NCBI GenBank assembly: GCA_963674965.2
Contig: CAXXFL010000001.1
Span: forward strand, 1,280,001-1,344,000
Direction of reading: 5' to 3'
DNA: 64,000 nt
Source of the DNA: a bacterium
GTDB lineage: Bacteria > RBG-13-61-14 > DATKZS01
Shown here: positions 1 through 64,000 of the stretch, one piece after another
Position numbering within the stretch: the stretch's first letter is position 1
Layout: the number at the start of each line of letters is the position of its first letter
Position numbers and translations under genes: made by a program
Notes under the pieces: generated by a model
Told to the model about the DNA's origin: nothing
The model's input: only the letters and a program-made list of their open reading frames with translations
Databases searched by the model: none

Positions 1-31
1 TTAAGAAAATCAGACCAAGTATTTTAATAGC

Positions 32-60
32 TTGACAATTTTATTTTATTTTGCTAAATT
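32..60 (+). promoter_or_regulatory. sigma70-type promoter (TTGACA-17 nt-TAAATT, extended -10 TG)
   Basis: TTGACA at 32-37, TG at 52-53 and TAAATT at 55-60, in an AT-rich region upstream of the first CDS. Confidence 0.7.
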
Positions 61-289
61 GATAGTAAGGTACAGGCAAGGTACATGCTATTAAGGGGAA
101 GAATCTCTATATTATTAACGAGCATCCCAATTAAGCGGGTTCTTTGCCTGGAAGCGGTTCAGTTATCAACCGGCGAAGGCGTGAAGTATTCGGGCTTTCG
201 CTCCTGGACGTTGAGGAGATGGCCGGTTCCCAGCCCCGGGAAGCGTCCGTCATCGTTAAGGCTGGGGGCACAAAAAAGGAGTGGGAGGC

Positions 290-1642
290 ATGAGTTCTAA
301 CCATAATAATGGGATCATAAGGCGTTTCGCGCCGCTGGGCATGGCTATCGTCCTGGCGGTAAGTCTCGGTTTCTTCGCGCAGTTGTCGTGCGGTCTTGGC
401 CAGTCCAGCGATTTCGGCAAGGACGACCTGGACGACACCTCGGCTGAAAACGCGCCCGTCTACGAGGGAGTGGCGGTTACCTTGACAGGCGACTCTCTGC
501 TCGGCGCCTTGGCCGTGGCCGACAACGGCGAGATCATGGCGGCTATAAACGATTATATTACGGACCCCAATACCGGCGCGGAATTGTTTGTCGGCTACAA
601 GGGCGTTATATGGTACGACCCGGCAAGCGGCAATTATTTCATACTCTATTACGATTCGGGATCACCGGTATTAAGTTACGTGGATCAATATCTGTTCTTT
701 ATGATGAACTTCTCCTCCATGGGCGTCGACATGGCCGTGCTCGAGCCGGAGTCCCTGGGTGGACAGATCGAGACGGCGCGGTCCACGCCCTACATGAGTT
801 TTCAGCTTTTCAACTCCTCCCGTTCAGCCTACAGCCTCTACTCATTAGGTGGAGTTTTCCGTAGCGCCGCCATCGGCATGAACCTTCACGCCTGCACCCT
901 CGAGTATTACGGGGGCGACAATTTCACCTCCATACCGGCTTACTATTACCCGTGCACCGAGGCCGCGCCCATTACGGGCCCTCAATCGGGCAATACTCTT
1001 ATCACCGGCAAGGCCGGAATGATCGCCTATCTTTCCCAGTTGGGCCCGGCTGACGAAACGGGACTTACCCTTACCAAAAGGGTGTTCGAGTCCGAGATGT
1101 GCACTACTCCCCTCGATGAATGCATCGAAGCCTATCTTGCGCAGGTCAGGCCCATAGTGCTGGACGCGAATACCGACGTAGGCGACGCCGGCATGACCCT
1201 TAGGTTGGCCCAGGGCTCCCTCGAGTACGGCTCGGGCGATATTCAGGTCACCCTGGCATGGGACACGGACACCGACGTTGACCTGCACGTATTCGATCCG
1301 AATTTCACCGGTACTGAAGCACCTGGGACCTCTGGGGACGGGCATATCTATTTCGCCCAGAAAACCGCCAACTCGGGCGGAAAGTTGGACGTTGACGATA
1401 TCAACGGATTAGGACCCGAAAATATCTATTGGAACGCGGGCGCCGCTATTAACGGCAACTACAGGGTCTACGTGTTTTACTGGTCTGATTACGTCGAACC
1501 CCCCGCCGCTATCACTACCAACTACAGGGTGCTGGTCAAGAGCGGAGAATACTTCAAAACCTTTGACGGAGACCTCCTCGTGGATGGAGCGGATTGGGAT
1601 TCTATCGTGACATTCCCCTGGCCCGCCGTTGCCTTTCCCTGA
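290..1642 (+). CDS. Exported/lipoprotein with C-terminal YfaP/DUF2135-like beta domain
   Basis: Hydrophobic signal ending ...AQLSC; C-terminal GDIQVTLAWDTDTDVDLHVFDP...LDVDDINGLGPENIYW motif; ATG at 290 follows AAGGAG (ORF track starts at 281). Confidence 0.7.
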   Translation: MSSNHNNGIIRRFAPLGMAIVLAVSLGFFAQLSCGLGQSSDFGKDDLDDTSAENAPVYEGVAVTLTGDSLLGALAVADNGEIMAAINDYITDPNTGAELFVGYKGVIWYDPASGNYFILYYDSGSPVLSYVDQYLFFMMNFSSMGVDMAVLEPESLGGQIETARSTPYMSFQLFNSSRSAYSLYSLGGVFRSAAIGMNLHACTLEYYGGDNFTSIPAYYYPCTEAAPITGPQSGNTLITGKAGMIAYLSQLGPADETGLTLTKRVFESEMCTTPLDECIEAYLAQVRPIVLDANTDVGDAGMTLRLAQGSLEYGSGDIQVTLAWDTDTDVDLHVFDPNFTGTEAPGTSGDGHIYFAQKTANSGGKLDVDDINGLGPENIYWNAGAAINGNYRVYVFYWSDYVEPPAAITTNYRVLVKSGEYFKTFDGDLLVDGADWDSIVTFPWPAVAFP

Positions 1643-1665
1643 TAATTAATAGCCACGAAAGAACC

Positions 1666-1700
1666 GGGGCGACGTCAACTGGCGCCGCCCCTTTTTTCTT
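1666..1700 (+). terminator. Rho-independent terminator
   Basis: GGGGCGACGTCA/TGGCGCCGCCCC stem (G-U pairs, one mismatch) followed by TTTTTT, between convergent genes. Confidence 0.75.
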
Positions 1701-1711
1701 CCGCCTCACGG

Positions 1712-2308
1712 CTAAAAAATTATCATTTCCTCGCCCGTCCAGATAACGGCCACGATCTTGGCCTCCTTGTCTCCATGGCGGGCCACGCGGTGGGGTATGT
1801 TCGAGTCGTAGTAAATCGAGTCTCCCTCTTTAAGTATCTCCGAGGCCTCGCCCAGGATGACCTCGATCTCCCCCTCGAGCACGAAGATGAACTCCTCCCC
1901 CGCGTGCTGGTTAAGGTCGGTCTGGGGGACCTCCGCCTCCGTAAGGGTAACCACGAAGGGCTCCATTTTCCTGTTCTTCTTGGCGAAACCCAGGGCCTCG
2001 TAGGAGTAGCCGTAGCTAAGGCCCTCGGTGGAGGCGAACCTGCTGGCGACGGGACGGTCGTCTCGACGCACGAGGCAAAAAGGAGACTCGGCCTGGTCGG
2101 AAAAAAACATGCCCGTGGGTATCCCCATGGCCTTGGCCAGCCGAATAAGAGTTCCAAGCGGAGGCGATACCATATGGTTCTCAATCTGGGAAAGCACCGA
2201 GCTGGAGATGCCGCTTCGTTTGGCGACTTCGTCCAGGCTAAGGGCCTTATCCTCTCTTAAAAGTTTAATCCTCTCGCCAACTTTGACCTCATCGCGGGGG
2301 TTGGACAT
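1712..2308 (-). CDS. XRE-family transcriptional regulator with cupin sensor domain
   Basis: N-terminal HTH (LSLDEVAKRSGISSSVLSQIEN); cupin motifs HAGEEFIFVLEG and GDSIYYDSNIPH. Confidence 0.92.
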   Translation of the reverse strand: MSNPRDEVKVGERIKLLREDKALSLDEVAKRSGISSSVLSQIENHMVSPPLGTLIRLAKAMGIPTGMFFSDQAESPFCLVRRDDRPVASRFASTEGLSYGYSYEALGFAKKNRKMEPFVVTLTEAEVPQTDLNQHAGEEFIFVLEGEIEVILGEASEILKEGDSIYYDSNIPHRVARHGDKEAKIVAVIWTGEEMIIF

Positions 2309-2371
2309 GGTAAACCTCCATTGGACAAAAAGTGTTGATTCGGCGGGTCCGGGTTTTTAAACGGAGCCGCG

Positions 2372-2920
2372 CTATTTCCCGTTGTTGCAAAGCTCGAGGC
2401 CCTTGCCGATGGCCTCCATGTTCTTGGGAATGAACTTCCTGTTGCGCTCGGACAACGCCGCGGCCATGCCTTCCTCGATAGACTCGACCTTGACCGCGCC
2501 GGTCCGGCCCACGTAAAGGCCAAGGGCGATCATGTTCGCAAGACGCGTGTTCCCCATCTCGGCGGCCATCTCGTTGAAGGGATGGGCCTCCAGTATAACG
2601 TCCTTTCTCGTCATCATCGAGGCCGGCACCAGGGAGCCGTTAACGATAAGAAGACCATCGGGCAACACCTTGCCCTCGTACAGCCTGAAAGCCTTGGTGC
2701 TCATGGTGATCATGGCCTGGGGGGTAGTGACCGCCGGGCTTCCAACTGGAAGGTCCGACATAACGACCGTGCAGTTGGCGTTTCCACCCCGCATCTCGAC
2801 CCCGTAGCTGGGCAAAAAAGTAACCTCGCGTCCCTCGGCCAGGGCCGCCTCCGCGATGATGTTGCCTATCAGCAAAATTCCCTGACCGCCGTCGCCGGCA
2901 ATAAACACGTCGTTTATCAT
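2372..2920 (-). CDS. 2-oxoacid:ferredoxin oxidoreductase gamma subunit
   Basis: AGDGGQG, PSYGVEMRGG and ANMIALG motifs; operon context. Confidence 0.92.
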   Translation of the reverse strand: MINDVFIAGDGGQGILLIGNIIAEAALAEGREVTFLPSYGVEMRGGNANCTVVMSDLPVGSPAVTTPQAMITMSTKAFRLYEGKVLPDGLLIVNGSLVPASMMTRKDVILEAHPFNEMAAEMGNTRLANMIALGLYVGRTGAVKVESIEEGMAAALSERNRKFIPKNMEAIGKGLELCNNGK

Positions 2921-2959
2921 GCTTCTTCTCCGATCCTGGACCTTTCCCGCCGGGCCTTC

Positions 2960-3739
2960 CTAGAGGTGCTCGGCTTCCTTTTTATCCTTAAATACTCCCA
3001 GCGGGAAATAAGGTATCATCTCTTCGGCAACCCTTTCCATGGCCCGGGCGGGCGTCATGCCCCAGTCGGTGGGACAGGCGGACAAGACCTCGACGAAGCC
3101 AAAGCCGTCCCTTTCCACCTGGGCCTCGAAGGCCTGGAAGATAAGCTTCCTGGCCCGTTTCAGGTTGGCCGGCTTATTCACGGCGGCCCGGGCCACGAAG
3201 GACGGCCCCTCCATGACGGCGAGAATCTCGCACATCCGCATGGGGTATCCGGCCCCGTGCCAGTCCCGTCCGTAAGGAGACGTCGTTGTCACCTGGCCGA
3301 GCAAGGTTGTGGGCGCCATCTGGCCTCCCGTCATGCCGTAGGTGGTGTTGTTGACGAAGACCACGGTCATTTTCTCGCCTCGGTTGGCGGCGTGGATAAT
3401 CTCGGCCGTGCCGATGGCCGCCAGGTCTCCGTCTCCCTGGTATGTGAACACGTACTTGTCAGGGAGGGCCCTTCTAAGTCCCGTGGCCACCGCCGGCGCC
3501 CGGCCGTGAGGGGCCTCGACCACGTCGGTCTTGATATAGTTGTAAAGGAAAACCGAGCAGCCCACGCTGGCGGCGCCTACCGTCCTTTCACGGATACCGA
3601 AATGATCGATGGCCTCGGCCACCAGACGATGGATTATCCCGTGGTTGCAGCCGGGGCAAAAGTGGGTGGGAACGTCGCAAAGCGACTCGGGACGAGGGTT
3701 CTTAAGTTTCAAGGCGGTTTCGCTCATTTTCTTCTCCAT
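2960..3739 (-). CDS. 2-oxoacid:ferredoxin oxidoreductase beta (TPP-binding) subunit
   Basis: [28 protein letters not shown] and SACPTDW motifs. Confidence 0.93.
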
Positions 3740-3755
3740 GGCCGGGACCTAAAAG

Positions 3756-4823
3756 TCATCCCGGATAGGCCTCCATGATCTCGTGATAAATATCGTCCGG
3801 CGTGGGAAGAGAACCCGCGCCGTTGGGCCGGCCGTAAAAATTGATCTTAGCCTTCCTGCCCGCCGACATACGAACGTCCTCCAGGAGTTGGCCCGTGCTA
3901 AGCTCGGTGACCAAAAAGGTCTTGCCCGCGTCGGCAAGCTCGGCGATGGCGTCCTCCGGGAAAGGGCAGATAGTGATGGGCCGAAGCAGGCCGACCTTTT
4001 TTCCCTCGGATCGCGCCCGGTCGATCGAGGTCTTGCTGATCCGGGCGGGGCTGCCGAAGGCGACCACCACCAACTCGGCGTCGTCGAGTTTATACCTCTC
4101 GAAGCGAGTCTCCTTGTCCTTGATTTCCAGGAACTTTTTATGCAGCTTCCAGCAATGGGCCTCGAGCTCGCCCTCCCCAAGGTAAAGGGACTTGACCACG
4201 CGAGGGTCCCTGCCCTCGGCGCCCGTCGTAATCCAATCCTTTCCCGGCAGGGGCGGGAACTCGGGCGCGCTCGTGTCAACGGCTTCCTTCATCTGACCGA
4301 GCATGGCGTCGGCCAGAACGATAACGGGCGTACGGTAGCGCTGGGAAAGGTCGAAGGCGAGAATGGTATGGTCCCACATCTCCTGGACCGACGCCGGCGC
4401 CAGCGCGGGAGTGCGGTAATCCCCGTGGCCGCCGCCCCGGGTGGCCTGGAAATAGTCTCCCTGGCTGGGTGAGATGCCTCCCAGGCCGGGACCCGAGCGC
4501 TGAACGTTAACGATAACGCCCGGCACCTCCGAGCCAGCCATGTAAGAGATACCCTCCTGCATTAATGATATGCCGGGGCCCGAGCTGGAGGTCATGACCT
4601 TGACCCCAGCGCTGCCCGCGCCCAGCAGCATGTTGATCGAGGCCACCTCGCTCTCGGCCTGAAGAAAAACGCCGCCAAGCTTTGGAAAGGCCCGGCTTAA
4701 ATACTCGGGTATCTCGGACTGGGGAGTGATCGGGTAGCCGAAATAATAGCGGCAGCCGGCCTCGATGGCCGCCATGGCGACGGCGTCGTTGCCCTTGATA
4801 AGTTTCTTTTTCTTTTTGTCCAT
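3756..4823 (-). CDS. vorB: 2-oxoacid (2-oxoisovalerate-type) ferredoxin oxidoreductase alpha subunit
   Basis: GYPITPQSE, QAESEVA, TSSSGPG, RSGPGLG and SQGDY motifs typical of the VorB subgroup. Confidence 0.9.
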   Translation of the reverse strand: MDKKKKKLIKGNDAVAMAAIEAGCRYYFGYPITPQSEIPEYLSRAFPKLGGVFLQAESEVASINMLLGAGSAGVKVMTSSSGPGISLMQEGISYMAGSEVPGVIVNVQRSGPGLGGISPSQGDYFQATRGGGHGDYRTPALAPASVQEMWDHTILAFDLSQRYRTPVIVLADAMLGQMKEAVDTSAPEFPPLPGKDWITTGAEGRDPRVVKSLYLGEGELEAHCWKLHKKFLEIKDKETRFERYKLDDAELVVVAFGSPARISKTSIDRARSEGKKVGLLRPITICPFPEDAIAELADAGKTFLVTELSTGQLLEDVRMSAGRKAKINFYGRPNGAGSLPTPDDIYHEIMEAYPG

Positions 4824-4876
4824 CCGGTTCCACCAAAATTTTTATCGATTATTAGGCAAGAGGAAAAGGACCGGGC

Positions 4877-5080
4877 CTACTTATAGACCTCGATGGCCGT
4901 GTCCGGGCACATGTCGGCGCAGACGCCGCAACCGGTGCATTCTTCCTCGTTGTCCTGGCGGCAGAAGAAATAACCAGAGGAGTTCATCTCGTCTCCTATT
5001 ACCAGGCAGCCCTTGGTGCAAAAGGTCACGCAAAGGCCGCATTCCTTGCACCTCTCCTTGTTAATCAAAACCTTCGCCAT
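4877..5080 (-). CDS. 2x[4Fe-4S] ferredoxin (oxidoreductase delta subunit)
   Basis: CKECGLCVTFC and CTGCGVCADMCP. Confidence 0.93.
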   Translation of the reverse strand: MAKVLINKERCKECGLCVTFCTKGCLVIGDEMNSSGYFFCRQDNEEECTGCGVCADMCPDTAIEVYK

Positions 5081-5190
5081 ATTGATTCCCTATTATTATC
5101 TTTATTGCATTATCCGAACGTTATAGAAAAGCTCGGCGTCACGGCGGCTTTTGGTTTCGGACCAGACGGTAAACCGACGGGTTAATGATA

Positions 5191-6396
5191 TCAGGAAAAT
5201 ACTTGGCTTTCCAAAAGAAGCGGGGCCGAAAGAGTCTCGGCCGACCGGGTCGCCGCGTTTTTCTCGTTAAAACCGCCTTGATGGGCGGGGCCCTGGGCCA
5301 GGTCATCTCTCGAGGCCACGGCGTAGGGGACCGCCCCTCCCCGGTGGCCCCTTTCCCTGACCGGCGTTTCGTGGTCGGGAAGGAGAAGGACCCTGTAGTC
5401 GTCGAATTTTGTCAGCCCCTCGAGCACCGTTCCCACCGCTCTTTTATCGAAATCCTCGATGGCCTTGATTTTCAGGTCCAGGTCTCCCTCGTGCCCGGCC
5501 TCGTCCGGGGCCTCGACGTGAAGAAATACAAAGTCCACTTCCTCGAGCACCTCGAGAACGGCCATGGCCTTGCCCTCATAGTCGGTATCCACGTAGCCCG
5601 TCGCGCCGGGGACCTCGACTATCTTCATCTTCAACATGCGGGCCAGCCCTCGAATGAGGTCAACTCCCGTGACCACGGCGCTCGAAAGCCCGTGCCTCTC
5701 TGAAAAGGGCGGCAGGGCCGCGGGCCGGCCCATGCCCCAGAACCAGACGCCGTTAATCGGAGGCTTGCCCAATTTCTTTCTCGCCTGGTTGACGGGATGG
5801 TCCTTTAAAAGGTCGATGGCCTTTTGCTGAAGACCCTCGATGAATTCTCCGCCCGGGCCAGAGGGAGCAATGTCCCGTATAGGCTTTCCCGCGTAGTCGT
5901 GAGGCGGCTTTAAGTCGGGGGAACCGTCAAAGCCCGTCACGAGGCACAGGTTTCTGAAACTTACTCCGGGCACGAACTTGACGTCCTTGCCCGCCATCAT
6001 GGTCTTGATGGTCTCGATGATGGCCCTTTGTTCGTCCCAGGTGGGATGGCCGCCGCTGTAATCGGCCATAACAAGCTCGCCGTCCTTGTGGGCCAGGCTG
6101 ACAAGGTTCATACGAAAGGCCACTTGCCCGGGCTTGAGAGTTATGCCCAGAGCGGCGGCCTCGATGGCCGCCCGGCCCGTGTAGTACATATCCGGGTCGA
6201 AGCCCAATATGGACATGTTCGCCACGTCGCTGCCCGGTTCCATACCGGCGGGCACCGTCTCGACCAGGCCCAGCCGGCCCGAGTCGGCGATCAGGTCCAT
6301 GTTAGGAGTATCGGCCAACTCGAGAGGCGTTTTGTTGTCCCGTTCGGATTGGGGGTCGTCGGCCATGCCGTCGCCCAGTAATACAATGTATTTCAT
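5191..6396 (-). CDS. apgM: Cofactor-independent phosphoglycerate mutase, archaeal-type
   Basis: Starts MKYIVLLGDGMAD (ATG at 6396); PGSDVAN, HVEAPDEAGH and PDHETP motifs. Confidence 0.9.
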   Translation of the reverse strand: MKYIVLLGDGMADDPQSERDNKTPLELADTPNMDLIADSGRLGLVETVPAGMEPGSDVANMSILGFDPDMYYTGRAAIEAAALGITLKPGQVAFRMNLVSLAHKDGELVMADYSGGHPTWDEQRAIIETIKTMMAGKDVKFVPGVSFRNLCLVTGFDGSPDLKPPHDYAGKPIRDIAPSGPGGEFIEGLQQKAIDLLKDHPVNQARKKLGKPPINGVWFWGMGRPAALPPFSERHGLSSAVVTGVDLIRGLARMLKMKIVEVPGATGYVDTDYEGKAMAVLEVLEEVDFVFLHVEAPDEAGHEGDLDLKIKAIEDFDKRAVGTVLEGLTKFDDYRVLLLPDHETPVRERGHRGGAVPYAVASRDDLAQGPAHQGGFNEKNAATRSAETLSAPLLLESQVFS

Positions 6397-6542
6397 TACA
6401 GGTACCAGGACCGCCTTTATCAATAAGATAAGATCGATTATCAAGTATAGCGTTATTGTCGTGATTTCGCCAGCTTGGAACTTTCATTCTCGCCGTCCCT
6501 CCGGGATGGTCCCTTCGGACGGCCCATAAATAACGCGGTTAA

Positions 6543-7886
6543 CTATCGATATCCGATGGAGGCGGTTAGGGTCGGGGTCTCGTGAATTTTTCCGGCCGCC
6601 AGGATCGAGTCCATTTTCGCGCCCACCGCCATGGCGACTACTCGTCCGCTTCCTTTTGGCGTCTTCAGCGCGTATCCGGCGGGGATGGGGACCCAGCCCT
6701 TTTCTATGGGCTTTGTCCAGCCGGGGTTATATAGGACCAGCATCCGGGGCTCCATTCCGATCTTCCTTGAAAGCTCGGCCAGGGTATAAGCCCGGGGAAG
6801 CTTCACCAGATCGTAGCTGGAGGGATCGGGAGCATAAGATTTGATCTTATTTCCCGCGATAATTTTCTCCGCCCGGATAACGCCCAGAAGCCTGGCGTAA
6901 AAGTTCTCGACCGCGTAACCGAAGGCCGCGTGATTGTAGCGATCCAAGACCTCGATCAAGGTGTCGGACCCGGTCCTTTTTACGGCCCGGGCCATGCGGT
7001 TGGTTCCCGCGTTGTAGGCCGTGACCGCCAGGGGCCAAGACCCGAGACGCTCATGGCCGTCCGCGAGGATGTCCGCCGCCATCTCCGCGCCTTTAAGCGG
7101 ATTTCGCCTCTCGTCGATCACGTCGTTGATGACCATGCGGGGACGGGCCGTCCCATAGAGTATCTGCCACGCGCCGGCGGCGCCCCTGCTCGAGAGCGCG
7201 TCCCGATCGAACATGCTCTCAACGTAAACCAGCCGGGTCAGGGAAGCGGGCATGCCGCGCCTGGTAAAAGTCCTTTCCATGGCGGGCATGTAGGGGGCCG
7301 CCCTGGTAATGGCGGACTCGAGCTCGTTGCGTCGGCCGCGAAGAACGCCGATGGCCCCGCTCCGAGCGGCCAGGGCGAAGCGGTCGCGTCCGGGCACGCG
7401 GTCGAATTTATGGTAGAGTTTTAAAAGCTCCTCGGCGTCGCTCTTTTCACGGATCGCGGCGACGGGGTCTGGACAGTGGTTGACCACGTCGTGAAGAACG
7501 TAAAGTCTCGCTCGAAGCCTGGCCAGGGCGCGGTCTTTTCCGCGCGGCCGGTCGGACACGTCGAAATAGATTATGGATGGGTGGTCGCGGTTGAACGCGA
7601 TTAAACGAGAATGGTCGTATTTTCCGTAAACGGCCTCCCAAAGCCTCACTTTTTCGCGGAGCTCGCGAGGAAGGGGAAGCCCGTCCACCTTGTCGGCCGC
7701 CATAATGAAAGCGGCTTCGGCCTCGAGAGAATCGACCAGCTTCCCATCCGGTCTTAGGGGAACCGCCATCGAGGCCGAACCGACGGCGTGCTTTACAACC
7801 GCCCTGGCGTCCGGCCGGGAGGCGTCAAGCCCGAAGGCCAGCAAAGCCGCGGCGATGGCCAGTATGATTCTGGTTTTAATTCTCAT
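6543..7886 (-). CDS. Lytic transglycosylase (SLT domain, MltD-like)
   Basis: Signal peptide; YVESMF catalytic Glu motif, GAAGAWQ, AVTAYNAG; possible degenerate LysM near the C-terminus. Confidence 0.85.
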   Translation of the reverse strand: MRIKTRIILAIAAALLAFGLDASRPDARAVVKHAVGSASMAVPLRPDGKLVDSLEAEAAFIMAADKVDGLPLPRELREKVRLWEAVYGKYDHSRLIAFNRDHPSIIYFDVSDRPRGKDRALARLRARLYVLHDVVNHCPDPVAAIREKSDAEELLKLYHKFDRVPGRDRFALAARSGAIGVLRGRRNELESAITRAAPYMPAMERTFTRRGMPASLTRLVYVESMFDRDALSSRGAAGAWQILYGTARPRMVINDVIDERRNPLKGAEMAADILADGHERLGSWPLAVTAYNAGTNRMARAVKRTGSDTLIEVLDRYNHAAFGYAVENFYARLLGVIRAEKIIAGNKIKSYAPDPSSYDLVKLPRAYTLAELSRKIGMEPRMLVLYNPGWTKPIEKGWVPIPAGYALKTPKGSGRVVAMAVGAKMDSILAAGKIHETPTLTASIGYR

Positions 7887-8042
7887 ATAATGGTTTCGTC
7901 GGCCAGGGGAAGATATAATAATTTTGTCTTCGACGTAAGGCGCGATCTTCGAGCGTGGCGGCGGCTGGCTTTCGAACTTGTAACAATCGCGGCGAACGGG
8001 AGCTCGTCGTGGAATACCCCTTGCAATTTAGAGATTAAGCTC

Positions 8043-9584
8043 ATGCGACTAGGTTTGTCAAGTAACTCGATTAAATTACTGGCCTGTATATTGCTGGTCG
8101 GGTCCTGTTCCCAGGCTAAAGACCAAAAAGGCCCGGACAGGACAATAACGGTCGGCCTGGAAGGTACCCCAAAAATACTGGACAGCCGCCTGGCCATGGA
8201 CGCCTATTCCTCCCGAATCCTGCCCCTTATCTACGAGGGACTGGTAAGGGTGGACCAAAACGGAGAGCCGACGCCCCGCTTGGCCGAGTATTGGGAAAAC
8301 CCCGACCCCCTTACCTATATATTCCATTTGCGCAGAGGAAGGCGCTGCCCGGACGGGACCGAGATAAAGGCGAAAGACGTTAAATACACTCTTCTCAGCC
8401 TGGGAGACCCCGACCTCAAATCTCCCCGCAAATACGTTTTCAACAGGATCGCCTCGGTCGAGACGGATGGCGACTGCGCGGTAAAGATAACTCTAAAGGA
8501 AGTCTACGCCCCCATCTTGACCGAGCTTAACTTCGGGATCGTGCCCGAGGCCGCCGCCGGCTTGGAGTCCTTTCGGGAAAAGCCCTTCGGCTCGGGACCC
8601 TTCATGGTCGAGTCCTTCGAGCCGGGCGAGGGGGTCATATTGTCGCCCAACCCCCATTACGCCGGCGAGAAGCCGACCATGGACCGCGTTGTCTTCCGCG
8701 TGCTCCAGGACCCGGTCACCAGGGTCATGGCCCTCGAGAGCGGGGAGGTGGACCTTTTGCAGAACTCCGTGCCCCCCGACGACCTCGCGCTCTTACGGGA
8801 AAACCCGAAGATAGAGGTCATAGTCGAGCCGGGCATCAACTACAATTATATCGGGTTCAACCTCGAGGACCCCATCTTGAAAAAGCGGGAGGTCAGGCGG
8901 GCCATCGCCCACGCCATCGACAGGGAGAGCCTGGCCGGGTGCCTTTTAAAAGGCACGGTGGACCCGGCCTCCGGCCTTCTCGCGCCTTCCAACTGGGCTT
9001 ATAACGGCGCCGTCGAGGTTTACGAGTACGACCCCGAGCTGGCCCGCCGGATTCTGGACGAGGCCGGGTACGAGGACCCCGACGGAGAAGGGCCGCTTCC
9101 CCGCTTCGAGCTGGTCTATAAAACCAGCACCGACAAGACGCGCCGGTGGGTGGCCGAGGCGGTCGCATATCAACTTGGACTGGTTGGGATCGAGGTCGAG
9201 ACCAGGTCGCACGAGTGGGGAACTTTTTACGAGGACATAAAAGCCGGCCGCTTCCAGATGTACTCTCTTAGCTGGGTGGGAATTACCGAGCCGGACATAT
9301 ATCACTTCGCCCTGCACTCGGACAGCGTTCCTCCCTCGGGCGGCAACAGGAACCGCTACCGGAACAAAGAAATGGACGCGCTTCTCGACCGGGGCAGACT
9401 GGTAACGGACGCGGCCGAGCGCCGCCGGATTTACGGCGAGGTCCAGGCCATCGCGGCCAGGGACCTGCCATATATAAGTCTTTGGTACGCCCGCAACGTG
9501 GTGGCCATGGACGGAAGGCTTTCCGGCTTCAAGATATACCCGGGCGGCGACTACGAGTCGCTGGCGTGGATGACCCGCCGCTGA
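8043..9584 (+). CDS. Peptide/nickel ABC transporter substrate-binding protein (family 5)
   Basis: IYEGLV, PRLAEYW, GSGPF and VRRAIAHAIDR motifs; lipoprotein-like signal LLVGSC; start at 8043 inferred (ORF track starts at 7788). Confidence 0.88.
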   Translation: MRLGLSSNSIKLLACILLVGSCSQAKDQKGPDRTITVGLEGTPKILDSRLAMDAYSSRILPLIYEGLVRVDQNGEPTPRLAEYWENPDPLTYIFHLRRGRRCPDGTEIKAKDVKYTLLSLGDPDLKSPRKYVFNRIASVETDGDCAVKITLKEVYAPILTELNFGIVPEAAAGLESFREKPFGSGPFMVESFEPGEGVILSPNPHYAGEKPTMDRVVFRVLQDPVTRVMALESGEVDLLQNSVPPDDLALLRENPKIEVIVEPGINYNYIGFNLEDPILKKREVRRAIAHAIDRESLAGCLLKGTVDPASGLLAPSNWAYNGAVEVYEYDPELARRILDEAGYEDPDGEGPLPRFELVYKTSTDKTRRWVAEAVAYQLGLVGIEVETRSHEWGTFYEDIKAGRFQMYSLSWVGITEPDIYHFALHSDSVPPSGGNRNRYRNKEMDALLDRGRLVTDAAERRRIYGEVQAIAARDLPYISLWYARNVVAMDGRLSGFKIYPGGDYESLAWMTRR

Positions 9585-9707
9585 AGAGGCTCTCTTTCAC
9601 TTCCGAGCGCTTTTCGGGCAAAACCTTTCTCTCCGATTTCCTTGGCCAATCCCGGCTTTTGTTCGTCCGTATTGCATGACTCGAAGAATCAAGATATATT
9701 TTGGGCC

Positions 9708-11042
9708 ATGGTCAGCAGGATAGCCGGATTGCGAGGGGTGGCCGAGGAGGCGTACAAGGAAGCCCTTCTCGCCGCGGACCCGGAGGAGGCGATCCACCGT
9801 TATTTCAGGGTCAGGAACAACGTGCTCCGAGTGGGAGACGTGGATTATTTCCTTTCCCGGTTCGAGCGGATATTCGTCGTCGGCGCGGGCAAGGCCTCGG
9901 TCAAAATGGCCAACGCCGTCGAGAGGATACTCGGCGCCCGCGTCTCGGGCGGCATCATCATTACCAACCGGGCCCAGCCCAACCGCCTTCGCAACATCCT
10001 GGTCCGCGAGGCTGGCCATCCCCTGCCCGACGAGGACGGGGTCAGGGCCACGGAGGAGTTGCTCGAGTTCGTCGAGCCCATGACCGAGCGGGACCTGGTC
10101 ATATGCGTAATCTCCGGCGGAGGCTCGGCCCTTTTGACCTCTCCCCTTGACGGCGTCGAGGTGTCGGACCTCCAAAAGGCCACGCGCCTTTTCCTTTCCT
10201 CGGGCATGACCATCCATGAGATCAACGCCGTAAGAAAGCACGTCGAGAAGGTGAAGGGGGGAAGGCTGGCCGAGAAAATCTTTCCCGCCACCACCATCAC
10301 CCTCATTCTTTCCGACGTTATCGGCGACAACCTCGACGTTATCGCCAGCGGGCCCACCAGTCCGGACACGCAGACCTTCGCCGACGCGGTCGAGATACTC
10401 AACCGTCGCGGGATATGGACCGAGGTCCCCGAGTCGGTCAGGGCCGTCCTGGAAAAGGGGGAAAAGGGCGAGCTGCCGGAGACGCCCAAGGAGGACAGCG
10501 AGGCCTTCAGGCGCGTCCACCACCAGATCATCGGCTCGAACCGGCTCTCGCTCATCTCCGCCGATTACAGGGCCCATCGGCTGGGCATGTCCACCATGAT
10601 CCTATCCTCGAGCGTCTCGGGAGAGTCGCGCGAGATAGCCCATTTCTACGCCGCCCTGGCCAGGGAAATCCACGCGCACGGAAGGCCCCTGCACCCGCCG
10701 GCCTGTCTGATAGCGGGGGGCGAGACCACCGTAACCGTCGCGGGCTCGGGCAAGGGTGGAAGATGCCAGGAGTTGGCCCTGGCCGTGGCCAGGGACATAA
10801 AGGACGTGCCCGGCGTGGTTTTTCTGGCCGCGGGAACGGACGGCCTGGACGGGCCGACCGACGCGGCCGGCGCGTTAGTGGACTCGACCACCGTCGCCCG
10901 GGCCAAGAGAAAGGGACTAAATCCCTACGAGGTTTTGATAAACAACGACTCGTACAACCTGTTTAAAGAGCTTGGAGACCTTTTTACCACCGGTCCCACC
11001 GGCACGAACGTGATGGACATTCACATCCTGCTGGTGGGATGA
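9708..11042 (+). CDS. Glycerate 2-kinase (MOFRL / TtuD-GckA family)
   Basis: GAGKAS, ISGGGSAL, SDVIGD..DVIASGP, AGGETTV, GTDGLDG and TGTNVMD motifs. Confidence 0.92.
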   Translation: MVSRIAGLRGVAEEAYKEALLAADPEEAIHRYFRVRNNVLRVGDVDYFLSRFERIFVVGAGKASVKMANAVERILGARVSGGIIITNRAQPNRLRNILVREAGHPLPDEDGVRATEELLEFVEPMTERDLVICVISGGGSALLTSPLDGVEVSDLQKATRLFLSSGMTIHEINAVRKHVEKVKGGRLAEKIFPATTITLILSDVIGDNLDVIASGPTSPDTQTFADAVEILNRRGIWTEVPESVRAVLEKGEKGELPETPKEDSEAFRRVHHQIIGSNRLSLISADYRAHRLGMSTMILSSSVSGESREIAHFYAALAREIHAHGRPLHPPACLIAGGETTVTVAGSGKGGRCQELALAVARDIKDVPGVVFLAAGTDGLDGPTDAAGALVDSTTVARAKRKGLNPYEVLINNDSYNLFKELGDLFTTGPTGTNVMDIHILLVG

Positions 11043-11129
11043 AACCTTTTCAAGGCCCGGGAAGTCCGATAAAAACCAGCCCAGGCCGGGAACCTCCCGA
11101 GACGGGCCGGCCATAAACGGAGGATCGCC

Positions 11130-11942
11130 ATGTGGCTGACAATGGAACGCATGCTCGATTACGCCAAACCCGGCGAGTACGCGCTGGGCGCCTTTCACGC
11201 CATCAACCTCGAGCAGATGCAGGGAATCCTCGAGGCCGCCTTCGAGGAGCGGGCGCCAGTTATCGTGTCCATGGACGAGAGGGCCGCCATGTACGCCGGG
11301 ATCGGGCCCTTCCTGTCCATGAGCAAAGAGCTGGCCGAGGAAGTACCCGTGCCCGTGGCCGTGCAGTTCGATCACGTCCGCGACCTCGACCTTATCAAGC
11401 AGGCCTTGGCCAAGGGCATTACCGCGGTTTTATGCGACGTTCGCGAGATACCCCTGTACCGTTCTCTGGACAAGCTCCAAAAGATTAAAAAGGAGTGCGA
11501 CAAGACCGGGGCCCTGCTCGAGATCGAGATGCTTCTTCCCTCCGCCGACGACCTCGAGGCCCTGTCAAGGACCTTCAAGACCATCGGCCAGGTGGCCCCC
11601 TATTCCATCTGCGTCTCCGCCGACCAGGAGCACAAGACCCGGCCCCATCCCGATTTCTTCGAGATGGCGAAGAATTTAAATAAAAGCACGGACGTCAACT
11701 TCAGCCTGGCGGGCGCGGGACAATGGCCGGACGAGGACCTGAAGAAGGCCATCGAGTCGGGCGCGTGGAAGGTATCGATCGGGACCAGGATCAACCGGGG
11801 CTTCACCGAGGGGTTAAAGCAATTCCTCGACAAACACCCCGAGAGAATACATCCGCGCTCCTATCTGGGCGCCGCGCGGGATTCCTTCCGGGCCGAGGTG
11901 GCCCAGTGTATCCGACTGCTCGGATCGTCGGGAAAAATCTAG
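11130..11942 (+). CDS. Class II fructose-bisphosphate aldolase homologue with degenerate active site
   Basis: YALGAF, PVPVAVQFDH and HPRSYLGAAR...GSSGK match FBA-II; other metal motifs altered. Confidence 0.8.
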   Translation: MWLTMERMLDYAKPGEYALGAFHAINLEQMQGILEAAFEERAPVIVSMDERAAMYAGIGPFLSMSKELAEEVPVPVAVQFDHVRDLDLIKQALAKGITAVLCDVREIPLYRSLDKLQKIKKECDKTGALLEIEMLLPSADDLEALSRTFKTIGQVAPYSICVSADQEHKTRPHPDFFEMAKNLNKSTDVNFSLAGAGQWPDEDLKKAIESGAWKVSIGTRINRGFTEGLKQFLDKHPERIHPRSYLGAARDSFRAEVAQCIRLLGSSGKI

Positions 11943-12049
11943 AGTTATCTCTTTTACAATGATATGATTGAGACGGCGGAGCGCCCGGGCGGCTATCCGG
12001 TCGTCGGCGCTCGCCCATATTCGTGGAAAAGACGAAAGGAGTTTTAGCC

Positions 12050-12871
12050 ATGAAGAAATCAACGGCAGTCATCGCGGCGTTAATCTGTTTGTCAGCCCTT
12101 TTCAGCGCGTCGGCAGACAAGGAGAGGGTCCTGCGGCTGGCCACCACCACCAGCACTCAAAACAGCGGGCTGCTGGACGACCTTTTACCCCGGTTCGAAA
12201 AGTCCCACGGAGTAAAAGTCCACGTCATCGCGGTCGGTACGGGCAAGGCCCTCAAGTTGGGCGAGAACGGCGACGTGGACCTGGTCATGGTACACGCGCC
12301 CGCGGCCGAGATGGACTTTATGGACTCTGACTTCGGCGTCAACCGCCGTCCGTTCATGAAGAACGACTTCATCCTGGTGGGACCATCCTCGGACCCGGCC
12401 GGCCTTAAGGGTTCGGCCAACCTGGCCGAGGCCCTTGCCAAGATAAAGAAATCCGAGACGGCCCAGTTCATCTCGCGTGGAGACGACTCGGGCACGCATA
12501 AAAAGGAACTCGAGCTGTGGGAAAAAGCCGGGGGCAAGCCCTCGGGCGGCAATTACCTCGAGATCGGGCAGGGCATGGGGGCGGCCCTTCGCATGGCCGA
12601 CGAAAAGGACGCTTACACTCTTTCCGACCGGGGCACCTACTTGGCCATGAAGGACCAGATGGACCTGGCCATTTTGTTCGAGGGCGACGCGGGGCTTGAC
12701 AATCCTTACGCGGTCATAGCCGTCAATCCCGCCCGGTATCCGGACTCCAACTATATGGACGCCATGCTTCTTATAGCCTGGCTGACCTCACCTGAGGGCC
12801 AGAAGGCGATCGGAGACTTCCGCGTCGGCGGCGAGTTGCTTTTCCATCCCACCGCCATACCCGCGAAGTAA
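12050..12871 (+). CDS. tupA: Tungstate ABC transporter substrate-binding protein
   Basis: RLATTTSTQNSGLL (TTTS motif), GTGKAL, SRGDDSGTH, DRGTY. Confidence 0.92.
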   Translation: MKKSTAVIAALICLSALFSASADKERVLRLATTTSTQNSGLLDDLLPRFEKSHGVKVHVIAVGTGKALKLGENGDVDLVMVHAPAAEMDFMDSDFGVNRRPFMKNDFILVGPSSDPAGLKGSANLAEALAKIKKSETAQFISRGDDSGTHKKELELWEKAGGKPSGGNYLEIGQGMGAALRMADEKDAYTLSDRGTYLAMKDQMDLAILFEGDAGLDNPYAVIAVNPARYPDSNYMDAMLLIAWLTSPEGQKAIGDFRVGGELLFHPTAIPAK

Positions 12872-12892
12872 TAGGGGGCAAACCCGCTTTAT

Positions 12893-13564
12893 ATGGACTC
12901 GCCTCTCGAAATAGTACGCGGGGCCGAGGTCGCGGAAATCACGTGGCTTTCCTTCCGCGTGTCCCTTTCGGCCACGGCCATCGCCTCGGCCATGGCCGTG
13001 CCGGCCGGCCTGGTCCTCTCGAGCAAGGACTTCCCGGGCAAGGGAAAGGTCGTCACCATTCTCAACACCCTGCTGTCCCTGCCCACCGTTACCATCGGAC
13101 TTCTCCTTTACCTGGTCCTGTCCAAGAGCGGGCCCTTGAGCGGACTCTCGCTCCTTTACACTCCAACCGCCATTATTATCGGCCAGGTGGTCCTGGCCCT
13201 TCCCATCATCACCGCCCTTACTTACGCGGCCGTGGACGGCGTGGACGAGCGGGTCAGGTACACGGCCCTGACCCTGGGAGCGGGCAGGTGGCAGGCGGCC
13301 TGGGCCGTTCTTGCCGAGGCGAGGACGGGAATAATGGCGGGGGTGGTGGCCGGTTTCGGCCGGGTTATTTCCGAGGTCGGCAGCGTGCAGATGCTGGGCG
13401 GCAATATCAAGGGCTATACCAGGACCTTTACCACCGCCATCGCCCTGGACACCAGCAGGGGAGACTTCATGAGGTCCGTGGTCCTGGCTATAATACTCTT
13501 GGCCGTGGCCCTGTTAGTCAACGCCGTTGTACATAGGACGTTGTCTTCCAAAAAGAACAAGTGA
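12893..13564 (+). CDS. tupB: Tungstate ABC transporter permease
   Basis: LPTVTIGL and FGRVISEVG...GGNIKGYTR; follows tupA. Confidence 0.92.
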   Translation: MDSPLEIVRGAEVAEITWLSFRVSLSATAIASAMAVPAGLVLSSKDFPGKGKVVTILNTLLSLPTVTIGLLLYLVLSKSGPLSGLSLLYTPTAIIIGQVVLALPIITALTYAAVDGVDERVRYTALTLGAGRWQAAWAVLAEARTGIMAGVVAGFGRVISEVGSVQMLGGNIKGYTRTFTTAIALDTSRGDFMRSVVLAIILLAVALLVNAVVHRTLSSKKNK

Positions 13565-13612
13565 TATAATCGATAAAAATAGTGAAACCGTTTCGACAAT
13601 AAGGTTAATTAT

Positions 13613-14533
13613 TTGATATTGCGCGCAAAAAACATCGTCAAATCCTTCTCCGGCGTAATGGCGGTCAAAGCCGACGAACTTGGTTTTGAAAGGGGCGAGA
13701 TAACGGCCCTGGTCGGACCTAACGGCGCGGGGAAATCGACACTGCTTAAGATACTGGCGCTGCTAGATTATCCCGACCAGGGCGCGGTCTTTTTAAATGA
13801 GAAGCCCATCCAGGGCCACGGCTCCTGGTTCAAGGCCCGGAAAAAAATCACCATGGTCGATCAAAAGCCCTTTGCCTTTAACGGCTCGGTAAATCAAAAC
13901 GCCGCCTATGGGCTAAAGCTGCGGGGGCTGAGCGCGACCGAGATTCAAAAACGCGTGGACGGGGCCCTTTGTCTCTTCGGCCTGGAGGGCTTTCAAAAAA
14001 GGCGGGCCCGTACTTTAAGCGGCGGCGAAATCCAGCGCTTGGCCATTGCCCGCGCCGTGGTGCTCGAGCCGGACGTTCTTATTCTTGACGAGCCCACGGC
14101 CCACGTGGACGAGGGCAAGGTCAGGCGAGTGGAAGAGGTGATACGGGACTTAAGCCGCGAAAAAGGGACCGCGGTAATTATCGCCACCCACGACCAGGAC
14201 CAGGCCGTCCGACTGGCGAGCCGGACGATCAGGATGGAAAGAGGGACGCTCCTCGATTGCGGATCGCGGGTCCTGGCGGGGAAATTGACGAGAAGAGATG
14301 GGGGCCTTTATCTGGAGGTCGAGGGCAACTGGACCGGGCCGGACAAAACGTCGATTTGCTCGCTTAAGCTGGGAGACGGAGAAATCATTGTCACCATGGG
14401 AAGCGAATGCCCTCAGACTCGAGTGACCATTCCCAACGTAAGGGAAGTGGGGCCGGCGCCCGGCGAGGAAGTGACGGTGGAAAGCCTCGGGAGAACGGCC
14501 GCCGAGCCGGAAGTTGAAGAGGACGTCCGATGA
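13613..14533 (+). CDS. tupC: Tungstate ABC transporter ATPase
   Basis: GPNGAGKST, LSGGE, LILDEPT; follows tupAB. Confidence 0.85.
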   Translation: MILRAKNIVKSFSGVMAVKADELGFERGEITALVGPNGAGKSTLLKILALLDYPDQGAVFLNEKPIQGHGSWFKARKKITMVDQKPFAFNGSVNQNAAYGLKLRGLSATEIQKRVDGALCLFGLEGFQKRRARTLSGGEIQRLAIARAVVLEPDVLILDEPTAHVDEGKVRRVEEVIRDLSREKGTAVIIATHDQDQAVRLASRTIRMERGTLLDCGSRVLAGKLTRRDGGLYLEVEGNWTGPDKTSICSLKLGDGEIIVTMGSECPQTRVTIPNVREVGPAPGEEVTVESLGRTAAEPEVEEDVR

Positions 14534-14573
14534 GTCGTAAAATTCCGGAAGCTTTGGGAAGGAGGGGTTGTAA

Positions 14574-16163
14574 ATGAGCCTTCCACTAGAGGGCATACGG
14601 GTCCTGGATTTGTCTCGGGGCGTGGCGGCCTCCTTTTGCACTCTGGTCCTGGCCGAGTATGGGGCGGAGGTGATCAAGGTCGAGTCCCCGGATGGAGACA
14701 TGGTACGCGGCCAGGAGCCCCTCGAGCACGGCATGGGCGCGGTCTTCACCGCTCTCAACCGCAACAAGCGCAGCATCGTCTTGAACCTGAAGGACGACAA
14801 GGAGCGGGACAAGTTTCTCAAACTTGCCGCCACCGCCGACGTGGTGGTGGAGAATTATCGTCCCGGGGTCATGGAGAGCCTGGACCTGTCTTACGGGCGC
14901 CTGGCCGAGCTTAACCGGCGACTTATCGTGTGCTCGGTGTCGGCCTTCGGACAATCTGGCGAGTGGTCGAAAAAGGCCGCGCACGAGATCAACATCCTTG
15001 GCCTGAGCGGCATGCTTAAGGGTCTTTGCGACGCCGATGGCAACCCCGTGCTTCCCGTCACCCACCTGGCGGCGATGGTTGGAGGCTCGATGTGGGCCCT
15101 GGTCGGGATTCTCCTGGCCCTGATCGAGCGCGGCTCGAGCGGCTCGGGCATGCATCTGGACGTGGGCATCCTTCACGGCATCCAGTCGATCATGGCCCCC
15201 GAGATACTGACCGAGCTGATCAGCGGGGAGGAGCAGGTTTCCGGCAAGGCGTGGAACTCCGGCCCCACGCCCAGCAACTGCGTTTACCGGACCAGGGACG
15301 GAAAGTGGATAACCTTCGCGCCCATGGAGGCCAAGTACTGGAGTAATTTTTGCGAGCTCTTCGAGGCGGACAATCTCGCCGAGGCCGGCTTTCCGCACGG
15401 CGAGCGGGCGAAATGGGTCAAGACCCGGGTGGGCGGCATAATCGGCTCGCTGACTTTGGAGGAGTTTTTCGAGAAGGCCTCGGAAAAGGAGATCATGGCC
15501 GAGCCCATGCTGGGAATATCCGAGGCCCTGAAGCTGCGGCCGGTCAAGCAAAAGGGAACGGTGTTCCTTATAAAGAACCGGGAGGGCAAACTCTTTACCC
15601 AGCTTAAGCTGCCCCTTTCCTTTTCCGCTCCCTGCCCCGAGAACCCGCCCCCAGAAAAGGGCGAGCACGACGGCATCTACCTCACCCAACTGGCGGAAAG
15701 AGATGACTTAAAAACGATCCTGATCGTCTATCACTCGCAGGGCGGCGCCACGGAAAGCATGGCCCGGGCTTTCGCCAAGGGCGCCTCCAAGGTATCCAAC
15801 GTCAGGGTGAAACTTATGCGGGCCTCCGAGGCCACGGCCGGCGACCTTCTGGAGTGCAAGGGACTGGCCATAGGATCGCCTGAATATTTCGGATACATGG
15901 CCGGACAGATCAAGGACTTCTTCGACCGGACCTACGACGAGATAGGCGACCGCACCTTCCGACTGCCCTACGTGACCTTCGTCTGCGCCGGCAACGACGG
16001 GAGGGGAACCATCGCCGGCATCGAGCGCATAGCCGCGGGCTACAAGTGGAAGAAGGTGGCCGACTCCGCCCGCGTGGTGGGGGCCCCCAACGAGAAGACC
16101 TTCATGCGCCTCGAGGAACTGGGCGAAACCCTGGCCGCCGGCGTCGAGATGGGCATCTATTAA
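14574..16163 (+). CDS. CaiB/BaiF (family III CoA-transferase/racemase) domain fused to C-terminal flavodoxin-like domain
   Basis: LEGIRVLDLS, NRNKRSI and ADVVVENYRPG; from about 15708, ILIVYHSQGGATESMA...GSPEYFGYMAGQIKDFFDR. Confidence 0.85.
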   Translation: MSLPLEGIRVLDLSRGVAASFCTLVLAEYGAEVIKVESPDGDMVRGQEPLEHGMGAVFTALNRNKRSIVLNLKDDKERDKFLKLAATADVVVENYRPGVMESLDLSYGRLAELNRRLIVCSVSAFGQSGEWSKKAAHEINILGLSGMLKGLCDADGNPVLPVTHLAAMVGGSMWALVGILLALIERGSSGSGMHLDVGILHGIQSIMAPEILTELISGEEQVSGKAWNSGPTPSNCVYRTRDGKWITFAPMEAKYWSNFCELFEADNLAEAGFPHGERAKWVKTRVGGIIGSLTLEEFFEKASEKEIMAEPMLGISEALKLRPVKQKGTVFLIKNREGKLFTQLKLPLSFSAPCPENPPPEKGEHDGIYLTQLAERDDLKTILIVYHSQGGATESMARAFAKGASKVSNVRVKLMRASEATAGDLLECKGLAIGSPEYFGYMAGQIKDFFDRTYDEIGDRTFRLPYVTFVCAGNDGRGTIAGIERIAAGYKWKKVADSARVVGAPNEKTFMRLEELGETLAAGVEMGIY

Positions 16164-17638
16164 TTCAGCGGGTCGTAGTCGTCCTTGGCCGGCGCTCCCA
16201 GCTTGACAAGGACCGCGCCGCGGGGACTGACCTCGGTTTCGAACGCGCCGTCGAACTCTCCCAGGTCCTGTTGCAGCCACAGGTCGCGAGCGGGCTGAGG
16301 ACCGGAAAGACCGACGTCCGAGAACTCGACCTTTACCCGGGCTTCCTTGTCCGAGCGGTTGAAGAGGGCCACGGCCCGGGTCCCGTCCCATAAAGGCCTC
16401 GACCATACCTCGGTCTCGCCGCTTTTAGCCACTCGAGACCCCTGCTTGCCCAGGGGGTCCTGGTTGACCTCGATCACGTCGTGGTTCGTGAGGACGTCCA
16501 GGGTGAACTTGTCCATGTCCGCCATGTCGCAGCCGATTAATAAGGGCGAGGCCAGCATGCTCCAGAGCGTTATGTGCGTGACCTGCTCGTCGGGAGTAAG
16601 GCGGGTTTCCTTGACGTTCGGTCCCCACCCGACCTTGCCCACCACCAGCATGTCGGGGTCGTTCCAGTGGCCCGGACCCGCGTAGGGCTCGAGACCGTTT
16701 TGCCCGAAGCCTATCTTGGACATGCTGCCCCAGGTATCGCGGATATCGCCCGTCGTGCGCCACAGGTTGCCGCCCACTTCCTCGCCCCAGGTCTCGACGT
16801 CCTTCAGGCCGTACTCGCAGATGCTGTAAACGATGTCCCGGTCAAGAGAAGCCAGAATCTCGCCCATCTCCCGGTAGGGCTTGACGTACTGCTTTTTAAG
16901 GACCGTCATTTTCATGGGACCGTAGCTGCAAAGGTCGTATTTAAGATAATCGATGCCCCAGGCCGCGTAGGTCTCGGCGTCCTGCCGCTCGTGGCCGTAG
17001 CTGCCCTCGTACTGGCCGCAGGTCTTCGGGCCGGGCGAGGAATAGATACCCAGCTTAAGTCCCTTGCCGTGAACGTAGTCGGAAAGGGAATTCATGTCGG
17101 GGAACTTGTCGTTGGTGAGAATCTCCCCGTTTTCGGCCCGGCCGTTTTCCCAGCCGTCGTCAATGTTGATATAAGAGTAGCCCTTGGCCGCCAGGCCGCT
17201 CGAGACCATGGCGTCCGCCGCGGCCCTGACCTTGTCGTCCGAAACCGAAAGGCCCCACACGTTCCATGAGTTCCAGCCCATGGGCGGGGTCTGGGCCAGC
17301 TTGCCCTTGCCCGCGACGATGACCAGGTTGCGGGAATATTCACCCTTGTCTCCCACCACCGTGACGCGGGAGACGAAAACTCCATCCTCCTGGACCGAGC
17401 CGGAAATGATTCCCGAGCTTTTATCGATGGTAAGGCCCTCGGGCAACCCCGCCGCCATGTACTCGAGGGGCCCATCCCCGGTGGCCGGAACGAGGAATAA
17501 AAAGGGCCGGCCCGGCGTCGTGCCCACCGCCCTGGGCCCGTGAATCCTGGGCTCGGGCGGGTCCTGGCCGTTGACCTCGGCGGCCGCGGCCAAGAAAGAT
17601 AGCATCATCGCGGCCAGGGCGATAATGGCCGAGCCCAT
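16160..17638 (-). CDS. Secreted alpha-galactosidase (GH27) with N-terminal Ig-like domain
   Basis: TPPMGWNSWN, NIDDGW, DYLKYD, WRTTGDI and WNDPDML; GLPEGLTID Ig-like motif; signal peptide from ATG at 17638. Confidence 0.92.
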   Translation of the reverse strand: MGSAIIALAAMMLSFLAAAAEVNGQDPPEPRIHGPRAVGTTPGRPFLFLVPATGDGPLEYMAAGLPEGLTIDKSSGIISGSVQEDGVFVSRVTVVGDKGEYSRNLVIVAGKGKLAQTPPMGWNSWNVWGLSVSDDKVRAAADAMVSSGLAAKGYSYINIDDGWENGRAENGEILTNDKFPDMNSLSDYVHGKGLKLGIYSSPGPKTCGQYEGSYGHERQDAETYAAWGIDYLKYDLCSYGPMKMTVLKKQYVKPYREMGEILASLDRDIVYSICEYGLKDVETWGEEVGGNLWRTTGDIRDTWGSMSKIGFGQNGLEPYAGPGHWNDPDMLVVGKVGWGPNVKETRLTPDEQVTHITLWSMLASPLLIGCDMADMDKFTLDVLTNHDVIEVNQDPLGKQGSRVAKSGETEVWSRPLWDGTRAVALFNRSDKEARVKVEFSDVGLSGPQPARDLWLQQDLGEFDGAFETEVSPRGAVLVKLGAPAKDDYDPLN

Positions 17639-17691
17639 AAACCGGTTTCTTTTCTTAATCTCGTACACTTTTATCCTCCCGAAAAAATATA

Positions 17692-19380
17692 TCAGTTGCC
17701 TTTGTTTTTTATTTTCGCCCAGGCGTCGCGCAGAGTGACCGAGCGGTTGAAGACCAGCCTTTCCCCCGTCGAGTCCGGGTCCACGCTGAAATATCCCTTT
17801 CTCTCGAACTGGTAAAAGTCCTCGGGTTTGGCCCCCTTCAGGCTGGGCTCGACGAAGCACTCGGGCAGGACCTCGAGGGAATCGGGATTAAGGCCGTCCA
17901 GCCAGTCCCCGCCTTCCTCCACGTCGCCGGGATACTCGTTGGTAAACAGGCGGTCGTAGAGCCTGACCTCGGCCCGCAGGGCGCGCCGGGCCGACACCCA
18001 GTGGAGGGTCGCCTTGACCTTGCGTCCATCCTGGGCGTCGCCTCCCCTGGTGGCCGGATCGTAAGAGCATTTAAGCAACGTCACCTCGCCGTCCGCGTTC
18101 TTGACAACTTCATCGCACTTGATGAAGTAGGCGTAACGGAGGCGGACCTCTTTTCCCGGGGCCAGGCGGTAAAACTTCTTGGGAGGGTCCTCCATGAAGT
18201 CCTCCCTCTCGATGTACAGCTCCCGAGAGAAGGGGACCTTGCGCGTGCCCATGGACTCGTCCTCGGGGTTGTTGACCGCCTCGAACTCCTCCTCCATATC
18301 CGCGGGATAATTGGTTATCTCGATCTTGAGAGGATCGAGAACGCCCATTACCCGAGGGGCCCGTTTATTCAGGTCCTCCCTCAGGCAGTGCTCGAGAAGG
18401 GCAACGTCAACCGTGCTGTCGGCCTTGGCCACGCCGATCCGGCGGCAAAAAGCCTTGATAGACTCGGCCGTGTAGCCCCGCCTGCGAAGGCCGGAGATGG
18501 TGGGCATGCGCGGATCGCTCCAGCCCTTGACGTGCCCCTCCTTGACCAGGGTGATGAGCTTGCGCTTGCTCAGGACCGTGTAGGTCAGGTTGAGCCGGGC
18601 GAACTCGATCTGCTGGGGATGGTGGATGCCCAGTTGATTTATATACCAGTCGTAAAGGGGCCTGTGGTCCTCGAACTCGAGAGTGCATATCGAGTGGGTG
18701 ATGCCCTCGGTCGAGTCCGACTGGCCGTGGGCCCAGTCGTACATGGGATAGATGACCCACTTGCTTTTAGTCCTCGGGTGGGGCGCCTTGAGTATCCTGT
18801 ACATGACCGGGTCCCTCAGGTTGAGGTTGGGAGAGGCCATGTCTATCTTGGCCCGGAGCACCCTGGTCCCCTCCGCGAACTCACCCGCCTTCATGCGAGC
18901 GAAAAGATCGAGGTTCTCCGCGACCGGCCGTTCGCGAAAAGGACTGTCCTTGCCCGGGCGAGTCAGGGTCCCCCGGTACTCCCGAATCTCGTCGCCCGTA
19001 AGATCGCAAACAAAGGCCTTGCCCGCCTTGATCAACTCGACCGCCCAGTCGTGCAGCCGGTCGAAATAGTCCGAGGCGTAGTAAAGGTGCTCGCCCCAGT
19101 CGAAACCGAGCCACCTTACGTCCTCCTTGATCGACTCGATGTACTCCTCTTCCTCCTTGGTGGGATTGGTGTCGTCAAAGCGGAGGTGACAACGGCCGCC
19201 GTTCTCGGCCGCGATGCTGAAGTTCAGGTTGATGCTTTTGGCGTGCCCGATGTGAAGATAGCCGTTGGGCTCGGGCGGGAACCTGGTGACTACTTTGCCA
19301 TTCCATTTATTCGTCCGTTTGTCCTCGGCGACTACCTGCCGGATGAAGTCCAAAGACGCCGCGCCTGATTCTTCGGCCAT
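17692..19380 (-). CDS. glnS: Glutamine--tRNA ligase
   Basis: [21 protein letters not shown] and QFERKGYF motifs. Confidence 0.97.
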
Positions 19381-19663
19381 GGGAATTTCCTTTCCTGGAA
19401 AGAGTGTTTATTGCCAAAGGCCCCAAGGGGGACCGTTGATATATCGGCTCGATCCGCCCATTATATAACGAAAATCGAAAATTGCATCAGCGGCGTGAAA
19501 TCTTTTCGCTCAAGGCGCGAGCGGCCAATGCTCTTTCGGCCCCGAAAAAACACTTGATTTTTTCATAATCGCCGACTAATCTTTTGACCAGTATATGACC
19601 CGTTATGAAATCTCTCGTCTTGTCTTTACTCGTTGACGCGACAAAATTTCCCGGATAGAAAAA

Positions 19664-22600
19664 ATGTCGAAAAAGGACATGAGAAAAACCAAGGCCGAAC
19701 TGGTAAAGGAGTTGGAGGAACTCCGGGGGAAAGCCTCGCTTTCTTCGCCCCGTGATTTGGAAGATATCAAGTCGGACCGCAACGAGTTCCATCTAATGGC
19801 CAGGAAAATATTCGACAAATGCCGCGATCTTACGGGCGCCCGGTCCGGTTACGTGGCCTTGCTCAACGAGAGGGGAGACGAGAACGAGGTCATTTTCCTC
19901 GAGGCTGGCGGACTGCCGTGCAGCGTCTCGCCCGACCTGCCCATGCCTATCAGGGGCCTCAGGGCCCAAGCCTACGATCAAGGAAAGGTCGCCCTCGATA
20001 ACGACTTCATGAACGGCGAATGGGCCAAGCTCATGCCCGAGGGTCACGTTGACCTGGACAACGTTCTTTTCGCTCCCCTTAACGTACGCGGCCAAACCAG
20101 GGGCCTTATTGGCCTGGCCAACAAACCGGGCGGGTTCTCCGAACTTGACGCCAGGATTGCCGCCGCCATGGGCGATATTTGCGCCTCCGAGCTGGAAAAG
20201 CACGTCATTCGGGACGAGCTGGCCAGGAGCGAGGCGCTGTTCCGAGAAATGTTCCACGGCCACAGTTCGGTGAAACTGCTCATCGATCCGGAAACGGGCG
20301 AGTTAGTGGCGGCCAATGAGGCCGCCTGCAAATTCTACGGGTACGATGAGGACGTCTTCAAGTCCATGAATATTACACAGATCAACGTCCTACCCGCCCG
20401 GGAAGTATTCGAGAGGATGTCCGCCGCCATCAGCGGGGACGAGTCGAGGTTTTTCTTCCAGCATCGGCTGGCCTCGGGAGAGGTTCGCCACGTTGACGTC
20501 CATTCCTCACCCGTCAAGGCGCTGGGCAAAAAGCTTCTTTACTCGGTAGTTCACGACGTTACCGAAAAGAAGGAGGCGGAACGGGGAATTCGGGACCGCG
20601 AGGAAACTCTTCGCGCTCTGGTTGACGCCTCCCTCGATAAAATAATGCTCATGGACCTGGATGGAACGGCGCTGGCGGTTAACGACGCCTTTGCCAAAGG
20701 TTTCGGACTGGCCGTCAAGGACGTCCTCGGACGAAACGCCTTTGAACTTCTTCCGCCCGAGAACAGAGCGGGGCGAGAGGAAAAAGTCGCGGAGGTTATC
20801 AGGTCGGGCCGGCCGGTTCGTTTCGTGGATAAAAGAGGGGCCGCGGTCCTGGAAAATCACATTAACCCCGTGTTCGACGGGGAAGGCAACGTCGCTCGGC
20901 TGGCCGTTTACGGCCGGGATATTACCGAGCGGCTGGAGGCCGAACAGAAGCTGCGGGAAAGCGAGGCCAAATACCGGCTCATGGCCGATAACGTTTCCGA
21001 CCTGATCTGGGCCATGGACCTCGAGTTGAACCATACTTATATCAGTCCCTCCATCGAGAAGATGTCTGGCTTCACCGCCGAGGAAATCCTGCAAATGAAG
21101 CCCGCGGACTTTATGACCCCCGAGTCTCTGGAGAAGGTCGGTCATCTTTTCCTCCGGGAATTCGCCAAAGTCAAGGAGGACCCCGAGTCGGCCTCCGAGC
21201 CCACGACTTTCGAGCTTGTATATTATAAAAAGGACGGAAATCTTCTTCCCGTCGAGGTAAGCGCGCGTTTCCTGGTTGACGAAAAAGGGAATCCCACCGG
21301 GATTTTGGGGATCACGCGAGACATTTCCGAAAGGAAAAGGGCGGAGGAAAAAGTCCTCGAGAGCGAAAGAGAGCTTCAACTGACCCTCGACGCCACCACC
21401 GACGGCATATGGAAATGGAACTTTTTAACCCACGAGATGTTCTTCAGCAACAAGTACTATGCCATGCTCGGTTACGAGCCGGGAGAGTTCGAGCCCTCCT
21501 ACGAGAACTGGGCCGACCTGATACATCCCGACGACCTCGAGACGACCCTGGCCGTGGCCCGGGAATACCTCGAGACCAAGCCCGACTTTTACCGGAACGA
21601 GTTCAGGCTGAGGACCAAAAGCGGCGATTACCGATGGATCAGCGCCGAGGCCCGGGTGGTGGAAAGGGATGAGTCCGGAGGGGCCGTGAGGATGATCGGC
21701 CATCACCGGGACGTGACCGAGAGAAAACAAAATGAGCGGGCCCTCGAGTTGGCGGCCCGGGAATGGAGCCGGACCTTCGACGCCATTCCCGACTCGGTCA
21801 TGATCATCGACAACTCGTTCAATATTATCCGGGCCAACCGGGCGGCGGTAAGGCTGGCGGGTAACTCGCCGGACGACGTTTTGGGGAGGAAATGTTTCGC
21901 GGTCCTTCACGGAAGCGACGCTCCCCCATCCTTTTGTCCCCACGTCCGGGCGATCAAGGACGGCAAGTCCCACAGCGAGGAAGTATACGAGCCCAAGCTG
22001 GAAGGGCACTTTATCGTCAGCGCTTCCCCCATATTCGACGCCTCGGGCAAGCTGGACCGCGTGGTCCACGTCATGAGGGACGTCACCGAAAGGAAAAACC
22101 AGGAAAACAGGATCAGAGATCAGCACCAGTTCATGGAAAAAGTCTTCGACGCGGCCTCGGAGGGTATCTTCGTTCTCGATCAGGACGCCAGGTACGCGCT
22201 TATAAATCGGTCGTGGGAACAAATTTTCGGGTTCGCGAGAGGGGAATATATCGGGAAAAAAGCGGGAACAACCATTGGCGAGGAATACCGGGACGTGGTG
22301 GCCGAGGCCTTCGATAAAGCCTATAAGGGACAAAGAGAACGCTGCGAGTTCGTATTCAAGGGGAAAGGGGGTAAGGAAAAGATAATCGACCTTGGCCTGA
22401 GCCCGCTTATTTGGCATGAAGAGATGCACGTACTGGGCATGGCCCAGGATATAACCCAGAAGAAAAAAGCGGAACGGGAGCTGAAAAGAAGCCAGGCCGA
22501 GCTGTCCGCCATTCTTCATAACGCGCCGGTCCTGGTAATGCTCGTGGACCGGGAGCGGCGAGTGCTGAAAATCAACGGATACGCGAGCGACCAATCCGGA

Positions 22601-24703
22601 AATCCGCCGGAGAAGCTTATCGGCCTGCGGGGAGGCGAGGCCCTGAGATGCGTCCACCATCTTGACGACCCCGGGGGATGCGGCTATGGGGAGGCCTGTC
22701 GGGAATGCCGCGTAAGACGAGCGGTCATGGATACCTTCGAGACCGGCGAGGGCCGGGAGCGTATCGAGTGCAATTTTTCCTTTATCAAGGAGGGGGACCG
22801 CGAGTCCAGCGAGAAAACTCTCCTGGTTTCGACCGCCCTTCTCGAGGTGGGCGAGACGGAGGCCGCGCTGGTCTGTATCGAGGACGTGACCGATTTGAAG
22901 GAGGTGGAAAAAGCCCTCAGGACCCGGCTCGAGTACGAGCAGGCCCTGGGCGAATGCTCGAAGCTCCTTCTTTCCGAGACGGCGGATGAGGACCCCATCG
23001 AGGACGTCCTTTCAAATCTTCTTCAGACCACCGAGGTCGACCGCGTCTACCGCTTCGAAAACTTCGAGGACCCGGAAAAGGGAACTTGCATGAGGCAGAC
23101 CATCGAGGTCCTCGCGCCCGGCGTCGAGCCGGCCATGGGCCGAGCGCCCATGGAGGGGCTTCCCTATAAAGAAGGCTTCTCGCTATGGCGAAGAGAGCTC
23201 TCCCAGGGCATGCCCATCATGGGCCCGGTTTCCTCCTTCCCTCTCGAGGAAAGGCGAGCGCTCGAGCCAAGGGGAATACTTTCCATCCTCGTTCTGCCCA
23301 TCCAGATAAACGGGGAATGGGAAGGTTTTGTGGGCTTCGACGACGTCACCCGCGGGCGCGGCTGGAGCGAGGAGGACGTGAGATTGATGGAGACGGCCGT
23401 CGAGATGATCCAGTCCCATGAGGAAAGAAAGCGGGCGCGCCTGGGCCTTATCGAGTCCGAAAACCTGTTCCGGCGCCTTTTCGATAACGTGACGAGCGGA
23501 ATAATCATGACGGGCCCGGACGGTAAAATCCTGATGATAAATTCCCACGCCCTCTCCCTTTTGGGCCTCGATGAAGGCATAATCGGCAAGGACCCCGCCG
23601 AGACGGTCCCCGCCGCCGCGCCGCTTTTTTCGCGCCTCCACCTTGGACACCAGAACCGGGCGGAGGTGACCCTGGCCTCGGGCGACGAGCTTCTCCTGGG
23701 CTACACCAGCGTCGAGGTGGACCTGCCGGAGGGAAAGGGACTGATCACCCTCTTCAGGGACATCGGCCGTCTCATGCAGGCCGAGGACAGAAGAAGGCGC
23801 GCCGAGCAGCTCGCCCAGGTGGGAGAGCTGGCCGCCAGGCTGAGCCACGAGATCAAGAACCCCCTGGCCTCGATCATGGCGGGCCTGCAGCTTCTTGACG
23901 GCAACCTGTACCTCCGGTCGGATGACAACCTCGTGCTTCAGACCATTATCGAGGAGGTAAAAAACGTCAGCCACCTGGTGAGCGGCATCCTGGACGCGGC
24001 CCGCTTCGAGGTGGTAAATCCCGAGACGGTGGACCTCGCCACGCTGCTTAGAGACGCGGGGGATTTGTTCTTCAGCCTTTCCAGGAAAAAGGGCATAGAC
24101 GTCCGGGTCGAGGCCGAGACCTCGGGCTTGTCCGTTTTTCTTGACAGGAGGTCCTTTGGCAGGGCCATCGCAAACCTTGTCAACAACTCGATCGAGGCCA
24201 TTTTCACAAATGGAAGAATCGACGTCGTTTCCCGGCTCCTGAGTCCGGCTGAGAAGGGTCTCCTTTTTCCAGGCTTCCAGGGGGAAGTGGCCGAGATACG
24301 GGTGGCGGACGACGGGCCGGGCATTCCGGAGCATGAGTTGGAGAAGGTGTTCAGCCCCTTTTACACGACCAAGGAATCGGGCACGGGCCTGGGCCTGGCC
24401 GTGGCCCGCGACGTGGTCGAGTTCCACGGCGGGGTCATGCGAGCGGGCAACGCCGAGGGCGGAGGCGCCGTTTTCCAGATATATCTGCCGGCCGGCGAGC
24501 GCGCCGTATGCAGCGATATGGGAATATGCTCGGCCGAGGATTGCGACGCCTGTCCGACCAAAAAGTGCGGCATGACCCTGCTTTGCTGGTCCAATAAGGT
24601 CGAGGAGGCAAGGCTCGAGGGGTTCCGCTACCCGGAAAAATGTCCGGACTGCGCGGTGTTCAGGCAGGGAAACCTGTCGCATTTCTATAAACCGAGGGAC
24701 TGA
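19664..24703 (+). CDS. Cytoplasmic multi-GAF/PAS sensor histidine kinase with C-terminal Cys-rich domain
   Basis: Repeated PAS/PAC ends (DVTEKK, DITER, DISERK); H-box SHEIKNPL, NLVNNS, DDGPGI, PFYTTKESGTGLGL; no obvious transmembrane helix. Confidence 0.93.
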   Translation: MSKKDMRKTKAELVKELEELRGKASLSSPRDLEDIKSDRNEFHLMARKIFDKCRDLTGARSGYVALLNERGDENEVIFLEAGGLPCSVSPDLPMPIRGLRAQAYDQGKVALDNDFMNGEWAKLMPEGHVDLDNVLFAPLNVRGQTRGLIGLANKPGGFSELDARIAAAMGDICASELEKHVIRDELARSEALFREMFHGHSSVKLLIDPETGELVAANEAACKFYGYDEDVFKSMNITQINVLPAREVFERMSAAISGDESRFFFQHRLASGEVRHVDVHSSPVKALGKKLLYSVVHDVTEKKEAERGIRDREETLRALVDASLDKIMLMDLDGTALAVNDAFAKGFGLAVKDVLGRNAFELLPPENRAGREEKVAEVIRSGRPVRFVDKRGAAVLENHINPVFDGEGNVARLAVYGRDITERLEAEQKLRESEAKYRLMADNVSDLIWAMDLELNHTYISPSIEKMSGFTAEEILQMKPADFMTPESLEKVGHLFLREFAKVKEDPESASEPTTFELVYYKKDGNLLPVEVSARFLVDEKGNPTGILGITRDISERKRAEEKVLESERELQLTLDATTDGIWKWNFLTHEMFFSNKYYAMLGYEPGEFEPSYENWADLIHPDDLETTLAVAREYLETKPDFYRNEFRLRTKSGDYRWISAEARVVERDESGGAVRMIGHHRDVTERKQNERALELAAREWSRTFDAIPDSVMIIDNSFNIIRANRAAVRLAGNSPDDVLGRKCFAVLHGSDAPPSFCPHVRAIKDGKSHSEEVYEPKLEGHFIVSASPIFDASGKLDRVVHVMRDVTERKNQENRIRDQHQFMEKVFDAASEGIFVLDQDARYALINRSWEQIFGFARGEYIGKKAGTTIGEEYRDVVAEAFDKAYKGQRERCEFVFKGKGGKEKIIDLGLSPLIWHEEMHVLGMAQDITQKKKAERELKRSQAELSAILHNAPVLVMLVDRERRVLKINGYASDQSGNPPEKLIGLRGGEALRCVHHLDDPGGCGYGEACRECRVRRAVMDTFETGEGRERIECNFSFIKEGDRESSEKTLLVSTALLEVGETEAALVCIEDVTDLKEVEKALRTRLEYEQALGECSKLLLSETADEDPIEDVLSNLLQTTEVDRVYRFENFEDPEKGTCMRQTIEVLAPGVEPAMGRAPMEGLPYKEGFSLWRRELSQGMPIMGPVSSFPLEERRALEPRGILSILVLPIQINGEWEGFVGFDDVTRGRGWSEEDVRLMETAVEMIQSHEERKRARLGLIESENLFRRLFDNVTSGIIMTGPDGKILMINSHALSLLGLDEGIIGKDPAETVPAAAPLFSRLHLGHQNRAEVTLASGDELLLGYTSVEVDLPEGKGLITLFRDIGRLMQAEDRRRRAEQLAQVGELAARLSHEIKNPLASIMAGLQLLDGNLYLRSDDNLVLQTIIEEVKNVSHLVSGILDAARFEVVNPETVDLATLLRDAGDLFFSLSRKKGIDVRVEAETSGLSVFLDRRSFGRAIANLVNNSIEAIFTNGRIDVVSRLLSPAEKGLLFPGFQGEVAEIRVADDGPGIPEHELEKVFSPFYTTKESGTGLGLAVARDVVEFHGGVMRAGNAEGGGAVFQIYLPAGERAVCSDMGICSAEDCDACPTKKCGMTLLCWSNKVEEARLEGFRYPEKCPDCAVFRQGNLSHFYKPRD

Positions 24704-26095
24704 ATGCAGGCAACCGTTTTAATCGTGGACGACAACGCCGAACTGGCGGGCTTTCTCGAAAGACTGCTCGCCGCCGAGGGCTTCGACGCGTCCTCCTCCA
24801 ACGACGCGGCGCAGGCCAGGAAAGACATGGCCCGCCTGTACCCCGACGCCGTCCTAATGGACATCAAGCTTCCCGACGCCAATGGCGTAGAACTTTTAAG
24901 CGAGATGAAAAAACTCTACCCCGAGACCCAGTTCATCATGATGACCGCCTTCGCCAGCGTGAAGACGGCCATTAAAAGCATCAAAATCGGGGCCTACGAT
25001 TACCTCTCCAAGCCGTTCGACTCGGGCGAAATGATATACCTTCTAAACAACGCGCTCCAGGAAAAGGCCATGAGGGAAGAGCTGGCCCTGCTTCGTTCCG
25101 AGCGCGCGGCGCCCTCATCCAAGTCCGGCGTCCTCGAGTATCCGAGCTCGGTCATGAAAACCACCATGGCCATGTGCGAAAAAATCGCGCCCGGCAAGGG
25201 CAACGTGCTGCTTACGGGCGAGAGCGGGGTGGGCAAAAATTACCTGGCGGGCGTCATCCATACCCTCTCGAGCCGGGTGAAAGGGCCCTTCTTCGATATT
25301 AACTGCGCATCTCTCGCGCCCTCCCTCATCGAGTCGGAGCTCTTCGGCCACGAGCCCGGGGCCTTTACCGGCGCCAGGGGAAGGAGAAGGGGACTGATCG
25401 AGCTGGCCCATAACGGGACCCTTTTTCTCGACGAGATTGGCGACATGCCAGTCGAGCTGCAGGCCAAGCTGCTTTCCTTCCTTGACACGCACAAGCTTCG
25501 AAGGCTGGGAGGCGAGAAAGTCGTCGAGGTCGACGTAAGGATTATCGCCGCCACCAACCGGGACCTTAAAAAACTCATCGGCGAGGGACGCTTCCGGGAG
25601 GACCTTTTTTATCGTCTGAACGTCGTGTCCATTGAAATCCCGCCGCTGCGCGCCCGCAAGGAGGACATACCCCTTCTCGTGGAGGAGATATGCCGGAGGA
25701 TCGCCTATGACATGGGACTTTCCCGGACCCCCCGGCCTTCACGCTCGGTCCTTAATAAACTGAAAGCCCACTCCTGGCCGGGAAACGTAAGGGAACTGAG
25801 AAACGCCCTGGAGCGGGCCATCATGCTCGCTCCCGACAAGACCGAGATTGCCGACCTCAGGCTGGAAGAAGGTCCCGGCGGCCACGCGACCGGCCCGGCC
25901 GGGGGCGACGCGATCTACGAGGTACGCCTTCCTCCAGAGGGAGTGGACCTCAAAGCCGTTAACAGGGACGTGTCACGGGCCCTGATCGAGGAAGCCCTGC
26001 GCCGCGCCGAGACCAAAAAGGAAGCGGCCGACCTGTTGGGCGTGACCAAGGACTCCCTGGCCCATTCGATCAAGACGCTGAAGATCAAGGCGTGA
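24704..26095 (+). CDS. Sigma54-dependent response regulator (NtrC family: REC-AAA+-Fis HTH)
   Basis: IVDDN, MDIKLPD, GESGVGK, ELFGHEPGAFTGA, LFLDEIG, WPGNVREL; ATG directly follows the kinase stop codon. Confidence 0.95.
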   Translation: MQATVLIVDDNAELAGFLERLLAAEGFDASSSNDAAQARKDMARLYPDAVLMDIKLPDANGVELLSEMKKLYPETQFIMMTAFASVKTAIKSIKIGAYDYLSKPFDSGEMIYLLNNALQEKAMREELALLRSERAAPSSKSGVLEYPSSVMKTTMAMCEKIAPGKGNVLLTGESGVGKNYLAGVIHTLSSRVKGPFFDINCASLAPSLIESELFGHEPGAFTGARGRRRGLIELAHNGTLFLDEIGDMPVELQAKLLSFLDTHKLRRLGGEKVVEVDVRIIAATNRDLKKLIGEGRFREDLFYRLNVVSIEIPPLRARKEDIPLLVEEICRRIAYDMGLSRTPRPSRSVLNKLKAHSWPGNVRELRNALERAIMLAPDKTEIADLRLEEGPGGHATGPAGGDAIYEVRLPPEGVDLKAVNRDVSRALIEEALRRAETKKEAADLLGVTKDSLAHSIKTLKIKA

Positions 26096-26108
26096 TTCTT
26101 ACCGCAAA

Positions 26109-26215
26109 GCGTGATTTTCACGCGCCGCCATTTTCTCTTTGCATAACCTTCAAATCCCCAATGATATTTGGAATTATCCTCGGGTCTGGATAGGCCGAGC
26201 GCGTGAAAAGCACGC
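26109..26215. promoter_or_regulatory. Two GCGTG-N5-CACGC palindromes, candidate enhancer (UAS) sites
   Basis: GCGTGATTTTCACGC at 26109-26123 and GCGTGAAAAGCACGC at 26201-26215; degenerate copy at 26090-26105. Confidence 0.6.
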
Positions 26216-26314
26216 GCCGGCGAACCCTTGCCTCCATGGCCGGCGATTAAACGATTACCAATTTTTCCTTTATATTGCGGCGGTTATAAAAAGCTCGATG
26301 GTCCTTGCCCTTTA

Positions 26315-26330
26315 TGGCACGCCGCGTGCT
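26315..26330 (+). promoter_or_regulatory. Sigma54 -24/-12 promoter
   Basis: TGGCACGCCGCGTGCT with correct GG-N10-GC spacing, downstream of a sigma54 activator gene. Confidence 0.75.
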
Positions 26331-26367
26331 TATTAGGTGAATAATCGCTTCCGGCAAAGGCAAGGAC

Positions 26368-27048
26368 ATGATTATTCTAATCGTTGAAGACAATTTAAAC
26401 CTGGCGACGTTTACCTCGCGCAACATCATGAAGGAGAAGCCTTCATGGAAGGTCCTGGTCACGGGCTCGTGCTTCGAGGCCCGGAACGTCACGGACCATA
26501 TCACGCCGGATATAGCCCTGATAGACCTTAGCCTGCCGGACGGAAACGGTCTCGATCTTTTGTTCGAGCTTAGGATCAAGTGCCAGAACATGCCCGCCAT
26601 ACTTACCAGCGCCTCGGTCTCGAAGAAATTAACCGACGAGGTAAACAGCCTGGGCGGATACATGGTGTTGGAAAAGCCCTTCGACTTCCGGGACCTGGTG
26701 GCCGTGCTCGAGGACGCCGGAGGGAGGACCGGCCAAAGGAGCGTGGACGCGGAGGACCTGGAATCGCGGCGGCGGGAGGAAAAAGCCGACGGGGACTTGA
26801 GCCCGTATTCGCCCTGGACCTATTCCCCCAAAAGCGGGCTTAACTATCACCAGATGCTGAACCGCCTTTCGGGCCTGCTCGCCGGTATCCGGGCCTTCGA
26901 GGCCGAAGTCTGCGCCGCGGCGGGAGACGAGCGGGCCGTCCGCGAGGCGGCGGGCGAATACGTGGACAGGCTCTGCCGGATCGTCGGCGACATGACCCGG
27001 ATGGTCAATAGCGCCCGGGCGGCCGAGCCGGGAAAGGGCCGGCAATGA
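26368..27048 (+). CDS. Response regulator receiver with C-terminal HisKA/DHp-like helical domain
   Basis: IVEDN, LIDLSLPDGNG, EKPF; C-terminal HQMLNRLSGLLAG resembles an H-box. Confidence 0.8.
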   Translation: MIILIVEDNLNLATFTSRNIMKEKPSWKVLVTGSCFEARNVTDHITPDIALIDLSLPDGNGLDLLFELRIKCQNMPAILTSASVSKKLTDEVNSLGGYMVLEKPFDFRDLVAVLEDAGGRTGQRSVDAEDLESRRREEKADGDLSPYSPWTYSPKSGLNYHQMLNRLSGLLAGIRAFEAEVCAAAGDERAVREAAGEYVDRLCRIVGDMTRMVNSARAAEPGKGRQ

Positions 27049-27791
27049 GCAAGGAGCTGGAAATACTGTTCGTTGACGACGACCCCGACGTGAGCTGGTC
27101 CTTGTGCCGGCTGCTCACGCGCTCCGGCTTCTCGGTCATAACCTGCGGGGACGGGGCCGAGGCCATACCCATCCTGGAGGAAAAAAACTTCGACGTGCTT
27201 ATTACCGACGTCCAGATGCCCCAGGTAAACGGGCTGGCCCTCCTCGAGTGGGTCAGGCAAAATCGGCCCGCCACCAAGGTAGTGGTGATCACGGCCTATG
27301 GCTCGCCCACGGTGAAGCACCTGAGCATGCGGAAGGGGGCCCTTCTTTACCTCGAGAAGCCTCTCGATCCCGATCTTTTGATCGAGGTCCTTCGCGAGTC
27401 GGAGAAGGAGGAGACCTTTTACGGGAACGTGCATCGGATCGATCTTTTCGATTACGTTCAGCTTTTAATCCTTACCCGCAGCAAGGCGGTTCTGGAAATC
27501 CATTCCCGAAACGGGAGGATGGGATTGCTTTTTTTTCATGGAGGCGAGGCCGTGCACGCCGAAACGGAGGCCCTGCGGGGCGAAGAGGCCTTCAACAAGC
27601 TCCTGGCCCTCGAGGGAGGAAGCTTTAACACGCTGCCCTGGCGCGAGCCCCTGGAGCGGACCATCCAGCGTGGAGGCGAGTCCCTTCTCATGGAGGCGGC
27701 CAGGATCAAGGACGAGTCCTCCCAGGAGGAGGCGCGGGGCGAGGAAAACGCGTGGGCGGAAGCGGGACTGGAGGAATGGGGAGAGGAATAA
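27045..27791 (+). CDS. Receiver domain + DUF4388 (PatA-N-like) protein
   Basis: FVDDD, TDVQMP, EKP; then FYGNVHRIDLFDYVQL...GEAVHA...GEEAF...LLMEAARIKDE. Confidence 0.88.
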   Translation: MSKELEILFVDDDPDVSWSLCRLLTRSGFSVITCGDGAEAIPILEEKNFDVLITDVQMPQVNGLALLEWVRQNRPATKVVVITAYGSPTVKHLSMRKGALLYLEKPLDPDLLIEVLRESEKEETFYGNVHRIDLFDYVQLLILTRSKAVLEIHSRNGRMGLLFFHGGEAVHAETEALRGEEAFNKLLALEGGSFNTLPWREPLERTIQRGGESLLMEAARIKDESSQEEARGEENAWAEAGLEEWGEE

Positions 27792-27809
27792 ATCCCCCGG
27801 GGAGGAAAG

Positions 27810-28289
27810 GTGAAAGGAATGGAAATAAACAAGGGCAAAGACGACGTGAAACAAATACTGGCTTCGCTTATCGATGCGTCCGGCGCCATGACCGCCCTTC
27901 TGGTGACCAAGCAGGGAAGCATCGTCTCGGACGCGGGCGATAAAAGCTACCTTAACATCACGGCCATGGCCGCCTTAATCGCGGGAATGTTCTCCGCCAC
28001 CAGGGAGGTGGCCAGGCTGGTGGGCGAAACCGAGTTTTCCATCCTTCTTCAGCAGGGCAAGAAAAGACATATACATATCTCGCTGATCACCGACGAGATC
28101 ATGATGGTGATAGTTTTCGAGGACTACAACCGAATCGGCCAGGTCAGGCACGAGGCCAGGAAAGCGAGCGAGCGCCTTGGCGCCTCGCTCGCTCCTGGCC
28201 GGGCCGAGCTCATGTCGGCCAAGGACATTTCCATGCCCGAGTTCAAGGAGTACGCCCTTAACCTGATCGACCGCATTTTTCAGGGGTAA
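27810..28289 (+). CDS. mglB: MglB-type roadblock/LC7 protein (predicted GAP of MglA)
   Basis: AALIAGMFSATREVARLVGETEF...IGQVR pattern; directly upstream of mglA. Confidence 0.88.
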   Translation: MKGMEINKGKDDVKQILASLIDASGAMTALLVTKQGSIVSDAGDKSYLNITAMAALIAGMFSATREVARLVGETEFSILLQQGKKRHIHISLITDEIMMVIVFEDYNRIGQVRHEARKASERLGASLAPGRAELMSAKDISMPEFKEYALNLIDRIFQG

Positions 28290-28300
28290 AGGCCGGCAAG

Positions 28301-28882
28301 ATGCCATATATCAACTACCAGGAAAAAGAGTTCAACTTCAAGATCGTGTATTACGGTCCCGGCATGAGCGGCAAGACGACGAACCTGGTTTACATACACA
28401 GGTCGCTCGACCCGGACCGCAAGGGCGAGCTGGTGATCCTGGACACGGAGGAGGAAAGGACCCTGTTCTTCGATTTCTTTCCCCTCGACCTGGGCGAGAT
28501 AGAGGGCTTCAACGTCAGGTTCAACATGTACACGGTCCCCGGCCAGGTCATGTACGAGGCCAGCAGGAAGCTCATCCTGGAAGGATCGGACGGCGTCATC
28601 TTCGTGGCCGACTCCCGCCCCGAGCGTTATGAGGCCAACATCGAGCTGTATCGGATGATGATCGCCAACCTCGAGTCCTACGGGCACGACCCCAAGACTT
28701 TTCCCACCGTGCTCCAGTACAACAAAAGGGACATGCCCGATCCCATTCCCGTCGGGTCCATCGAGAGGGACCTGGGACTTAACGGCATACCGGTTTTCGA
28801 GTCCGTCGCCACCAAGGGCGTCGGCGTAATGGACACCATCCGGAGAACGAGCCAGATGGTGATCGAGAAATTCCACCTATAA
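28301..28882 (+). CDS. mglA: MglA-family small Ras-like GTPase
   Basis: KIVYYGPGMSGKTTN, RTLFFDF, YTVPGQ, FVADS, QYNKRD. Confidence 0.95.
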   Translation: MPYINYQEKEFNFKIVYYGPGMSGKTTNLVYIHRSLDPDRKGELVILDTEEERTLFFDFFPLDLGEIEGFNVRFNMYTVPGQVMYEASRKLILEGSDGVIFVADSRPERYEANIELYRMMIANLESYGHDPKTFPTVLQYNKRDMPDPIPVGSIERDLGLNGIPVFESVATKGVGVMDTIRRTSQMVIEKFHL

Positions 28883-28898
28883 GGACGCGGGACCCAAA

Positions 28899-29651
28899 AT
28901 GGCGCTAAGAGGAAGCCTGGAAGACATGGACGTGTTCGAGCTTGTCCAGTTTCCCCATCAGGGAAGAAAAAGCGGCGAGTTGATACTCGTGGGCTCCGAG
29001 CACGAGGCGAGACTCTATTACCAAAAAGGAAAGCTCGTTCACGCCAGATACCTCGAGACAAAGGGACTCGATGTCCTGGTCGAGGTCCTGGGATGGTCGG
29101 AGGGAGTGTTCGAGTTCAGGCCCAACGAGGACTCGCCCGAAACCTCCATTGAGATGGACCTTCACCGGGCCGTTATGCAGGCGTTGAAAATCAAAGACGA
29201 GAAAACCATGACCAATGAGGCCGGGGAAAACGATAGCGAAAATTTGGTCCCTGAAAAACCCGATACCGAGACGGGCATGGATATCGCGGCGGACGATACG
29301 GCTAAATGGGCCAATTTCAAAGAGGCGGCGCAAAAAGAGAAGCCCATCCTCAGCGCGGTCCTGGTAAACGAGTCGGGACAATGCCTGGCCAGGGCGGGTA
29401 GAAATAAATCCGACAACGGCCTGGAAACGGAGAAGGTCAAGGATTTTCTTTTGCAATACGCGCTCGATCATCCCCGGCCGGGAATGAAGCGGATCATCAC
29501 CGAGGACGCGGGAGGAACGGTGGTCATGATCCCCATTTCACGCGGGATGTTTCTCGTGGCCCTGGCGGGCAAGGACGCTTCCCTTGGGGCGGCGTCGCTA
29601 AGCGCCAACCGGTTGGCCGAGTTCGCGGAGCGAAAAGGGGAGCCAAGATGA
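28899..29651 (+). CDS. DUF4388 domain + C-terminal roadblock-like domain
   Basis: MALRGSLEDMDVFELVQ...GKLVHA...WSEGVFEF; C-terminal AVLVNESGQ...ASLGAAS. Confidence 0.8.
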   Translation: MALRGSLEDMDVFELVQFPHQGRKSGELILVGSEHEARLYYQKGKLVHARYLETKGLDVLVEVLGWSEGVFEFRPNEDSPETSIEMDLHRAVMQALKIKDEKTMTNEAGENDSENLVPEKPDTETGMDIAADDTAKWANFKEAAQKEKPILSAVLVNESGQCLARAGRNKSDNGLETEKVKDFLLQYALDHPRPGMKRIITEDAGGTVVMIPISRGMFLVALAGKDASLGAASLSANRLAEFAERKGEPR

Positions 29652-30025
29652 CGCAACCGGCCGAGAAAATTGCCGCCGCGGCCCGGATTCTTGAGAGTTC
29701 CATCGAGGAGGAAGACCACGTCATGTACGCCTGCCTGATGGACGAGACGGGCAAGAGGGTGGCGGAAAAAGAAGGGGCGAAAACCGTCGAGGAGGCCCGA
29801 TCGATCAGGTCCAGCCTGCACGGTCTGGCCCAAGGCTATCCTCGCGGGGGCCTGGCCAGGGCCTTCATCGAGGACGAGATGGGCACGATCGCCCTGTATT
29901 GCGTCGCCGGCGATCTGTATCTGGCGGTCGCGGCCGAGCCCGGATCGCCTCTCGGAGCCGTCTCGATGACGGCCGGCCGCGTCGCGGAGCGGATAAAAAG
30001 CTCCCTCCAAACGGGACTCGAGTGA
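29648..30025 (+). CDS. Roadblock/LC7-like protein
   Basis: ACLMDETG...LYLAVAAEPGSPLGAV; resembles the C-terminal domain of the preceding gene; ATGA overlap. Confidence 0.7.
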   Translation: MTQPAEKIAAAARILESSIEEEDHVMYACLMDETGKRVAEKEGAKTVEEARSIRSSLHGLAQGYPRGGLARAFIEDEMGTIALYCVAGDLYLAVAAEPGSPLGAVSMTAGRVAERIKSSLQTGLE

Positions 30026-30029
30026 AGCT

Positions 30030-31082
30030 ATGAACACGGAACTGGAAAATAGTTACAAGCCCTTGTTGATTAAAACGGAGCCTCGCCCGGAAATGACCTT
30101 CGAGAGTTTCGTCACCTGCCGGGCCAACGAGTTTCCGGCCGAGGTGGCCAAGACCCTGGCCGAGGGACACACCCCCGCCTACAACCCGCTTTTTATTTAC
30201 AGCGACGTTGGACTGGGCAAGACCCACCTCCTTTACTCGATCGTCAATGAGGTCAACCGGATAGGCGAGGCTTCCATCGCCATATTCAACGCCGTCGACC
30301 TCGAGGCCGAGTTGGAGAGGGCGGACCGAATAGGCCGGCGGGCGGAGCTTCGGGATTGGCTCATTAAAAAGGACGTCCTTCTTATAGACGACGTCCAGTT
30401 CTGCGAGTCCAGCGAGTCCTTCCAAAAGGAGTTGTTCGCCATAATCAGCGGCATGACCTCGCTGAACAAGAGGGTGGCCATAACCTGCGACGTTCCTCCC
30501 ACCCGGCTCAGGGGCATCGAGAAACGGCTCATCTCCAGGCTGGGGGGAGGAGTTATCGTGAGCTTGCAAATGGCGGACCTGAACGCTCGGATCGAGATTC
30601 TGAGAAGGACCGCCGCCGAGGCCCCCATCGACGAGGACGTTTACAAATACCTGGCCGAGCGCATCGACGACAACGTGCGAAGGCTAAAGGCCGCCGTTTA
30701 CCAGCTTCTGGTCCATCACCGGGAGACGGGAGTGGAGATAAACATCGAGCTGACTCGGGCCATAATACCCATGCCCGAGGACCTGGCTCATGGACCCGCT
30801 CGGGAGGACGAGGCCCGAGGAGCGTCGGGAAAGCGGTCCGGCTCGGAACGGGAAACCTCGGCCTCGGGGATCGACCGGTTCAAGAAAATGCTCCAGAGCG
30901 CTGAAAACGAAAGGGAGCAGGCCCTGGCCCTGCAGATAGCCATAGGCGAACGCATAAGGCAGCTTCGAGGCAAGGAAGAAAACCGGCAGACCCTGGAAAA
31001 ATTAAATAACGCCCTCAGCCTTCTTCGGGCGGGAGAGCTTAAGGCGGCCGTCGAGTTTATGGCCGAGATAGGCGGGGATTGA
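30030..31082 (+). CDS. DnaA/Hda-family AAA+ ATPase lacking DnaA domains I, II and IV
   Basis: TFESFV, YNPLFIYSDVGLGKTHLL, LLIDDVQF, RLISRL, NVRRL; no C-terminal DnaA-box-binding HTH. Confidence 0.88.
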   Translation: MNTELENSYKPLLIKTEPRPEMTFESFVTCRANEFPAEVAKTLAEGHTPAYNPLFIYSDVGLGKTHLLYSIVNEVNRIGEASIAIFNAVDLEAELERADRIGRRAELRDWLIKKDVLLIDDVQFCESSESFQKELFAIISGMTSLNKRVAITCDVPPTRLRGIEKRLISRLGGGVIVSLQMADLNARIEILRRTAAEAPIDEDVYKYLAERIDDNVRRLKAAVYQLLVHHRETGVEINIELTRAIIPMPEDLAHGPAREDEARGASGKRSGSERETSASGIDRFKKMLQSAENEREQALALQIAIGERIRQLRGKEENRQTLEKLNNALSLLRAGELKAAVEFMAEIGGD

Positions 31083-31249
31083 GGCGTGGAAGAATGATTC
31101 CCACCATCGCGAACGAATTCCGCGGCCGGGTCGAGAGTCCTCCCCTGGACCCGGCGGCGATAACCCATAGAAAAAAGGACGCCCTGAATATAGGTAAGTC
31201 AAACGGATCAAACAACGCAATTAACGGCAATTAGAAAGGAGAAAGAAAA

Positions 31250-31600
31250 ATGGCAAGCAAAGCGAACGGAATCATCAAGGAATTGAGCGGCACGGACGGC
31301 GTTCATGAGGTCCTGGTCGTGGGACGCGACGGTTTCGTAATCGACCACGTGGGCGACATGGACGCGGACGGAGTTGGCGCGGTTGTGTCCACCGCCATCG
31401 GCGCCATCGAGGCCATGGGAAGGGACACGGAGCAGGGAAACCTGTTCGAGATCATGGCCGAGTACAACGAGGGGACCATAATAGCCGCGCCCGTGGGCAG
31501 GGACGCCGTGTTGGGCATGGTCGCCAGCTCGAGCGCCAATCTTGGCGGCATACGCCACGCGGCCAAAAAGGCCATACGTGACCTGGAAAGGGCCCTGTAG
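31250..31600 (+). CDS. Roadblock/LC7 domain protein
   Basis: LVVGRDGFVI...EYNEGTII...ANLGGIR; AAGGAG RBS. Confidence 0.9.
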   Translation: MASKANGIIKELSGTDGVHEVLVVGRDGFVIDHVGDMDADGVGAVVSTAIGAIEAMGRDTEQGNLFEIMAEYNEGTIIAAPVGRDAVLGMVASSSANLGGIRHAAKKAIRDLERAL

Positions 31601-31627
31601 GGCGGGGCCGGGAAAAGGAGAGATGAA

Positions 31628-32095
31628 ATGGCGGAAAAAGTAGACGTTAAGGCGGTCGAGGCGATCCTTTACGGGCTCTACAAGGCCCTTCACAAACTGG
31701 CGGGGGCCAGCGCCCCGGCGGTAATGCGCCAGGCGGCGCCGGACATGCTCGAGGAACTGGGCAAGCTGGGGGTGGACTTCTCCTGCGTCGACGACATCGA
31801 CAAGCTTCAGAGCAAGCTGGGAGACACCGTGACCAACACCGGGCTGTGCGACAAGATCGAGTTCTCGAAGAACGGCGACGACCTGACGGCCAAGATACAC
31901 GGATGCTCATTTTACGGCCTGACCAGTCAGCTCAAGTCCGAGGGCATCGAGCCTTTTGGCTGCCCTTTCGCCGCTCTTACCGTGGCCCTGGCCGAGAAGA
32001 ACCTGGGTAAGCGGGCCAAGGTCAAGGAACTCCATCCCACGGCGGGAGGAGGACCGGGCGACACGACCCTGATAGTCGAGATGCACGAAAAATAA
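31628..32095 (+). CDS. V4R/H-NOX-fold-like protein (hypothetical)
   Basis: Helical N-terminal half, then TGLC...IHGCSF...GCPFA Cys pattern; AAGGAG RBS. Confidence 0.6.
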   Translation: MAEKVDVKAVEAILYGLYKALHKLAGASAPAVMRQAAPDMLEELGKLGVDFSCVDDIDKLQSKLGDTVTNTGLCDKIEFSKNGDDLTAKIHGCSFYGLTSQLKSEGIEPFGCPFAALTVALAEKNLGKRAKVKELHPTAGGGPGDTTLIVEMHEK

Positions 32096-32163
32096 GCGCC
32101 ATGCGTCAAAAGGGCTAGTGCCCGCCGAGGCTCGACCCGGACGAGGCTTAAGGAGGGGTCCTT

Positions 32164-33171
32164 ATGGCCAGCGACCAGACCTTTAACCGCGGCGATCCCA
32201 AACGGGTTGTCTGGGGCCTCGAAGGATTGGATAGCAAGTCAATCAAAGCCGACGATCAACGCTCCTCGAACCAATTGTGGGAAAAGCTTAGCCAGGCGGC
32301 TCAAAACAAGTGGACGGGCCTGATCAACGTGACCCGCGACGGCCGGACAATTGGAAGCGTCGTTCTGCAAAAGGGTTTCGTGGCCTGGGCCGTGAGCAGG
32401 GGCCAGAGCAACTCGCTGGGAGAACTCCTCGGCAAGGTTGGCCTGCTCTCGAGCCATGACGTGATGAGGGCGCAGAACGAATACATAAAAAACAAGGGAC
32501 GAAAGAAACTGGGCGCCATCCTCGAGGAAATGGGACTCATTCAAAGGCCGGTGCTGAGAAGGTGCCTTCTCCTTCATACCAGGAGCGCCCTGGAGGAACT
32601 GCTTAAATATGACGACGCCGAGACCTCGGTGTCCGAGAAGTCCTTCGAGGCCGACGAGCGCATTATTTTCGAGCTTGGCGAAATACTCCCGTCACTGGGG
32701 GGGACCGACGCGGAATTCAACGGCGGCGGTCTCTGGCGCGGGAGGCCGGAGTGGTACGGCAGGAACGAGGACAACGAGGAACTGGCTTTCCTTGCCTCGG
32801 TGCTCGGTTACCAGGCCGCGGCCGTTATCTCGGCCAAGGGTGAAATCCTTTCCGCCCATTGCGCGGCCAAGGATATTGACCCGGTATTGATCGGGATTTA
32901 CCTGACCTCGATCCTCGACACCTCCGCCCGCACGGTATATCCCAATCCTTTGGCCAACGTTAAGTTTATCTATCTCGAGTGCTCCGACCATACCCTGGTC
33001 TCGAGATGGATAGACGAGGAAAAAACCCATATCATCGCCGTCGTGCTCGCCAACGGCGGCGGCGTGGGCATGGCCAAATATCTTATGGACGGGCGCCTCG
33101 GCGAGCTTCGGAATTGGCTTTTTACCGGCCAACGCAAAAGCCAGGGCGGCCAGGGACGTCCCGGGCATTGA
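32164..33171 (+). CDS. DUF4388-like + tandem MshEN-like motifs + C-terminal roadblock-like domain
   Basis: WTGLINV...GFVAWA; LGELLGKVGLL and KLGAILEEMGLI; AAAVISAKGEIL...GVGMAK. Confidence 0.65.
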   Translation: MASDQTFNRGDPKRVVWGLEGLDSKSIKADDQRSSNQLWEKLSQAAQNKWTGLINVTRDGRTIGSVVLQKGFVAWAVSRGQSNSLGELLGKVGLLSSHDVMRAQNEYIKNKGRKKLGAILEEMGLIQRPVLRRCLLLHTRSALEELLKYDDAETSVSEKSFEADERIIFELGEILPSLGGTDAEFNGGGLWRGRPEWYGRNEDNEELAFLASVLGYQAAAVISAKGEILSAHCAAKDIDPVLIGIYLTSILDTSARTVYPNPLANVKFIYLECSDHTLVSRWIDEEKTHIIAVVLANGGGVGMAKYLMDGRLGELRNWLFTGQRKSQGGQGRPGH

Positions 33172-33172
33172 A

Positions 33173-33661
33173 ATGCAGGTCATACACGAATTGAACGAGG
33201 CGGCGGCGGCGGGAGACCTCGAGGAGGTAAAAAGACTGTTGGCCGCCGGTAAAAACGTTGACGGTCTCGACCAGTACAGCGAGACGCCTCTCCACCGCGC
33301 CGCCTGGGGAGGAAGCCTTTCCGTGGTAAGGCTCCTTCTTGAAAACGGGGCCGAGGTCAACGCGAGAACGCCCTACGGCAAAACGCCTCTTCATCGTTGC
33401 GCCGCGCAAGGCCACGTCGAGATAACCAGGCTTCTTCTCGAGAGGGGCGCCGAACCGAACGCCAAGAATCGGGACGGGGAAACGCCCCTTCATTGGGCCG
33501 CCAAAAAAGGCCAAATCGAGACGGTGGAGATTCTTCTCGCCCGCGGCGCCGCGACGGACGTGGTGAACGTAAACGGAAGGTCCGCCGAAGACCTGGCCCT
33601 GGCGAACGATTTCACTCTGGTGGCCGAGCGAATCGCAAGGGCCAATGAAACCGGCCAATAA
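33173..33661 (+). CDS. Ankyrin repeat protein
   Basis: ETPLHRAA, KTPLHRCA and ETPLHWAA repeats with LLENGAEVN-type ends. Confidence 0.95.
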   Translation: MQVIHELNEAAAAGDLEEVKRLLAAGKNVDGLDQYSETPLHRAAWGGSLSVVRLLLENGAEVNARTPYGKTPLHRCAAQGHVEITRLLLERGAEPNAKNRDGETPLHWAAKKGQIETVEILLARGAATDVVNVNGRSAEDLALANDFTLVAERIARANETGQ

Positions 33662-33709
33662 AAAAGCCGATCTTGATAAAGCCCCGGCGACGATTGGCGG
33701 GAGAAATTA

Positions 33710-34831
33710 TTGACGGATTGCGCAAAAAAATTGGAAGACAGCCTCAGCCTCGACGGCGCGGCGCTGGACCTTTCAGGCCGCGGCCTGACCGGCGTGCCCG
33801 AGGAGGTTTTCGCCATGACCTCCCTCGAGGGCCTCAACCTTGAAAAAAACAGGATTACCGAGATTGACGCGCGAATAGAAAACCTGACAAGCCTCAAATG
33901 GCTAAAGCTCGAAAGAAACAGACTGTCCCACCTGCCGCCTTCCCTTGGCGGCCTCCCCCAGCTGGAAGTCCTCGAGGCGGGATTTAACCGCCTCGAGGGA
34001 CTTCCAGAAGAAATCACGCTTTGTAAAAATCTGCGCGTCCTGAACGTGGTTTATCAGAAGCCTCCTCTTAAGGAGGAGAAGCGCCTGGGAAAAAGCGGAT
34101 TGGCCCGGCTTCCCGAAACATTGGGGGACCTTTCGCGCCTGGAAATCTTGGACGTGAGGCTAAACCGGATCGAGTATCTTCCCACCTCGGTCTTCGAGCT
34201 CAAGTCCCTTAAGACGCTAATGATCAACAATAATCTGATAAAAGAGCTTCCCGAGAGGATCGGCCTCGCCGCGTCCCTGGAAGAGATATGGGCGTCAAAC
34301 AACCTGATCCGGGAACTCCCCCCGCGAATTGGAGAGCTTAAAAACCTGAAAAAACTCTGCCTGAGCGGAAATCGACTCGAGGAACTTCCCCGCCGGATAG
34401 GGGAACTCGAGTCCCTCGAAAAACTCGACCTCTCTGGAAATGAACTAAGCTTCCTGCCGGCAAGCATCGGTGACCTTCACAACCTCGAGTACCTGTGGCT
34501 GAACCATAACCATCTTCGCTCCCTGCCCCGGGAGATAGGAAAATTGGGAAAGCTTAAGTGGATGTTTCTCAAGGAGAACCGCCTTGTATCCCTTCCTCGG
34601 GAAATGGGGAACATGACGAGCCTTACCAGGCTGGACTTAGGCTGCAACCGGCTGACCCAGGTCCCCGCCGAGCTCGAGGGCCTCCACGAACTTGAGGAAA
34701 TGTGGATTGACAACAACCTCCTCGAAAAGCCCCCTCGCGGCCTTATGGCCATGAAGGGTCTCGAAAATCTCCACATGTACGGAAACAGGTTCCACGCCGA
34801 GACCGAAATCCCGGGAAAGGAGGGCGCATGA
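33710..34831 (+). CDS. Leucine-rich repeat protein (23-aa LPxxIGxLxxL type)
   Basis: More than a dozen LxxLxLxxNxLxxLPxxIG units; TTG start. Confidence 0.93.
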   Translation: MTDCAKKLEDSLSLDGAALDLSGRGLTGVPEEVFAMTSLEGLNLEKNRITEIDARIENLTSLKWLKLERNRLSHLPPSLGGLPQLEVLEAGFNRLEGLPEEITLCKNLRVLNVVYQKPPLKEEKRLGKSGLARLPETLGDLSRLEILDVRLNRIEYLPTSVFELKSLKTLMINNNLIKELPERIGLAASLEEIWASNNLIRELPPRIGELKNLKKLCLSGNRLEELPRRIGELESLEKLDLSGNELSFLPASIGDLHNLEYLWLNHNHLRSLPREIGKLGKLKWMFLKENRLVSLPREMGNMTSLTRLDLGCNRLTQVPAELEGLHELEEMWIDNNLLEKPPRGLMAMKGLENLHMYGNRFHAETEIPGKEGA

Positions 34832-35214
34832 ACGCCTCGAGCGAAGCCGAATCGGCCGATTATATAATAAGCCCGACTCCGTTTCCTCATGGCGTCCGCG
34901 TGCTTATAAAGCCGGAGCCGGAAACCCCCAAGGAATGGATAGAGTTGGAGATCGGCGGAGAGACCATCGCCCGGGCGAACATCCTCAGGGAAGGCCGCCG
35001 GGTCACGGTCAAATTCATAACCGTGCATCCCTCCCATGAAAGACAAGGGGTGGCCGGCTCGATCCTGGCCGAGCTGAAAAAAAACCACTCCGAGATCGTC
35101 GCCCAGGGCGTTAAATACCAAGCCAGGGGATTCTGGGAAAAATGCGGCTTTCAAAGAATGGGAAAAACGAAAAACTGGAGATGGACGTCCGACTCGCCAA
35201 GCTTCCCGCCATAA
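34828..35214 (+). CDS. GNAT-family acetyltransferase
   Basis: VHPSHERQGVAG (acetyl-CoA motif A) and ARGFWEKCGF; ATGA overlap with the LRR gene. Confidence 0.8.
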   Translation: MNASSEAESADYIISPTPFPHGVRVLIKPEPETPKEWIELEIGGETIARANILREGRRVTVKFITVHPSHERQGVAGSILAELKKNHSEIVAQGVKYQARGFWEKCGFQRMGKTKNWRWTSDSPSFPP

Positions 35215-35366
35215 GTCCCGGATTAATTTCTCCTCCTCTGCCCGGGATAGAGATATCCGACCAGTAATACAAGGCCCGCCATATTTTTTGCCTTCCCTAA
35301 AAAAAATCTCCTCTAACCTATACAAGCCGGGGTTTTTTGTGATAAAATCGGGCGGAGGTTTCGGAA

Positions 35367-36872
35367 ATGGAGATAAAAATTCTAGGATGCTCCGGGGGCA
35401 GGACCCCCGACCATGAGCTTACCAGCTACCTGATCGACGACTCCCTGCTCATCGACACGGGCAGCGCGGCCTCCACCATGAGCCTCGAGCTGCAGGAGAA
35501 CCTGAACAATATCTTTATCACCCACGCCCATCTCGACCATATCATCGGCATAGCCCATATATACGACAACACTCGGAACCTTCGGGTCCATCCGCTTCAC
35601 GTTTACGGCACCGAGCCCGTGCTTCGCAACATCCGGGAGCACCTTCTGGTTCCCTCGATCATGCCCAACTATAACCCCAAGGACAAAGGGGAGCCGGGAA
35701 TAAATTTTCATCCCATCGCTCTCGAGATTCCTTTCCGGATCGGCAATTTCGAGGTGGAGGCCTATCCGGTGAACCACACTCCCGGCGCCGTGGCGGTCCG
35801 GGTTTCGGACGGCCTGCACAATTTCATGTTCACCGGCGACACGGGCAGGACCGACCGCATCTGGAACTGGATAAAAAGAAAGGGCATGGTTGACTGCCTT
35901 ATCGCCGAGGTCAGCTTTCCCAACAAGATGCACGAGCTGGCCGAGGTGAGCGCCCATCTTACCTGCCAGTCCCTGATCGAGTCGCTGGTCAAGGCGGAAA
36001 TACCCGGAGACGCCAAGGTGCACGTGGTCCATTTGAAGCCCGCCTTTATGGACGAGCTTCTCGAGGAAATCGAAGGGGAGGAGGACTGGAACCTGATCGC
36101 CCTTAAAAAAGGCGACGTGATCAGGCTGGACCCGGGCAAGAAGGAGCCCCGCATCCTCCAGGAGGAGATCGAGGAAAAGGTCACCGATAAAATTCCCGAG
36201 TTCGACAAGGCCTCGGACCTTTACGAGCAGCGCGAAAAAATGAGCAACGAGTTTGGCGTGTCCGCCGCCAAGGGCGACGTCATCTTCCAGCAGGGCGACA
36301 CCAGCACGATCATGTATATCATCCAGGAGGGCAAGGTCCGGATAGTAAGGAAAGCCTTCCGCTACGAGAAGACCCTGGCCGTGCTCGGGCAGGGCGACTT
36401 CTTCGGCGAGATGGCCATGCTCAACAACAGGCCCCGCTCCGCCACGGCCGTGGCCATGACCGACGTCAAGCTCCTGGCCTTTGACAGGAAGGCCTTCGAG
36501 TCCCTCATCCTCGACAACTTCGGCGTGGCCCTACGCATCATCCGCACCTTGTCCAACCGGCTCCAGGACGCGGACGGGCTCATCGAGAACCTCTTGTACG
36601 TGGACCCCGAGTCGAAGATCATCAACACCCTGATCAAGGCGGCCTACGACGAGGGGATCGAAACCAGCGAGGGCTTCGTCATCCGGACCACCCCCGAGGA
36701 GCTGTCCGACCGAAGCGGCGTCATCATCGAGACCTTGCGCGACATCCTTACCGACCTGGTCAAAAACAAGATGATCCTCGCCCGCAGGGAAACCCTCATC
36801 ATACCCGACCCCCAAAAACTGAAAAGGCTCATGAAGTTCCTCGAGCTGAAAGACGAGTTCCTCACGGCCTGA
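35367..36872 (+). CDS. MBL-fold (class II-like) cyclic-nucleotide phosphodiesterase fused to Crp/Fnr cNMP-binding and HTH domains
   Basis: ILGCSGG, THAHLDH, FTGDT and EVSFPN; then GDFFGEMAMLNNRPRSATA and TPEELSDRSG. Confidence 0.85.
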   Translation: MEIKILGCSGGRTPDHELTSYLIDDSLLIDTGSAASTMSLELQENLNNIFITHAHLDHIIGIAHIYDNTRNLRVHPLHVYGTEPVLRNIREHLLVPSIMPNYNPKDKGEPGINFHPIALEIPFRIGNFEVEAYPVNHTPGAVAVRVSDGLHNFMFTGDTGRTDRIWNWIKRKGMVDCLIAEVSFPNKMHELAEVSAHLTCQSLIESLVKAEIPGDAKVHVVHLKPAFMDELLEEIEGEEDWNLIALKKGDVIRLDPGKKEPRILQEEIEEKVTDKIPEFDKASDLYEQREKMSNEFGVSAAKGDVIFQQGDTSTIMYIIQEGKVRIVRKAFRYEKTLAVLGQGDFFGEMAMLNNRPRSATAVAMTDVKLLAFDRKAFESLILDNFGVALRIIRTLSNRLQDADGLIENLLYVDPESKIINTLIKAAYDEGIETSEGFVIRTTPEELSDRSGVIIETLRDILTDLVKNKMILARRETLIIPDPQKLKRLMKFLELKDEFLTA

Positions 36873-36954
36873 CGCAAGGGAACGTTGAAGGCGCGGCGGT
36901 CCGCGCGGATAAAGGTTTTCCCGCCTCGGAATAAATATCAAAAAGGAGAAGATC

Positions 36955-37749
36955 GTGAATTACGAAGATATGGTCATATGGATAACCGGCGCCTCCTCCG
37001 GCATCGGCGAGGCCCTGGCCCTCCAGTACGCGAAAAAAGGAGCAAGCCTCATTATCAGCTCGAACGAGCCCGAGCAGCTCGAGCGCGTCCGGGAGTCGTG
37101 CCCGGCCAAGGAAAAAGTCGCCGCCCTCTTCCTTGACCTTCTCGACCTCGACTCGATTCCCGCCAAGGGACAGGAGGCCCTTTCCAAACACGGGCGGGTG
37201 GACCTCCTGATAAACAACGGCGGCATCAGCCAGCGCTCACTCGTGCCCGAGACGGCCATGGCCACCTATAAAAAGATCATGGACATAGATTTCTTCGGAC
37301 ACGTGGCCGTTACCAAGTCGATCCTTCCCTCGATGCTCGAGCAAAAGGCCGGCCATATTGCGGTCACCAGCTCGGTCACGGGCAAGTTCGGCGCTCCCCT
37401 TCGCTCGGGCTACAGCGCGGCCAAGCACGCCCTGCACGGTTTCTTCGACACGCTGCGGGCGGAGGTCTGGAAGGAAAATATCAAGGTCACCATCGTTTGT
37501 CCCACCTCGGTCAAGACCAATATCTCCTTCCACGCCGTGGCGGGCGACGGCAAGGAATACGGCAAGATGAGCGACCATCTGGCCAAGGGCCTGACCCCCG
37601 AGGAGGCGGCCCGCCGGTACATCCGGGCCCTCGAGCAAGGCAAAGAGGAGGTCGTTATAGGAGACGACGCCTTAAAGTACGCGCCCCTTATAAGAAGGAT
37701 TTCTCCCGCCCTCTTCTCGCGCATGTTAAGGAAGGCCAAGGTTAACTGA
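36955..37749 (+). CDS. Short-chain dehydrogenase/reductase (DHRS7-like)
   Basis: TGASSGIG, NNGG, YSAAK. Confidence 0.93.
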   Translation: MNYEDMVIWITGASSGIGEALALQYAKKGASLIISSNEPEQLERVRESCPAKEKVAALFLDLLDLDSIPAKGQEALSKHGRVDLLINNGGISQRSLVPETAMATYKKIMDIDFFGHVAVTKSILPSMLEQKAGHIAVTSSVTGKFGAPLRSGYSAAKHALHGFFDTLRAEVWKENIKVTIVCPTSVKTNISFHAVAGDGKEYGKMSDHLAKGLTPEEAARRYIRALEQGKEEVVIGDDALKYAPLIRRISPALFSRMLRKAKVN

Positions 37750-37763
37750 TTAAAGGAGGGCGC

Positions 37764-38252
37764 GTGAAAAGCATATTTAATCGCGCCTTAGGTTTTTTCA
37801 TAAAAGGCTCAAGGGCACAAAGGGCCAGACAAGAAGCTGGCGCGCGAGCAAGTCGAGAGATGATCCCGCGGAGCGCCACCAGCGAGGCGCCCGCCAAACC
37901 GGACGGGACGGCCGGAGCGTCTTCATGGCGTCCTTACGGCGAGGGCCGGACCATTGGCGGGACGGGATCGGAGAGCGGCGTCATCCTGTCTAATGAGGAG
38001 ACCAAAGGCGGCGCGCGTATTACCCTCGAGCGCGATTGCTGGTCGTCTCCTTTTGCCATTACCTGCGGCGTTTACGGCGTCATGGTCCACACGAGCTTCT
38101 TTACCAGTTTGGAGGACGCCCGAAACGATTACGGCGAAATGAAGGCGGAGCTCGAAAGGTTACTCGATCTCATGGCTTCAGAAGAAGCGCAAGATGATGA
38201 TCGAACGCCCGGCTGGCAAGGGGCCATGGATAAGTTTATCGAGAGATTTTAA
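37764..38252 (+). CDS. Hypothetical protein
   Basis: AAGGAGG RBS before GTG; globular-looking C-terminal part GARITLER...FAITCGVYG.MVHT. Confidence 0.65.
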   Translation: MKSIFNRALGFFIKGSRAQRARQEAGARASREMIPRSATSEAPAKPDGTAGASSWRPYGEGRTIGGTGSESGVILSNEETKGGARITLERDCWSSPFAITCGVYGVMVHTSFFTSLEDARNDYGEMKAELERLLDLMASEEAQDDDRTPGWQGAMDKFIERF

Positions 38253-38394
38253 CGGGACCACCTCATGCCCTTTACCTGACATTGGCGGATAATCCTTCGC
38301 GAAACCGATTGACTTATAGGGACTGGGCGGAGTATCCTGTCGTGTATAAAGAATGCGGCATACACGAGGAACATACGGCCTGAAGCGCGGCGTC

Positions 38395-39543
38395 ATGAAA
38401 ATTCATGACGACCCGGACCTGGATTTCCAACTCAATCGTATTGTCACGCTGGGCGGCGGAGACGAAGAGGACGTTTTGGAGGCCGCCTGGCGGATTCGTG
38501 ACCTGGCGGACTGGAAGAGGGAGTTCCTGCGCCTGGCCGCGGCGGCGGATGACCAGGGAAGGACCGCGAACGCGGCGGCCTATTACCGAGCGGCGGATTT
38601 TTATATGTCCCCCGACGACCCCGACAAGGAGAAGGCCTACGACCGGTCGGTGGAATTATTCCGCGAGACGGCAAAGGATGAATTCGAGAGCGGCGGCATA
38701 ATCGAGGCGCGGGTCCCTTACGAGTCCGGTTTTCTTCCCGCTTGGCGTCTTCCCGTGAGAGAGGGGGTCTCGAGGGGAACGATCGTCATGCACGGCGGTT
38801 TCGATTCATGCAAGGAGGAACTCTATCCGATCGCCGACTCTTTTCGTTCGCTGGGCTTTGATACCATTCAGTTCGAGGGTCCCGGCCAGGGAGAATCGCT
38901 TTATAAGGGCAAGCTGGCCATGACCCCCGCGTGGGAAAGGCCGGTGGCTCGCGTGCTCGATCACTTCGCTATTGAGGACGTCACATTGATCGGCCTTTCC
39001 CTGGGCGGCTACCTTGCTCCCCGAGCGGCGGCCTTCGAGCGCCGCGTCAAGCGGGTCGTGGCCTGGGGCGTGGTGTATGATTTCTTCGAGACCATGATGG
39101 CCACGCGAGGGCTGATTATCGGCCTGGGCATAAGGACCTTGTTGTTCCTTCGTTTCGCGCCCATTCTGAACGCCCTGACTTACGCCCAGATGAGAAGGAA
39201 CCCATTCGTGAAATGGGGCGTCGAGCGAGGCATGTTGGTCTTTTGCGTCGGCAGCCCTTACGAGAATTTCCGCGAGGCGAAAAGGTATTCATTAAAAGGA
39301 GTCTCCGATAAAATCACGGGGGATTTACTCTTGTTGGCGGGGAGTCAGGACCACCTCGTCGGTCTTCCCTTCTTTTTCAGGCAGGCGGCCGAACTGACCG
39401 GAGCGCGGTCATTCACCGGCCGTATTTTCACCGAGAAGGAAAACGCCCATACCCACTGCCAGATGGGCAACATTCCCCTGGCAATTCAGACAATTAGCGC
39501 TTGGATTGAGGAGCGGGCCGCTTCCGAAGCCGCCGGCGCGTAA
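38395..39543 (+). CDS. Alpha/beta hydrolase (FrsA / 2,6-dihydroxypseudooxynicotine hydrolase-like)
   Basis: HGGFDS, FEGPGQG, nucleophile GLSLGG, HCQMG. Confidence 0.88.
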   Translation: MKIHDDPDLDFQLNRIVTLGGGDEEDVLEAAWRIRDLADWKREFLRLAAAADDQGRTANAAAYYRAADFYMSPDDPDKEKAYDRSVELFRETAKDEFESGGIIEARVPYESGFLPAWRLPVREGVSRGTIVMHGGFDSCKEELYPIADSFRSLGFDTIQFEGPGQGESLYKGKLAMTPAWERPVARVLDHFAIEDVTLIGLSLGGYLAPRAAAFERRVKRVVAWGVVYDFFETMMATRGLIIGLGIRTLLFLRFAPILNALTYAQMRRNPFVKWGVERGMLVFCVGSPYENFREAKRYSLKGVSDKITGDLLLLAGSQDHLVGLPFFFRQAAELTGARSFTGRIFTEKENAHTHCQMGNIPLAIQTISAWIEERAASEAAGA

Positions 39544-39698
39544 CGCCTACCGCCTCGGAGATTCCAGCTCGTTTTCCCTCCGTATACCGACCCCGCCGTT
39601 CATTTAATATCGGCGGGATATCCTCCAAGGTGGTTTGAAATCTTTTTGTAAAGGCTCTCGGTAATTATAAAAATCGGCTCCTTTATTCCGGATTTTTC

Positions 39699-39744
39699 TT
39701 GACACGATATCACGCCGCGTGCTACTATATCCTTGGAGTAACAC
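39699..39744 (+). promoter_or_regulatory. sigma70 promoter overlapped by inverted-repeat operator GTGCTAC-N12-GTAACAC
   Basis: TTGACA at 39699-39704, TGnTACTAT at 39720-39728; half-sites at 39719-39725 and 39738-39744. Confidence 0.65.
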
Positions 39745-39762
39745 AACCTGCGGGAGGATGTT

Positions 39763-41703
39763 ATGAAAAGATTGGCCTATATCTGGAGCATGTCGATAAT
39801 TGCCATGACCATGGCATTCGCGGCGACCGCCGAGGAAGACAAAAAAAGCGAGGAAGAATACGAGCTGCCGGCCGTAAACGTCGTGTCCACGCCCATCGTG
39901 CAGTCCACCACCACCGACCGCTACGGCCAGGAAAAGACCGTGGTCGAGGACGAGCAGATCGAGGACCTGAACGCGGGCGATATATCGAGCGCTCTTCGCC
40001 GCACGCCGGGGGTCAACATCTCCCGTTATAACCTGGTGGGCGGCTTCGGCGGAGGCGACGGCGGGGCCATCTATATAAGAGGCATGGGCAGCGGCCGTCC
40101 GGGCGCGGAACTTTCCATCATGTTCGACGGCGTGTACAAGGCCAACTCCGTTTGGACCCATCCTCTCCTGGATACCATCAGCACCGACGCGGCGTCCTCC
40201 ATCGAGGTCTACAAGAGCCCGCAGCCCGTGTTCGTGGGTAACATGTCCTTCGGCGCCATCAACGTCGTGCCCAAGTCGCTCGAGGAAGAGGGGACTTTCT
40301 TCCAGGTCCGCTCGGGCGGCGGGACTTACGGTACCTGGTTCGAGACGGCGGAGGGCGGATACAACTCGGGTCCCTGGGACCTCTACTTCGTCCAGTCCAT
40401 CCGGGAGTCGGAAGGACACCGCGACCACTCGGCGGGCAGGACCGAGGCCACCTATATCGGCGTCGGCTACGACTTGACCGACAATCTCTGGCTCGAGTTG
40501 CGCGGCATCTCCACTACGGGCACGTGCCAGGACCCGGGACCGGACACGGCCCCCCCGCCCAAGCGCGAGACCTTCAACGTGGATAACGACACCCTCATCT
40601 TCTCCATCAACGACAAGTTCGAGTGGGGCGAGGGCTATATCAAGGGCTACGTTGACAGGGGCTACATCAACTGGCAGGAGGAGGACGGCGACTCGAACAC
40701 GCCCTGGCAAAACTACGGGATCAAGGCGCGTCAGACCTTCCGCTACGAGGGCCTCGAGGTCATGGCCGGCCTGGACGGAAACTTCATGGGCTCCGAGTTC
40801 GTCAACACCGACCTGACCGGCGTCAGGGTGGGCGACATCGAGTGGGACCTGTGGCATTCCTGGGAGCCCTACGCGGCGGTGTCCTATTTGATCGGCTCGG
40901 AGGATGGACTATACGCCATCCCCTCTTATGGCCACCGCTGGCACATGCACTCCGAGTTCGACGACAAGGAGTCGTGGCAGGCGGGACTGGTCGCCGGTTA
41001 CGGGCCCGACCTCCAGGGCCACGCCTCCTTTTCCAAGGGATATAACTACCCCGGCCAGTACGTTCGCAACTTCTACCAGTCCCTGTGGACCTTCTTCTAC
41101 GACGGCGACGAGTACGAGGACCTCGAGATCGAGAGCGTCGAGCAGTGGGAGGTGGGGGTCTCGGCGAAGATACTGGAAAAGGCCGCGGTCAACGTTACCT
41201 ATTTCAACGCCTCGGGCGAGGATAAATACGCCTGGATTTTCCCTCCCCCTCCCCCGCCCAGGATCGTTAACATCGGGGAGTTCGAGCTTCACGGCGTCGA
41301 CTCTTCCATTATCATAACGCCCGCGGATTTCGTTTCCATATATCTGGGTTATACTAACATCCAGATCGAGGAGCCGGAGGACGAGATGTACCCGCGCGCT
41401 CCCGAGAACACGGCCAGCGCCGGTCTCAGCATGCTTCTCATCGACCGGCTCAAGGTGAACGTGGACTATCAATACGTTGACGAGCAGTACGTGGGCAACG
41501 CGAGGTTCGCGGACGATCCGGTTTTGATCGACGCCTACAATCTGGTCAACGCCAAGGTCGGGTGGTTATTTGAAAGTGGAAGAACAAGCGGCGAGATATG
41601 GGTCGCCGGCGAGAACCTGGGGAACGAGGAATACGAGTTCCTGCCCGATTATCCCATGCCGGGTCCAACGTATATGGGAGGAGTCTCCCTTGCGTTTAAA
41701 TAG
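39763..41703 (+). CDS. TonB-dependent receptor
   Basis: Signal peptide; plug motifs LRRTPGV, IYIRG, IEVYK and GAINVV; C-terminal ENL...PGPTYMGGVSLAF. Confidence 0.93.
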   Translation: MKRLAYIWSMSIIAMTMAFAATAEEDKKSEEEYELPAVNVVSTPIVQSTTTDRYGQEKTVVEDEQIEDLNAGDISSALRRTPGVNISRYNLVGGFGGGDGGAIYIRGMGSGRPGAELSIMFDGVYKANSVWTHPLLDTISTDAASSIEVYKSPQPVFVGNMSFGAINVVPKSLEEEGTFFQVRSGGGTYGTWFETAEGGYNSGPWDLYFVQSIRESEGHRDHSAGRTEATYIGVGYDLTDNLWLELRGISTTGTCQDPGPDTAPPPKRETFNVDNDTLIFSINDKFEWGEGYIKGYVDRGYINWQEEDGDSNTPWQNYGIKARQTFRYEGLEVMAGLDGNFMGSEFVNTDLTGVRVGDIEWDLWHSWEPYAAVSYLIGSEDGLYAIPSYGHRWHMHSEFDDKESWQAGLVAGYGPDLQGHASFSKGYNYPGQYVRNFYQSLWTFFYDGDEYEDLEIESVEQWEVGVSAKILEKAAVNVTYFNASGEDKYAWIFPPPPPPRIVNIGEFELHGVDSSIIITPADFVSIYLGYTNIQIEEPEDEMYPRAPENTASAGLSMLLIDRLKVNVDYQYVDEQYVGNARFADDPVLIDAYNLVNAKVGWLFESGRTSGEIWVAGENLGNEEYEFLPDYPMPGPTYMGGVSLAFK

Positions 41704-42574
41704 TGCCAGCCAGCCAAGGAGCCTCGGCCGCGCCCTTTTCAGGGTCGCGGCCTTGGCCGTGTTGGGCCTTATTTTTTTCCAGGCCCCGAAGGCCGCCTCG
41801 ATCGAGGAAAAAGCCAAGCCGGAAAATTCAAAGCCCGCTATAGTCGTCTCGACGGCGCTCTTATCGACGGCGGTCAGGGACCTGATGGGTGACTCGGTGC
41901 AAATTTACGAGATGATACCCCCCGGTTCCTGCCCCGGCCATTACGACATGACGCCCGAGGACTTCAGGGCCATCTCCGGGGCCGACGCCATTGTGCTGCA
42001 CGATTTCCAGTCCCACATGATAAGGAAAATCTCCGAGGCCGGAGCCTCCAAAACCCCTGTAATAGTCGTGCCCGAAAAAGGCTCGGCCATCACGCCAACC
42101 GGCTACTCGAGGACCCTCGAATACCTGGCAACGGAGATCCCCGGCGCCGTTCCCCGGCTTGAGAGCGCGACGCGGCGCGGCCTTCCCGAGGCCTTGGCCA
42201 TGGTCAAGGTGGCCGAGGCCGAGGCCATCGAGTCCGGTGCGGACGGTCTTAAAGGACTCCCCATAGTGGCGGCCCACTTCCAAAAGGACTTCGCCCAGTA
42301 CTGGGGCATGGAGGTCGTGGCGGAAATACCTCCCGGCGGCGAGCTGTCGGCCAAAGAGCTGGTCCAGGTTCTGACCAAGGCCCAGGAGGGAAAGGCCAAA
42401 GTGGTGGTGGCCAACGCTCAAAGCGCGGGCAAGGGCGCCCGGGTCATCGCCGATCGTCTTGGCCTGCCCCTGGTGGTGTTGTCCAACTTTCCCTCCGAGT
42501 CCAGGAAGGGGTCATATCGCGGCCTTCTTCTATCCAACGTAAAGGGTCTGGTGGATGCCCGCGTCGGAGAGTAA
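41690..42574 (+). CDS. Metal ABC transporter substrate-binding protein (ZnuA/TroA family)
   Basis: IVVST...MIPPGSCPGHYDMTP...ADAIV; TTG start at 41690 after GGAGGAG (ORF track starts at 41570). Confidence 0.8.
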   Translation: MRLNSASQPRSLGRALFRVAALAVLGLIFFQAPKAASIEEKAKPENSKPAIVVSTALLSTAVRDLMGDSVQIYEMIPPGSCPGHYDMTPEDFRAISGADAIVLHDFQSHMIRKISEAGASKTPVIVVPEKGSAITPTGYSRTLEYLATEIPGAVPRLESATRRGLPEALAMVKVAEAEAIESGADGLKGLPIVAAHFQKDFAQYWGMEVVAEIPPGGELSAKELVQVLTKAQEGKAKVVVANAQSAGKGARVIADRLGLPLVVLSNFPSESRKGSYRGLLLSNVKGLVDARVGE

Positions 42575-43355
42575 CCCGGCCGTATGGGCTCGGGACGCGG
42601 CCATCTCGAGAGGCTCGTCCATCGTGCTCTCCGAGGTGAACGTGGAAATCCCGAGAGGCTCGATCGCGGCCGTGCTCGGGCCTAACGGCGCGGGCAAGAC
42701 CACCTTGGTTTTCTCGATCTGCGGTTTCGTGAAGCCGGCCTCGGGTTCCCTCGAGGTATTGGGGCGGGACATGACCTCGATCGGCCCTTCCGAGCTTGCC
42801 CGGCTGAGGAGGTCGATAGGTCTTCTGCCCCAGTTGTCCGAGATAAACGAGCTGGCGCCGCTCTCGGTAAGGGAAGTGGTGGCCATCGGCAGGGCGGGCC
42901 GGGCGGGACTGGGGGCCAGGCTGTCCCGGGACGACTGGAGGGCCGTTGACGAGGCCATCTCTTTATTCGGTCTGGACCATCTGGCAAGCCGCGTTTTTCA
43001 TCGGCTCTCGGGCGGCGAAAAAAGAAAGACCGGCCTGGCCCGAGTCTTCGCCCAGGAGCCCGAGCTGTTCATCCTGGACGAGCCCATGGCCAACCTGGAC
43101 GTTTCATGGCAGGAAAGGCTGAGGGAGGAAATCCAGAAAGCCTGGGAAAGAACCGGGGCCACCGTTATTATCGTTTCCCACGACACCCATAACCTGCCCG
43201 AGGGATGCTCGCTTTTCGCGCTTGTCGGGCGGGGCACTGTACTCGCCTCGGGTCCGTCCTCCCGGGTGCTGACGGAGGAGGCGCTGGAGCGGTCTTATGG
43301 AAAAGGCGTCTCGGTCGTCAGACGGGAAGGACGCGACTACCTGCTGGGGGCGTAA
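42555..43355 (+). CDS. Metal ABC transporter ATPase
   Basis: GPNGAGKTT, LSGGE, ILDEP, VSHD. Confidence 0.9.
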   Translation: MPASESNPAVWARDAAISRGSSIVLSEVNVEIPRGSIAAVLGPNGAGKTTLVFSICGFVKPASGSLEVLGRDMTSIGPSELARLRRSIGLLPQLSEINELAPLSVREVVAIGRAGRAGLGARLSRDDWRAVDEAISLFGLDHLASRVFHRLSGGEKRKTGLARVFAQEPELFILDEPMANLDVSWQERLREEIQKAWERTGATVIIVSHDTHNLPEGCSLFALVGRGTVLASGPSSRVLTEEALERSYGKGVSVVRREGRDYLLGA

Positions 43356-43358
43356 GCC

Positions 43359-44159
43359 ATGATCACGGCCCGAGTTATTGTCGAGATACTGGCGGCCGCC
43401 GTTATCAGCGGGGCGTCCTGCGCCGCGGTCGGCTTTCTTCTGGCTAACCTCAGGTTGCCCTTTTTGGGCGTGACCATGTCTCACGCGGCCCTGGCCGGGG
43501 CCGTCTTCGCCAAGGTGTTGGGGCTGCCCATCTTTCCACCGGCTTTCGCCGTGGCCATCGGCTCGGCCTTCGCTATCGGACCCCTGGCCGACAAAGCCAA
43601 GCTCGATTCCAACCTGGCCATGGGCATCGTCTTCTCCCTCAGCATGGGAGTGGCCTTTCTCGGCATCGGCCTGACGGACGGTCCCAAGACGGAGATGCTC
43701 GACCTTATCTGGGGTTCCATTCTTCTCATCACCACCAGGGACGTTATATTCCTGGGCGTACTCGGTTTGATTTTATTTGTCTACCTGGCCGTCTTCGAAA
43801 AGGAAATCAAGGCCGTGCTCTTCTCGAGGACCGTGGCCGCCTCGGTGGGGGTCAGGGAGGCGGCGTTGACCTACTCGATGCTGATAGTGACGGGGGCCGT
43901 TGTGACCGCCTGTCTCGAGTCGGTGGGCGGGCTTTTATTGTTCGCCCTTCTCAGCAACCCCGTGGCCGCGGCCACCCGCGTTTTCGACTCGTACATGGGA
44001 AGCCTGATCGGGTCGGCCGGTCTGGGCGCCCTCAGCGCGGTGGGCGGGCTCGGCCTGTCCTGGGTATTCAACCTGCCGGCCGGGGCCTCCATCGCCCTGG
44101 TTTCGGGAATCATCTTTATTATATGTATAATAATCGGGAGGCTAACGGGAAAATCATGA
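43359..44159 (+). CDS. Metal ABC transporter permease (ZnuB/ABC-3 family)
   Basis: MSHAALAG, WGSIL, VGGLL; multiple transmembrane helices. Confidence 0.9.
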   Translation: MITARVIVEILAAAVISGASCAAVGFLLANLRLPFLGVTMSHAALAGAVFAKVLGLPIFPPAFAVAIGSAFAIGPLADKAKLDSNLAMGIVFSLSMGVAFLGIGLTDGPKTEMLDLIWGSILLITTRDVIFLGVLGLILFVYLAVFEKEIKAVLFSRTVAASVGVREAALTYSMLIVTGAVVTACLESVGGLLLFALLSNPVAAATRVFDSYMGSLIGSAGLGALSAVGGLGLSWVFNLPAGASIALVSGIIFIICIIIGRLTGKS

Positions 44160-44767
44160 ACCGGACAAAAGCTGAATTTTTCGACCGTCACGCCGAGGAG
44201 CCCTGGTCGTCGGCGGATTACACCGAGGAAGAACTGGGTAAGATTCGCTGGCTCTTCGATAAGGTCAAGCTGGAAAAGGGACAAAAAGTCCTCGAGCCGG
44301 GCTGCGGCACGGGCCGGGTCACTCTCCTCCTGGCCAGGGAAATTGGGCCCGAGGGAAGCGTGACCGCCGCGGACATCAGCGAGACGATGATCGCGGCCTG
44401 CCGAAAAAGGCTGGAGGGACAAGAAAACGTCTCCCTTTTCCACGCCGCCGTGGAAGAAATCGATCTTGCCGACGATTCCTTCGATCTGGCGCTCTGCTTC
44501 AACGTCTTTCCCCATCTTGACGACAAGCCCGCGGTCTTAAACCTTTTCCGCCGCCTTTTAAAGCCCTCGGGCAAGCTGGCCATTTTCCATATCCATCCGT
44601 CCTCATTCATCAACGACCTTCATCGCAAGGCCGAGACGCCCGTGCAGGAGGACATGATCCCCGACAAGGATGAGATGAATAAGATGCTCCATGAAGCCGG
44701 CTTTATCATGAAAGAGTTTCTGGATGAAGACAGGTTTTTCACTCTCGCCTTTATAGACGGCCAATAA
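44156..44767 (+). CDS. Class I SAM-dependent methyltransferase
   Basis: VLEPGCGTG, DISETM, FPH; ATGA overlap with the permease. Confidence 0.9.
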   Translation: MNRTKAEFFDRHAEEPWSSADYTEEELGKIRWLFDKVKLEKGQKVLEPGCGTGRVTLLLAREIGPEGSVTAADISETMIAACRKRLEGQENVSLFHAAVEEIDLADDSFDLALCFNVFPHLDDKPAVLNLFRRLLKPSGKLAIFHIHPSSFINDLHRKAETPVQEDMIPDKDEMNKMLHEAGFIMKEFLDEDRFFTLAFIDGQ

Positions 44768-44969
44768 CTCGATGGCGGGGCTTTGAAAATGAGCTTTCAC
44801 TAAAGCCGAAAAAATTATTGAAGACGCCCCCTTATGATGATATCATTAAGGTTTGATATAGAATAATACTTAGGACGCCGCCCGGGTATTTCAACCTCCT
44901 TTTTAATCGTTCGGCGTCGCGCGGTTGCCGGTCGCGACGATGGGGGGGCGTCCCCATGGAGGACATATA

Positions 44970-46886
44970 TTGAACAACGTCGCGAAATCCGCCCTGGTCT
45001 GGATCATCATCTTCGGTGTTTTCATCGCGCTGTTCTGGTTCATGAAGCAAAACGGCGAGAAACCCAAGCCCGTCGAGTACTCCAAGTTCATCGAGGAGGT
45101 CAAGGCAAAGGAAGTCAGCAGCGTTACCATCCGGGGCCAGAAGATCACGGGTAAATACATCGACGACAAGAAATTCTCGACCTACGGTCCCCAGGAGTTG
45201 GACCCTTCCATTTTCACGCTTTTCAACGAGATGGGGGTCCAGGTCAAGTTCGAGGAAGACACCGAGCCCGCCTATATCACGGCGCTATTCACTTACGTTC
45301 CCATTTTGCTGCTGGTTTTCTTCATGATTTTCTTCATAAGGCAGATGCAGAACTCCGGCGGCAAGGCCATGAGCTTTGGCAAATCCAGGCCCCGCTTTTT
45401 AAACGAGGCCCAAAAGAAGATCACTTTTGACGACGTGGCCGGCATCGACGAGGTGATCGGCGAGGTCGAGGAAATCATCGAGTTTTTAAAGGACCCCAAG
45501 AAGTTCACCAAGCTGGGCGGCCGCATTCCCAAGGGCGTTCTCTTGATAGGCGCTCCCGGCACGGGCAAGACCCTTCTGGCCCGGGCCATAGCGGGCGAGG
45601 CGGGCGTTCCCTTCTTGTCAATTTCCGGCTCGGACTTCGTCGAGATGTTCGTGGGCGTTGGCGCCTCCCGGGTAAGGGACCTTTTCCTCCAGGGCAAGAA
45701 GCACGCTCCGTGCATCATTTTTATCGACGAGATCGACGCGGTGGGCAGGCATCGAGGCGCCGGTCTTGGCGGCGGCCACGACGAACGGGAGCAGACGCTC
45801 AACCAACTTCTTGTCGAGATGGACGGTTTCGAGGCCAACGAGGGCGTTATATTAATGGCGGCCACCAACCGTCCCGACGTTCTGGACCCGGCCCTTCTCC
45901 GTCCCGGCCGTTTCGACCGCCAGGTGGTGGTTCCCCGTCCCGACGTGAAGGGACGCGCCGAGATCATCTCGGTCCATACCAAGGAAAATCCTCTTGCCGA
46001 CGACGTGAACATGGAGACGCTGGCCAAGGGCACGCCCGGTTTTTCCGGCGCGGACCTGGAGAACATGGTCAACGAGGCGGCCCTGGTTGCGGCCCGCCGG
46101 GGCAAGGACGAGATCGACATGGACGATTTCGAGTTCGCCAAGGACAAGGTGATCATGGGAATCGAGCGCCGGAGCCTGGTCATCAGCGAGGAGGAGCGCA
46201 AGATGACGGCCTATCACGAGGCCGGGCACGCTCTGGTGGCCAAGCTGTTGCCGGGCGCCGATCCGGTCCACAAGGTCACCATCATCCCGAGGGGAAGGGC
46301 GCTGGGAGTCACGCAGCAGCTTCCCAGCGAGGACAAGTACACCATATCCAAGACCAGGGCCCTTAACAACATGGTCATTTTCCTGGGGGGCAGGGCGGCC
46401 GAGGAAATAGCCCTGGCCGAGAGGACCTCGGGAGCGGGCAACGACATCGAGCGAGTGACCGAGTTGGCGAGAAAAATGGTCTGCGAGTGGGGCATGAGCG
46501 ACAAGCTCGGTCCTCTCAACTTCAGGCAAAAGGACGACGAGATTTTCGTGGGAAGGGACTTGGGCGTCAGAAGAGAGTACGGCGAAAAGACCCAGCAGAT
46601 GATAGACGACGAGGTAAAGGACATCGTAACGGCCGCCCACGACCAGGCCGTCAAGCTGCTCGAGGAAAATCGGGACAAGCTCGAGGCCCTGGCCAACGCG
46701 CTTCTCGAGAGGGAAGTGCTCGACGGCGAGGAAATCGAGATGGTCCTACAGGGCAAGAAGCTGCCGCCCATTAAGGTCGCGCCCGAGATGGAAACAAGGA
46801 AACGCGGGTCCAAGGAAAAAAAGAAAAAGGAATCCAAGTCCCACGCTCCATCGGTCGTGCCCGACCCCGTCGGAGGAGAAGCCTGA
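44970..46886 (+). CDS. ftsH: ATP-dependent zinc metalloprotease FtsH
   Basis: Two transmembrane helices, [42 protein letters not shown] start after GGAGGA. Confidence 0.97.
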
Positions 46887-46907
46887 ACTTTTTTCGTGAC
46901 GACCGAC

Positions 46908-46938
46908 AAGGCGTCGCCGGAAAAGGGCGGCGCCTTTT
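46908..46938 (+). terminator. Rho-independent terminator after ftsH
   Basis: AAGGCGTCGCC-loop-GGCGGCGCCTT followed by TT, between convergent genes. Confidence 0.7.
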
Positions 46939-47543
46939 CAGTCCACCTCGATCCTGGCCAGGCGGGAACAGACCACCAGGGTCAGTCCGAAAATGATATC
47001 GATCGACAGCATGTCCGAGATGCCCTTGTCGAAAAGCAGCTTGCCCGAGGCGTCGAACTCGTCGTCCTTGCCGTAGAAAAGGACCGCCAGGGGAACCTTG
47101 GGAAGGACCCGGAACCTATAGGCCGCGTCGGCCATCTCGAGGGGCTCGCCGCCCAGTTTCTCACAGGCCTTTTTAAAAGCCTCCACGTCCTCGCCGAAAC
47201 GCCTCGTGAACATGGCCGCGGGCACGGAGTGGGCCCCCACGAAAAAGGACACGCCGCCGGGCAGGTCCTTCTCCGATATCCACTCCCCGCTTACCCGGCC
47301 GCGAGAGGCGCCGAGAAGATAAAACAGGACGACCAGACCAAGCTCGACGTCGGTTACGGGAGCGCCGGTCGCGGCGTTAACGATCATGGCCTTTTCGGCG
47401 AAGACCTCGAGGTCTTCCCCCCAGAACTCGACCAAAAAACATGAGCGCCCCGCGTCGTAATCGCACATGGCGTCCCGAGCAATTTCCGAGGGCGGCCTCT
47501 CGAGCAGTTGATCGAAAAACCATTTATGCATCTGATGGCACAT
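46938..47543 (-). CDS. DUF3786 domain protein
   Basis: GEWISEKDLPGG..FF and LPKVPL.V.F...DDEF.A...LLFD motifs. Confidence 0.85.
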   Translation of the reverse strand: MCHQMHKWFFDQLLERPPSEIARDAMCDYDAGRSCFLVEFWGEDLEVFAEKAMIVNAATGAPVTDVELGLVVLFYLLGASRGRVSGEWISEKDLPGGVSFFVGAHSVPAAMFTRRFGEDVEAFKKACEKLGGEPLEMADAAYRFRVLPKVPLAVLFYGKDDEFDASGKLLFDKGISDMLSIDIIFGLTLVVCSRLARIEVD

Positions 47544-47594
47544 GGGTCACCTTCATAAAGCGCGCAAAGCTCCGCGCCGGAAAATTTAATCGGT

Positions 47595-48332
47595 CTATCG
47601 GGTTTTTTCCTTGACCGGTCCCACTGGGGCAAGGTAGACCGTCGTTTCTTCCTCCGCGTCAACCCCGAGAAGGGCGTTGACCTCCTCGTCGAAAAAGGCC
47701 CCTATCCCACAGCAGCCGAGGCCAAGGTCCTCCGCCGCCAGGTACAGGTTCTCGCAGACGTGGCCGGCGTCGAGATACATGTAGCGGTAAGCGCGCTGGG
47801 CGTACTTGATCTTGCAGCGGTCCATGACCGAGGTCCAGATAAAGACCGCGGCCGCTCGCTCGCACATGCCCTGGCCAAGCGCCGCCTCGGCGAGAGACCC
47901 TCCCAGATTCCCCTCCTTGATGAGCTCGAGGGAAGCGCGGAGGATATTGTAGTGGTAAAGGCCGGGATCGACGGCCTCGACCCGGTTGGCCAGTACGTAG
48001 GTCTCGATCGGATAGAGCGCGCCGGCGGAGGGCGCCGTCCGAAGCGCTATGTCTCCGGCCCGGGCCGTGACGCCCTGCGCGGCGAAGACCAGGCGGGAAA
48101 GCGTCTCCAAAGAAATTGGATCGGCCGTGAAGGTCCTTCTCGATCTTCGGCTGAAAAGGGCTTCCCACAGGCCGCCCTCCGGAATGGAGGCGCCCTCCAG
48201 CGATACGGTCCTCGAACCCGGATACTCCTTGAAGGCGGAAGGCCTTTTAGCGGGCCGACCGCCCAAGGCGGCCTTGTCCCGAAAATACATGGTCAGGCGC
48301 TGGTAACGGTCGCCGATAAAGTCATCGGTCAC
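47595..48332 (-). CDS. SagB/ThcOx-family nitroreductase-fold oxidoreductase
   Basis: RRSRR, RTAPSAGALYPIE, GLYHY, LDAGH, IGAF. Confidence 0.9.
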   Translation of the reverse strand: MTDDFIGDRYQRLTMYFRDKAALGGRPAKRPSAFKEYPGSRTVSLEGASIPEGGLWEALFSRRSRRTFTADPISLETLSRLVFAAQGVTARAGDIALRTAPSAGALYPIETYVLANRVEAVDPGLYHYNILRASLELIKEGNLGGSLAEAALGQGMCERAAAVFIWTSVMDRCKIKYAQRAYRYMYLDAGHVCENLYLAAEDLGLGCCGIGAFFDEEVNALLGVDAEEETTVYLAPVGPVKEKTR

Positions 48333-51091
48333 GGTCCGCTCCCGAGAATCTGACCCGCGTCTCCCTCCCCCGGGGCCGTTCCGCCCGTGTACTCGAGGCT
48401 GATCTCGTTAGCCGCGCCCGTGCGCTGGTCCTTGGCGCTGACCGTGAACAGACCGTTCTGGTCGATATCGAAGGTCACCTCGATGGCGGGCATGCCCCGC
48501 TTGGCCTTCTCGATGCCCTCGAGCACGAACTCGCCCAGGGAGGTGTTGTTCTTCACGTATTGCCCGTCTCCCTGCAGCACCGTGATCCTTATCCGGCGCT
48601 GGTTGTCCGCGCAGGTGGTGAAGACCTGCGAGGCCCGGGCCGGAAGCTTGGCAAAGCGCTTGATGATGGGTATGTAATGTCCCCCGAAGTGAGCTATGCC
48701 CACTGACTGAGATAGGACGTCGAGAAGCACGGGCGCTTCGACCGTTTCCGGGACCGCCTCTTTGGCGGCCTCCCCGGGGGGTGGTTCGGCATCCGGCTCG
48801 TCCGTCTCGGGCTGCTCGAAGTCCTCCTCGGACTCGAACTCATCCTCGGACGCGACGGCCGGCTCATGGGTCTCATAATCCCGGATGATCGGGCCGGCCG
48901 AGACGGGCATCTCCATCTCGGGACTCAGGTCCGGAGGCTCGGCCTCCTCCTCCTCTTCTCCTTCCTCGGCGAACTCGGGAAGCATGTCCGGATCGGCCGG
49001 CAGTTCCGGCTCGGCTGATTCCATCTCCGGTGGAGGCCCCAGGTCAAAGTCTCCACCATCGGCGGGCGCCGGCTCCCGGTCGGGATCGGCGGGCAGGTCG
49101 GCTGGAGACTCGGTGACCGCGGGTATTTCATCCTCCGGCTCTCCCACGATCTCTTCCTCGTCCGCGTCCGGAGAGGGCGGGAAAGCATCCTCTTCCTCGT
49201 CGGGGGACTCCTCCTCGGCGGGAGGGACCTGGTCCAACTCGGCGGGAAGATCGGACCCGTAGGCGTCCTCGGCTTCCTCGGGAATTTCTTCCTCGGGTAA
49301 ATCGTGGTCCGCCGACTCCTCGGCCGCTTCCATGGGGATAGGCTGATCGTCATCGGTCTCGGTCATTGAAAAATCCGGGGCTGAAGTATCGGGCTCCTTA
49401 GATTCGACCAGATCGGTTTTCTCGACCACTTCCCGGGAGGAAGTCGCGCCCACGAAGAAATCGGCCAGGCCGGCCTCACGGTCGTCGGCTTCCTTTTCGG
49501 CCGAGTCCTCGGGCGACCACTCCTCGCCCGCCTGCATCTTGTCCGGGTCAAGCGGCAGGTCCGAGTCGGCGTCCCTTTTATCCATGGGCAAAAGGGATTG
49601 GCCATCGTCGGCCGGGCGAGTCTTTTTTTCCGGCGCGTGCTCCGGGGCGTCCATCAACTCGTCGGGGTCGGCCTCGACCCGGGCGTCGCCGATCTCCTCC
49701 TCGTCCCGGGAATCGGGAGGAGGCGCTCCGGGCATGGTGGCGCCGGGATCGTAATCCGGGCCGGGAACGATCCGGTCCCTGCCCGCGCCGTATCCGGGAA
49801 GGGTCTTATCCGGGTCCTGGCCGGAGGCCATGTCCACGTCGGCGCCCGAGACCGGCGCGGGAACGACCCTTCCCGCGCCCGCCATGGGAGCGGGCAAGGT
49901 CTTCTCGAGGTCCTCCCTCGTCTCTTTTCTTTTCTTGAGTATCTTCTCGCCCGCCAGGCTGGCGGCGTGGATGGCGGCGCCCACGGCCACGGCCTCGTCG
50001 GGATTGACCGAGTCGTCGGGATCGCGGCCGAAGAACTCGGTCACCCTCGCTCTCAAAAGGGGCATCCGCGTCATGCCTCCCACCAGCACCACGTTGTCAA
50101 TTTTTTCAATGGGAATGGAAACGTCGTCTAAAAGCTTCCTGAAAATATCCACGGTCCTCGTCACCAGGTCCTCGACCAGGCCCTCGTAGAACTCCCGGGT
50201 AATGGACGCCTCGACGCCCGCCCACTTGTTAACGTCGGGACAGATGGCGGGAAGGTTGATCTCGACCTCTTTCTTTTTTGAGAGCGCGATCTTGGCCCGC
50301 TCAGAGGAGTCCTTGACCCGCTGGTGGGCCATCTTGTCGTTATAGATGTTTATGTCGTATTTCTTCTTGAAGTCCTTGACCAGGTAATCGACCAGCCGGT
50401 TGTCGAAGTCCTCGCCTCCCAAATAGGAGTCGCCGTCCGTGGCCAGCACCTCGAAGACGCCCTGTCCGATGGCTAAAACGGACAAGTCGAAGGTGCCGCC
50501 GCCCAGGTCGAACACGGCTATGGTCTGCTCCTCGTCCTTGTCGTACCCGTAGGCGAGGGCCGCGGCGGTGGGCTCGTTAATCAGCCGCACGACGTCCAGG
50601 CCGATCATGGCCCCCGCCTCGCGGGTGGACTTGCGTTGAGGGTCGGTAAAGTAGGCCGGCACCGTGACCACGGCTTTCCTGATCTCTCGTTTGAGGGCCT
50701 TCTTTCCGATCCTGGTCATGTACTTTAGGATAATGGCCGCGACCTCGGTGGGAGTCAATTCCTTGTCGCGGCCCCTGACCTTGACCCCGCCGTCGGGAAG
50801 CGGAAGGATGTCATAACCGAAGTGCTTTTTGGTCTCCTGGACGCGAGGGTCTAGATACCTTCTTCCTATCAGGCGCTTGGTGGCCCAGATGGTGCTGTAA
50901 GGATCGCTGATGACCTCCATTTTCGCCTGGGTCCCCACCAGTATCTTCCCGTCCTCCATCACGTGGATGTAAGAGGGAGTCACGCGGTTGCCCCTGCCGT
51001 CAGGCACCACCATGGGTTGACCGTCCACCACCGCCGCCAGACAGCTAGTGGACGTGCCCAGGTCGATACCAACTATCTTGTCCATGCTCAT
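48329..51091 (-). CDS. Atypical Hsp70/DnaK-family protein with ~400-aa acidic Pro-rich insert and no lid
   Basis: GIDLGT, TVPAYF, NEPTAAA, DLGGGTFD, GGEDFD and NPDEAVA; then insert; VLLDV linker and SBD-beta (PAIEVTFDIDQNG). Confidence 0.9.
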   Translation of the reverse strand: MSMDKIVGIDLGTSTSCLAAVVDGQPMVVPDGRGNRVTPSYIHVMEDGKILVGTQAKMEVISDPYSTIWATKRLIGRRYLDPRVQETKKHFGYDILPLPDGGVKVRGRDKELTPTEVAAIILKYMTRIGKKALKREIRKAVVTVPAYFTDPQRKSTREAGAMIGLDVVRLINEPTAAALAYGYDKDEEQTIAVFDLGGGTFDLSVLAIGQGVFEVLATDGDSYLGGEDFDNRLVDYLVKDFKKKYDINIYNDKMAHQRVKDSSERAKIALSKKKEVEINLPAICPDVNKWAGVEASITREFYEGLVEDLVTRTVDIFRKLLDDVSIPIEKIDNVVLVGGMTRMPLLRARVTEFFGRDPDDSVNPDEAVAVGAAIHAASLAGEKILKKRKETREDLEKTLPAPMAGAGRVVPAPVSGADVDMASGQDPDKTLPGYGAGRDRIVPGPDYDPGATMPGAPPPDSRDEEEIGDARVEADPDELMDAPEHAPEKKTRPADDGQSLLPMDKRDADSDLPLDPDKMQAGEEWSPEDSAEKEADDREAGLADFFVGATSSREVVEKTDLVESKEPDTSAPDFSMTETDDDQPIPMEAAEESADHDLPEEEIPEEAEDAYGSDLPAELDQVPPAEEESPDEEEDAFPPSPDADEEEIVGEPEDEIPAVTESPADLPADPDREPAPADGGDFDLGPPPEMESAEPELPADPDMLPEFAEEGEEEEEAEPPDLSPEMEMPVSAGPIIRDYETHEPAVASEDEFESEEDFEQPETDEPDAEPPPGEAAKEAVPETVEAPVLLDVLSQSVGIAHFGGHYIPIIKRFAKLPARASQVFTTCADNQRRIRITVLQGDGQYVKNNTSLGEFVLEGIEKAKRGMPAIEVTFDIDQNGLFTVSAKDQRTGAANEISLEYTGGTAPGEGDAGQILGSGP

Positions 51092-51322
51092 CCTCCGGTA
51101 AGATAACTCGAAGCGTTCGCTAAGCTACCATTTTAGCCGGGATATGGCGCCAAGCGCAATGGGAAGATAAAAAAAGATGCGGCCCGTAAAAAAGTCGTTT
51201 CCTTCGCCGCCTTGCCCGCTCTCGACCCTTAAAAGAAAATGGGGGAACCCGGACGGCCGGAATTCTTTGAGGAAAAAGCCACTATATGCTAATCTTGTAG
51301 AGGGCCGAAAGCCAAGGCCCGA

Positions 51323-51399
<77 letters not shown>

Positions 51400-51408
51400 T
51401 CAAAAAGG

Positions 51409-51445
51409 AAACTTTCAGTTCCAGCCGGGGCGGAAAGTTTTTTTA
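51409..51445 (+). terminator. Possible terminator after tRNA-Pro
   Basis: AAACTTTC...GAAAGTTT inverted repeat followed by a T run. Confidence 0.4.
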
Positions 51446-51571
51446 TTTCCAGGCGGTTCGATGACGGTCACGACTCCCTTAGTCCGCTCGCCGCCGCGGC
51501 CGGGGTCCGAGAAAAGGCGATCGAGTTTTCATCGGACCCCGACGGCTCGCGTCAGCCGGCTTTTAACCTCG

Positions 51572-53278
51572 TCAAGGATTCATGGCATAGGCGTCAACCT
51601 GAGAATAGACGTGCTTTTCCAGGACGCGGTTGAATTTATCCATGTCCACCGCCGGGCTCCTGAGCATTTTCAGGCATTGGTCTTTCTGGGCCTGAGTGGC
51701 CGCGGGCTTGCCGAAAATATCGACGGCGTAGCGGGAAAAATCGCGAACGTAGACGTCGAAAATCTCGTCCAGGAGGTCATAGTCGACGTTTTCCATTTGA
51801 GCGCTTTCAATAATCAACTGGCCGTAAGCCACCAGGGTGAATATTTCACCGACGCCCAAAAGAAAATCGAAATCGCCCGCCATCTGGTTGCCCAGTTCCA
51901 TTCCGGAGATCATTAAAAACTTTTCGAATTCCTTGATCTGCTCCTTGAAGATATTAACGTTAGGCAAATTAACCGAGTCATAAACCGGATGGAAATCATG
52001 AAACTGGGTTTTGCCATACCCGCGGGTTTTGCCCTGTTTAAAGAGGTAGTCGTCGTTCTGGCTCGAGTCCATTCTGCCGATTTTGGGGAAGTTGCCGGGA
52101 TTGAAAAAGAAGTTGGGCATCAGCTTGGCGATAAGCGCCATGTTGACGTGCCTTGTCCCCTCGAGCTTGGGGAAACCTTTAAGCTCGATTACGGCCTGCG
52201 AAAAATAGTTGTCCTTTTCAAAGCCCTTGGCCGCGATGACGTCCCACAGCATCTCGTGGACCTCTTCGCCCTGGATGGCGACCTTCATTTTCATGATCGG
52301 ATTGTAAAGGAGATATCTCTTATCGTCTGGACTTGCCGCCCGCATGTAATCCGTGGCGCGCAGCCCGAACAGTTTCATTCCGGCAAGGCGGCAGTAAGAA
52401 TCCATGAAAAGGCGCTTCACGTGGGGAAACTCGGTTACGAACTTGCCGTAGACCTTTCTGTGGGCGGCGTGGTTCAAGGCCTCGTAGAAAGAATGGGTGA
52501 CGATGCCGATCGAGCCGGAGCCGATATTGAATTTACAGATGTTGATGGTGTTGAGCATGTCGTCCCAGGCCTTGGGACCGCGCGCCGTAATGTCCGCGTC
52601 GGTGATGGGATAATCGTGAAGTTTGAACTCGGAAACATAGTTCTGGGCATGAATCACGTTCTGGACGCATTCATATTTTTCGTGATGAGAATCAACGACG
52701 AAGAAGACGTAATCATCGGTACCGTCAATCTTTCCGAACACCGTTATGGTCGAGGCCTCGTTGCCGTTGCCGATGTAGTACTTCGAGCCCCGGGCCAGGT
52801 AGGTCCCGTCCTGTTGCGGATACAGCTTCATCTCAGAGGAGTAGATATCCGCCCCGTGTTCTCTTTCCGACAAACCGAAGGCGCACAGCGGGTTTTCCCG
52901 CAAGGTCACAACGGCCTTTTGTTTGGCCGCTTCGTTGTCGCCCAGAAAGACCGGGTCCAGGCCAAGGGTGGAAACATGGAAGGCATACCAGTAAGCGGTG
53001 CCGTAGAAGCCGAGAATCTCGGAGAATTCGAACATTCGAAAAGTGCTGTAGTACTGGTCTTCGTCCCCGTATCCCTTTGGCAGGAAAAGGGTCTCGAAAA
53101 TCCGTTCCTTTTTAACGAATTCAGTAAAGTCATGGGTAAACTCGGCGGAGAGGTAATCCTCCTTCATTTTCTTCATGCCCTTATTTTCGAACCATTCGAT
53201 GGTTTTGATCATGATCTCGCGGGACCGCTCATCAGGGTAATCTCTGTCCTGATAGTTTTTAGGATTGAGTAGCAACAT
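51572..53278 (-). CDS. Acyl-CoA dehydrogenase family protein
   Basis: AFGLSEREHGAD, GSKYYIGN, HRKVYGK, KLEGT. Confidence 0.9.
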   Translation of the reverse strand: MLLLNPKNYQDRDYPDERSREIMIKTIEWFENKGMKKMKEDYLSAEFTHDFTEFVKKERIFETLFLPKGYGDEDQYYSTFRMFEFSEILGFYGTAYWYAFHVSTLGLDPVFLGDNEAAKQKAVVTLRENPLCAFGLSEREHGADIYSSEMKLYPQQDGTYLARGSKYYIGNGNEASTITVFGKIDGTDDYVFFVVDSHHEKYECVQNVIHAQNYVSEFKLHDYPITDADITARGPKAWDDMLNTINICKFNIGSGSIGIVTHSFYEALNHAAHRKVYGKFVTEFPHVKRLFMDSYCRLAGMKLFGLRATDYMRAASPDDKRYLLYNPIMKMKVAIQGEEVHEMLWDVIAAKGFEKDNYFSQAVIELKGFPKLEGTRHVNMALIAKLMPNFFFNPGNFPKIGRMDSSQNDDYLFKQGKTRGYGKTQFHDFHPVYDSVNLPNVNIFKEQIKEFEKFLMISGMELGNQMAGDFDFLLGVGEIFTLVAYGQLIIESAQMENVDYDLLDEIFDVYVRDFSRYAVDIFGKPAATQAQKDQCLKMLRSPAVDMDKFNRVLEKHVYSQVDAYAMNP

Positions 53279-53519
53279 GACAAACTCCTTTTCAGTAAAT
53301 GTATTAATGTACTATTGCAAAACGTCGCGCGTAAATCAATTCGAGCGCGCCCTTGCATTACTTATCCATGCTATTCCAGGAGCCGCGCCAGAAACAAGGC
53401 TTGTCTCCAGTAAGTTTATCCGAATATCGGCGCTAATTAAACTTGCTGAAAATGATAACCGGAGATTTTGGAGAGACGATAAAACGAGGAACTGAAAAAC
53501 GCGGAGACATCTTTCGAAA

Positions 53520-53935
53520 CGCAGGGTGGCCCATCCCAAAATGCATGGGTGGCATGGCCGCGAGCTGAGCATTGATATTTTCTAATTCAAGCGCGTTTTT
53601 AACCTTATCCACTTCAAAAAGGGCCTTTCAATACGATTTGCGTCAGAAGCGTTCAGCCTGCGGCTTCGCCGCCCATGCAATATGCGTGGGGGACCCTGCG
53701 GCTGAGGGGGACCATGAAACCATGAAACCATGGGTGGCGCGGATAGCTCGCCTATCCGCGCGGCGAAAGCCGTTGGATATTCATGTACGCGCTCGGCGGA
53801 CCGTCGCTTCTTTCCCGCGCCTTCGGCGTCCAGATAGCTATCCGGGCCGCGCGGCGTCCTCGACCCATCCCGCTAGGCGGGACCCACGCGGTTTCTTCGC
53901 ACACGGGAGTTCAGCCCGCGGCCTCAGCCGCCCCT
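53520..53935. repeat. Cluster of short GC-rich palindromes / REP-like elements
   Basis: GTGG+CGCGGATAG/CTATCCGCG, GCGGC-TTC-GCCGC, CGGC-GAAA-GCCG and TCCCGC-TAG-GCGGGA; near-direct repeat at 53651-53674 and 53909-53933. Confidence 0.45.
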
Positions 53936-54916
53936 TTAATCTTCAAGCGGCTCGATGCCGCAACTTTTACAGTTGCATCCCTTATCTCGAGACTTTTCCG
54001 GGGAGCTCGAGCCCCACCCGTTGATGAGGCGGAGGCTGACGCCGTTTTTGGTTTTGCGGCCGACCGAGTCGGGAGCGGGGCTTAGGTTTTGGCCGCAGGA
54101 CTGGCATCCTACCGCGGGTCCCTTGGGGCTGGAGTCTTCGGCCAGCTTCATCTCGAGCAGCCGGTGGAGTATCTCGGACTGGGGCATGGGCGGTTCCGGG
54201 CTTTGGTTTTTTTCCTCCTCCAGTTCCTCCCAGTTTCCCGTCGTCAAGATGGGCGTTCCCAGCCTGATGAGCTTGCGTTGCTCGAGATCGAGTCTTTGGG
54301 CGGCCACGGCGCGGGACCTCTTGACTGCCTCGGCCCCGGCGTCCCGGGCAAGGGTCGCGTGAAGCTTCTCGATGGTATAGTCGAGTCCATGGCAGATGAC
54401 GTCGTAGCGAGCGATATACTGGCGCTCGCCTTTTTCGTCTTCCTTGACCAGTTTGGTCAGCAGGATATCCACGGGTTCTCCGATGCCGGCTATGATGGCG
54501 AAGTCCTCGAGGGAGTAAGGCGGCTTGGGCGCGAACTGGCCCAGGTCGGCGCCGGGGATGAGAGCGGTGAGAGAGAAGGGCACGTGGTCGCACTCGACGC
54601 CGGCGGCGGTCAGGGCCTCGATATCGTTTTGCAGCCTCACGTTGGCTATGAGGAAGGCCATGGCCGCCCTTCTTACCGGTTTAAGCTGGTGTCCGGAGGC
54701 GTAGGTTTTCTCGAACCGGACCTTTATATATCCGCACTCGACGCTGAAGAAGGCCGACAGCTCGAAGAGGTCCTCCGATCCCGACTTCACCAGGGAACGC
54801 CCGGAAAGGCTGGGCCGTATAATCGTCTTGACCTTGGCGCCGCTTTCCGCCAGGGCCAGAACGTCCTGGACCGACTCGGGCTTGCTTACCTGGACCCATA
54901 TGGCGTCTTCTTTCAT
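53936..54916 (-). CDS. Hypothetical protein with apparent internal duplication and Cys-rich tail
   Basis: GAGG RBS; starts just after the upstream stop codon; GC-rich third codon positions; CQSC and CNCKSC near the C-terminus. Confidence 0.75.
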   Translation of the reverse strand: MKEDAIWVQVSKPESVQDVLALAESGAKVKTIIRPSLSGRSLVKSGSEDLFELSAFFSVECGYIKVRFEKTYASGHQLKPVRRAAMAFLIANVRLQNDIEALTAAGVECDHVPFSLTALIPGADLGQFAPKPPYSLEDFAIIAGIGEPVDILLTKLVKEDEKGERQYIARYDVICHGLDYTIEKLHATLARDAGAEAVKRSRAVAAQRLDLEQRKLIRLGTPILTTGNWEELEEEKNQSPEPPMPQSEILHRLLEMKLAEDSSPKGPAVGCQSCGQNLSPAPDSVGRKTKNGVSLRLINGWGSSSPEKSRDKGCNCKSCGIEPLED

Positions 54917-54917
54917 G

Positions 54918-55880
54918 TCAATACCTCGTTTCCTTTTTGTCGGGGTCCCTGAGGATGTCGCTCAGGTAATAGCGCGAGTAAAGCGCCCCGACCGGGTTGT
55001 TGGCCAGCGACTTGTCCTTGACGAAGAGGGTCGTGCAGGGAGCGTCGCTGTGCTCGGTAAAAAGGATGTCGCAACCCACGCACAGACCGATAACCAGGTT
55101 AAGGTCGGTACCCGCGGCGTTCAGGGCCATGGCCTGGCCGATCGAGTTGCACGAGTCCGCGTGGCCTCCGTGGGGATGGGAATGCTCGGGAGGTCCCTGC
55201 GCCCCTATCCGGCACGAAACGGGCACGACCTCGAAGAAGCGTTCCAGGACGCCCGTCAGTATCTCGGCCTCCTTGAACATCTCGACGCAAAAGGCCAGAC
55301 CGACCTTCTTGTAGCCCATGCCCACGGCGAAGTGCACGACCTCGGCCACGCGGCACATCTTTTCCTCCTGCTCCCAGGCCACGTCAAGCGCCACTTCATG
55401 GATGTGCCGCTCCCTCTCGTCCTCCTGGTCCGGGTCCGAGGGGGCCTCCATGTGGCAATCCTCACCGCGGAGGCAGCGCCTGGATTTGCAAGAGATGCAG
55501 TTGACCTCGCCCGGCTCGATATGGCGCTCGGCCGGGCGCTTGATCTCGATCTTTTCGCTGATCCCGAAGCCCGGCGCCAGGGTCCCGTCGATATAGGCCT
55601 TGAGAACGTCGTCAACCTCGCCCGCCACGTTGTTGATCACCCTGATGCCGCTCGCCTCGGCCTCCTCGATGAACTCCTTGCCCGCGCCGCCGCAGATGAA
55701 TACGTTAACGTTAAGGTCAACGAGCTGGTCCAGGAAAATCTCCTCGGACATGCCCTCGACCGCGCAAAGGTCGCTCGATTGCACTTTGCCGTGCTTTATT
55801 CGCGCCACGATCATGTCGCTGGCGAACATGCAGCGGGGCGACACTCTCGAGCCGAAAATTGGAATCGCTATCTTCATCAT
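54918..55880 (-). CDS. NifB/NifX-family domain fused to DUF1847 metal-binding domain
   Basis: MKIAIPIFGSRVSPR...FICGG; then CRVAEV..FA..MGYKKVGLAFC, CNSIGQA, GLCVGCD, TTLFVKD. Confidence 0.85.
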   Translation of the reverse strand: MMKIAIPIFGSRVSPRCMFASDMIVARIKHGKVQSSDLCAVEGMSEEIFLDQLVDLNVNVFICGGAGKEFIEEAEASGIRVINNVAGEVDDVLKAYIDGTLAPGFGISEKIEIKRPAERHIEPGEVNCISCKSRRCLRGEDCHMEAPSDPDQEDERERHIHEVALDVAWEQEEKMCRVAEVVHFAVGMGYKKVGLAFCVEMFKEAEILTGVLERFFEVVPVSCRIGAQGPPEHSHPHGGHADSCNSIGQAMALNAAGTDLNLVIGLCVGCDILFTEHSDAPCTTLFVKDKSLANNPVGALYSRYYLSDILRDPDKKETRY

Positions 55881-55901
55881 TGATCCTCCGCCCCGATTAA
55901 A

Positions 55902-55917
55902 AGCAAAGGCCAAGCCA
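55902..55917 (-). promoter_or_regulatory. Sigma54 -24/-12 promoter (leftward)
   Basis: Minus strand reads TGGCTTGGCCTTTGCT, GG-N10-GC spacing. Confidence 0.55.
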
Positions 55918-56142
55918 ACGGGACCTGGGCAAGAAAAATTATTTGGGATAGTCGGGAGGAGTCGAAACTCGAGGCGCGAGCCTCCCTGGAAAAAGTTCTT
56001 TTACATTAGCATCTTTATATTCAAGTCCTGGTTTGCCGAGCAAAATAGTAGTCATTTAAAATATTCTTTAATGAAAGATTAAAATCCTTTAACAATCGGT
56101 TTTTCTTTACCTTTATAGCGTTGCAATTGGCGTAGCGAGACG

Positions 56143-56167
56143 CGTTGCACAACCGTCTAATGCAACG
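56143..56167. promoter_or_regulatory. Inverted repeat CGTTGCA-N11-TGCAACG, candidate enhancer
   Basis: Perfect 7-bp arms; extra CGTTGCA half-site at 56119-56125. Confidence 0.5.
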
Positions 56168-56280
56168 AAGAAGCGGGCTGATTCCATGCCGGTATAAGAT
56201 GGCCGCCCGCCGCGTTCAAAGCGAATATCTTCTTTGATCCTTGGGCCTTAAGGGCCGCCGCCCAAGTAAATATCGGATAA

Positions 56281-56296
56281 TGGCACGAGCGTTGCT
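56281..56296 (+). promoter_or_regulatory. Sigma54 -24/-12 promoter (rightward)
   Basis: TGGCACGAGCGTTGCT matches consensus TGGCACG-N4-TTGCW exactly. Confidence 0.85.
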
Positions 56297-56349
56297 CTTA
56301 ATGGCGGTGGAATAGGAAAAAGAAAGTTTCACCCGCCATACTAAATAAC

Positions 56350-57777
56350 ATGGAGGCCCTGATGGGAGTAATAACGATAAACGGACATGAAAGAACGGGC
56401 GAGAAATGGGAGCGAATGGAGTCCGGCATATCCGCTTCACCCGCACGGGTGGAACTGGACGGCCGGGAAAAGCCACTTTATCGCGAGGGCCTCGGGGCCG
56501 CCTTTATCAAATGCCTTGGCCGGCTGATGGAAAATCCCGTTTATAAAAACGCGATGGATAATTACGTTGCCGCGATGGGCCCCTGCGAGAGCTGCCCCGT
56601 TAACTGCCCCATAAAAGACGCGGCCGACGGCCATGGCGGACGGCCCTGCGACCGGGCCTCCGCGCTCGTCCGGACCTACCGCCGTTATTTCGGGGAAGAC
56701 CGCGATCTTTCCGGCGGGGAACTCGAGGACCTAGACGTTCTAGACATGGAGAAGAATTTCTGGGAATGCCTGAATTGCGGGGCCTGCCTGGAGGGCTGCT
56801 CGCGAGGCGCCGACTCGGGCATGATCATAAGGCTTGGCAGGATGGCCCTGATGGATATCGGGCTTGGCCCTCGCGAAATACTCGAGATGGCCGGCGAGCA
56901 GCTCGAGGGGGAACGGGGAAACACGGCGGCCGTTCCGGCCGAGGCGGTCAAACGGACGCTCGATCTACTCGAGGAGGAGATGGCCGACGAGCTGGGCCTC
57001 GAGGTGGAGGCGCCCATGGACAAGAAAAACTCGCGCTTCCTTTTCGTTCCCTCCATTGGCGAGATCATGGCCGAAACCGACGCCCTCATGGGCTTCGCCG
57101 CCGTGATGCGGGCAGCGGGGCTTGGAGGCGACTGGACCATGGGGTCGGGGCATATGGACGCCTCCAATCCGGGACTTTACTACAGCGACGAGGCGTGGGA
57201 AAAAACGGTCGCCCGGCTCCTTCTCGAGGTAAACCTTCTGGGAGCCAAGGCCGTAGTCATTGGAGAGAGCGGGCACGGGGCCAGGGCCGCCAAGGTCGGC
57301 GTCCCTCTTTACGGAAGAGGAGTGGGCGTACCCGTGCTGAGCGCCGTGGAACTTACCTATAAACTGCTGGAAGCGGGAAGGCTGCATCTAAAACCCGGCG
57401 CCATCGAGGGAAAAGTCACCTATCACGACCCCTGCAACGTCGCCAGGAGCGGCTGGATTACCGAGCAGCCAAGGCGGGTACTGGCCGGGATTTGCGATAA
57501 CTTAGTCGAGATGACGCCCCATTCGGAGAAGAACTACTGCTGCGGAGGAGGAGGCGGACCGGCTAACGAATCGAATTACAAGTTCAGAATGGAGGTGGCC
57601 GGATTAAAAAAGGCGGAGCAACTCGCCGGCACGCGGGCCGATTACGTGGTCACCATTTGCGACGACTGTAAAAGGCAACTGCGGGACCTCATCCATTATC
57701 ACGGCCTGAACATGGAAGTCGTGGGACTGCATGACCTGGTTTTGCGCTCGATCGACTGGAAGACGGTTTCATCCTGA
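56350..57777 (+). CDS. Fe-S oxidoreductase with CCG domain (DsrK/HmcF/HdrD-like)
   Basis: CLNCGACLEGC, YHDPCN.AR.G, NYCCGGGGG, VTICDDC. Confidence 0.85.
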   Translation: MEALMGVITINGHERTGEKWERMESGISASPARVELDGREKPLYREGLGAAFIKCLGRLMENPVYKNAMDNYVAAMGPCESCPVNCPIKDAADGHGGRPCDRASALVRTYRRYFGEDRDLSGGELEDLDVLDMEKNFWECLNCGACLEGCSRGADSGMIIRLGRMALMDIGLGPREILEMAGEQLEGERGNTAAVPAEAVKRTLDLLEEEMADELGLEVEAPMDKKNSRFLFVPSIGEIMAETDALMGFAAVMRAAGLGGDWTMGSGHMDASNPGLYYSDEAWEKTVARLLLEVNLLGAKAVVIGESGHGARAAKVGVPLYGRGVGVPVLSAVELTYKLLEAGRLHLKPGAIEGKVTYHDPCNVARSGWITEQPRRVLAGICDNLVEMTPHSEKNYCCGGGGGPANESNYKFRMEVAGLKKAEQLAGTRADYVVTICDDCKRQLRDLIHYHGLNMEVVGLHDLVLRSIDWKTVSS

Positions 57778-57813
57778 GCCTTGGCAAATTTTTGAAACCC
57801 AAGTGTATCGATC

Positions 57814-58623
57814 TTACTCGTCATGGGTGACGCATACTTTCCTGAACATCTCGATCAGGCCGGTGGCGAGGAAATAAGCGGCGTCGGGTCTTAAGTTGGC
57901 CTCGATCGTTTTATCGAACAATATGGAGACTCGGCTCTCGAAGGCCCCCTCTTTTTTCCAGTGGGCGAAAAGCATGGGGACCTTGGGGAGGGGAAGAAGA
58001 ACGCGGGCGAAATCGGCCGATGTGATGTCCTCCCTCGGCTCCTTGCCGAAAATGTCCAGCACGTTGTAGATCGTCTCCGTATGCTCGTCGGCCAGGCGGT
58101 GGAAGGCCGCCTCGGCTCGGTAGGCGAAGAACCTCTCCCAGTCCCGAGCGTACTTCAGGTCGCGGAAGGCGGCCCATTCCCCGGCCGGGTCCAGGCCCTT
58201 GCCATAGACCACGTAGGCTAAAAGGGGCGCGTAAACCCATCCGTTGACGTGACACTGGACGTGAAGTCCGCCGGCGCGGTCGATCTGGAAGGCCCGTCCC
58301 AACATGCGGATGGCGAGCCGGCCGTCCTGTACCTCTCCCCCCAGCCGGGCGGCCGCGTCCTCGAAGTCCATATCCCTGATAAAGCCCCGCAGTTCCTCGA
58401 TCAGGTCCTCCCGCCTGTCCTCGGGAGCCGGCTCTTCCTCGACGACGGCTGAATCGAGAAGTGTGAGAATCTCGGGTTTCAAATAAGGACAATCGGCCGG
58501 GTCTTTTTGCTCCTGGATAACCAAGGCGGAAAAGGCCATGCAGTTGGGAAGGCCGCACTCGCCGCAGTTGTCGCGTTTGGTGTTCTTGAATACTTCCATA
58601 GCCGTGACGCCCGACTTGGCCAT
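57814..58623 (-). CDS. Fe-S domain (AcsC/RnfB N-terminal type) + DUF3786 protein
   Basis: NCGECGLPNCMAF...CPY; LPLPKVPML..W..EGAFESRVSILFD. Confidence 0.85.
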   Translation of the reverse strand: MAKSGVTAMEVFKNTKRDNCGECGLPNCMAFSALVIQEQKDPADCPYLKPEILTLLDSAVVEEEPAPEDRREDLIEELRGFIRDMDFEDAAARLGGEVQDGRLAIRMLGRAFQIDRAGGLHVQCHVNGWVYAPLLAYVVYGKGLDPAGEWAAFRDLKYARDWERFFAYRAEAAFHRLADEHTETIYNVLDIFGKEPREDITSADFARVLLPLPKVPMLFAHWKKEGAFESRVSILFDKTIEANLRPDAAYFLATGLIEMFRKVCVTHDE

Positions 58624-59092
58624 AACAAACCTCCGTCCAAGGCCCGAGGTATAAGGGCCTCGCTTCCTTTAAGTATGCCTCAATTTTCCGAACATATCAT
58701 TTCCGTGCATCTTTCAAGAGGCCCAATTGCCAGTAGTAGGCCTCCTTTTTCCAGCCGGCGAGAGCGAGGGCCTATTGCGCGTGTAAGGCTTACTGGCTCT
58801 CGTTTAACGCTGTAAAACTTCAATGAGTGGTCGTTCAATCTATTCAAATCATTTCTAAATTCGCAGGCAATGCAGTTATAGTTGTAGTGCCAGATAAGCT
58901 GCTTTGAATATGTTTCTATTGTCCCGCTGGACAGCTCGACCTCTAATTCCAATGAAAATATTTGGTTCTACGTAATTTAGTGTGGGTGATAACCAAAGAT
59001 GCGTTTATCGCTTTTAAGGCTTCCAGCGGGGAATAGGGAAAAGTCCGGAACTGGCCCGGCCCCTGGTAAGAATAATCGTCCGATCGCAAGCC

Positions 59093-59587
59093 ATGACCAT
59101 CGTTACCAGAACAAGAACGATCCCCGTCGGTATTATTCCCGTCTTCCCCTTCGATGTATTCATTTGGGACTCCCTGGAGTTTCTCCATGTTCTCATCGTG
59201 GCCCTGGACCGCATGGACTCCCTGCCGGCCGCGCTTTGGATCGTACTGGCTTCCCTCGAGGTGGCGGGGGCCACCGTGCTCTGGCCTTCCCACCATTTCG
59301 CCGCCTACATGATTACTGCCTTTCCCCTCGGTCTCGAGGCCCTGATCATCGCCTCGAGTCGGTGGTCGGAAAAGTCCCCCAGCCCCTTTGGCGGCCCCTT
59401 CCTCCTCTTCAGTCTCGGCCACGCGAGCGCGGCCCTCATACCACCCTTGATCACCGCGCCCATAACCATTATGCTCGCGGTCCACGTGCTAATTCAGTTC
59501 GGCCTCCTCTGGTGCATGAGTTACGCGTCCCTTATCGAGACCTACCGGGTCGAGCTGCGGCTCGAGAACGAAAATGATTTTTCGTAG
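59093..59587 (+). CDS. Hypothetical membrane protein, possibly a truncated fragment
   Basis: Four or five hydrophobic segments, GC-rich third positions, no clear RBS. Confidence 0.45.
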   Translation: MTIVTRTRTIPVGIIPVFPFDVFIWDSLEFLHVLIVALDRMDSLPAALWIVLASLEVAGATVLWPSHHFAAYMITAFPLGLEALIIASSRWSEKSPSPFGGPFLLFSLGHASAALIPPLITAPITIMLAVHVLIQFGLLWCMSYASLIETYRVELRLENENDFS

Positions 59588-59684
59588 GGCCATGGGAAGC
59601 TTATCACTACTCACTCGCCTCGCGTCGCGAGAGCCACACGAGATTATCAAAACCGATGGCCCATCCGGCGATATTTTTCGCCGC

Positions 59685-60038
59685 TTAATATTCGTGGGTC
59701 CCGACCTTGACGGGCAGGCCGGTGGACTCCTCGATATGCTTTATCATCAGGTCCAGGTTCATGGGGCAGTTCATGAGGGTCTTGGCCTTTCTCACGCAGG
59801 TGGAGAAAAATATCTCGTCGACCTTTTCTCCCAGGCTTTCGAGGACCGTCATCTGGAGGGCTATCTTGGGGATGACCAGGCCGGGGCAGTCCCCGCAGCC
59901 GGTCTTGAAGACGATCCGGTATTCGTCGTCGGCGAAAGCGTGAGTTCTATTGTTGACCGCCTTGAAACATTTGGCGCACCCGACGCAGCTCCTGTCCTGA
60001 ATGCGCTCGCAAAAGATCAACCCGATATTCTTGGCCAT
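59685..60038 (-). CDS. CGGC domain protein
   Basis: IGLIFC, CVGCAKC, CGDCPG, STC and CP motifs; GGAGG RBS. Confidence 0.85.
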   Translation of the reverse strand: MAKNIGLIFCERIQDRSCVGCAKCFKAVNNRTHAFADDEYRIVFKTGCGDCPGLVIPKIALQMTVLESLGEKVDEIFFSTCVRKAKTLMNCPMNLDLMIKHIEESTGLPVKVGTHEY

Positions 60039-60140
60039 AACTAAAGCCTCCCTGCAAACTTCCCGTAACTGCCATCAACATGCCCGCGCGGCAAAAGTCT
60101 TTCAGCGGTTTCGACCGCGAAGCGGACCGGCGAAAAAGCT

Positions 60141-61268
60141 TCACCTTTTTTTGAGCATGCACTCCTCGCTGAGGAAACCCTTGTTTTTATACTCGACGAA
60201 CATTCTTCCCCACTGGTTTTCTTTTTTCCAGTTCCGGTAAATCTGTCTTTCCTTGAGGGGCCAATGGATAAAGTCGTGGTTGACCTCGGAGACCATGATG
60301 GGGAACTTCACCAGGCTGGTCTTGAAGATCAGGTCCTGGAATGCCTTGGTGGGACCGTACCATGAGAGCCATCCCAGGAACTTGTGGAAGGACTGGCCCA
60401 CCTCGAAGCCCCAGTTCTGTCCCTCGATGCTATCCCCCACGATCTCGATTTCTTTCACGTCCCCAATGCCCAGCTTGTCCTCATGGGCTATGCGGATGAA
60501 GTCGAGCTTCAGAGGGTCGAAGCCCATCATCTTGGCCGCCACCGCGTCGATGGCCACCTGGTCGGAACTGGCGATGATGACGTTCTTCTCGACCGGGGTC
60601 ATGGTGCGGGGTCCGGGCCCGTTTCCGGCCATGGTCCCGTCCATCACGGCGAAGACGCCGGGATGGATTTCCTTCTGGATGGCCAGAAGGTCGACCAGCA
60701 CCTCGTGAATCCAGGAGTGGGTGTAATGGCGGTGATTGTAAAGAAGGCCGCCAAAGGCGTTCTTCATGGCCCCGGTGGTGGTGGTGTAGATGTGGCACTT
60801 CATGGTGGGAAGGTGGACCACGTTCTTGCCCATGAAATAATCGGGGATGCGGATGCCCTCCGGGTAGATATGATCGAGAGCGTGCATGGTGGCCTCGGGC
60901 TTGTACTCGACCCACGTCATGTCGCTTTCCTTGTAGTTGTACTTGACGGGTACCTCGTATTCCTTGAAGAGAGGAACGTAGCAGTTTAAGTCCTCCCCCT
61001 TGTGCGTGTCGATCACCACCGTCTCGTTCTGCACGCACACCTGGTCATCGAAGCCCAGGGCCTTGAGGCCCAGGATGGTCCCTTCCAACTGCCATGGAGT
61101 GGTGTTGGCCGAAGGCATCGGATAATGCCAGGAAATGTTGTCCTTGATGATGGTGGGGACCGTCGGGTCAAGGGCCTCCTTGGCCCCGGCCATCTCGATG
61201 AGCCGAGCGTAGTCGGCAAGCACCGTCTCGGGCCTCGTAAAAAGCACGGCAACCTTAGCTTTCGCCAT
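60141..61268 (-). CDS. DUF362 domain protein (putative Fe-S protein)
   Basis: IKDN, LPTMKCH...TGAMKN.FG, DG.MAG.G.GP, DQVAIDA. Confidence 0.88.
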   Translation of the reverse strand: MAKAKVAVLFTRPETVLADYARLIEMAGAKEALDPTVPTIIKDNISWHYPMPSANTTPWQLEGTILGLKALGFDDQVCVQNETVVIDTHKGEDLNCYVPLFKEYEVPVKYNYKESDMTWVEYKPEATMHALDHIYPEGIRIPDYFMGKNVVHLPTMKCHIYTTTTGAMKNAFGGLLYNHRHYTHSWIHEVLVDLLAIQKEIHPGVFAVMDGTMAGNGPGPRTMTPVEKNVIIASSDQVAIDAVAAKMMGFDPLKLDFIRIAHEDKLGIGDVKEIEIVGDSIEGQNWGFEVGQSFHKFLGWLSWYGPTKAFQDLIFKTSLVKFPIMVSEVNHDFIHWPLKERQIYRNWKKENQWGRMFVEYKNKGFLSEECMLKKR

Positions 61269-61384
61269 CAATGTTTCTCCTTGTGCCAAAGTAAAGAGAG
61301 CGAGGGATCGGTCTCTTCCCTATATATCGTATCCCCAAAAATGAAATTGTTCCAAAAGTCGCGGAGTCGCGAGGACTTTATTTG

Positions 61385-62386
61385 TCAGGGCGGATCGGGA
61401 ATACCCTTTTCATTGAAATATTTTAGCGTCCTGGCCAGGCCTTCCTCATCGGAGACGCGCGGCTGGTAGCCTAGGTCCTTTTGGGCCCTGGCGATGGAGT
61501 AGGAATGGCTTTTGGCCAACTCGGCGGCCGTGTACCTGGTCAGGGTCGGCTCGCCTTTGAGGTTGAAGGTCCGCCAGGCCGCCTCCATGGCCGCGCCCGC
61601 GGCAAAGGCGACGGGATAGGGTATTTGTCTTCGCGGACCGGGCAGGCCCAGGCCCTCGAGGGTCCTGCGTAAAAATCCCCATAGTTTGACGGGCTTCTCG
61701 CCGGCGATGAAATAGACGTTGCCCGGGGCGGCCGGGGCGTCGGCGGCCAGGACGAGGGCGTCGGCGCCGTTCTCGACGTAAATGGTCGAGACCTCATTTT
61801 CTCCGTCTCCTATTTGTACGATCTTGCCGGCTTTGGCGCGCTGGGCGATGCGGGGCACGAGGTTCCTGTCCCTCGGTCCCCATATCACGTGGGGCCGGAG
61901 CGCCGCGGTTTCGAGGCCCTGGCCGTTGGCCTCGAGCACCCTTTGCTCGCTCACGGCCTTGGTCTCGCAGTAATGGCTGAGGAATTTTTTCGGATAGGGA
62001 AGCGTCTCGTCGGCCATGTAGTGATCGGTCCCGTCGAAGACGGCGGAGGGCGAACTGACGTGGACCATCCTCCTAACGCCTTTTTCCCGGCAGGCGCGGA
62101 TGATATTGTCGGTGGCCTCGACGTTGATGGACCAGAAGGCTTTTCTCGTGCCCCAGGGAGACGCCAGGGCCGCCACGTGGAAGACCACCTCGATCCCGTC
62201 ACAGGCCCTGGACACGGTTTCCGTGTCGCGCAGGTCTCCGGCTATGGTCTCGCACCCGAGCCCGGCCGCTCGATCGAGAGCGGCCTCGGTCAGGTCGATG
62301 GTCCTCACCTCGTGTCCCTTCTCGAGGAGGCGGTCGATGAGATGGCCCGCCAGGAACCCGCCGCCGCCCGTTACCAATGTTTTCAT
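61385..62386 (-). CDS. NAD-dependent epimerase/dehydratase (3beta-HSD / OleD-like extended SDR)
   Basis: VTGGGGFLA, VFHVAA, VSSPS, YCETK, LRPHVIWGPRD. Confidence 0.9.
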   Translation of the reverse strand: MKTLVTGGGGFLAGHLIDRLLEKGHEVRTIDLTEAALDRAAGLGCETIAGDLRDTETVSRACDGIEVVFHVAALASPWGTRKAFWSINVEATDNIIRACREKGVRRMVHVSSPSAVFDGTDHYMADETLPYPKKFLSHYCETKAVSEQRVLEANGQGLETAALRPHVIWGPRDRNLVPRIAQRAKAGKIVQIGDGENEVSTIYVENGADALVLAADAPAAPGNVYFIAGEKPVKLWGFLRRTLEGLGLPGPRRQIPYPVAFAAGAAMEAAWRTFNLKGEPTLTRYTAAELAKSHSYSIARAQKDLGYQPRVSDEEGLARTLKYFNEKGIPDPP

Positions 62387-62417
62387 GCCAGTCCTCGCGG
62401 GCCTCCGGCTGGTAGTA

Positions 62418-63662
62418 TTAAATCTTGGCGCCGGCGGTTGAAAGGATTTTCCATTGTCCTCCCCTTTTCACGAGGGAGGTCTTCATGCTCCACGTCTCGA
62501 TGACTTGGTCCATCTCGCTTAGCAGGTCCACGTGATAGGTCACCACCGCCTCGGTCCCGGTCGAGCTTTCCGTGGCGAAACCTCTTACGTTGAAGCCGTA
62601 CACGTTGCAAAAGGTCTTGCTCACGTTATAGAACCAGGCCTTGTCCCTGCTGGTGACCCGCATGTCGTAGGCGGCGTCAAAGTCGTTTTCCGCCAGGAAG
62701 CAGTAATACGCGTACACGGCGCCTCGAATCCCGGTGTTGTACTCGGCGCAGGAAGAGGCCCTGCCTGTGGCCCGGCAAGGAGGGGTCGCCGTCGTCTCGG
62801 GCTTCTTCTCTTCCGCCGGCTTGATCGGCTCGGCCGGCTTCTCGGTTTTTCCCGCGGCCGAGAAGGTCACGGTGGTCCTGCCGTCGGCGGGCTGAGGAGG
62901 TCCCGCCGTGTCCCCGGTGGCGGCGCTCGCCTTGGCCATCCGCATCATCTCGAGTTTTTCCTTGATGGCCGGCGGGATGGGAGGTCCCATCTTTCCGGGC
63001 GGGGGTATGGGTGACCAGCCCTCGGGCAGGACTATTTCGGGCTCGGGCGCCGGCTTCTCGGCCGAGGCGCCGGGGGCAATATCGGTAGCCGGCTCATTTT
63101 CTACTTTGCCATCCGGCTCGGGTTTCTTCTCGCCCTCGGGCGTAAACGTTCGTTCGTGCTTTTCGGCCGCCGGCGGCTCTTTAGCCGGCTCGGCAGGAAA
63201 CGGCGGAGCGGTTACCGGAGGCTCGGCGGGCGTGGAGATTTTTTCCACGGGCGTGGGCTCGGGCGCCTTGGGTTCGACGCCGGCCGGGCCGAAGGTCAGC
63301 TTGGCTTTTTCCCGGATGGGGTCGTACCCGATGGCGTTTTGGTTCTGGACCACCAGGCCGGGCTTGAGGAAATCCGCCACCAGCTCGAGGCTGGTCCCGG
63401 CTTTAATAAGCACCCGCTTCTCGATGGCCGTTCCCTCCCGGGTCACGCGGATGGTATGGACCCCGGGGGCAAGGTTCTTGATATCCGCGGGAGTCTCATT
63501 AATTTTATTTCCGTCGATATAAACGTTGGCCGCGGGAGTGGAAGGGTTCGAGGATATCTTGACCGATCCCGCGCTCTGGGCCAGGGCGGAGGCCGCAATA
63601 AAAACCAGCGCCGGCGCTACGATAAGGGCGCGGCGAAGAAAATAAGTTAGCCCGTCCATCAT
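62418..63662 (-). CDS. Exported PEGA-domain protein with Pro/Glu-rich linker and C-terminal NTF2-like domain
   Basis: Signal peptide; SNP..ANVYIDG...TP....LAPGVHTIRV; C-terminal FDAAY...LVKRGGQWKI. Confidence 0.7.
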   Translation of the reverse strand: MMDGLTYFLRRALIVAPALVFIAASALAQSAGSVKISSNPSTPAANVYIDGNKINETPADIKNLAPGVHTIRVTREGTAIEKRVLIKAGTSLELVADFLKPGLVVQNQNAIGYDPIREKAKLTFGPAGVEPKAPEPTPVEKISTPAEPPVTAPPFPAEPAKEPPAAEKHERTFTPEGEKKPEPDGKVENEPATDIAPGASAEKPAPEPEIVLPEGWSPIPPPGKMGPPIPPAIKEKLEMMRMAKASAATGDTAGPPQPADGRTTVTFSAAGKTEKPAEPIKPAEEKKPETTATPPCRATGRASSCAEYNTGIRGAVYAYYCFLAENDFDAAYDMRVTSRDKAWFYNVSKTFCNVYGFNVRGFATESSTGTEAVVTYHVDLLSEMDQVIETWSMKTSLVKRGGQWKILSTAGAKI

Positions 63663-63776
63663 AATCCTCCAAAGATTCCACGGAAACGACTAAGCCCGTA
63701 TATCAAGCCTCGCCTTCCAATAGCGCCTTCGCGCCACTCGGATTAGACCCCCGACGCGTTCCGGCGGTTCCATCCC

Positions 63777-64000
63777 TTATTTTCCCGGCCCCCCGTCCTC
63801 TTTTTGCTTCTTGCTGGAAAGGAACCGGGTCAAGGCCAGCTTGTCCTCATCGCTTACCTTGATGAATTGAAGCGCCATGCCCGCCGGTTCCCCGCTCTTG
63901 GGGTTGGGACGATGGAGCACGCGGACGACCTTGGACAGGGCCTTGAAGGTTTTTTCCTCGCCGCCCAGCTTGTACTCGAAATGGACCAGCGAGCCCACGT
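63777..64000 (-). CDS. PilZ-domain protein (5' part outside the window)
   Basis: VGSLVHFEY.L...KVVRV...GMALQF matches a PilZ C-terminal half; frame is open to the window edge. Confidence 0.7.
   Translation of the reverse strand, partial: VGSLVHFEYKLGGEEKTFKALSKVVRVLHRPNPKSGEPAGMALQFIKVSDEDKLALTRFLSSKKQKEDGGPGK

Follow-up and report, generated by a model that had tools for sequence, protein, structure and literature searches.

DnaAL is a DnaA-like AAA+ ATPase of 350 amino acids, encoded on the forward strand of a bacterial stretch of DNA of 64,000 nucleotides, which was analysed as a whole and is called the window here. Whereas DnaA lies beside dnaN and the origin, DnaAL is found in a GTPase signalling operon, within a cassette whose order is PAS kinase, NtrC-type activator, sigma-54 promoter, receivers, MglB-like Roadblock, MglA-like GTPase, PATAN, DnaAL, and Roadblock. 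What would a relative of the replication initiator be doing in such company? The features of the locus, with the evidence by which each was recognized, are the following:

19664..24703, + strand: multi-PAS/GAF histidine kinase, 1679 aa long, which opens the cassette (Pfam; homologues upstream in related loci)
24704..26095, + strand: NtrC-type sigma-54 activator made of a receiver, Sigma54_activat and HTH_8 (Pfam; synteny)
26315..26329, + strand: sigma-54-type promoter-like site TGGCACGCCGCGTGC, with 1 mismatch, its last base 38 nt ahead of the first receiver gene
26368..27048, + strand: receiver-domain protein RR1 (Pfam; synteny)
27045..27791, + strand: receiver and PATAN (DUF4388) protein (Pfam; in 23/27 related loci)
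27810..28289, + strand: MglB-like Roadblock/LC7 protein (Pfam; NCBIfam MglB at 58 bits, under the cut-off)
28301..28882, + strand: MglA-like small GTPase of 193 aa (Pfam Arf and small_GTP, weak matches)
28899..29651, + strand: PATAN_b, a PATAN (DUF4388) protein, whose gene as a rule immediately precedes DnaAL (Pfam)
29648..30025, + strand: 125-aa ORF with no family match, in a 4-nt overlap with the PATAN_b stop and ending 4 nt before DnaAL
30030..31082, + strand: DnaAL (P0001), the DnaA-like AAA+ ATPase (Pfam, NCBIfam, alignment, AlphaFold2)
30876..31079, + strand: C-terminal tail domain of DnaAL, residues 283-350 (tail profile; also fused to PATAN-Roadblock proteins)
31250..31600, + strand: Robl3, a Roadblock/LC7 protein (Pfam)
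31628..32095, + strand: conserved protein of 155 aa, unmatched in Pfam
32164..33171, + strand: PATAN_c, a PATAN protein that is tail-less here, its orthologues being tailed in DnaAL-less cassettes

By tblastn the cassette was followed through 27 loci of Myxococcota and Thermodesulfobacteriota that are related to this one. The original prediction had proposed looking for co-occurrence with mglA and roadblock genes, and this is what the loci display: the MglA-like GTPase recurs in 23/27 (at 55-77% identity; in the window's genome it is one of four paralogues), the MglB-like protein in 25/27 and Robl3 in 24/27. PATAN_b is the nearest upstream match to DnaAL in 24/27 loci, and the 155-aa protein is present in 18/27, its orthologues ranging from 39 to 86% identity and exceeding 60% in all but one. 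For the small 125-aa ORF, G005, the sister genome, is alone in having an evident orthologue, 52% identical; considered as a possible Roadblock protein, the ORF gave no Pfam match at E ≤1 and showed no similarity to the Roadblock gene at 31250. The promoter-like site was called against the sigma-54 promoter consensus. Of 16 related loci, 13 have a comparable GG-N10-GC site ahead of the corresponding gene, where the background rate is 0.13 per 460 nt. The composition of the cassette does vary. In one locus (L075) the DnaAL slot is occupied by a Ser/Thr kinase, and in two others (L022 and L043) DnaAL is present and MglA is missing, so that the module can do without DnaAL, and DnaAL is not bound to MglA in every case. 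As to expression, RNA contigs from one run cover two downstream genes near-identically (31359-31621 and 31700-31875), while on DnaAL the same run gives just a 50-nt piece over Walker A with 5 differences, which is read as coming from other organisms.

DnaAL itself is made of three parts: an AAA+ domain III at about residues 21-250, a disordered linker (256-276), and a family-specific four-helix tail (278-348). Pfam matches Bac_DnaA (PF00308) to residues 21-177 (E 1.2e-35, 123.5 bits). The NCBIfam DnaA model TIGR00362 covers the protein only with model positions 101-335 of 437, and at 196.3 bits DnaAL falls short of its curated cut-off of 343.9; from this partial match, the protein begins about 20 residues before domain III, very nearly where it had been predicted to open, with none of the domains I, II, and IV of DnaA. 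Neither Bac_DnaA_C (PF08299) nor DnaA_N was matched by Pfam in DnaAL or in any of 28 family members. The AlphaFold2 model (pLDDT 86) has the AAA+ fold at 31-245, is disordered over 256-276, and forms four helices over 278-348, in agreement with the claim that a linker and an unrelated helical tail replace domain IV. The ATPase motifs named in the original prediction were likewise all located: Walker A S58-D-V-G-L-G-K64-T65, Walker B L-L-I-D120-D121, the box VII arginine-finger region R166/R170, and the sensor II N-V-R217. Domain III of DnaA has the same fold (8bv3_A: TM 0.90, rmsd 2.3, 33% identity; 2z4r_A: TM 0.90), with values for the B. subtilis and T. maritima proteins of TM 0.90 and 33-35% identity; the genome's own DnaA is 31% identical across 240 residues. 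Walker A and B, sensor I, the equivalents of R281/R285, and sensor II of DnaA are all kept.

The family to which DnaAL belongs was recovered by its tail profile and not by a locus scan with the whole protein. It comprises 58 further proteins (P0002-P0059) scoring 194-448 bits, none with PF08299, and canonical DnaA follows in the same search at no more than 148 bits. The whole-protein scan returned one locus, in a Chloroflexi MAG, at 34% identity. Members are built of domain III, a linker that varies, and the conserved four-helix tail, and are encoded behind a PATAN gene in an MglB/MglA cassette. They are rare (5/401 genomes sampled from the phylum of locus L019, and 2/13 in the window's own phylum), and two genomes, G016 and G017, carry two to three full copies each. 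In an alignment of 22 members, K64, T65, D120, D121, D154, R170, and R217 are kept in 22/22 and R166 in 21/22, and the Walker A Lys/Thr, Walker B, sensor I, the arginine finger, and sensor II are invariant. The first Walker A glycine was said to be replaced; this is true of DnaAL, which has a serine there, but it is not a family trait, the 58 full-length representatives having G in 26, A in 17, S in 10, and no matched residue in 5. R227 of E. coli DnaA, needed for ATP-specific DnaA assembly (AID-1), is not conserved, the aligned family members carrying I, T, A, C, or V there; this weighs against an assembly like that of DnaA. Values of dN/dS lie between 0.125 and 0.213 within the family (pairs with dS below 1.3) and at 0.256 between the window's protein and its sister.

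Could this simply be a decayed, functionless duplicate of dnaA? DnaAL does amount to a shortened DnaA, and dnaA is on its contig. Against this stand 58 orthologues bearing an additional conserved tail, dN/dS of 0.12-0.26, invariant catalytic residues, an intact frame tightly packed within its operon, and a family that forms its own clade instead of nesting among the DnaA proteins of its hosts. The chance of decay is next to nil, and this reading is already refuted on the sequence evidence: the original prediction had named a decayed fragment with no conserved orthologues as what would overturn it, and orthologues exist, under purifying selection. Judged from its members, the DnaAL family is a previously undescribed, conserved family derived from DnaA domain III.

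A second group of observations concerns the distance from replication. The window's genome has only two Bac_DnaA genes, and its sole PF08299 match is a separate canonical dnaA, whose presence the original prediction had proposed confirming and which sits in a dnaA-dnaN pair. This pair lies just outside the window, on the same contig and about 37 kb upstream of DnaAL, with gyrB on another contig. The statement that dnaN and gyrB are not nearby is thus correct for the window and for gyrB, but has to be tempered for dnaN. The proximity is read as chance because it is not repeated in other genomes, the DnaAL copies of G005, G016, and G017 being on other contigs than dnaA. The predicted lack of a DnaA-box array stood: matches to TTATCCACA with at most one mismatch number 7 in the 64 kb against 5.55 expected, which is chance level, and one of them (36977) is near the operon.

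The surfaces by which DnaA holds DNA have also changed. Passages of PMC5716108 describe V211 and R245 of E. coli DnaA as belonging to the single-strand-binding H and B motifs that bind the DUE. In the alignment the V211 position is Glu in 17/22 members (Glu96 in DnaAL), and the R245 position is Glu or Asp in 15/22 (Ser130 in DnaAL). Together with the missing domain IV, these substitutions indicate that the DNA-binding determinants of DnaA are lost in the family. DnaAL might still act on nucleic acid through other surfaces, as a chromosome anchor or as a factor that loads on DNA in the manner of IstB/DnaC. Its initiator-clade fold is kept, and Pfam IstB_IS21 matches it at 32.6 bits, above the cut-off of 24.1, with a match in 28/28 members; the DnaA model nevertheless scores far higher (123.5 bits), while two curated models stay far below their cut-offs, the NCBIfam IS21 helper model NF038214 at 43 bits (cut-off 200) and the DnaI model at 19 bits (cut-off 228). 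Domain IV is missing, the H and B positions are mostly acidic, and the conserved neighbours, among the genes that the tblastn search covered, are all signalling genes. We hold a role on nucleic acid to be very improbable.

The original prediction also offered a link to replication by way of Hda, the protein of regulatory inactivation of DnaA, which acts with the loaded clamp to stimulate hydrolysis of DnaA-bound ATP. Like DnaAL, Hda is an AAA+ relative of DnaA that has no domain IV and keeps a box VII arginine, R170 in DnaAL. A regulator that resembles Hda or mimics DnaA would stimulate hydrolysis of DnaA-ATP or cap its oligomers, coupling a sigma-54/MglA signal to initiation. Several facts speak in its favour: the closest relatives of DnaAL are DnaA domains III, the arginine finger and R166 are kept, dnaA-dnaN is only some 37 kb away, and the window's genome, with its two Bac_DnaA genes, has no Hda above cut-off. 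Phylogeny against DnaA and Hda, which had been proposed as a check, gave a divided answer. The DnaAL family forms a clade (100/99) set apart from 35 canonical DnaA (94/97); the free tree does not join the family with E. coli Hda, here the one named Hda and on a very long branch (L060 is possibly Hda-like), while a clade of the two is not rejected by the AU test (p-AU 0.372).

The remaining comparisons weigh on the other side. The Hda model TIGR03420 scores 78.2 bits against a cut-off of 194.8, and Shewanella Hda (3bos) is 18% identical to DnaAL with a TM of 0.71, compared with the 33-35% and 0.90 of DnaA domain III. DnaAL has about 100 extra C-terminal residues, and its Walker A and B keep GKT and DD intact, at positions where R, S and D, N are found in E. 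coli Hda. A QLSLPL-type clamp motif is described in a passage of PMC5397184 as essential for Hda; DnaAL, which begins MNTELENSYKPLLIK..., has no such N-terminus, and the family alignment contains no conserved Gln-Leu motif. The sequence LPDFL of longer members was considered as a clamp motif and set aside: it has no Gln, and the N-terminal extension that carries it is absent from DnaAL and from 22/58 representatives. Copies also come two or three to a genome (G016, G017) and, in the genomes mentioned above, off the dnaA contig; G014 has, besides DnaA and a member of the family, an Hda-like frame of its own that starts MIQLVMPL; and in one cassette the slot is given over to a kinase. An Hda-like function gained little support, and, with the AU test and the lack of an Hda above cut-off in the window's genome on its side, we regard it as improbable but no more than that. 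A related and still less probable possibility is that of a signal-induced DnaA mimic, in which DnaAL, once the PAS kinase/NtrC/sigma-54 circuit turns on the operon, would use its DnaA-type interface and arginine finger to join or cap DnaA-ATP oligomers, while the MglA/PATAN module, by way of the tail, would set where or when. If that were true, a Ras-like polarity switch would gate chromosome replication in Hda-less bacteria.

The tail is conserved in 58/59 family proteins. Its profile finds 109 proteins among 1.84 billion, and is C-terminal every time; 68 of the tail-bearing proteins are at least 300 aa long, 58 of these being DnaA-like and seven being orthologues of PATAN_c of the window, with a PATAN or PATAN-Roadblock make-up. 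Each DnaAL locus has exactly one tail (28/28, window included), and in two DnaAL-less cassettes the tail sits on PATAN_c. By this distribution, the tail is a module of the MglA/MglB/PATAN system. As for its fold, no PDB entry was matched by Foldseek at E ≤0.001, and the best of 48,161 chains compared by VIA-align reached Z 6.7, the matches being generic helical bundles, with domain IV absent among the best 50 rows. A sequence profile search of the PDB returned only designed TPR proteins (E 1.8e-5 over 30 residues), and the ESM Atlas no usable match. One further idea was that the tail is a remnant of domain IV minus its helix-turn-helix, since MAFFT placed it on the flanking helices of that domain; it was dropped because hhalign gave a probability of 0.13% and E 0.45. 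A tail folding as DnaA domain IV had been named as another outcome that would overturn the prediction, and neither hhalign nor the structure searches found any such likeness.

A comparable arrangement exists in Gemmatimonadota, where a tandem DnaA-like ATPase, again with DnaA domain III and without domain IV, directly follows mglA in 27/30 loci, the other three being without upstream sequence. It has two AAA+ domains in one chain where DnaAL has one, none of the 30 loci was matched by the window's tail as query (E ≤1e-4), and its members form their own clade (100/98). It may represent an independent lineage of DnaA-like ATPases beside mglA. Counting both architectures, MglA modules with a DnaA-type ATPase occur in three phyla or more. 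The polarity module of Myxococcus xanthus, composed of MglA, MglB, MglC, and RomR/RomX, also sets an MglA-type GTPase beside an MglB-type Roadblock protein, with further Roadblock and receiver proteins; the DnaAL cassette differs by adding its own PAS kinase, NtrC-type activator, and sigma-54 promoter. The Streptomyces conservon is likewise a multi-copy cassette, in which an MglA-like GTPase is joined with a Roadblock protein and a histidine kinase, but as portrayed in passages of PMC4316618 it has four proteins, CvnA-D, and no PATAN, sigma-54 activator, or AAA+ ATPase. The same paper reports that mglA genes of groups 1 and 5 have PATAN genes close by, and its three "ATPase" mentions and one "AAA" mention concern no DnaA-like ATPase; the string "dnaa" occurs 0 times in PMC4316618 and PMC11580455. 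No published description of a DnaAL-type family was found in the literature searched, and the searches likewise found nothing that joins a DnaA-like protein with MglA, or a PATAN domain with AAA+, or that deals with the Gemmatimonadota tandem ATPase after mglA.

Since it is located inside the operon of a Ras-like polarity switch, DnaAL probably belongs to that switch and not to the replication proteins. More precisely, the odds lean slightly towards a subunit or switch-scaffold of a sigma-54/NtrC-controlled MglA/MglB/PATAN module, derived from DnaA domain III and docked by its tail. The other reading put forward in the original prediction, that of a signalling scaffold, fits well with the conserved MglA/MglB/PATAN cassette, the tail common to PATAN-Roadblock proteins, and the ATPase that follows mglA in Gemmatimonadota. 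Oligomerisation, assumed by analogy with DnaA, the tail partner, and the cellular output are what we infer. As in DnaA, the conserved arginine finger would join ATP-bound DnaAL subunits head to tail, here without DNA. The oligomer would display several tails, which could dock on MglA, on a Roadblock dimer, or on a PATAN protein, and ATP hydrolysis triggered by the arginine finger would then dismantle the assembly. The GTPase switch would in this way be joined by DnaAL as a second switch, or a scaffold, that runs on ATP.

The same context and catalytic conservation would also suit an ATP-driven remodeller, whose hydrolysis dismantles or resets MglA-MglB or Roadblock-PATAN complexes, with the tail as substrate adaptor; the acidic residues at former DNA-channel positions could then contact a basic protein segment. 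The initiator-clade AAA+ proteins (DnaA, DnaC, Orc/Cdc6, IstB), though, are known as assembly switches and not as unfoldases, and remodelling seems unlikely, if less so than any role in replication.

For a DnaAL that serves as a scaffold or switch subunit, the consequences reach beyond this locus. MglA/MglB modules are the best-studied bacterial Ras-like switches, and PATAN proteins are their frequent, poorly understood partners. A DnaA-type ATPase in such modules points to a second nucleotide switch missing from current models, and the tail common to DnaAL and PATAN-Roadblock proteins offers a handle for finding its contact partner. If the DnaA motor has truly been reused without DNA, this would bear on how initiator-clade AAA+ proteins evolve new roles.

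The following open reading frame, hereafter DnaAL, encodes a DnaA-derived ATPase whose catalytic site and arginine finger are intact, which is devoid of DNA-binding determinants, and which is under purifying selection:

30030-31082, + strand: DnaAL open reading frame, 350 residues

Residues 21-177 match the Pfam Bac_DnaA domain (E 1.2e-35), the remaining Pfam matches being weaker P-loop families only. The motifs listed in the original prediction (Walker A, Walker B, an arginine-finger region and sensor II) are all present in the protein sequence and in the family alignment. The NCBIfam DnaA equivalog aligns over model positions 101-335 of 437 with 196 bits (cut-off 344). An AlphaFold2 model built from a 28-sequence alignment (pLDDT 86) places the AAA+ fold at residues 31-245 and four helices at 278-348, with residues 256-276 disordered. 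An N-terminal extension of about 45 residues, found in 36/58 family members, is absent from the window protein.

Protein searches yielded 58 family proteins (P0002-P0059; 194-448 bits, 303-439 aa), 55 of which cover 90-98% of the query. Two tandem forms rank next (about 190 bits), followed by canonical DnaA, which reaches at most 148 bits. In the databases the 58 are named no more precisely than “DnaA/Hda family protein,” “ATP-binding protein” or similar, and PF08299 is found in none of them. In a 28-member alignment, G61, G63, K64, T65, D120, D121, D154, R170 and R217 are invariant. The counterparts of E. coli DnaA K178, T179, D235, D236, D269, R285 and R334 are retained in 22/22 members and that of R281 in 21/22, those of K243, R227 and E204 not being conserved. 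V211 and R245, single-strand-binding residues according to passages of PMC5716108 which also give R285 as the arginine finger, correspond to Glu in 17/22 members and to Glu or Asp in 15/22. Nei-Gojobori dN/dS is 0.125-0.213 for family pairs with dS <1.3, and 0.256 between the window and its sister genome. A conserved family of 58 proteins, invariant motif residues and low dN/dS thus rule out that DnaAL is a dnaA fragment.

The genome containing the window (G000) has two Bac_DnaA profile matches and one for Bac_DnaA_C, and the proposed check for a separate canonical dnaA is positive: the gene encodes 459 aa, is followed by dnaN, and lies outside the window (G000:C1:1271872-1273251), ending about 37 kb upstream of DnaAL. 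Since this dnaA-dnaN pair stands 6.7 kb ahead of the window start, the window probably lies near the origin of replication. gyrB sits on a different contig from DnaAL, and the reported absence of a DnaA-box array holds, DnaA boxes occurring in the window at chance level. DnaAL and the canonical DnaA are 31% identical across 240 residues of domain III. In a careful IQ-TREE run (67 AAA+ regions, 257 columns), the family and two short derivatives form one group (100/99), and 35 canonical DnaA, those of the host genomes included, lie on one side of a branch (94/97). As the hosts' DnaA fall outside the family group, the family is not a recent copy of their dnaA.

Could DnaAL instead be an Hda-like protein? 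The best Foldseek matches of its model are DnaA domain III (8bv3_A, TM 0.90, rmsd 2.3, 33% identity; 2z4r_A, TM 0.90, 35% identity), whereas Hda structures rank far lower (3bos_B, E 1.8e-10, TM 0.71, 18% identity), and the NCBIfam Hda equivalog gives 78 bits (cut-off 195). E. coli Hda stands on a very long branch, quick-tree backbone support is 6, and forcing the family into a clade with E. coli Hda is not rejected by the AU test (p-AU 0.372). The Hda-like reading keeps a modest probability, because no Hda scores above the model cut-off in G000 and the tree, with its poorly supported backbone, does not settle the placement. Another genome, G014, contains DnaA, a family member and, in addition, a separate Hda-like frame (L060, G014:C310) that starts with MIQLVMPL, in which QLVMPL resembles a clamp motif.

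Tandem relatives, of which P0060, P0061, P0065 and P0075 have two Bac_DnaA domains apiece, group at 100/98. In 27/30 Gemmatimonadota loci (L077-L104, L114, L137), mglA is immediately followed by the gene for a tandem DnaA-like ATPase (480-590 aa); the other three have no upstream sequence.

Returning to the DnaA-derived ATPase, a 65-residue C-terminal tail ends 58/59 family proteins. Compared with DnaA domain IV by hhalign, it shows no similarity (probability 0.13%), and structural searches with it gave no specific match. Its profile, searched against 1.84 billion representative proteins (E <= 0.001), matched 109, always at the C-terminus. Among the 68 of at least 300 aa, 58 contain the DnaA-like ATPase and two more belong to the family but are truncated at the N-terminus; a WHEP-TRS protein is a false positive. 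The other seven lack the ATPase and comprise five matching PATAN (one also Roadblock) and two matching Roadblock alone; all seven align with the window's PATAN_c protein (32164-33171) at 29-34% identity over 260-287 residues, and five match the window tail directly (32-41% identity). DnaAL loci have exactly one tail each (28/28, window counted). DnaAL carries a docking-type domain, which the same system also puts on a PATAN-Roadblock protein.

DnaAL is also fixed in an MglA/MglB/PATAN cassette; no description of such a family was found in the literature searched. The tail profile matched 27 loci in a scan of species genomes, in metagenome-assembled genomes labelled Myxococcota (including Polyangia and Bradymonadales), Thermodesulfobacteriota (Desulfomonilaceae, Syntrophales) or, less specifically, e.g., “delta proteobacterium.” In tblastn searches of these with the window's proteins, the suggested co-occurrence with mglA and roadblock genes was borne out (MglB-like 25/27, MglA 23/27, Robl3 24/27), with PATAN_b the nearest upstream match in 24/27, receiver-PATAN in 23/27 and a 155-aa protein in 18/27. 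MglA is absent from two loci with upstream sequence (L022, L043), and two further loci end at a contig edge. The cassette can also do without the ATPase: L076 has MglB, MglA, PATAN_b, Robl3 and two PATAN_c genes in succession, the PATAN_c profile extending there into the tail region, where the tail profile itself has no match. In L075, from Myxococcota, the tail is carried by a nearby PATAN_c, and a 440-aa Ser/Thr protein kinase (4030-5352, - strand) occupies the usual DnaAL slot between PATAN_b and Robl3.

The family occurs in 2/13 genomes of the window's phylum, and the tail in at least 5/401 genomes sampled from the phylum of locus L019 (at most 15 candidates scored per genome). Three copies are present in G017 and two in G016, the latter genome also containing two short tail-less derivatives that adjoin receiver-PATAN genes. 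In these two and the sister genome G005, family copies and dnaA are on different contigs. The tail-less frames at L062 and L063 of G016 (281-289 aa), each after a receiver-PATAN gene, are nested in the family on a long branch, with an Asp-Asn Walker B and the box VII arginines gone. G000 has four MglA paralogues (the others, on other contigs, 56%, 47% and 42% identical to that of the window) and one DnaA-like ATPase only.

The usual head of the cassette is a PAS kinase gene followed by that of an NtrC-type activator (Pfam run on the window copies). Two further features of the window copy are:

26315-26329, + strand: sigma-54-type GG-N10-GC site, directly 3′ of the NtrC-type gene and 38 nt upstream of the first receiver gene
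31628-32095, + strand: 155-aa protein, no Pfam match

A comparable site precedes the equivalent gene in 13/16 related loci (background 0.13 per 460 nt), and the cassette is probably activated through the PAS kinase/NtrC pair that it encodes. Between 26368 and 35214 the genes all share one strand and no gap exceeds 167 nt; on the + strand of the window, nothing resembling a terminator was detected 3′ of DnaAL. The gene string goes on at 33173-36872 (+) with ankyrin-repeat, leucine-rich-repeat and GNAT acetyltransferase genes and a metallo-beta-lactamase/cNMP-binding/Crp-HTH fusion; many related loci have ankyrin genes downstream of the cassette. The 155-aa protein is among the best conserved (>60% identity in 17 of the 18 loci having it, up to 86%), and a minority of its ESM Atlas look-alikes match RdxA_C, MJ0207 or ATC_hydrolase. 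Residues 85-135 of PATAN_c (+ strand) match, under the cut-off, the MshE-related c-di-GMP-binding motif NF053729 (E 1.1e-4), a stretch conserved in the alignment of all seven tail-bearing orthologues; this PATAN insertion may bind c-di-GMP. Contigs of one wastewater metatranscriptome run match 31359-31621 (Roadblock gene; 3 differences/263) and 31700-31875 (155-aa gene; 0/176), and may derive from transcripts of the window organism or of a close relative, or from DNA carry-over.

Within this cassette, DnaAL would assemble head to tail in an ATP-dependent manner and without DNA, docking through its tail, and hydrolysis would then reset the assembly.
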